A stretch of 32,000 nt of DNA, taken from the NCBI RefSeq assembly GCF_000020025.1, contig NC_010628.1:810001-842000 (forward strand), in the 5' to 3' direction. Each line of letters opens with the position of its first letter. The stretch's first letter is position 1. This DNA comes from Nostoc punctiforme PCC 73102 (GTDB lineage Bacteria; Cyanobacteriota; Cyanobacteriia; Cyanobacteriales; Nostocaceae). This document shows positions 1 through 32,000 of the stretch, piece after piece. The position numbers and the translations under genes were made by a program. The notes under the pieces were generated by a model. That model did no database searches, was not told the DNA's origin, and saw only the letters and a list, made by a program, of their open reading frames with translations.

Positions 1-746
1 GTAATTCCCAAAACAATATCCTGTTGTTGCAGGGTGTCTAGTATGTCGGTACTTTCGTCAATTGCAAACGGTAAGCCTGATTTTGCCAGCAAATCAAGGG
101 AATCACGACACTTACCTTGGCGTGGATGAAACCGGATCAGCAATTTTTTCAAAGGTTTATAGTCAGTTAACACCTTAATTAAGATGTGAAGAATTTCAAT
201 CTCGTTAGCATTGGGTTGAGAAGCAAATAAAATATTTTGTACTACTTCTAGAGTATTTTTTCTAGATTTTTTTCTAGCAACCAACCAAGCAAAATAAGGC
301 TGTCCTACAATGCAAATTCGATTTTTTGGTAATCCATCGGTAAGCATTCCTGTCGCACACACTTCATCTATGGCTGTGATAATATTTGGAAAAATTGCTT
401 CTGCATCAGGATTGTTGAATGGTTGAAAACGCTGACGATAATTTGCCCAATAGTCTATAACAGCAACACTAGGAATACCCTCTTGCCTTGCCCAAAAAAT
501 AGCATCGCGTTCAAACTCATCATTTTGAGATGTTCCTGTTAGCAGAATATCTCCTTTTAATCTCACAAAAAGAATTTGGTGTTCTTCAGAAATTGGCGTA
601 CAAGCAACTGCAAGACGTTGAAATTGACGGATGGCTGGGCCTTTAGCATACGCTTCTACCTCTGTACCTGCTGCCCGCAAGGCTGCAACCGTTGCAGCCA
701 CAGCATTAGCACCGCCTGGATCGTGAGCGATCGCAATAATCTTCAT
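1..746 (-). CDS. Unknown-function protein, N-terminal 248 codons only (gene runs off the left window edge). Possibly a GT-B-like sugar/nonulosonate transferase.
   Basis: It is absent from the ORF track because no stop lies in the window. I translated the minus strand from ATG (746..744) to position 3 without meeting a stop: MKIIAIAHDPGGANAVAATVAALRAAGTEVEAYAKGPAIRQFQRLAVACTPISEEHQILFVRLKGDILLTGTSQNDEFERDAIFWARQEGIPSVAVIDYW...IVGQPYFAWLV...LLIRFHPRQGKCRDSLDLLAKSGLPFAIDESTDILDTLQQQDIVLGIT. Its ATG overlaps the TGA of the upstream DegT gene (tcat at 743-746 = ATGA on the coding strand). The function is a pattern-level guess only. Confidence 0.6.
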   Translation of the reverse strand, partial: MKIIAIAHDPGGANAVAATVAALRAAGTEVEAYAKGPAIRQFQRLAVACTPISEEHQILFVRLKGDILLTGTSQNDEFERDAIFWARQEGIPSVAVIDYWANYRQRFQPFNNPDAEAIFPNIITAIDEVCATGMLTDGLPKNRICIVGQPYFAWLVARKKSRKNTLEVVQNILFASQPNANEIEILHILIKVLTDYKPLKKLLIRFHPRQGKCRDSLDLLAKSGLPFAIDESTDILDTLQQQDIVLGI

Positions 747-2014
747 TTATCTTTTCCTCGACTTAACTCTTCAGCATGAGCCAGGACTTTAGCAACAGAA
801 GCTACGAAACGATCAACTAAGTCAATACCCCCAGGTATTTGGATGAGAGTTGTAGATAAAAGTGTCTCGTTATATGTCTTTTCAGCTATGGGACAGACAC
901 CAGTAGGATGACTGACAATTGTCTTGCCTTCTTGTTGCAGCTTTTGGAAAAGAGGTAGTCTGTATAAAGGACGCACATAACGCCCCGTTAAAGGACATCC
1001 TTCTGCTTGAAGTGCCTCCACAAATCTGTCCCGCGACAATCCAGCTTGTTGTGGATCGATCCAGATGGGATATGTATAGTAAACATGGCGATCGCCACTG
1101 CCAACTTTAGCCGTCCGCAATGCTTTAAACTTAGACAAGCCTTGGTCTAAAGCTTCAGCAATTTTTAGCCGTGGCTGTGTCAATTCTTCCAAACGTTGGA
1201 GTTGAACCTGAGCGATCGCCCCTTGAAGTTCAGTTAAACGGTAATTGTAACCAACAATATCAGCATCTTCATACCAGTTTTCCGCTTCTATTGCGTTCTC
1301 TCCATGATTACGCACCAGTGCTACTCGCCGCGCCAAGTAATCATCATTAGTGACTACAATCCCCCCTTCACCACACTGAATCGTTTTGTGACAATTGAGG
1401 CTGAAAACTCCCAAATGCGCAATTGTCCCCAACCAACGGCCCTGATGCTGACCTCCTGGTGCTTGGGCATTGTCCTCAATTAGAATCAAACCATGTCGAT
1501 CTGCTAATTTACGTAAGCGCACCAGTTGGGCTGGGCCCCCAAACAAATTGACTGCGATAATTGCTTTTGTGCGTGTGCTAATAGCACCTTCAACAGCTTC
1601 TGGATCAATGCAGCAACTAGCCTCCTCATGATCGACAAAAACAGGAGTACCATTTGCCATAACCACTGCTGTTGCCGTTGCTGACATCGTTTGCGGTGGC
1701 ACAATTACCTCATCACCAAAACTAACACCAGCTGCAATCACAGCGGCATGTAAACCACTAGTAGCAGAGTTAACACTCAAAGCGTGACGAACATTAAAGT
1801 AGTTAGCCCATTGTTCTTCTAATGTGCGAACTTGTTTCCCACCCATAAAGTACAGCCCAGCAGCACCGATATAGTCAGATAAAATACCGCTTTTCAATAC
1901 TTGAATCGCGGCCTCTGTCTCCTGAAAACTAGTACTGATATACCTTGGTAATGGCTCTGGAAAAACCTTGGAACCTCCGAGTAAAGCCGGTTTTTCTCTA
2001 GTAATAACCATCAA
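743..2014 (-). CDS. DegT/DnrJ/EryC1/StrS-family PLP-dependent sugar aminotransferase
   Basis: 423 aa ORF. Family hallmarks are SVNSATSGLHAA and the PLP-lysine block FSLNCHKTIQCGEGGIVVTND. It lies 5 nt downstream of the oxidoreductase stop and has an ATGA overlap with the next gene. Confidence 0.85.
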   Translation of the reverse strand: MMVITREKPALLGGSKVFPEPLPRYISTSFQETEAAIQVLKSGILSDYIGAAGLYFMGGKQVRTLEEQWANYFNVRHALSVNSATSGLHAAVIAAGVSFGDEVIVPPQTMSATATAVVMANGTPVFVDHEEASCCIDPEAVEGAISTRTKAIIAVNLFGGPAQLVRLRKLADRHGLILIEDNAQAPGGQHQGRWLGTIAHLGVFSLNCHKTIQCGEGGIVVTNDDYLARRVALVRNHGENAIEAENWYEDADIVGYNYRLTELQGAIAQVQLQRLEELTQPRLKIAEALDQGLSKFKALRTAKVGSGDRHVYYTYPIWIDPQQAGLSRDRFVEALQAEGCPLTGRYVRPLYRLPLFQKLQQEGKTIVSHPTGVCPIAEKTYNETLLSTTLIQIPGGIDLVDRFVASVAKVLAHAEELSRGKDK

Positions 2015-2019
2015 ATTAC

Positions 2020-2991
2020 CTACTTAATTAGAAATTTGTTGTTTCTTGCCATTTCAACAACTTGTAAAGCAAGCACACCATCAGCGCCAGAACAGGTTGG
2101 TTGTCCGCCAATTTTTGCTAATTGCACAGCTTCGGTAACAGCCCCCAAAATGTGGCCTTTTAAGCCAGCTTCACAGATTATTTTTGCTTGGTCTAACTCT
2201 TGAAAGCCTGACCATTGACTAGGTTGAGCTGTCTGCCAAGTGACTTGCCCTCCTCCGGCGCTATACCGCAGCATACCGCCGGTTCCCCAGAGTTCGCCTT
2301 CGCCGATTGAACATCCAGTTCCACGTACTGCAATCAAATATGCAGTTAATCCGCTGTTCCAGGATAGTGCAATTGACTCGGCAGCGTCATCTTGAGCAAC
2401 AGATAATTTTTCCAGACGATATGTACAAGAAACCGATCCGAATAAAGCCAATAACATATCGATCCAATGGGTTCCATTGTGCAATAAACCACCGTTATAG
2501 CGTAAGCAAGCACCAATTGGGGTTCCCAAGCCATCATCTTGGTTCGTTAGATTTTTCAAGGCTTGCAGCATTGGTGTCCAACGACGCGAATAGTTAGTTA
2601 TCAAAATACAGCCCTGTGCAGAGCAAGCAGCTAGCATTATCTCTGCTTCTGCTACATTAACTGCAAGGGGTTTTTCGCACAGGATGACACGCGGTCGCCA
2701 AGCGAGTGCAGCAATAACTCCCTGAGCGTGTAAGTGAGTGGGGCTACATACTGATACTACTTCGAGGTGAAGTCCATCTGGTACATCTTTCAGACTGGAG
2801 TATACCTGTGCCTGGGAAAAACGTTGCAGAAAATTTTTACAAGCCTCTGGATCTGGATCTACTCCTAATACAACTGTTACGTTAGGGATTTGGGCATATC
2901 CTTCAGAATGGCTGAGTGGATCGCCTTGTGGGGAAATGCCAAAGCGATGCCCAATTCTTCCCAAACCAATAATACCGACACACACTTTCAT
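2020..2991 (-). CDS. Gfo/Idh/MocA-family NAD(P)-dependent oxidoreductase
   Basis: 323 aa ORF with an N-terminal Rossmann motif (VGIIGLGRIGHRF) and the family EKP motif (LCEKPLAVNVAEAE). It starts 14 nt after the upstream gene. Confidence 0.8.
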   Translation of the reverse strand: MKVCVGIIGLGRIGHRFGISPQGDPLSHSEGYAQIPNVTVVLGVDPDPEACKNFLQRFSQAQVYSSLKDVPDGLHLEVVSVCSPTHLHAQGVIAALAWRPRVILCEKPLAVNVAEAEIMLAACSAQGCILITNYSRRWTPMLQALKNLTNQDDGLGTPIGACLRYNGGLLHNGTHWIDMLLALFGSVSCTYRLEKLSVAQDDAAESIALSWNSGLTAYLIAVRGTGCSIGEGELWGTGGMLRYSAGGGQVTWQTAQPSQWSGFQELDQAKIICEAGLKGHILGAVTEAVQLAKIGGQPTCSGADGVLALQVVEMARNNKFLIK

Positions 2992-3005
2992 GAGTTTAAT
3001 TTCTC

Positions 3006-3716
3006 TTAGGAGTCAATCCATCCTTGTTGTTGGGCATAGTTAAGAATGTCTACTGTAGTAAATTGTGGATTCTGGGGATAAAGTGTTTCAAAAATGGCTT
3101 TGATGTGATCGTAGTCTTCTTGATAGTCAAGGGTAATACGGAAAAAAGGATTACTTAAGCCTGGAGGAGCAATAATATCCAAGCGACGATATCGCTCTGG
3201 ATGTCGTCGGATGTACCAACCAACATGTTCACCAAAGGGTTTGGTGGAAGCAAAATCAACTGTTTGAGCTAGTGTTTTCCAAGACAACACCATGAGATCC
3301 AGCCCATGAGGATATGAACGTACTTCACAATTAGCAACGTAATCTACATGGGGGTAAGCCGCGAAAAAGGCGCAAATGTGCTGGTCAATCACATAAGGGT
3401 CAATTAGCGGGCAATCTCCGGTTAAAAGGACACTAACTTCTGCTTGATAGTGTCGCCCAGTTTCCACAACTCGTTCTAAGACATTTTCTTCTGAACCACG
3501 AAAGTAAGCAATATTGTGTTTACTGCATAAAGATGCGATTGCTTCATCTTTTTCATTAGTGGTTGTAGCAACTACCACTTCATCTATATAACGAGCGCGA
3601 CGAGCGCGTTCAACCATCAGCAAGAGCATCGGTTTACCCACAGCTTCCTTGAGGACTTTACCAGGAAGGCGTGAAGAACCCATCCGAGCTTCTATAGTAG
3701 CTATAACACGAGTCAT
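3006..3716 (-). CDS. SpsF-type cytidylyltransferase (acylneuraminate cytidylyltransferase superfamily), copy 2
   Basis: 236 aa ORF. N-terminus is IATIEARMGSSRLPGKVLKE, with GDCPLIDP further in. By my manual alignment it is roughly 40-45% identical to the 8187..8924 product over the first ~115 residues. Confidence 0.8.
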   Translation of the reverse strand: MTRVIATIEARMGSSRLPGKVLKEAVGKPMLLLMVERARRARYIDEVVVATTTNEKDEAIASLCSKHNIAYFRGSEENVLERVVETGRHYQAEVSVLLTGDCPLIDPYVIDQHICAFFAAYPHVDYVANCEVRSYPHGLDLMVLSWKTLAQTVDFASTKPFGEHVGWYIRRHPERYRRLDIIAPPGLSNPFFRITLDYQEDYDHIKAIFETLYPQNPQFTTVDILNYAQQQGWIDS

Positions 3717-3787
3717 ATTTTAGTGTTGGTGATAATCTTGGCGTCTAAAAGTTGTAAATTTTGCTGTATTTAAAACCTATAATTTAT

Positions 3788-4468
3788 TTAATTTATATGA
3801 CAATGCAATTGAACAAGAAACTTTTTCAGTTTCGGAATTAAGTTTTCTTTTCTCCTGGTTTTAAGTAAATCTCGTAATGAGCTGCTTAAGATATTTCCAC
3901 CTCTTTTTTTTTCCAGTTCATAAAAATCTTCTCCATCCACAGAGGTAAGTACAACCCCATAAGATTGACCAAATCTGATTCCTGAATTATGTCTATAGCC
4001 TTCTATTCTATAACCAATTAATTCTAATGTATTAATCCATTTCCAAAGTCCTTCATGCTGTCCTGCATAAATTTTAATCAGATTAAGTTTATCGAAGCTG
4101 TGCTTAGTTAATAAAGCCATTGCTTCTAGGGCAGATCCCATAACTGTTTGGACACCCATAACAATACCTATTTCTGCATTTCTATTTATTAAATCAATAT
4201 TCTTTAAGGAAATAACACCTATATGTTGATGATTCTCTCTAGAAATAATGGATAATACAATAGAGTTTGTTTTTTTTATTTCCTGCTCAATTATATGAGC
4301 TTCTTGTTCCCGGTTAATAGGATATACACCATGAATTAAATATCGTGTAATATCTGGATCATTAAACCACTGATGCCAATTACCTTCATAAATATCTTTC
4401 TGAATGTCAGGCAATCTAAGATAGACTATCTCACCTTCAAGGAAGCAGTCATTTTTATTTAAATTCAT
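3788..4468 (-). CDS. GNAT-family N-acetyltransferase (RimJ/RimL-like), candidate PseH-equivalent
   Basis: 226 aa ORF with a GNAT-like core (HIGVISLKNIDLINRNAEIGIVMG ... ALEAMALLTKHSFDKLNLIKIYA). It sits directly downstream of pseI, and the DNA is very AT-rich. The PseH role is inferred from context. Confidence 0.65.
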   Translation of the reverse strand: MNLNKNDCFLEGEIVYLRLPDIQKDIYEGNWHQWFNDPDITRYLIHGVYPINREQEAHIIEQEIKKTNSIVLSIISRENHQHIGVISLKNIDLINRNAEIGIVMGVQTVMGSALEAMALLTKHSFDKLNLIKIYAGQHEGLWKWINTLELIGYRIEGYRHNSGIRFGQSYGVVLTSVDGEDFYELEKKRGGNILSSSLRDLLKTRRKENLIPKLKKFLVQLHCHIN

Positions 4469-4516
4469 AGTTTAATATCTCCTTTTATCAAAAATATTTT
4501 CACTAATAAAAGCTGA

Positions 4517-5569
4517 TTAAATACACAAATTCCAACTTATAGGCGTACCAATTTTGGCATCTTGCTTAATTTTTTTTCCTAGAATAGTGTCGTAATATTT
4601 TGGTGATAAACCCAATCCTGGGCGTACTGCTCTTAGGTTTTCTGATGTGAATATATCCCCTGCTTTCATGTCTTTGGCAATATAGAGCGAGCGCCGAAAA
4701 ACCAGCGACTCTTTTTCAGCCTCAGTTGCTCCATATTTTATGTTGCCCAAAGCTTGCCAAGCTCTTTCACTTTCAATCACCAATTGTTGCATTTCTTCAG
4801 GTTCCATTGAAAAAGCTGAATCAACTCCACCATCAACCCGACGCAGCGTAAAATGTTTCTCAATAAATGTGGCTCCTAGTGCAACACTGACAACAGCAAC
4901 TCCAATTCCCATAGTATGATCTGATAACCCTACCTGGACATTAAACAAATCATGCAGATGGGGAATTGTTAACAAGTTACTATTTTCTGGTGTAGCAGGA
5001 TAGGTACTGGTACATTTAAGTAATATTAAGTCCTGACATCCAGCTTCTCTCGCTGTTATGACTGTTTCATCTAGTTCTGCTACAGTAGCCATACCAGTAG
5101 AAATAATCATTGGTTTACGAGTGCTGGCAACTTTGCGAATCAGAGGGAAATCAGTATTTTCAAAAGAAGCAATTTTATAAAAAGGTACTTCTAAAGATTC
5201 CAGAAAATCTACAGCACTAGCATCAAAGGGAGTACTAAAACCGATAATTCCTAGTTCTTTGCATCGGTCAAATATTGGTTTGTGCCATTCCCAAGGTGTA
5301 TAAGCTTGTTGATATAGTTGATATAGAGAATTACCATGCCATAAACTATCAGGATTATTAATATAAAATTCACCCTCATTTATATCCAACGTCATAGTAT
5401 CTGCTGTGTAAGTCTGGATTTTAAGTGCATTTACTCCAGCTTTAGCAGCAGCTTCAACAATTTCTAAAGCATGCTCTAAAGATTGGTTATGATTGCCAGA
5501 CATTTCGGCAACAATAAAAGGGGGATGGTTTTGACCAATTTGTATTCCGGCAATATTAATTTCTTGCAT
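4517..5569 (-). CDS. pseI: Pseudaminic acid synthase (NeuB/SpsE family nonulosonate synthase)
   Basis: 350 aa ORF. PFIVAEMSGNHNQSLEHALEIVEAAAKAGVNALKIQTYTADT, LILLKCTSTYPA, VGLSDHT and a C-terminal SAF-like tail (SLYIAKDMKAGDIFTSENLRAVRPGLGLSPKYY) align along their length with my recollection of Campylobacter PseI. Confidence 0.85.
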   Translation of the reverse strand: MQEINIAGIQIGQNHPPFIVAEMSGNHNQSLEHALEIVEAAAKAGVNALKIQTYTADTMTLDINEGEFYINNPDSLWHGNSLYQLYQQAYTPWEWHKPIFDRCKELGIIGFSTPFDASAVDFLESLEVPFYKIASFENTDFPLIRKVASTRKPMIISTGMATVAELDETVITAREAGCQDLILLKCTSTYPATPENSNLLTIPHLHDLFNVQVGLSDHTMGIGVAVVSVALGATFIEKHFTLRRVDGGVDSAFSMEPEEMQQLVIESERAWQALGNIKYGATEAEKESLVFRRSLYIAKDMKAGDIFTSENLRAVRPGLGLSPKYYDTILGKKIKQDAKIGTPISWNLCI

Positions 5570-5621
5570 AAATTATCACACCTGAAAAATATTTTATTAG
5601 CTTTTTATTAGAATTAAATAT

Positions 5622-6338
5622 TTATATATCTTTTAATTTATTAGGAATAATCAGTGAACGTGTAGCTTCTAACCCAATATTCATGAGCGTATCTAAAATA
5701 GAAAGATGCGAAACAAAGATTTTACCTCGTTGTGAGTAGCAGGGATGCTCCCATATTTGATAGTTTAACTTAATATCTTCCTCAATAAACAGATGCTTTT
5801 CTTCTTCAATGTAAACCTTAGAACCCATAGGACTGTAATAGTAGTCAGCATCAAGCTGTTGGCATAAATTCACAAGCATTTCTGTTCTTCTACCTTGTGG
5901 ATTTAAGTCTGATGCTTTAACAAAATTTGGCGATAGACCTAGTAAATCTGCAAAAAGTTTGATAAGAGAAATATTCAGATCGACAAGATACTCATATTCA
6001 TAGTTGATAAATTCCTGTATAAATGGAAAGATTGTATGGAAGTAAACCGCAGAACCTAGACACGTTTGAATAGTACCCAGATGCTTTCTACGCCATACAG
6101 ACGGGTTATTTAAAATCTGAATTTTAGATAGAGGTGTATCTAGAGGATGAGCTTTCACAGGAACAGTAAGCCAGATTAGTTGATCATCATTACCTTTGAG
6201 GCGATTACGATTATGCCAAGATTGTTTAACACACTGTACGTTATCTAGAAAGACAAAAACATCAGATTTAGCAATTAGTTCAAAATACCCCAACCAAGGT
6301 AGATAAGTTGGCTGGCTAATAACTACAGTCCTTGACAT
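5622..6338 (-). CDS. WbqC-like family protein (function unknown, found in polysaccharide clusters)
   Basis: 238 aa ORF. The N-terminus VVISQPTYLPWLGYFELIAKSDVFVFLDNVQ is the characteristic opening of the WbqC-like family. Confidence 0.75.
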   Translation of the reverse strand: MSRTVVISQPTYLPWLGYFELIAKSDVFVFLDNVQCVKQSWHNRNRLKGNDDQLIWLTVPVKAHPLDTPLSKIQILNNPSVWRRKHLGTIQTCLGSAVYFHTIFPFIQEFINYEYEYLVDLNISLIKLFADLLGLSPNFVKASDLNPQGRRTEMLVNLCQQLDADYYYSPMGSKVYIEEEKHLFIEEDIKLNYQIWEHPCYSQRGKIFVSHLSILDTLMNIGLEATRSLIIPNKLKDI

Positions 6339-6433
6339 TTGCTCAGATCCTTTGCTGGTTATATTATATTGTGATTAGTAGGCTTTCTTTATAAAACTTA
6401 AGTTTGATTATTTCATTAATCTAATTATTATGA

Positions 6434-7096
6434 TTACATTTTTTTTCGCGGCTGGATTTTTGCATTGTAAACATAAACTGTAAATTCAAAAGGAACGGTT
6501 TCTGGTTTGATTAAATAATCATGCCTCAGTGTAACACAGGGGGAAAGCTCCTCTTTACAGAAGTGGAATACTTGATCTGGATTAACATAGAAAAGCCCAT
6601 CATTAAAGTAGTCAACATATGTAGAAAGTGCATTAAAAGCTAAAACACAGCGTGTATGAGAAAATAAAGTTTTTAATAAGGCTGTCATTATTCCCCAGTT
6701 ATCGCTAAGACGGTTATTGAATACACCATTTATCAGAATATAGTCGAAATCTTCAGGTATACCTTCCGATAAAACATCACGTTGCTCAAACTTATATTTA
6801 GGAAATTTATTTTGAGCAAGCTTAATCATTCCTTCTGACACATCATAGCCAATATACTCGCCTACAAATTCTAATTCTTTTTGTAAAAACGTCAGTAAAT
6901 GTCCTGTGCCACAACCAAAATCAAGAATTTTTTTTGAAGATAAATCACCAGACTGAATAAGAATTTCCATACGACGCTCTTGGGTTTTTCTGTTTGCCCA
7001 TTGTACTGCATGAGGAGTATCACCATGCTGTTGAAACAAGTTTGAATAATGTTGTTTTATAAATAATATGTCTTCTTGGAAATGATGAGATTTCAT
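6434..7096 (-). CDS. Class I SAM-dependent methyltransferase
   Basis: 220 aa ORF with SAM-binding motif I (KILDFGCGTGHLL), followed by an acidic post-I residue (GYDVSEGM). Confidence 0.8.
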   Translation of the reverse strand: MKSHHFQEDILFIKQHYSNLFQQHGDTPHAVQWANRKTQERRMEILIQSGDLSSKKILDFGCGTGHLLTFLQKELEFVGEYIGYDVSEGMIKLAQNKFPKYKFEQRDVLSEGIPEDFDYILINGVFNNRLSDNWGIMTALLKTLFSHTRCVLAFNALSTYVDYFNDGLFYVNPDQVFHFCKEELSPCVTLRHDYLIKPETVPFEFTVYVYNAKIQPRKKM

Positions 7097-7134
7097 AATT
7101 ATTAAATGTAAGAAAATTACTAAATTTTAGAGAA

Positions 7135-8169
7135 TTACATAGAATGCAGAATTTGATTTAATACTCTTCTAGACCCTTGACCATCAACTAAGTTTTGACA
7201 TAATCGAGCCATCTCAGTCCGTTCTTTAGTTGCTAACATTAATTTTTTCAAAGCATTTGCTATTACAATAGGAGCAATATCTTTTCCTTCTCCCAAGTTA
7301 TATATTAGCCTCATTTCACCTAATTTTTTAGCATTAGATGCTTGATTATCTGCCAAAATTAGAATTAGGCTGGGTAAACCCATAAAAGCTAATTCCCAAA
7401 TAGTAGAACCACTAGCAGAGATGGCTATATCAGACCAAGCCATTAGATTGGGCATATTTTGTACATTTCTGTGAAAATAGATAGGAAACTGTAAATGCTG
7501 ACTAGCTACTTGTAATTTTTCATAGTGAGGATTGCTTCCACCTACTACGACTAATACTTCTAAATTACTTAACTCTAGTAGTTTTAAAGCATTAATAACC
7601 TTCAGAGTAAGGTTATTTAGGTCGCTACCACCAAGAGTTACTAGTAACTTTTTCACTATCAGAGGATGTGTTTTCTGCTCTCTTTGGTATTGAGAAAACT
7701 CCCGCCTCAGAAGAGCGTAATTTATACCCAGTAGAAGTTTAGTATAAGGTTCTCGCTGCATATATAAATTCTCATGAGCATAAATATCTTGATTTAACAC
7801 TACATCTGCATAGTAGTATTCTGCGTGCCCATAATCATCAATGAATAAAAGTTTTAGGTCAGATTCCTTGATGATTTCTTGATACTTAGCACCGAAATTG
7901 TAACCATCCACCACAACCCAATTTGCATTAAACTGGCGTGCGAGTTTTGCTGTTTCTTTGGCATCTTCAGCACTTCCAATTTGAATCGGCAGGTGGATAA
8001 CTTCCATTCCTTCTGCGTTTAACCGAGTTTTCAAATCTGGTGCTTCGGTCGCCATCACAAAAACTACCTGGCCACCTGCATCTTGCCAAGCCTGCGCTAA
8101 AGCTAGACAACGCATTACATGACCTGTACCGATTTGTGTTGATGCATCTACTCGGATAAATAGCTTCAT
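7135..8169 (-). CDS. pseG: UDP-2,4-diacetamido-2,4,6-trideoxy-beta-L-altropyranose hydrolase (PseG/SpsG type)
   Basis: 344 aa ORF. The N-terminus IRVDASTQIGTGHVMRCLALAQAW is the typical PseG signature, with a GT-B-like C-terminal half (GGSD...ISASGSTIWELAFMGLPS). Confidence 0.85.
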   Translation of the reverse strand: MKLFIRVDASTQIGTGHVMRCLALAQAWQDAGGQVVFVMATEAPDLKTRLNAEGMEVIHLPIQIGSAEDAKETAKLARQFNANWVVVDGYNFGAKYQEIIKESDLKLLFIDDYGHAEYYYADVVLNQDIYAHENLYMQREPYTKLLLGINYALLRREFSQYQREQKTHPLIVKKLLVTLGGSDLNNLTLKVINALKLLELSNLEVLVVVGGSNPHYEKLQVASQHLQFPIYFHRNVQNMPNLMAWSDIAISASGSTIWELAFMGLPSLILILADNQASNAKKLGEMRLIYNLGEGKDIAPIVIANALKKLMLATKERTEMARLCQNLVDGQGSRRVLNQILHSM

Positions 8170-8186
8170 TTTTGATAAATTAATAG

Positions 8187-8920
8187 TTATGCAGCATATT
8201 TCTTTTGTTCTACATGTGCGTTAATTAGTGACCAATCAGGATACTCTCTGAACAAATCTAAACAATCCTCAAGAGTAAATTTTGGAATTTCAGGATAAAG
8301 CGTTTCAATAATTCTTTTGATAAGTTCAAAATCATCTGCTGTGTCCACTGTCCAACGATGTGAACTTTGATTTTCTGAATAAACTACCTGAGCTAATCTA
8401 TAACGTTCAGGATGCATATAAATAAATGGAGTAACATGTTCTCGGTCAGGTTGTGCGATTGCTTCTACAAATGCTTGATGTAATGCTAGAAATGAAAAAA
8501 CCTCAGTATCCATCCCTCGTGGGTAGGTTCTCTCTAAAGAATTAGAAACATAATCACATTCATGTCTATAATCGAGAAAAAATTGAATTACCTTGTTAAT
8601 CACCAGTGGATCAATAAGTGGACAATCGGAGGTTATCCGAACCACTACATCTGCTTGATGTTCTTTGGCAGCTCCATAGTATCTGGTTAACACATCTTCT
8701 TCAGAGCCTAAAAAATATGGTATTGAAAGGCGATCGCAAAGTTCAATGATTGGCAAATCTGTACTATTGATGGTAGTAGCAATTACAATTTCATCAGCCA
8801 ACTTGACTCGCTTTAATCTCTCAATCTGATATTCTAATAAAGGCTTATCCAATACCTTTTTGAGTACTTTTCCAGGAAGGCGAGTTGAAGTCATTCTTGC
8901 CTGAACAATAATTACAGTTT

Positions 8921-8924
<4 letters not shown>
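8187..8924 (-). CDS. SpsF-type cytidylyltransferase, copy 1 (candidate CMP-pseudaminic acid synthetase)
   Basis: 245 aa ORF with IIVQARMTSTRLPGKVLKK and SDCPLIDP. Its ATG overlaps the pseC stop (tcat at 8921-8924 = ATGA). The PseF role is inferred from its position between pseC and pseG. Confidence 0.8.
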
Positions 8925-11567
<2,643 letters not shown>

Positions 11568-12471
11568 ACTTGCTGTGGTAAATACTGAGGTATTAGCAAG
11601 CCTCCCGTTTTGAGGGTACCCATCTGCTCAACAGAAACTAACATCTTGGCTAAAAATTTTTTACACAAACTTTAAAAGCTGACTCTGAAGATGAGGGAAT
11701 TTTATGGTAAGCTCATGCTGTACAAACAATTTTGCTATGCGTAGTTTACCGCCGTAGGCATCGCTCCTATTGCTTCCAAGCAAAAACCTCTCCTACACCT
11801 AAACAAAGCCCAACCCTCCAGGTCTTATTCTTTAGGCGGAGAATTAAAATTATATAAATATTTGCGATAATTCTGCCTAATGCCAGATGTTTGCGATATG
11901 TTAAATAACATTTAAATAAATAGAAACAGAGGACATTTCTACTAAATTGCAAATTCCGCTTGTCAGGCAAAAATTTTCAACCTAGCCCGTGTCACAGTGG
12001 GTTGTTCAACAAGCAAACATATTTTTTAGAATTTTCCCAGTCCTCCTCAGTCTCGCTACTTAGCGCAACTTCCAGAGGGACTAATTATTTTGCTAGGTGT
12101 TCACAACAGATATCTGACAAAAGGTACTGTTGCACTCTCGTGCTTAAAGGCTAGAAGTTAAGGGGAAAAATAACACGGGAAAAGGTTAAAGGGGAAACAG
12201 AAGCATCCTTTATCTTTTAACCCTTACCCTAAACTTTTGTCTGGTTTCTGCAACAAGTTTAAGGACTACTTGGTGGAATTAGAGTTTTGTGGTGGTAATT
12301 ACCGTACAAAACCGAATTTACCAGTAATCTAGTAGAGTTTGTTATGGTATAGTTAAAAAGTTAAGACTAGCTTTACCAAAATTACACCACTCTACGACCC
12401 GGCAACAATTGCAGAATGGGAAGCAGTTTTAATCAAGTATTTACCAACAAAATCTGAATTCAATCGAGGTT

Positions 12472-12690
12472 ATGACTCAGCAAGTGATTCACCCGATGGT
12501 GAAATTGCAGCGCAACGTGCAATCACTCATAGAATCGAATATTATCAAGCCAAGTGATAGCATCTGGAAAATCGCTTTGCTCTATGGTAATGAATGGCAG
12601 CACTGGAAACAGGAACTGCTAGACTTTGGCTTTAGTATGCAAGACCCAGTTAGTGAACTACTAGCTGTAGAAACTTGGGATGAAGAATAG
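12472..12690 (+). CDS. Small acidic hypothetical protein (72 aa)
   Basis: ATG preceded by GAGG (aatcgaggttATG). No recognisable motif, and it is the only ORF in a long non-coding stretch. Confidence 0.4.
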   Translation: MTQQVIHPMVKLQRNVQSLIESNIIKPSDSIWKIALLYGNEWQHWKQELLDFGFSMQDPVSELLAVETWDEE

Positions 12691-12798
12691 GCAATAGGCA
12701 ATAAGCAATAGGGGGTAGGAATTTTTAATATTCACCACTCCCCATTACCCCTTATTCCGAGAGGGGACCCCACCTTCCCTATTCCCCATTTCTAGTCC
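12691..12798. repeat. STRR-like heptamer repeat tract
   Basis: The units read gcaatag/gcaataa/gcaatag, then ccccatt/acccctt/attccga and ttcccta/ttcccca. The tract fills the whole gap between two convergent stop codons (12690 and 12799). Confidence 0.7.
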
Positions 12799-14073
12799 CT
12801 AAACTTTACAAGCAGCTAAGGCCGCAGCTAATTCCTTTGCAGTTTGGTAGCGATCGCGTGGCAATGGTTCTGTAACGCGATCGATCGCATCTCTTAATTG
12901 GGAACTGATGGTGGGAACTTTTGCCACATCAAACCTGAAGTTACGCCCCCTTTGGCGGTAATACTTGAACGGGTTTTCGCCTGTGAGCAGAAAAATCAGC
13001 GTTGGTCCAATTGCATACAAGTCAGATTGAGTCAAAGGTTGTCCTCGTTCTTGTTCAGGAGCGCAATAACCTTCTGCACCAATCCGGGTACCGGGCGCTG
13101 TGCCAATTTCCTTAACTGCGCCAAAATCAAGTATTACTATGCGATTTAGCGAACTTCGCACCATTAAGTTGGCGGGTTTAATATCGCGGTGAATTAGTGG
13201 AGGTTCTTGGCTATGAAGATATTCTAAGATATCGCAGGTTTGGATCATCCAAGCGATCGCTTGGCTTGGCGTAACTGGCCCAGTTGTATAGACACGTTTC
13301 TCTAAATCTTGTCCGTGGATTAATTCCATTGCCAAGTATTTTTTTCCGCCTTCGACAAAGAAGTCGTAATACTTGGGTATTCCCGGATGGTTAAGGGATT
13401 TGAGAGTATGCGCCTCCCGCTCAAATAATTCTTGAGCTTTGGCAATTTTTGCCATATCAGCATTCATTTGCTTCAACACCAGCAGTTGCGGGATACTCCC
13501 AATCTGACCAGCCCCATCCCAAGCGAGATAAGTAGTACCCATACCTCCTTGTCCGAGAGTTCGCAACACCTGATAATGGCGAATTTTCTGTTGCACTGAG
13601 AGAGGTTGACCGCAGTGGATGCAAAACAGATTGTTCGGGGAGTTACCTTCATGCGTACAAGTGTATTGGCCTTGGGCTGAATAGACTGTTGCAACGACGT
13701 TTTCTTCTGTTGCTTGTATTTGTTGTGGCGATCGCAAACCAGTTTCCAGTACTGTTACCTCCTGAATTTGGAATTGCAGTATTGGGCCTCCTTGTGCTAG
13801 TTGCAAAAGGGAATTATCTGGTAACGGACTCTGAATCACAAGGACACCGTTCAGGAAAGTACCATTTGTACCCTGACTAATTAGCCGCCAACCACTGCCA
13901 TTGTCAGCAGAATCGACGTGTCTCAGTTCTAAATGATGCCGCGAAACTAAACTATCAGTTAAAACAACGTGATTATCTGTAGCTCGACCAATCCGAATTA
14001 TGGAAGAGTTCTCAAAGCACCACTGCTGGAGGGGCGTTTTCTGTTGCGGTTCTAAGAGAGTCAGACTAACCAC
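12799..14073 (-). CDS. FHA-domain Ser/Thr protein kinase with a zinc-ribbon-like linker
   Basis: 424 aa ORF with a GTG start (cac at 14071-14073). The FHA core is IIRIGRATDNHVVLTDSLVSRHHLEL...GTNGTFLNG and the linker is CTHEGNSPNNLFCIHCGQPL. Kinase motifs are LGQGGMGTTYLA, VLK, HRDIKPANL, DFGAVK and YCAPEQ. Confidence 0.9.
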   Translation of the reverse strand: MVSLTLLEPQQKTPLQQWCFENSSIIRIGRATDNHVVLTDSLVSRHHLELRHVDSADNGSGWRLISQGTNGTFLNGVLVIQSPLPDNSLLQLAQGGPILQFQIQEVTVLETGLRSPQQIQATEENVVATVYSAQGQYTCTHEGNSPNNLFCIHCGQPLSVQQKIRHYQVLRTLGQGGMGTTYLAWDGAGQIGSIPQLLVLKQMNADMAKIAKAQELFEREAHTLKSLNHPGIPKYYDFFVEGGKKYLAMELIHGQDLEKRVYTTGPVTPSQAIAWMIQTCDILEYLHSQEPPLIHRDIKPANLMVRSSLNRIVILDFGAVKEIGTAPGTRIGAEGYCAPEQERGQPLTQSDLYAIGPTLIFLLTGENPFKYYRQRGRNFRFDVAKVPTISSQLRDAIDRVTEPLPRDRYQTAKELAAALAACKV

Positions 14074-14127
14074 AATACAACCTACAAGGTAAATGGATTA
14101 GGGAATGGGGCCAATCCCCATTAATTT

Positions 14128-16122
14128 TTAACTTTCCAAATTTGGGCGTACTTTTGCCCGAATAAGTATACCAGTAATGTTGTCGTGACCATTGTATTGG
14201 TTTCCTAAATCAATTAATTTTGTAACACCTTGTTCTAAGTTAGCGCCCGAACTAAGTAAGGGTTCTAAATGAGTCTGCCAATGGGTTTCTAGTAAATCAT
14301 TATCTGATAGACCGTCCGATGCCAAAAGCAGAAGAGTATCTTCATTAATCTCAAAAAAGCCTACATCAGGATTAATCGAGTTTTCATCACGAGGTCCTAA
14401 AGCTTGGGTGAGTTGGTAGGCATCCGGGCGGGCGTAAGCTATGCTTGCTTCTACTCCTCGGGTAATTTCCCGTTGGCCAACTTCATGATCTACTGTGACT
14501 TGTTCTAATCCCCCCTTACGCGTCAAGCGATAGAGACGGCTATCTCCCACATGAGCAACTGCTGCTTGAGTATCTTGAATTAAGAGCATTACTAGAGTTG
14601 TACCCATACGCCCTACTCCAGAACGGGCATCTTGTTGATTGAGCTTGTAAATCGCCTCATTAGCTAAATACACTGCCTCACGAATGCTATCTTCTGTTGG
14701 CAATTGATTGGCAATCCAGTGTTCTTGAAAGTATTGCCGTAGGGTGTTAACTGCTAACTCACTGGCTATCTCGCCGCCAGCATGTCCACCCATACCATCG
14801 CAGAGAATATACAAACCGTGCCCTTCTAGAATTCGACTTTTAGGCAACTCCAACTTTTGAATTTTGGTTTCAATACCAAAGTAGTCTTCATTATGATGAC
14901 GTTGACGACCTACATCTGTGCGTCCTGCATCTTCCAAGCTACTTAACTGCATCGCCAGCACAACAGTTGGCATATCATCAATTTTGCTAATGATATCTTC
15001 TGGTTCGTCTGATTGCGGCATAGTCGGCACAGTAGTATTGTTCTCCTTTATTGGGGGCAAAGTTGCGGTTCCTAGTGCTTCCAGTTCAATAGAGATTTCC
15101 TCCAAACGCGATCGCAATTGTGCGATTGTGTGAATCTTACCTACATCTAAATCTCCCAACATCTGTACTACAGAGCCAAATTGAGTGCGTTGAGACTGCC
15201 TAAATAGTGCTTGCCAAACTCGCCCCAAAGCTTGAATGGTTAACGGCTCCTCTGGAATAGCAGATGTTTGGGCTTCGGCATCTTCTGACGACTTGCTGAC
15301 GGGCAGAGAACTTGATGATTCCACATACAATCTTTGTAGCGCCAGCGTTTGGTCTTCATCCAATCGCAAATTTGATAAATCTAAAAGGCTTTGACGACAA
15401 TTTACTGGTTCCAACAATGCCCAAAGTTGGGTCATTTGATAACACCAGTGCAAAATTTTTAACGAACTTGTTGTCTCTTCTTGCCATAAGTCAAGTAAAG
15501 GCTGCCAATTTGAGCGGTCTTCAATTATTACTACCTGCATATCCCCCTGCTGCCATGCATCGTGAATCAGTGGTATCTCGCGCTGACTTTGAGAGTGTAA
15601 GGCAATATAAGGTTTCGCAAGGTGAGGAATTCCACTTGCATCTAATGATGGCGTTAGTAAATCTGATTGTTGACTTGCTAGTATTGCATCAATTGGTGAT
15701 ATTTGATACGGTTGGCAGTCTAGAACTCTCGCACCTGTAACAGCAATAGTAGCAGTTTCACTTTGGGTAGGTAGCGCATCTAACAATTGATAGCGCTCTT
15801 GGGAGTCTAAATAAGAGCCTAATGCAATCTGAGAACTAAGGGATAAAGGAGATGACGAGGATATTGCTTCTTCATTTTCCTCTAATCCCACATCTCCCTC
15901 ATCTATCTTTACTCCCAAAGCTTCCCCAATCGTTTCTTTAGCAATAATTGCCCAAAACACTGTTCCACATTCCGTGCCACAGTTGTGACAAAGTAGTGCA
16001 TTTACAGGTACATCTTCGGCGCTGCATTCAGGACAAACTTTGTGGGTCAGGGATGTGCCACAGCTTTGACAGAATTTGTTGCTTTTGGGGTTTTCAAATT
16101 TACACTGAGGGCAAATCAGCAT
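14128..16122 (-). CDS. Multidomain PP2C (PPM-family) Ser/Thr phosphatase: double zinc ribbon, degenerate kinase-like region, coiled coil, PP2C
   Basis: 664 aa ORF. The N-terminus has CPQCKFENPKSNKFCQSCG and CPECSAEDVPVNALLCHNCG. The C-terminus carries PP2C motifs (RQRHHNEDYF, LYILCDGMGGHAGGEIAS, VAHVGDSRLY, LLLASDGLSDN, GHDNITGILI). It lies 54 bp upstream of, and co-directional with, the FHA kinase gene. Confidence 0.9.
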   Translation of the reverse strand: MLICPQCKFENPKSNKFCQSCGTSLTHKVCPECSAEDVPVNALLCHNCGTECGTVFWAIIAKETIGEALGVKIDEGDVGLEENEEAISSSSPLSLSSQIALGSYLDSQERYQLLDALPTQSETATIAVTGARVLDCQPYQISPIDAILASQQSDLLTPSLDASGIPHLAKPYIALHSQSQREIPLIHDAWQQGDMQVVIIEDRSNWQPLLDLWQEETTSSLKILHWCYQMTQLWALLEPVNCRQSLLDLSNLRLDEDQTLALQRLYVESSSSLPVSKSSEDAEAQTSAIPEEPLTIQALGRVWQALFRQSQRTQFGSVVQMLGDLDVGKIHTIAQLRSRLEEISIELEALGTATLPPIKENNTTVPTMPQSDEPEDIISKIDDMPTVVLAMQLSSLEDAGRTDVGRQRHHNEDYFGIETKIQKLELPKSRILEGHGLYILCDGMGGHAGGEIASELAVNTLRQYFQEHWIANQLPTEDSIREAVYLANEAIYKLNQQDARSGVGRMGTTLVMLLIQDTQAAVAHVGDSRLYRLTRKGGLEQVTVDHEVGQREITRGVEASIAYARPDAYQLTQALGPRDENSINPDVGFFEINEDTLLLLASDGLSDNDLLETHWQTHLEPLLSSGANLEQGVTKLIDLGNQYNGHDNITGILIRAKVRPNLES

Positions 16123-16311
16123 AGTGGAAGTTCCTTTATTCGCGCTCCAAGGTGCTTCTAGCCACTAAGATCAAAGGTGCCACAATTGGCTGTCCCTGAC
16201 TAAAGTAGACCTACAAGAGATTGTAGTTTATCAATGAATTTTGGTGGCAGTATTAATTGTGACGCATATTAGATAAATATTTAATATTTTGGGAATCAAT
16301 TGCTTATAAAT

Positions 16312-16410
16312 GGGGATAGGGGGCAGGGGGCAGGGGAGCAGGGAGCAGAGGGAGACAAGGGAGACAAGGGGGACAAGGAAAATGAAAATAGCCATTCCCA
16401 ATTCCCAATG
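16312..16410. repeat. G-rich STRR-like tandem repeat tract (C-rich on the minus strand)
   Basis: The tract reads ggggata gggggca gggggca ggggagca gggagca gagggagacaa gggagacaa gggggacaa ... attccca attccca. It starts immediately after the stop (16411) of the binding-protein gene. Confidence 0.75.
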
Positions 16411-17223
16411 TCAAGAGTTTGGCCATTCCGGGGGTTCTGCGTTAAACCATTTTTGATAAATTTGCTTGTAAGTTCCATTGGATAACAAAGTCTCTATACC
16501 TTTGTTTATTGCATCTAAATGGGGGGAGTCTTTAGGTGTAGCAATCCCGTAGTATTCTTCAGTAAAGAGATCGGCAACAACTCTGATGCCTTTGAGTTTG
16601 CCATTTTTAATCGCATACAAAGTTGCAAAAGCATCGCTAACCACAGCATCAACGTTGCCATTGAGCAAGTCTTGGAAAAATTCTGGACCAGAATTAAAAG
16701 TACTAATTTTGGCGTTAGGGATGGTTTTGGCAAAATCTGCCCCAGTAGAACCAATTTGCACAGCGATTTTTTTCCCTTTGAGACTATTGAAGTCTTGAAT
16801 ATTTTGATTGTCTTCGCGGACAGCGATCGCTAGTCCGGCTTTAAAATAAGGTCGTGAAAAAGCAATTGTTTTCAAGCGTTCGGCGGTAATGCTGATTCCG
16901 CTAATTGCCGCATCAACTCTTTTAGCTTGCAAAGTCGAGATCGTGCCATCAAAAGGTAGACTTTCAAATTGGACTGCAAAACCTGCTACTTTAGCGATGC
17001 CTACGGCGGGCTTTGCCAACGCATTCATCAAATCGATATCAAAACCTTCCAAGTCCCCCCTAGCTTTTTGGATTTCAAAAGGGACAAAGGTGGGATCTGT
17101 CGCCACCCTAAGAGGTATAGCATCTGAGTTATTAGTAGGATAGAAATTTTTACAGGCAATAATCAATAGCAGACAGCCTAAGCTTAAAATTAGCTGCTGC
17201 CACTTGAGGTTAAATAATTTCAC
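16411..17223 (-). CDS. Amino acid ABC transporter substrate-binding lipoprotein (family 3 SBP)
   Basis: 270 aa ORF with a GTG start (cac at 17221-17223). The signal peptide has a lipobox (LLLIIAC). SBP_bac_3-like blocks are LRVATDPTFVPFE, GFDIDLMNALA, DAAISGISITAERLK and FSRPYF. Confidence 0.85.
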   Translation of the reverse strand: MKLFNLKWQQLILSLGCLLLIIACKNFYPTNNSDAIPLRVATDPTFVPFEIQKARGDLEGFDIDLMNALAKPAVGIAKVAGFAVQFESLPFDGTISTLQAKRVDAAISGISITAERLKTIAFSRPYFKAGLAIAVREDNQNIQDFNSLKGKKIAVQIGSTGADFAKTIPNAKISTFNSGPEFFQDLLNGNVDAVVSDAFATLYAIKNGKLKGIRVVADLFTEEYYGIATPKDSPHLDAINKGIETLLSNGTYKQIYQKWFNAEPPEWPNS

Positions 17224-17450
17224 TGTAGTAATTCCGTTCTATCAGTCAAGATTCACGATAGTTGTCATGATGTTATAAGAAAGAATACATCCGTCAGCAG
17301 CCACAATCCACCATGAATGCTGGGCGAATAACGAAACTTTCAGATCCCCACTCTCGTTAAAAGTTGAGATCGGAGGAAGCTTCCAATCTCGCTTTTCGCT
17401 AATAATCTTCTTGTGTGTTCTGTACTCTGACTTCCAATTTTTAACTACTT

Positions 17451-18650
17451 ATGGTTTCTACAACCCCTGCTTACCGAATTACTGATTTGTTCGCCGAACG
17501 CGCAAAGAACCTTGCACCACCAACTTACGGTACAGAGTTAAGCAAAATCGTCACCGTCAGCTTTGCCTACGGTCTAGCCGATCCAATTCTCTTTCCTCAC
17601 ACTGACTTGGCTGCTGCAAGTGCCGTTGTGCTGGCAGAAGAGGCTCCGATCGCTCTCAATTACGGCCCGCCTTCCGCTCAACTGTATGAGCAAATTATCC
17701 TCCGCTTGCAGGCGAAGGGAATTGCTGCCGATCGCGATCGCTTGATCATTGGCTACGGTTCTGGTCAGATTCTCGGCTTGCTACCAGATGTCTTTGTAGA
17801 ACCTGGTGATGTAGTAATTGTGGAAGGGCCAACCTTCTTGGGAGTAGTTACCAGATTTGTCCACGCTGGCGCACGTATAATTACCATTCCGGTGGATGAG
17901 TTGGGGATGGATGTAGATGCGCTAGAAGTAACATTGAACGATTTAAAGAAACAGGGCATCCGACCCCGATTTATTTATACTATTCCCACCTTTCATAATC
18001 CCACAGGTGCTACTATGCCGTTATTTCGCCGCCAAAAACTGGTAGCATTAGCGGCTGAGTATGGCGTTCTAATCGTGGAAGACGATGCTTATAGCGATTT
18101 GCGATTCCGAGGAGAAACTATGCCCTCTCTGGCAACTCTCGACCAAGAAGGGTGGGTATTATATGTAAGTACCTTCTCGAAAATTATTGCGCCTGGTATC
18201 CGGCTAGGCTGGGCTTGCGGCGACGCAACGATTATTGAGCGGCTGGCGATGTTCAAAAGTGAGGGGACTGTGGGGCCATTTGTCAGCCATGTGGTCGCTC
18301 GCTATTGTGCTACAGGGAAACTAGACAATCACATTCAAGAGCTTATTGCCTGCTATAAACATAAGTGCAATTTGTTATTAGAAGCGATCGCTCAAGAGTT
18401 TCCCAGTGATGTCGTTGCTCTGCGTCCCGATGGCGGCTTTTTCGTTTGGTGTAAATTGCCACCAGATATCAGCGCTAAAGCACTCCTCATGGCTGCCAGT
18501 GAACACGGCATCAGTTTTCTGCCAGGGACTCGCTGCTACGCCAATGGACAAGGGGATGATGCCATTAGGTTAGCTTTTAGCTTTCAGCCAACACAGAAGA
18601 TTGTTGAGGGAATCGCTACATTAGGATCGGTATTGCGCGGATTGAGGTAA
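17451..18650 (+). CDS. Class I/II PLP-dependent aminotransferase (2-aminoadipate/MocR-like catalytic domain)
   Basis: 399 aa ORF with IYTIPTFHNPTGATM, VEDDAYSDLRF and the PLP-lysine block STFSKIIAPGIRLGW. Confidence 0.85.
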   Translation: MVSTTPAYRITDLFAERAKNLAPPTYGTELSKIVTVSFAYGLADPILFPHTDLAAASAVVLAEEAPIALNYGPPSAQLYEQIILRLQAKGIAADRDRLIIGYGSGQILGLLPDVFVEPGDVVIVEGPTFLGVVTRFVHAGARIITIPVDELGMDVDALEVTLNDLKKQGIRPRFIYTIPTFHNPTGATMPLFRRQKLVALAAEYGVLIVEDDAYSDLRFRGETMPSLATLDQEGWVLYVSTFSKIIAPGIRLGWACGDATIIERLAMFKSEGTVGPFVSHVVARYCATGKLDNHIQELIACYKHKCNLLLEAIAQEFPSDVVALRPDGGFFVWCKLPPDISAKALLMAASEHGISFLPGTRCYANGQGDDAIRLAFSFQPTQKIVEGIATLGSVLRGLR

Positions 18651-18695
18651 TTCGTAATGACGCTCTCTATGAGATGCTCTTGCTAGCTTGCTTCT

Positions 18696-18741
18696 CCCAA
18701 AAATCGAGATTTGGGACTTGTTAATTATCAACCCAAATCTC
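18696..18741 (-). terminator. Rho-independent terminator candidate for larC
   Basis: A perfect 10-bp inverted repeat (gagatttggg at 18706-18715, cccaaatctc at 18732-18741) with a 16-nt loop. On the minus strand it is followed by GATTTTTGGG. It lies about 95 nt after the larC stop. Confidence 0.6.
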
Positions 18742-18839
18742 AACCACAAGACACTTTGGACTGCTCTCCACACCCCACTTGACATTTTAGCGATCGCTTT
18801 AAGTTGTCACAAATCTACGCAGTATAGGAAGGAGAAGAT

Positions 18840-20126
18840 TTAGTTATTGACCAAATACCAATTTTGTAATGCCAACCGTTGAATTTCGCGCCAGGGAATA
18901 TTATGTTTTCTGGCTAATTCCGCACAATCTTCATATTCTGGCTGCACATTAGCAATAACTTTCTCTGATGATTGTCCCTTCCATGCTACTTTGACCCGCA
19001 CTTTGCCATATTCAATTTCCACTTGTTGAATTTCCCGTTGTAAAATGGCGCGTTGCTGAGTTGTTCGCCGAATACCCAAAGTTGTAGTTTCACGGAATAT
19101 AACCGCTTCACAACTGAGTAAATTTTCTGGATGACAAATTACAGTCAGTAAAATCCCTGGACGGGACTTTTTCATGGCGATCGCTTGGGTAAAAACATCC
19201 ACTGCACCAGCCGCAAACAAAGCCTCAAAAACATAGCCGATCGCTTGTGGATTTAAATCATCAATTTGGGTTTCTAGTACCGAGATAGTTTCTAAATTTG
19301 AGCTAGTATCTTCACAATTGCTGAAATTTGACTGTAAACTTGCGCTTTCGCCCAGCCAGAGGCGTAAAATATTGGGAATTGGTAAATTTATGGTTCCTGC
19401 TCCCAGTCCTACCTGCTTGATAGCGATCGCGGGTGGTGAACCAAAGTCTCTTGCCAAAGTAGTAGCGATCGCAGCTCCTGTTGGTGTCACCAGTTCTCTA
19501 TCAATGCCATTGCTATAAACTGGACAACCCCGCATTTCCCAAAGTTTTAATACTGCTGGTACTGGTACTGCCATTTGACCATGTGCAGCCCGAACAGTAC
19601 CGCCACCAGTGGGAAACGCCGAGCAGTAAAGTAGGGGCCATCCTTCGTCATTACTCTCAATCCCCAACCAATCTAACCCCAGGCAAGTACCTACAATATC
19701 TACGATCGCATCTATAGCACCCACTTCATGAAAATGAACTTTTTCAGGGGAAATCCCATGCACCGCTCCTTCTGCGACTGCTAGCTGTCGGAATACTGCC
19801 AAACTCCAAGCTTCTGCCTGTGATGGCAACCCCGCTTTGAGAATCATCTGCTCTATTTCTGGCAAGTGGCGTGTGCGATCGTGACTGTGTTCGTGGCCGT
19901 GGTGATCATGGTGATGGCGATCGTGTACTAAATCGACATGAACTTTAGTCGCCTGTTGTCCATTCCGTTGGACAAGTTCTGCTCTTAACTGATATTCCTG
20001 TTCAATTCCCAATCCATTGAGCTTTTCAATTAAATACTCCACAGGAACACCCAAACTTACCAAAGCACCCAGGCACATATCACCAGAAATTCCTGCCGGA
20101 CATTGAAGATAAGCAATTTTATTCAT
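18840..20126 (-). CDS. larC: Nickel-pincer cofactor biosynthesis / nickel insertion protein LarC (DUF111 family)
   Basis: 428 aa ORF. The N-terminus is IAYLQCPAGISGDMCLGALVSLGVP, with a His-rich tract (HDRHHHDHHGHEHSHDRTRH) and HFHEVGAIDAIVDIVG. Confidence 0.85.
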   Translation of the reverse strand: MNKIAYLQCPAGISGDMCLGALVSLGVPVEYLIEKLNGLGIEQEYQLRAELVQRNGQQATKVHVDLVHDRHHHDHHGHEHSHDRTRHLPEIEQMILKAGLPSQAEAWSLAVFRQLAVAEGAVHGISPEKVHFHEVGAIDAIVDIVGTCLGLDWLGIESNDEGWPLLYCSAFPTGGGTVRAAHGQMAVPVPAVLKLWEMRGCPVYSNGIDRELVTPTGAAIATTLARDFGSPPAIAIKQVGLGAGTINLPIPNILRLWLGESASLQSNFSNCEDTSSNLETISVLETQIDDLNPQAIGYVFEALFAAGAVDVFTQAIAMKKSRPGILLTVICHPENLLSCEAVIFRETTTLGIRRTTQQRAILQREIQQVEIEYGKVRVKVAWKGQSSEKVIANVQPEYEDCAELARKHNIPWREIQRLALQNWYLVNN

Positions 20127-20133
20127 AATAAAT

Positions 20134-20237
20134 TAGTCATTAGTCATTAGTCATTAGTCATTGGTTATTTGTCATTGGTCATTCTTCCCTATTCCCAGTC
20201 CCTATTCCCAGTCCCCAGTCCCCAATCCCCAATCCCT
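20134..20237. repeat. STRR heptamer array (15 near-contiguous units)
   Basis: The units read tagtcat x4, tggttat, ttgtcat, tggtcat, tcttccc, tattccc, agtccc, tattccc, agtcccc x2, aatcccc, aatccct. The array occupies essentially the whole 113-bp gap between the divergent larC ATG (20126) and the tsaC-like ATG (20240). Confidence 0.9.
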
Positions 20238-20239
20238 CT

Positions 20240-20899
20240 ATGGCAAAAATTTTCTCAGTCCATCCGGATAATCCTCAAATTCGTCGAATAGAGGAAATAA
20301 AGTCGGCGCTTTCTAGTGGCGCAGTCATGCTTTACCCTACTGATACAGTTTATGCGATCGGTTGTGATTTGAATGCTAAGTCGGCGGTAGAACGAGTGCG
20401 GCAAATTAAACAGCTAGCAAATGATAAACCACTGACATTTTTATGTCCCTCGCTTTCAAATGTGGCAACTTATGCCTTCGTAAGTGACACAGCCTATCGG
20501 ATTATGAAACGCCTGATTCCAGGGCCATACACGTTTTTGCTCCCAGCAACTAAATTAGTACCGCGATTGGTGCAAAGCCCCAAGCGGAAAAGTACTGGAA
20601 TTAGAGTACCAAACCATACTGTGTGTTTGGAGTTGCTGGCAGCTTTGGGCAATCCGATTATTTCAACTTCAGCACATCTGCCAGCAGATGAAGCAGATAA
20701 TGGCATGATTCGGATAGATCCAGAAACTGTTCAGTCGCGGGTAGAGCTATTTGACCGTTTGGACAAGTTGGTAGACATAATTGTAGACACTGGCGAAGAA
20801 CCTACTTATGAGGTCTCTACCATCTTAGATATGACCGGAGACGAAGCAGCAATTATACGGAGGGGTTTAGGTTGGGAAGCAGCAGCAGCATGGGTATAA
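20240..20899 (+). CDS. tsaC: L-threonylcarbamoyladenylate synthase (YrdC/Sua5/TsaC family)
   Basis: 219 aa ORF with YrdC-domain blocks: VMLYPTDTVYAIGCDL, DKPLTFLC, PGPYTFLLPA, GIRVPNH, PIISTSA and STILDMTG. Confidence 0.8.
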   Translation: MAKIFSVHPDNPQIRRIEEIKSALSSGAVMLYPTDTVYAIGCDLNAKSAVERVRQIKQLANDKPLTFLCPSLSNVATYAFVSDTAYRIMKRLIPGPYTFLLPATKLVPRLVQSPKRKSTGIRVPNHTVCLELLAALGNPIISTSAHLPADEADNGMIRIDPETVQSRVELFDRLDKLVDIIVDTGEEPTYEVSTILDMTGDEAAIIRRGLGWEAAAAWV

Positions 20900-21295
20900 G
20901 AATGAGACTTCACAGGCACACCTCTCCGTTTCGGAAATTGTGATAAAAGCAACTCCAGTTTTTAAATTGTCATATTTAAACGTGATGTCTATGACGGGCA
21001 CAGATGCAATAACAGGATGGTGGTAACAGTCAGTACAGCAAGGGATTTGACAATTTTGAGAAAATGGTGGGTACTCATGTATCCGCGTCAATGTGGTGGC
21101 TTGTGAAAGAACCGACACATTGGCATAACTGTAACTCTCTCGTATTTCCTACAGTTTTATATATGAGCTTTAGATGTGAGCATTATATGGGGCAAGTCTT
21201 AATTGATAAATGTCCAAAGATTCACAAGCCTTGGCCGGCCTTGATTGCTGTGTCTGCGTTGTAATTACGGTGCAATACTACTCCCTGGAAAAGTC

Positions 21296-22513
21296 ATGAA
21301 AGCTAACGTCATCAATCTACCAAACTCTACACCCATTTTTGAAAACCACCTTTCGACCGAAGAATTTTCAGACAGCAGCGAAACCTTGATTGAATTGCTG
21401 TGTCAAGAAATGCAAGCACAAGTGAAAGCAGCACCCAGGTGTGTAGAAGCTTTAGCAAACCGCATAGCCGTAGAAGTAGAACGCATTTGCGATAAAAGCT
21501 CGCGCATCCAAACATCTGGGCAAATCAAATCCTGGCAGATTACGTTGGGAAGGCATCGGATGCAAAAGTGCTTACGTTACTACCAACTAGGTTCCAAACA
21601 AGGGCGGGTGGAATTACATAGTAATTTGGGTGCTATGGTTTACCGCCATGTAACTTTATCTGGCTCTGAGTTGGGCTTTGATGCTCGTTACAGCCTAATT
21701 GAAGATTTTTTACAAGCATTTTATATCGAAGCTATCAAAGCTTTCCGCAGAGAAAACGAACTACCTCACGATCACACACCGCGTACTCAGCTGCAATTAG
21801 CTGAATATATGGCGTTTACAGAACAGTACGCCAAACGCCGCATCAATTTACCTGGTGGTGCAAATCAGCAATTGATTATCCTGCGGGCCCAAGGTTTTGC
21901 TCGTCGTCAGCCACAAGAGACTACCGTGGATATTGAAATGGCGGTGGAGTCTGCTAAGGGTGAAGAAGCAGAATCTTACCAGCGTAACTCGGCGGTGCAA
22001 CAGTTGCGATCGCAGATGATTGCCCAAACTAATTTCGATCCATCTGAAGAGTCAGAACGCGATCGCGTCATCACTGAATTGATGAAATATCTGGAGTCTC
22101 AAGGTCAATCTGATTGTATGAACTACCTCAGCTTGAAGCTTCAAGACCTCTCAGCCCCAGAAATTGACCAAATTCTTGGTTTAACCAGCCGTCAGCGCGA
22201 TTATCTCCAACAACGCTTTAAATACCACGTAGAAAAGTTTGCCAAACAACACCATTGGCAATTGGTACATCAATGGTTAGGTGCGGGTTTAGAGCAAAAG
22301 TTGGGTTTATCTTCCCAACAGTGGGAAATCTTTGTGAATCAACTTACAGAACAACAACAGCAAATATTACAGTTGAAAACTGCAAGGCAAACTGACCAAG
22401 CGATCGCAAAAACTATCAAATGCACCCCCAAACAGTTACAAAAGCGCTGGACTCAACTATTAGAACTAGCATGGTCTATCCGCAACGGTCATACTGAAGC
22501 ACAAACAGGTTGA
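21296..22513 (+). CDS. HetZ-related protein (putative DNA-binding regulator family of heterocystous/filamentous cyanobacteria)
   Basis: The track ORF starts at TTG 21245. I prefer ATG 21296 (MKANVINLPN...). Blocks LRYYQLGSKQGRVELHSNLGAMVYRH, IEDFLQAFYIEAIKAFRRENEL, LAEYMAFTEQYAKRRI, QQLIILRAQGF and LGLTSRQRDYLQQRFKYH match my recollection of Anabaena HetZ. No patU5/patU3-like neighbours are present. Confidence 0.7.
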   Translation: MKANVINLPNSTPIFENHLSTEEFSDSSETLIELLCQEMQAQVKAAPRCVEALANRIAVEVERICDKSSRIQTSGQIKSWQITLGRHRMQKCLRYYQLGSKQGRVELHSNLGAMVYRHVTLSGSELGFDARYSLIEDFLQAFYIEAIKAFRRENELPHDHTPRTQLQLAEYMAFTEQYAKRRINLPGGANQQLIILRAQGFARRQPQETTVDIEMAVESAKGEEAESYQRNSAVQQLRSQMIAQTNFDPSEESERDRVITELMKYLESQGQSDCMNYLSLKLQDLSAPEIDQILGLTSRQRDYLQQRFKYHVEKFAKQHHWQLVHQWLGAGLEQKLGLSSQQWEIFVNQLTEQQQQILQLKTARQTDQAIAKTIKCTPKQLQKRWTQLLELAWSIRNGHTEAQTG

Positions 22514-22912
22514 AGCTAAGGTGAAATAACTAAAAGACATTACTGAAGCTTATAACTGGGACGAGGAGCGCGAATTTAGCTTATACACCAAGTATAAAAT
22601 TCCATTAATTAGTAGCGAATTTCTTGCGTGCCTCTGCGCTTCCTTCTGCACCCCTATGTGTTTAAATTTCACCCTCAATTTGCCAGGAGTTTCCACAAAT
22701 AACTCTTATCTGAATTACTAACTCGTTCCTCATCCAAATTATTAATACATTTGTATTTATTTAGTACAAAAATACCAATAATTTCCGAATTTTTACCCAT
22801 TAATCCAACCTTGTTTACGTCAGAATAAAAAATTCATATTAAGAAACTGACCCTTTTTTACTGCTTCTGTGAAATCCTATAATTAGTAGGACTTTTGGCA
22901 GAGGGATTTAGG

Positions 22913-23389
22913 ATGGCTCTGACTCAAGGCGGACGGGCAAATAAGTCGGGGAATATTTTAGAAGGAAATGTTGAAGCAATCTTAAATGGACATAATTATT
23001 TCCAAGTAGGGAACTATGTCCCAAAAGAATTTATACTAAATGCTGCTTTATTACCAAAGCGCTATGGAAAAGAAGTTTATATTGGAACTGGGATTTATCA
23101 TACCGATTTGAAGGTTGATTTTTATGTTGTTGGCTCACCTGCAATGCCATCTGGTTTAATTTTCGAGTGCAAATGGCAAGAAAGCCCCGGTTCTGTCGAT
23201 GAAAAGTTTCCTTACTTGAATATGAACATTCAGCACTATTACCCTGCACCAACTATTGTCATTTTAGGCGGTGAAGGTATGCGAGAAGGCGCAAGCAAAT
23301 GGCTAAAAGCAAGAGTTAATGATAACCATAATTTATTAGCAGTTTATAGCTTAGACAGATTTATTGCCTGGGCAAATAAAAATCTTTAA
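22913..23389 (+). CDS. Small PD-(D/E)XK-type nuclease candidate (putative type II restriction endonuclease)
   Basis: The track ORF starts at TTG 22895. ATG 22913 is preceded by gagggatttagg. A candidate catalytic motif is HTDLKVDFYVVG...GLIFECKWQ (D ... E-x-K). The 3' end overlaps the convergent Dam-family methyltransferase by 29 bp. The DNA is AT-rich and HIP1-free. Confidence 0.55.
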   Translation: MALTQGGRANKSGNILEGNVEAILNGHNYFQVGNYVPKEFILNAALLPKRYGKEVYIGTGIYHTDLKVDFYVVGSPAMPSGLIFECKWQESPGSVDEKFPYLNMNIQHYYPAPTIVILGGEGMREGASKWLKARVNDNHNLLAVYSLDRFIAWANKNL

Positions 23390-24218
23390 AAGATGTAATT
23401 AATAGTTCGTCAATCATACCTCTATTTTTTATATTGGAGTTAATTGATCGGGCTGCTTTGATTTTGTAAGCTTCAAAATTGATATCTGTATAAATATTTC
23501 TAATAAATTCGCTATCAGAATTACAGACCATAACTTTAACACCACGACTTGCCAACTCGGCACAAGTATCTCTTAAAACTTCTTGGTCTTTTTTACTAAA
23601 ACAATTTTGACTATAAGCGGTGAAATAGCTAGTCTCACTGATAGGATGATAGGGTGGGTCAAAAAATACAAAGTCATCACTACTAGTTGCATGATTTAAT
23701 ACTTCTGTAAAATCTGCTTGTTTAATTTCTGCATAATAAAGCGCTTCTGATGCAGCTTGCAGCAAAACCTCAGAACAAATATTGGGATTTTCATATCTGC
23801 CTAAAGGCACATTGAACTTTCCCTGTGAATTGACTCGATAAAGACCATTAAAACAAGTCTTATTAAGATAAATTAGACGAGCTGCTTTTTCTAGATCAGT
23901 CCCACCGGAGTTGTTTCGGACACTATAATAATAATCTTTATTATGTCGGATTTTATGCTCTTTTAATAGAGAAATTAATTCTTCAACACGATCTCTAACA
24001 CAACAATAAGTGTTAATTAATTCGGCGTTAATATCAGTTAAAGTTGCTGCCTTGGGTTGGAGATAGAAAAAAACAGCACCACCACCTAAGAATGGTTCAT
24101 AGTAATTTTTATAACTTTTGGGAAAATAAGGAATATATTGCTGTATCAACCTACTTTTACCCCCTGCCCACTTTAAAAATGGACGCGGGCTAGTTTCCTT
24201 GGGGATTTGAATTACCAT
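23361..24218 (-). CDS. Dam-family (D12 class, alpha-type) N6-adenine DNA methyltransferase
   Basis: 285 aa ORF. It has PFLKWAGGKSRL, motif I (YYEPFLGGGAVFF), YLNKTCFNGLYRVN and motif IV (FFDPPYHP). The order SAM motif, then TRD, then DPPY defines the alpha class. Confidence 0.9.
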   Translation of the reverse strand: MVIQIPKETSPRPFLKWAGGKSRLIQQYIPYFPKSYKNYYEPFLGGGAVFFYLQPKAATLTDINAELINTYCCVRDRVEELISLLKEHKIRHNKDYYYSVRNNSGGTDLEKAARLIYLNKTCFNGLYRVNSQGKFNVPLGRYENPNICSEVLLQAASEALYYAEIKQADFTEVLNHATSSDDFVFFDPPYHPISETSYFTAYSQNCFSKKDQEVLRDTCAELASRGVKVMVCNSDSEFIRNIYTDINFEAYKIKAARSINSNIKNRGMIDELLITSFKDFYLPRQ

Positions 24219-24383
24219 TTACTTGCGATTTAACTGAAAATAATCGTGACTAAATAAAGCCAATATAACCGACGAGGCATATTTTATATTAGCTGGCTAA
24301 TTTTCCGGCTGCATAGATTACAATTGAGTTGATAAAGCATATCAAAACAAACGTAAGTATATAACAAGGCAGTTTAGATTCAG

Positions 24384-24590
24384 ATGTTTGACGGATTTTG
24401 GGATAACGTCTTTCGCTACCCCCGGTACTTAATTACTATCGTCTTAGGGCTGTTTTTGAACACCTTTGCGCCATTAGTGCCACTGTTGAAGCGCCCTGTT
24501 ACCTTAATCGCCCTTTTAGGTTTATTTGTGAGCAGCCTAGTCTTTCTTACTTTCACCCTACGGGCAATGCTGGGCTTGAGTGCAATCTAG
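24384..24590 (+). CDS. ycf33: Ycf33/DUF751-family small membrane protein
   Basis: 68 aa ORF. MFDGFWDNVFRYPRYLITIVLGLF is followed by a second hydrophobic helix, which matches the conserved Ycf33 opening (FWDNVFR.PR). Confidence 0.7.
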   Translation: MFDGFWDNVFRYPRYLITIVLGLFLNTFAPLVPLLKRPVTLIALLGLFVSSLVFLTFTLRAMLGLSAI

Positions 24591-24697
24591 ACTAGCGCTA
24601 TATCGGGGCTATGCCCTACAGACGGTTGCTCTTGGCATTGCTTTCGCTAAGTACTGTCTACCCAAATTGCATCTATTTTTGTCGTACAACCTCTGTC

Positions 24698-24703
24698 AGG
24701 AGG
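24698..24703 (+). promoter_or_regulatory. Shine-Dalgarno sequence of rbfA
   Basis: AGGAGG lies 10 nt upstream of the ATG at 24714. Confidence 0.6.
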
Positions 24704-24713
24704 CGAAATTTTT

Positions 24714-25133
24714 ATGGCTACAAATCGCCGGGTTTCCCGCGTTGCAGAATTGATCAAACGGGAAGTTAGCCAAATGCTGCTCAACGGCATTAAGGATGAC
24801 CGTGTGGGTACAGGAATGGTAAGTGTGACTGATGTTGATGTTTCTGGCGATCTCCAACACGCCAAAATCTACGTCAGTATCTATGGTACAGATGAAGCTA
24901 AGGTAGAAACAATGGCAGGCTTAAAGTCAGCCACAGGTTACGTCCGCAGTGAACTTGGGGCGCGGGTACGGCTACGTCGTACACCAGAAGTCATCTTTCT
25001 CGAAGATCGTTCCATAGAACGTGGTAACAAGGTACTGGCACTACTAAGCCAACTCAATCACGATCGTCCGCCAGAAAATCTGTTAGCAGTAGAAGACAAC
25101 ACAGATGAAGATGATGAATCATTTAGTGAATAA
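24714..25133 (+). CDS. rbfA: 30S ribosome-binding factor A
   Basis: 139 aa ORF with [26 protein letters not shown]...[20 protein letters not shown]...[18 protein letters not shown], plus an acidic C-terminal tail. Confidence 0.9.
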
Positions 25134-25194
25134 GTAACTTCAATAACAATGTAAATTCAGAACAATTAATCTCAGCAAATCCGCCAAACAGTTT

Positions 25195-25223
25195 ACAGAC
25201 GTGACTAGATCGCGTCTGTTTTA
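25195..25223 (+). terminator. Rho-independent terminator candidate for rbfA
   Basis: acagacg (25195-25201) pairs with cgtctgt (25213-25219) and can be extended by two inner pairs. It is followed by TTTTA and lies about 60 nt after the rbfA stop. Confidence 0.6.
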
Positions 25224-25389
25224 ATGTAACCATAACTTAGTTCAGCGATCGGTAGTTGCATCTATACGCTTTATGTTTGCCTTGGCTTTCGTCTTGACTC
25301 TACTAGGACTTACGCAAAACTACACGCGGTAGGGGCAATACCCTGTGGGTACTTCGTTGGAGAATCCGTAGAGTTGCCGCTTTTCTAGA

Positions 25390-25411
25390 GACGCTCCGCA
25401 TAGCTTGCTTC
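25390..25411. repeat. Copy of a short dispersed intergenic repeat; the second copy is at 18659-18694
   Basis: gacgctc plus the exact 11-mer tagcttgcttc occurs at 25390-25411 and, with different spacing, at 18659-18694. Both copies are intergenic. Confidence 0.5.
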
Positions 25412-25610
25412 GACCTAGGAGTATGCGTCTACATGAATTGCCGCTAACTGAAAATTATGGTTTTGGCTGTACCCTGCGGGAAGCTAACGCAACGGTGGCT
25501 TCAAATCTTAGGGGTTGAATCCCCAACTGATTTGCTCCTCCTGCCTTTACTCAACCCTTGTACAGATGTTTATCAAAAGAAAACTGTGTAATATTAGTGC
25601 TGAAAATAAC

Positions 25611-25810
25611 TAAGCAATTGCAATTTTACTTAAGAAATTGTTAACAGATGATAGGGTAAAAGCTTTCGTAGTGTACTTTAGCCGTTATGTTTTGCAACAG
25701 TTTATACCCTAGTATCTGACAAATATTCTTGTGTTGTTTACCCTTAGATAAATACCAGCAGTTCTAGATCCGGCTTTAAGGTAATTATTTGATATGTAAG
25801 CAATTGCAAT
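25611..25810. repeat. Two exact copies of the 14-mer TAAGCAATTGCAAT, 186 bp apart
   Basis: The copies are at 25611-25624 and 25797-25810. Each contains the palindrome GCAATTGC. Both lie in non-coding DNA. Confidence 0.6.
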
Positions 25811-26133
25811 ATGAATTCTTACCACCCAGCAAATCTTGCCTAAATACAGTAATGGCAAGACTTTCAGACTTGTTGCATAAAAACCATACAACCGCCATAG
25901 CAGGTTAAGTTAACTACTCGGAATTTTTTTTGTAAAGCTGATTTTCGAGAAATGTCAGGATTCGTTGACTTTCTTAACATTTCTTGAGATAATTTCAGGA
26001 GATGTAGCGTCAAAATAAAAATAGTTCCGTATAGCAAACTACAAAATCTTAGCCACAAGTCTAATTTCTGTAATGTTTGTTCCTAATTATTAACGGGAAC
26101 ACTATCGTAAGTGTTAATTTGTGAGTAAAAACC

Positions 26134-26370
26134 ATGAGTGTGAATACGGTGCCTTCTATCAATTACTACTCTCTCGATTTGATCCAAGACGAAGCACGTC
26201 GACTGGTGCAAAAGGGAATGATTAGCCGACAACAGCCAATATATACCCTCTGCCAATACATTCCAGCGAGAGAGTGGGTTTGCGTTGAATGTGAATTAGA
26301 GAAATGTGACTTTTTGTTGCGCGATCGCATTGGCGACCTAATTGGTCGTGAACAGTGGGACAACGACTAA
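26134..26370 (+). CDS. Small hypothetical protein (78 aa)
   Basis: ATG-initiated ORF containing a HIP1 site (host-like sequence). It has a CxxC pair (WVCVECELEKC) and no recognisable family motif. Confidence 0.45.
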   Translation: MSVNTVPSINYYSLDLIQDEARRLVQKGMISRQQPIYTLCQYIPAREWVCVECELEKCDFLLRDRIGDLIGREQWDND

Positions 26371-26625
26371 ATCAATGTTTGATTTCGGGTTTGGGGTTGG
26401 GGGTTAATTTTCGATGTGTGGATGTCACAATCAACGATCCTACGCCCAATTTGGGGAATAATCTCTGGTTTTTAATGAGCATTGCCCCATACAGAATCTT
26501 GCGTTTGTCATTAACACAGAAGCATTGGAGTCTTAATTTATATAAGTTTTCAAGTTAAAGAAGGCATCAGAACCATTTTTTCTGTATATGCTGGTGCTAC
26601 AGCTTGAGTTTAATATGTAAATTCG

Positions 26626-26672
26626 GTGAAGCTCCTACATTGATCCGATAGAAGTGTAGGAACTTCACTTTT
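26626..26672 (+). terminator. Strong plus-strand intrinsic terminator-like hairpin with no adjacent annotated gene
   Basis: gtgaagctcctaca (26626-26639) pairs with tgtaggaacttcac (26655-26668) at 13 of 14 positions, with a 15-nt loop, followed by TTTT (26669-26672). On the minus strand no T-run follows. Confidence 0.6.
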
Positions 26673-26896
26673 GACTCACAATTGACAGCATCGCTTACTT
26701 TAGGGAAGCGATCGCTTGCTTGCTGTTCAAAGGTAGAATCCGTCTGGAAAAGTTTGCTCAGTCGGGCTAACCGACACCAGTTGCAACAATAGAGGAGACC
26801 TCCGCAAGTAACTGGCTCAACTTTCGCAAAATCCCAAATTTGTATAGGATTATTTGTTAAAAAATCTCTAAAAGCAGAGAAAAATTATATAAACGA

Positions 26897-27250
26897 TTAT
26901 CCGACCTGCTCTAAATATTGATTAATGTCTTCAATAATACGGGTAAGTTCAGCTTCAGTAGTCAAGCGGATGTTGACGTTGCGGACAGTGAGCAAAACTT
27001 TGGCTGCGAAAGGCGTTGGCCAGATATTAGGATTACAGAAAATTTCTAAAAATACTTCACCAGTGTAACGATATTCCATTGGAGGCTGGGGAGTGACTTT
27101 CCCGCCGCCAGGAGTGGGTTTAGCGGCGACAGCTTTCAAGCGCTCCATCAGTTGATCTGTCGCTGTCTTTAATTCTCGTGCTGCTTGGGGTGAAAAACTG
27201 AAGGAGACAGAACCTTCAATTAGGTTCAATGTTAGAGGAATTGAAGACAT
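26897..27250 (-). CDS. Conserved-looking hypothetical protein (117 aa)
   Basis: ATG-initiated ORF with no overlap and balanced composition: MSSIPLTLNLIEGSVSFSFSPQAARELK...EYRYTGEVFLEIFCNPNIWPTPFAAKVLLTVRNVNIRLTTEAELTRIIEDINQYLEQ. I do not recognise the family. Confidence 0.55.
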   Translation of the reverse strand: MSSIPLTLNLIEGSVSFSFSPQAARELKTATDQLMERLKAVAAKPTPGGGKVTPQPPMEYRYTGEVFLEIFCNPNIWPTPFAAKVLLTVRNVNIRLTTEAELTRIIEDINQYLEQVG

Positions 27251-27419
27251 AAGTTTTTATTAAAGCTTATTGATAAGTACTAATCTTACCGGAAGAAGAG
27301 ACGAAGCCGCCGAGATCGACGGCAGCGAACCCCACTTTTTTGAGGATGTACCCTAGCCTTGGCACTGATATCATCGCCAGACAGATTTACACGATCGGAC
27401 TTTTCTTCGTTCTGCTGTA

Positions 27420-28166
27420 TCAGGCTGCAAAGCCGCCATCAATCTTCAGGCTTGCACCGGTGATGAAACCAGCTTCTGCACTGGCGAGATAGGAAACCAT
27501 CTCGGCGACTTCTTCTGTTCGACCATACCGTTGGAGGGCAATCATACTTTTCATGGTGTCGGCAAAGGGACCTTCCGCCGGATTCATGTCAGTGTCTATC
27601 GGGCCGGGTTGAATATTGTTCACCGTGATGCCACGAGGGCCGAGATCGCGGGCAAGACCGCGTGTGAAGCTTGCAATCGCACCCTTGGTCAAAGCGTAAA
27701 CAGAGCCGCCAGCAAAAGGCATTATGTCACTGTTGACACTGCCAATCATAACGATCCGTCCGCCCTCACCCATGTGGCGAACAGCCTCCTGAGTTGCCAC
27801 AAAGACACCCTTGATGTTAACCGCAATCAGCCGATCAAAATCATCCATTGAGAATTGATCGATTGGGGCTAAAGTGGCGACCCCCGCATTGTTCACGAGA
27901 ATGTCAAGACGACCAAAGGCTTTCACTGTCTCGGCAACAGCGTTTTTCACGGCTTCGACATTGGCACTGTCGGCGCGAAGAGCCAGGGCTTTTCCAGCAG
28001 CCGCTTCGATGGCAAGCACTACCTCGTCGGCTTTTTGCGGCGAGCTAGTGTATGTGAGAGCGACGATTGCACCATCGTTTGCGAGACGTTTGGCGATCGC
28101 TGCTCCCAGACCGCGTGAGCCGCCTGTTACCAATGCCACCTTACCTGTAAGTTTTTTGGTACTCAT
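27420..28166 (-). CDS. Short-chain dehydrogenase/reductase (classical SDR, FabG-like)
   Basis: 248 aa ORF with TGGSRGLGAAIA, NNAG, a catalytic S...YALTK and a PGPIDT motif. It is visibly more GC-rich than the surrounding DNA. Confidence 0.9.
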   Translation of the reverse strand: MSTKKLTGKVALVTGGSRGLGAAIAKRLANDGAIVALTYTSSPQKADEVVLAIEAAAGKALALRADSANVEAVKNAVAETVKAFGRLDILVNNAGVATLAPIDQFSMDDFDRLIAVNIKGVFVATQEAVRHMGEGGRIVMIGSVNSDIMPFAGGSVYALTKGAIASFTRGLARDLGPRGITVNNIQPGPIDTDMNPAEGPFADTMKSMIALQRYGRTEEVAEMVSYLASAEAGFITGASLKIDGGFAA

Positions 28167-28775
28167 AATATTCCTGATTGAAACTTGCCGTCTGAGGAAA
28201 ATTGACCTTCGGAATTATATGGCTCAAGTTCTTACGCAAACTCATAAGAGGATTAAATTTTCACTCATCCCTCTGGCTTGTTAATTTGTTTTTAGTGAGG
28301 GGAACGTCAAAACTCACCCCTAGGTTTACTAATTATTCGAAAACCTGTAAATATTTTTCGATTTTGCTGCTCAAATTTTGACCATTTTTTGAATGAAGCG
28401 CAGGCTTATTTATCCTTTTAGTGTAGTAAATAACACTTATTAAGCTCATCATTTATCCTAAGTAAGGATACACCTCTGATGGTCGTCATAATATCTCTAG
28501 ATACAATTTTGTCTGGAGTAACTGGATGTATAAATAACAAAATTAATTAAAATATTTCTAGAATTAATGCTAAAAATATGCTGTTATTTATAAAGGCAAT
28601 TACTAATAGCTATAAAGCTTGTAGCTGCTGTTAGTTATAAATAATCTCAACAGAATGGTATAAAAGATAGAGTCTATAGAGAGACTTAATTCTTACTGCG
28701 TAAGACTTTGATACATTTTATTTGTGTTTTGAGTTCTACATTAGAAGTCATATAACTTGATGTGATAAATTATCT

Positions 28776-29681
28776 ATGCTTTACGATAACCGCGCCGAAG
28801 TACGAAAGGTTTTAATTATTACCCTACTGCTCAACCTGTTTGTAATGGGATTGAAAGCACTTGTGGGCTACTGGACAGGTTCGTTGAGTTTGCTAGCTGA
28901 TGCCTTGCATAGTGTGACAGATAGCGCAAACAACGTTTTAGGATTAATTGCAAGTAAATTTTCTTCTCCACAACCCGATCGCGAACATCCCTATGGACAC
29001 AGCAAGTTTGAAGCTGTGGGGGCTTTAGGAATAGCCTCATTTTTAGGAATAGCTTGTTTTGAAATTCTGCAAGGAGCAATCGAACGAATTATCAAAGGTG
29101 GTGGTGAACCTGTGAAAATATCGCCACCGGAGTTGTGGTTATTACTAATTGTGCTGGGCGTGAATATTTTTGTGGCGTTTTACGAACGTGCTGTGGGTAA
29201 GCGGGTAGGTAGCTCAATCCTCATAGCTGACGCTACACATACCATGAGTGATATTTGGGTGACAATCTCTGTAATTGGCGGCTTGATCGGAGTTTGGCTA
29301 GGTTATCAATGGATGGATTTGGTGTTAGCCTTTCCTGTCGCCTTGTTGGTATTTTGGAGTGGCTGGTCAGTTTTAAAAGAGAATTTGCCTTGGCTTGTGG
29401 ATCAAATGGCGATCGCACCAGAAGCAATTCATGCGATCGCTACTTCTGCTCCAGGTGTAATTAACTGTCATGATATTGCTTCTCGCGGTGTTCTTGGTCG
29501 TCAGGTATTCATTGAAATGCACTTAATCGTAGATGCACCAGACGTAGAAACCGCTCACCACATCACCGAAGAAGTAGAAAGCCGATTAGAAGAGAGGTTC
29601 CGTCCAGTGAGGATTTTAATTCATGTTGAGCCACCAGCATATAAGTCTGAGCAAATTAGCTTTGAAACTGGAGCAAAGTAG
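28776..29681 (+). CDS. Cation diffusion facilitator (CDF) family divalent metal efflux transporter
   Basis: 301 aa ORF with six hydrophobic segments, metal-site motifs (HSVTDSANN in TM2, HTMSDIWV in TM5) and a C-terminal cytoplasmic domain (VFIEMHLIVD...HVEP). Confidence 0.85.
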   Translation: MLYDNRAEVRKVLIITLLLNLFVMGLKALVGYWTGSLSLLADALHSVTDSANNVLGLIASKFSSPQPDREHPYGHSKFEAVGALGIASFLGIACFEILQGAIERIIKGGGEPVKISPPELWLLLIVLGVNIFVAFYERAVGKRVGSSILIADATHTMSDIWVTISVIGGLIGVWLGYQWMDLVLAFPVALLVFWSGWSVLKENLPWLVDQMAIAPEAIHAIATSAPGVINCHDIASRGVLGRQVFIEMHLIVDAPDVETAHHITEEVESRLEERFRPVRILIHVEPPAYKSEQISFETGAK

Positions 29682-29743
29682 TCTCAGCAATTCCAAATCA
29701 CACTCTGTTCATTTAATGACCCACAAATGACTGCATCTTTGCG

Positions 29744-30148
29744 TTAATTCTTATAAGAAGCAACCAGATCAGCAACGATCGCAACTAGTTCTCCTGGATC
29801 GACTGGTTTAGGAACGTGAGTCTGAAAGCCTGCTTCCAGCGCACGGCTACGATACTCGCTATCACCATAAGCAGTTAAAGCGATCGCAGGGAGTTTTTCC
29901 CAAATATCAGGCTTCAGCGCCCGGATCTTGCGAATAAGGGTGTAGCCATCTTCACCAGGCATAGCAATATCACAAATTAAGACATCTGGCTGCAACTCAG
30001 GTAGTACTTTCAATGCTACCGCCGCCGATGGAACTGCCATAACGGTGCCTCCATCAGCTTCTAACACGGTAGTAATGTAAAAGCGGCTATCGTCATCATC
30101 ATCAACTACGAGGATGTTTAAGCCAGCAAGGGGGAGAGGAGGTTCCAT
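29744..30148 (-). CDS. Single-domain CheY-like response regulator receiver protein
   Basis: The track ORF starts at GTG 30217. I prefer ATG 30148 (MEPPLPLAGLNILVVDDDDD...). Receiver residues are the DD pair, the phospho-acceptor context LICDIAMPGEDG, T in ALTAY and K in HVPKP. Confidence 0.85.
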   Translation of the reverse strand: MEPPLPLAGLNILVVDDDDDSRFYITTVLEADGGTVMAVPSAAVALKVLPELQPDVLICDIAMPGEDGYTLIRKIRALKPDIWEKLPAIALTAYGDSEYRSRALEAGFQTHVPKPVDPGELVAIVADLVASYKN

Positions 30149-30570
30149 AACATCTCCATAAATGTTTATCAAATGAAAGTTATTTCTAATGAGCTGCTGG
30201 TTTTTGTCTTTTACCACACCCTTGGTAATTTTACTGCGATCGCGCCTATTTTCCTAGACAATAATTCAATTTTTCTAGCCACCATCTAATTGATGGTTAA
30301 TTATTCGCTGGAATTTATAATTCTTGACTGGATAAAATTATATTTGTGTTTAAATTCATTTTCACAAATAATTGTTTTACAAAATTATTTGGATAATCGC
30401 TGCCTATTTTATTACAAAAAACTTGCGATTTTGCTGGGACTTTTCAATTTAGCAATTATGACATTTTTAACATCTAATTTGTATAAATTAAATCAAGCTC
30501 TTATAGGGGGTCATCTTGCCCGCCATAACTATTTAAGTTAAATGTAGAGTAGCTTACCAAAGCTATAGCC

Positions 30571-30620
30571 AAAAAAAATAGACAATGCCAAAACTCAAAA
30601 CCAGTCAGCTCGGCATTGCC
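30571..30620 (-). terminator. Rho-independent terminator candidate for guaA
   Basis: On the minus strand, ggcaatgcc ... ggcattgtc forms a 9-bp stem with one G-U pair. It is followed by TA and a run of eight T (the A-run at 30571-30578 on the plus strand). It lies about 90 nt after the guaA stop. Confidence 0.55.
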
Positions 30621-30708
30621 ATTTAAAATATGTGAATCTAAATTACTGCAAAGAACATGAATAATCGGAAAGAGGATGAGCTATTAGTTAACTCAACTCA
30701 AAACTTAA

Positions 30709-32000
30709 TTACTCCCATTCAATGGTTCCAGGCGGCTTAGAGGTGATGTCATAAACCACCCGATTCACCCCTTTCACTTCATTTACAATCCGCGTGGAAA
30801 TCACTTCCAGGACATCGTAAGGCACTCTCGCCCAATCAGCAGTCATGCCATCTTCACTGGTAACAATTCGCAAGACAATGGGGTAAGCGTAAGTACGTTG
30901 ATCGCCCATAACGCCAACACTACGGATTGGCAGCAATACAGCAAATGCTTGCCAGAAATCATGATACATACCGCGTTGGTTAATTTCTTGCCGCACAATC
31001 AAATCAGCATCGCGCAAAATATTTAACCGCTCAGATGTAACTTCCCCCAAAATGCGAATTGCCAAACCAGGCCCAGGAAAAGGTTGTCGTTGGACAATTT
31101 CTTCTGGTAAACCAATGGAACGCCCAACTTTGCGGACTTCATCTTTAAATAATTTCCGCAGTGGTTCCACCAATTTAAATCTTAGGTCTTTGGGTAAACC
31201 GCCAACATTATGATGGCTCTTAATTTTCACCGCTACCCGCTCACCAGTTTGAGGATCGGCGTTGGTGTCAGCAGATTCGATGACATCTGGATAAAGAGTG
31301 CCTTGAGCTAGATAGTCAAAATGACCAAGGCGCTTGGATGTTTCCTCAAATACATTGATAAATTCGTGTCCGATGCGGCGGCGTTTTTCTTCAGGATCCG
31401 TAACACCAGCAACCTTAGCTAAAAAGCGATCGCGGGCATTCACATACTCTACAGGAATGTGAAACTGCTCTTGGAACAGCTTTACTAATCGCTCTGGCTC
31501 ATACTTTCGCATAAAGCCTTGATCGATAAACACACAAGTTAGTTGCTCGCCAATGGCTTTATACAGTAAGAACGCCAGGGTAGAAGAATCAACTCCCCCA
31601 GATAGTGCCAAAAGCACTCGCTTCTCGCCAACTCTGGTGCGAATTTCCCGAATTGCCTCTTCAACAAAAGCCGCAGTTGTCCAAGTGGGTTCGCAATCGC
31701 AGATATGGTAGACAAAATTACGAATTAATGCTATGCCACCAATAGAATGCACCACCTCTGGATGGAATTGAACGCCGTAAAGTTTCCTTTCGTGGTCAGC
31801 GATCGCAGCACAGGGGGTATTTTCTGTATGTGCCAGCAATTCAAACCCTGATGGCATTTGGGTAACTGAGTCTCCGTGACTCATCCACATCGTGGTACCA
31901 TCTTCAACATTAGTGAGCAAATCTGTGGGATCGTCAATATATAATGAGGCTTTGCCGTACTCACCTCGGTCAGCCTTTGCAACTTCGCCACCGAGTTGGT
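30709..32000 (-). CDS. guaA: GMP synthase (glutamine-hydrolysing), C-terminal ~430 codons; the 5' end lies beyond the right window edge
   Basis: It has the PP-loop [10 protein letters not shown] and the signature C-terminus [10 protein letters not shown]. The frame stays open upstream of the track start (TTG at 31920): 31921-31998 reads [27 protein letters not shown], which is typical of the GATase domain. Confidence 0.95.

Follow-up and report, generated by a model that had tools for sequence, protein, structure and literature searches.

What do four tightly packed genes add to the pseudaminic acid (Pse) pathway beside which they lie in Nostoc punctiforme PCC 73102? Pseudaminic acid is a surface sugar resembling sialic acid. 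The window analyzed here, a stretch of 32,000 nucleotides, opens within this cassette, whose products are a cytidylyltransferase (Cyt), a Gfo/Idh/MocA dehydrogenase, a DegT aminotransferase and an edge protein, which we call Unk. A sequence-only reading took the middle pair to oxidize and then transaminate an activated sugar or cyclitol. Oxidation followed by transamination is retained as the best reading of the pair; a cyclitol substrate found no support.

The four-gene cassette and its neighbors

All four genes lie on the minus strand. CytB, an SpsF-like cytidylyltransferase of 236 aa (3006..3716; PF02348, 92 bits), is separated by 14 nt (2992-3005) from the gene for a 323-aa NAD(P)-dependent dehydrogenase of the Gfo/Idh/MocA family (Gfo, 2020..2991; PF01408, 70.5 bits). 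The next gene (743..2014) encodes DegT2, a PLP aminotransferase of the DegT/DnrJ/EryC1 family (PF01041, 293 bits), which has 423 aa and lies 5 nt from Gfo if translation starts at TTG 2014, or has 422 aa and lies 8 nt away if it starts at ATG 2011, as in the public gene calls. DegT2 and the edge gene share an ATGA, a 4-nt overlap (743-746), and the edge gene (1..746) holds the first 248 codons of the 325-aa Unk, the rest being beyond the window edge. The tight packing first noticed is thus upheld, and the arrangement, kept across many phyla in some 60 loci, is not due to chance. The cassette is also richer in GC (0.439) than the GNAT-to-pseG block (0.343), as had been noted, but it is the AT-rich pse block that is odd; the cassette itself is not unusual (pseB-CytA, 0.381; remaining window, 0.425). 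A related Nostoc locus (L008) shows this contrast too.

Upstream, also on the minus strand, lie a GNAT acetyltransferase and a Pse pathway block (4517..11073) recognized by Pfam and equivalog matches. The block comprises pseI (4517-5569; above the equivalog cut-off, 503 bits), WbqC (5622-6338), a methyltransferase (6434-7096), pseG (7135-8169; above the equivalog cut-off, 255 bits), a cytidylyltransferase in the pseF position, CytA (8187-8924), pseC (8921-10126) and pseB (10084-11073), where genes without a score were assigned by Pfam. The pse gene order in locus L001, from the public assembly of the same contig, is identical. The GNAT protein (226 aa, 3788..4468; PF13302, 44 bits) is weakly PseH-like, scoring 29.6 bits against a PseH equivalog cut-off of 93. 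It is the sole N-acetyltransferase of the cluster and so may also act for the cassette; in the cassettes that we call type II, GNATs of this type immediately follow DegT2.

The cassette shares an operon-like array with the canonical PseB-C-H-G-I-F pathway, and three of the canonical steps use the same families or fold (DegT, GT-B, CTP_transf_3), but the proteins differ. DegT2 is 26 % identical to the PseC of the window and falls below both relevant equivalog cut-offs (PseC, 223 vs 423.5 bits; LegC, 193 vs 420), so that, judged by sequence, it is neither PseC nor LegC. The context of its Schiff-base lysine, FSLNCHKTIQCGEGG, is legible, and its PDB neighbors are ArnB (180 bits), perosamine synthase (173), KdnA (167), BtrR (161), WbpE (127) and PseC (118). 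CytB, a paralogue of CytA with 44 % identity, scores 33 bits against the PseF equivalog, under the cut-off of 205.7 bits; its nearest solved relative is the cytidylyltransferase 6oew. SpsF-type enzymes are required for the use of Leg (PMC7439481). Gfo is absent from the canonical pathway, and the similarity of Unk to PseG is detectable only at the nucleotide-binding motif.

Gfo has 3ezy as its top PDB sequence match, and its AF2 model (pLDDT 96) shows the generic fold of sugar/inositol dehydrogenases, among them WlbA, KijD10, GenD2 and YjhC; E106-K107-P108, H175 and D178 are invariant across its subfamily. Homologues of Gfo carry the automatic JGI name 'UDP-N-acetyl-2-amino-2-deoxyglucuronate dehydrogenase'.

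Unk, whose full length is read from L001:10867-11844, had no match when the product encoded in the window was searched against Pfam and NCBIfam. The AF2 model of a protein 95 % identical to it (P0001; pLDDT 92.5) finds UDP-GlcNAc 2-epimerases as its best Foldseek matches (TM 0.67-0.74), and the family profile finds UDP-2,3-diacetamido-2,3-dideoxyglucuronate 2-epimerase (E 1.5e-7). Like NeuC and LegG (Epimerase_2, PF02350), Unk has a GT-B fold, an HP(R/K) in register with the histidine motif of the epimerases and, toward the C-terminus, the nucleotide motif S..EA..G.P. Unlike them, it aligns with a LegG by hhalign only at E 2.7e-4, does not evidently keep the catalytic Asp/Glu positions and belongs to a family with an invariant HDPGGANA loop (family invariants D9, G11, A13, N14, G71, T72, D98, R106, F107, G148, S176 and H207). 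We place Unk in the UDP-sugar 2-epimerase superfamily, as a divergent member that nearly always accompanies the Gfo/DegT pair. The edge gene had been suggested to be the transferase; its fold and profile lie nearest UDP-sugar 2-epimerases, not glycosyltransferases, although a transferase role is possible. It may bind a nucleotide-activated intermediate, or be a sugar-nucleotide hydrolase or epimerase that supplies the pathway. Fusions of GNAT with Unk exist.

Recurrence in nonulosonate clusters

At least ten lineages, with about 60 loci between them, carry the set, and almost every one of these loci is a nonulosonate (NulO) cluster of the Pse, Leg or reductase type. Within 2.5 kb of Unk, Gfo occurs in 51 of 53 loci and DegT2 in 36 of 39, while a cytidylyltransferase is found within 4 kb of Unk in 37 of 43; a NeuB/PseI synthase is present in 30 of the 36 loci with at least 8 kb of upstream sequence. 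Co-occurrence with pse genes, a check named beforehand, extends to other cyanobacteria and well outside them. Specificity of the module for Pse did not hold up, as Leg-type and PseC-less clusters also carry it. One locus (L038) is a complete Leg-type cluster with the module. The synthases of L027, which lacks PseC and has a divergent synthase, and of L048, which has PseC and PseI, are 29 % identical, whereas their DegT2 (82 %), Gfo (71 %), Unk (76 %) and Cyt (73 %) are far closer. By these identities, the module proteins and their Cyt co-vary among themselves and not with the nonulosonate synthase; together with the Leg-type context of L038, this argues for a module that does not depend on the sugar backbone.

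The cytidylyltransferase is part of the module, on four grounds. In L028 and L029, Cyt-Gfo-Unk-DegT2 forms a separate operon distant from the other pse genes. The Cyt slot is filled by two non-orthologous types, either SpsF-like or, in type-II cassettes, a true PseF equivalog (302 bits); orthologues of CytB (66-81 % identity) go with type-I cassettes regardless of synthase type. In distant versions (L063-L067), Cyt, Gfo and DegT stay together, in one case without Unk. Non-homologous trios of oxidoreductase, Cyt and aminotransferase occur in L004 and L067. In the flagellar loci L044 and L006, the module is accompanied by NulO genes and Maf, and by nothing else. The genes that follow the module encode GNAT, a WbuX-type amidotransferase, FemAB-like proteins or a formyltransferase.

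A candidate reaction on CMP-nonulosonates

The nearest architectural precedent is ElaABC of Acinetobacter baumannii KL49, in which a Cyt (ElaB), a Gfo/Idh/MocA enzyme (ElaA; 323 aa, nearest PDB 3EZY) and an SDR (ElaC) act at C8 of CMP-Leg5,7Ac2, ElaA being proposed to oxidize this side-chain hydroxyl (PMC13656337). ElaA-ElaB-ElaC, which epimerizes C8, is homologous to PtmF-LegF-PtmA, and Leg clusters have the gene order PtmA-LegF-PtmF (PMC4481668). In both the Acinetobacter and the Nostoc cluster a Cyt gene adjoins a Gfo/Idh/MocA gene; ElaA and Gfo share their length and their nearest PDB entry. The contexts differ (Leg vs Pse), as does the third partner, an SDR that yields an epimeric alcohol in one and a DegT enzyme that would yield an amine in the other, and the window has a fourth, epimerase-like protein. 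With this precedent and the recurring sets of Cyt, oxidoreductase and aminotransferase in nonulosonate clusters, a CMP-linked nonulosonate, as first proposed, is the most plausible substrate. Our leading, still tentative reading takes the cassette for a version of the tailoring module ElaABC/Ptm in which transamination replaces the SDR reduction.

The upstream genes would make pseudaminic acid, as their equivalog-level matches suggest, and CytB or CytA, judged at the family level, would convert it to CMP-Pse. By analogy with ElaA, Gfo would turn one secondary hydroxyl on the CMP-linked sugar into a ketone; DegT2, in place of the reductase ElaC/PtmA of the epimerizing version, would make the ketone an amine. 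The new amine would then be N-acylated, in the window by GNAT and in relatives by GNAT plus an N-acetyl-sugar amidotransferase, by a formyltransferase, or by a FemAB-like acyltransferase plus a methyltransferase. The predicted product is a CMP-activated 5,7,X-triamino nonulosonate. At the hexose stage C3 is the one free position, and standard NulO chemistry makes C3 the ring oxygen; this, with the gene content of L044 and L006, argues for chemistry at the NulO level. C8 is the favored site of amination, since ElaA sets a precedent, an 8-amino Pse-like sugar occurs in nature and the methyl-ketone intermediate is stable; C4 of the ring is possible. The sequence-only reading knew of no description of an extra amine on a nonulosonate, but the O-antigen of Flexibacter/Tenacibaculum maritimum contains 8-amino-3,5,7,8,9-pentadeoxy-manno-nonulosonic acid (PMC3210612), for which the genes are not known (PMC9796276).

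Competing readings and the portable module

Several observations sit poorly with amination of CMP-Pse. Unk, linked as tightly as DegT2, has no necessary job there, its nearest solved relatives use UDP-sugars, and the GNAT-Unk fusions suggest steps on a UDP-sugar in a PseH-to-PseG-like order. Where the function of a Gfo and DegT pair is known (WbpB/WbpE, GnnA/GnnB, NtdC/NtdA, GenD2/GenS2), the pair forms a 3-amino sugar on a UDP-, dTDP- or phospho-sugar, which also speaks against amination of CMP-Pse. The 82 % identity of DegT2 between PseC-type and PseC-less clusters is a poor fit with C8, the neighbor of the variable C7. Scanning one genome per species for a motif gave no Unk homologue in Tenacibaculum; as the outcome is strain- and motif-dependent, this counts weakly against the reading. 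Finally, a second cytidylyltransferase in the window would be superfluous if the substrate were CMP-Pse itself. This last point is accounted for, in the window as in L035, L036, L040 and L044, if Gfo and DegT2 modify free pseudaminic acid before activation, with CytB serving the aminated sugar and CytA plain Pse. Such an order is known from Shewanella, where KdnB and KdnA convert Kdo to Kdo8N: oxidation at a terminal-chain hydroxyl of a 2-keto-3-deoxy sugar acid is followed by transamination by a DegT-family enzyme and then by CMP activation. KdnA (167 bits; structure 5k8b) is among the nearest solved relatives of DegT2, and BtrR-type enzymes, whose substrates are nucleotide-free, are about as near (161 bits). 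KdnB, however, is a metal-dependent oxidase of the alcohol-dehydrogenase type, unlike Gfo/Idh/MocA, its 8-carbon substrate is free, and an epimerase-like partner is absent. Amination of the free sugar leaves Unk without explanation. Most loci, moreover, have a single cytidylyltransferase, type-II cassettes use a standard PseF equivalog, and ElaABC is proposed to use a CMP-sugar (PMC13656337). We regard amination before activation as improbable, the least likely of the readings considered.

Two further readings give Unk a role. The module may turn UDP-GlcNAc into a separate UDP-2,3-diamino sugar of a Pse-containing glycan, as WbpB/WbpE/WbpD/WbpI(/WbpG) or WlbA-D do for UDP-ManNAc3NAc(Am)A, by the same logic of oxidation, transamination and acylation. 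Each part has a counterpart: Gfo would oxidize C3 (WbpB, WlbA, GnnA), DegT2 aminate it (WbpE, GnnB), GNAT acetylate the amine (WbpD), the WbuX-type N-acetyl-sugar amidotransferase of relatives form the acetamidino group (WbpG), and Unk act as 2-epimerase (WbpI), consistent with its best solved relatives and Foldseek matches. WlbA is a near structural neighbor of Gfo, the JGI names point the same way, L038 has a UDP-sugar 6-dehydrogenase near the module, and a shared precursor as substrate would account for conservation over differing NulO backbones. Yet the window lacks a UDP-GlcNAc 6-dehydrogenase, its acetyltransferase is a GNAT and not a left-handed beta-helix enzyme, and WbpE (127 bits) and WlbA (28 bits) are no nearer to DegT2 and Gfo than many family members. 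Unk does not evidently retain the acidic residues on which catalysis by 2-epimerases relies, and flagellar L044 has Maf without an additional glycosyltransferase for a second sugar. The near-confinement to NulO clusters is left unexplained, as is Cyt, which forms an operon with the other three even away from the remaining pse genes, and which co-evolves with these three. We consider this side pathway unlikely. Somewhat more doubtful is a parallel branch that repeats canonical steps toward a second nonulosonate, either an isomer or an N-acyl variant, with DegT2 as alternative aminotransferase, Unk as PseG/LegG-like hydrolase or hydrolyzing 2-epimerase, CytB activating the second product and Gfo supplying or inverting a keto or hydroxyl center. 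The one-to-one pairs PseC/DegT2, PseG/Unk and CytA/CytB fit it, as do the resemblance of GNAT-Unk to PseG-PseH fusions and the additional synthase and cytidylyltransferases of L064. DegT2 is the sole aminotransferase in PseC-less L027, L032, L033 and L044, and several clusters (L032, L044) lack PseG/LegG, leaving Unk as the sole GT-B candidate for the hydrolase step. In most PseG-less clusters, however, the pseG slot holds an AP_endonuc_2 protein, and Unk coexists with PseG or LegG elsewhere (window, L006, L035, L038). PseB or LegB already provides a 4-keto sugar, which would make a constant Gfo partner redundant, and C3, the sole free hexose position, is lost to the ring oxygen. Most clusters, the window included, have one bona fide PseI, unlikely to accept a D-series sugar.

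Amination of a CMP-linked nonulosonate thus remains our preferred reading. The four Nostoc genes represent one copy of a widely conserved, portable NulO tailoring module, unstudied so far, whose most likely effect is to place a further amino group on pseudaminic acid in its CMP-activated state.

The cassette and the neighbouring pse genes

The cassette consists of four genes on the minus strand: CytB, of the cytidylyltransferase family (3006-3716; Pfam PF02348), the Gfo/Idh/MocA dehydrogenase gene Gfo (2020-2991; PF01408), the DegT aminotransferase gene DegT2 (743-2014; PF01041), and the edge gene Unk (1-746), which continues past the window end and has no NCBIfam or Pfam match, Epimerase_2 (PF02350) included. 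The tight packing described in the sequence-only reading is borne out, with gaps of 14 nt between CytB and Gfo and 5 nt between Gfo and DegT2 (8 nt with the ATG at 2011, the start chosen by the public gene calls) and an ATGA overlap at the DegT2/Unk junction. The three named families are likewise borne out by Pfam and NCBIfam. A promoter and terminator scan of window 1-12800 gave the same counts as shuffled sequence.

Upstream of the cassette is a full set of genes for pseudaminic acid (Pse), of which PseI and PseG exceed their equivalog cut-offs. The same stretch encodes PseB and PseC, CytA (an SpsF-like paralogue of CytB that takes the canonical place of pseF) and three further proteins: a GNAT, a methyltransferase and one that is WbqC-like. 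The GC content is 0.439 in the cassette, 0.343 in the GNAT-to-pseG block, 0.381 in pseB-CytA and 0.425 in the remaining window, and the contrast between cassette and pse block is repeated in one related Nostoc locus. The cassette is thus more GC-rich than its neighbour, as had been noticed, but the outlier is the AT-rich pse block and not the cassette. Compared with other Nostoc loci, that block (3717-8169; GNAT, pseI, WbqC, methyltransferase, pseG) is mosaic, with identities of 67-70 % for PseG and about 35 % for the methyltransferase, against 79-97 % for the flanking PseB, PseC, CytA, CytB, Gfo and DegT2. Where the window has WbqC and a free GNAT, the Nostoc relatives have a PseG-PseH fusion, a methyltransferase and a FemAB-like gene. 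This suggests that the central block was exchanged through recombination. Between pseG and pseI, the WbqC-like gene adjoins a SAM methyltransferase gene (5622-7096), a pair that presumably resembles Campylobacter Cj1324 and Cj1325/6, linked to N-methyl-acetimidoyl nonulosonates.

Just past window position 1, on the cassette strand, Unk is followed by a gene for a 2,289-aa multidomain protein with GT4, GT1, TPR and GT41-type domains (L001:12022-18891, L001 being the same contig in the public assembly), beyond which lies a convergent TPR/GT41 protein. Both are candidate nonulosonic acid (NulO) transferases in a non-flagellated cyanobacterium. Elsewhere in the window, an FHA-Ser/Thr kinase gene (12799-14073) adjoins a zinc-ribbon PP2C phosphatase gene (14128-16122), and a D12-class DNA adenine methyltransferase gene (23361-24218) lies within an AT-rich stretch (22500-24300, GC about 0.35).

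CytB matches PF02348 (CTP_transf_3) at 92 bits (cut-off 22.6), and its closest solved relative is the 6oew cytidylyltransferase (E 2.8e-32). CytB and CytA are 44 % identical and both SpsF-like; neither reaches the PseF equivalog TIGR03584 (33 and 28 bits, cut-off 205.7), which the cytidylyltransferase of type II cassettes passes at 302 bits. SpsF is genetically needed for legionaminic acid (Leg) use in Bacillus subtilis (PMC7439481). Gfo matches PF01408 at 70.5 bits, and a comparison of 38 sequences shows no variation at its residues E106-K107-P108, H175 and D178. Its AF2 model (pLDDT 96) bears out the Gfo/Idh/MocA fold (TM 0.73-0.80) and is about equally close to many sugar and inositol dehydrogenases, including WlbA, KijD10, GenD2 and YjhC; the top solved sequence relative is 3ezy. 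Assignment as a WbpB/WlbA UDP-GlcNAcA 3-dehydrogenase was rejected, as WlbA (3q2k) scores 28 bits (E 1.2e-5), behind 17 other Gfo-family structures, and is one among many equivalent structural neighbours. DegT2 matches PF01041 (DegT/DnrJ/EryC1/StrS) at 293 bits (cut-off 19.8), with its predicted PLP lysine within FSLNCHKTIQCGEGG, the same context as in the window PseC. It is an orthologue neither of PseC (TIGR03588, 223 bits against 423.5; 26 % identity to the window PseC) nor of LegC (TIGR04181, 193 bits against a cut-off of 420), being about equidistant from ArnB, perosamine synthase, KdnA and BtrR and more remote from WbpE, PseC and PglE. A cyclitol substrate, which had been entertained earlier, was abandoned: the likeness to an IolG-like plus BtrR-like inosamine pair is at the family level, there are no inositol genes, and the NulO context would be left unexplained.

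An epimerase-like GT-B protein

The complete Unk, taken from the same contig in the public assembly, is 325 aa long. Its structure was modelled on P0001, a 95 % identical homologue; the model (pLDDT 92.5) has a GT-B fold, and its best structural matches are UDP-GlcNAc 2-epimerases (TM 0.67-0.74). The family profile matches UDP-2,3-diacetamido-2,3-dideoxyglucuronate 2-epimerase, archaeal UDP-GlcNAc 2-epimerase and CapG (E 1.5e-7 to 1e-5), with solved 2-epimerases at E 1.5e-7 to 2.5e-7 over residues 108-240. Of the 2-epimerase features, Unk retains the His motif, as HP(R/K), and shows no evident conservation of the acidic catalytic residues; an invariant HDPGGANA loop is peculiar to the Unk family. 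By fold and profile the edge product is epimerase-like rather than an evident transferase, the role first suggested for it. Some homologues have weak precomputed matches to the GT38 polysialyltransferases (PF07388), as well as NCBI names to that effect; Unk has the HP motif and no D/E-D/E-G motif, its conserved D127-E/D lacking the following Gly. Similarity to a LegG is weak. Unk as a paralogue of PseG (TIGR03590) was rejected, with an hhalign probability of 0.7 %, no significant BLASTP match and a likeness confined to a nucleotide motif; the window encodes a separate PseG (255 bits).

The Unk family is large, and its Pfam matches are marginal at best. In an exhaustive profile search, E <= 1e-3 was reached by 9,459 representatives and E <= 1e-30 by 1,574, so that the stricter threshold alone gives no fewer than 1,574 clusters (50 % identity). 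A lone member (L053:9983-11062; 37 % identity, HDPGGANA motif) lies on a high-GC contig beside a 947-aa ORF, with no glycan genes in the 10 kb on each side. Two 546-aa proteins, P0040 (L004:10001-11641) and P0271, carry an N-terminal GNAT fused to an Unk-family domain; their NulO cluster also holds a PseG-like gene, radical-SAM enzymes, WbqC and Maf. Two features, the existence of GNAT-Unk fusions and the lack of any other GT-B candidate in L032 and L044, are hints that Unk may follow an N-acetylation step as the hydrolase or epimerase of a sugar nucleotide.

Distribution and inheritance of the module

The cassette was found at about 60 loci by genome and metagenome scans and exact look-ups; no prior description of it was found in the searchable literature. 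It does accompany pse genes in other cyanobacteria, Nostoc and Calothrix among them, and extends far more widely, to Gastranaerophilales, Akkermansia, Muribaculaceae, Desulfovibrionaceae, Campylobacter, Holosporaceae, Rhodospirillales, Magnetovibrio, Saccharibacteria, Termititenax, and termite-gut and sediment metagenomes. Gfo lies within 2.5 kb of Unk at 51 of 53 loci, DegT2 within 2.5 kb at 36 of 39, and a cytidylyltransferase within 4 kb at 37 of 43; among the 36 loci whose upstream sequence spans 8 kb or more, 30 have a NeuB/PseI synthase. The order is Gfo-DegT2-Unk in Nostoc, L006, L032 and L044 and Gfo-Unk-DegT2 at most other loci, usually with overlapping reading frames. The genes downstream (immediately upstream in Nostoc relatives) vary by locus: a GNAT with a WbuX-type N-acetyl-sugar amidotransferase; a methyltransferase with a 328-aa FemAB-like acyltransferase, which in Nostoc relatives stand upstream of CytB, the FemAB-like gene being absent from the window; or a formyltransferase. 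At L028 and L029, Cyt-Gfo-Unk-DegT2 (Cyt being the cytidylyltransferase of any locus) form an operon apart from the other pse genes, and in Campylobacter L030 and L058 Gfo, DegT2 and Unk occur without Cyt or NulO neighbours. In more remote versions, Cyt is retained together with Gfo at 23-33 % identity and DegT2 at 40-52 %; an Unk homologue is retained too, L067 being the exception. Two NulO clusters hold non-homologous trios of this kind, aldo-keto reductase-Cyt-Aminotran_3 (L004:3791-6828) and Gfo-Cyt-Aminotran_3 (L067:2170-5234); the oxidoreductase-Cyt-aminotransferase theme seems to have had more than one origin. A metagenomic locus, L064, combines a canonical pseBCF(G-H)I set with a divergent DegT2-Cyt-Gfo-Unk-GNAT-amidotransferase-amidase module, a third cytidylyltransferase and a second, Leg/Neu-like synthase, and would offer uncommonly rich material for elucidating the pathway.

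The host clusters differ in backbone type. Canonical Pse clusters with PseG are those of the window, L006 and L035. In PseG-less Pse clusters (L023, L024, L031, L039, L040, L048) an AP_endonuc_2 TIM-barrel gene occupies the pseG slot; there, and in L051, it encodes a xylose-isomerase-like protein of about 255 aa (PF01261) between pseC and pseH, which may stand in, so far unrecognised, for the UDP-sugar hydrolase or may be an isomerase. PseC-less clusters (L027, L032, L033, L044, L054) combine true equivalogs of PseB and PseF with an RmlD-like reductase and with a divergent synthase that reaches neither the NeuB nor the PseI cut-off, and would be predicted to make a 7-hydroxy, fusaminic-acid-like backbone. 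L038 is a complete Leg-type cluster (PtmE-like, LegB, LegC, LegH, LegG, LegI-like). Maf is encoded at L006 and L044, both of them flagellar loci.

The module proteins and the adjacent Cyt group by cassette type, not by backbone type. Between L027 (PseC-less) and L048 (with PseC and PseI), DegT2 is 82 %, Gfo 71 %, Unk 76 % and Cyt 73 % identical, against 29 % for the synthases; between the window and L044 the values are 69 % for CytB and 29 % for the synthases. The Cyt slot is held by two non-orthologous types, SpsF-like and PseF equivalog. Since Cyt co-varies with the module and not with the backbone, it is part of the inherited unit; the conservation of the module across backbones indicates a reaction site common to them.

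Proposed chemistry and its alternatives

In every case known to us, paired Gfo/Idh/MocA and DegT enzymes convert a hydroxyl via a ketone to an amine (WbpB/E, GnnA/B, NtdC/A, GenD2/S2). The 4-keto sugar used by PseC or LegC is already provided by PseB or LegB, so the Gfo/DegT2 pair must act elsewhere. Only C3 is free at the hexose stage, and its hydroxyl later becomes the pyranose ring oxygen of the nonulosonate. Amination of hexose C3 before condensation was therefore rejected for a NulO product, which needs action on the nine-carbon sugar. The constant Cyt partner, together with the L004 and L067 trios, indicates the CMP-activated form. The function of the module is thus best read, by analogy, as oxidation and then transamination of an activated nonulosonate. 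The sequence-only reading had proposed such chemistry with CMP-Pse as a possible substrate; the oxidation-transamination part remains the preferred reading, while the presence of the module in Leg-type L038 and in PseC-less clusters shows that it is not Pse-specific.

Among published systems, the nearest is ElaABC of A. baumannii KL49, supported by crystal structures, docking and deletion phenotypes, in which ElaB makes CMP-Leg5,7Ac2, the Gfo/Idh/MocA protein ElaA (323 aa, nearest PDB entry 3EZY) is proposed to oxidise C8, and the SDR ElaC reduces the ketone from the opposite face (PMC13656337). An identically composed trio, PtmA-LegF-PtmF, occurs in Leg clusters (PMC4481668). ElaA and the window Gfo are equal in length, share 3EZY as nearest PDB entry and each adjoin a cytidylyltransferase, likenesses that are leads towards a possible orthology. 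Cyt and Gfo are adjacent in both systems, but the cassette has DegT2 instead of an SDR; by analogy it probably works like the ElaABC module, yet is not a member of that system. We rate the module as a variant of Ela/Ptm-type CMP-nonulosonate tailoring, in which Gfo would oxidise and DegT2 would transaminate the CMP-activated nonulosonate, the aminotransferase taking the place of the Ela-type reductase. Unk has no necessary step in this model. An extra amine on a nonulosonate, earlier presented as undescribed chemistry, has a natural precedent in the 8-amino-3,5,7,8,9-pentadeoxy-manno-nonulosonic acid of the Flexibacter/Tenacibaculum maritimum O-antigen (PMC3210612, PMC4052302), the genes for which are not known (PMC9796276). 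Because of this sugar and the C8 precedent of ElaA, C8 is the favoured site of the predicted amination.

Ring C4 of the CMP-nonulosonate fits the backbone-independence of the module better than C8. It is the topological equivalent of UDP-sugar C3, does not differ in configuration between Pse, Leg and Neu, and is remote from the variable C7-C9 chain, which would explain the 70-80 % identity across backbones. Unk would then be a new class of CMP-sugar enzyme, acting in CMP elimination and re-addition around a labile 4-keto intermediate, and in the extreme the products could be 2,3-dehydro-4-amino(amidino) nonulosonates, resembling synthetic sialidase inhibitors. To our knowledge, C4 amination has never been reported in a natural glycan, and we consider its occurrence here very improbable. 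The hydrolase or epimerase role hinted at for Unk feeds two other explanations. A Wbp-like pathway to a separate UDP-2,3-diamino sugar accounts well for Unk and leaves both the cytidylyltransferase and the confinement to NulO clusters unexplained; we hold it to be unlikely. A parallel precursor branch, which would account for the paired paralogues in the window, renders Gfo redundant and requires a promiscuous PseI; we hold it to be quite unlikely. The two cytidylyltransferases of the window are best accommodated by a Kdo8N-like sequence of reactions, in which Gfo and DegT2 would act on the free sugar, an order that nonetheless seems decidedly unlikely. A dehydratase-free route from UDP-GlcNAc, with C4 oxidation leading to a 9-hydroxy-Leg-like sugar, has the attraction of giving every cassette gene a role; it was set aside, as most clusters, including that of the window, have a bona fide PseI only, and PseB or LegB also occurs at 24 of the 36 loci whose upstream sequence spans 8 kb or more.

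CMP-Pse is now described as obtainable enzymatically (PMC7910423). If the module is an amination system, it supplies candidate genes for third-amine NulO chemistry. Unk points to a large GT-B family without a Pfam model. Nonulosonic acids occur on flagella, pili, capsules and LPS, where they influence immune and phage recognition; a third amino group is known to us from a single natural nonulosonate, that of Tenacibaculum maritimum. Should the preferred reading, amination of a CMP-nonulosonate, be true, the Ela/Ptm-type keto intermediate would be a branch point, leading to reduction or to transamination, and triamino nonulosonates would be predicted in many uncultured gut, termite and lichen-associated bacteria.
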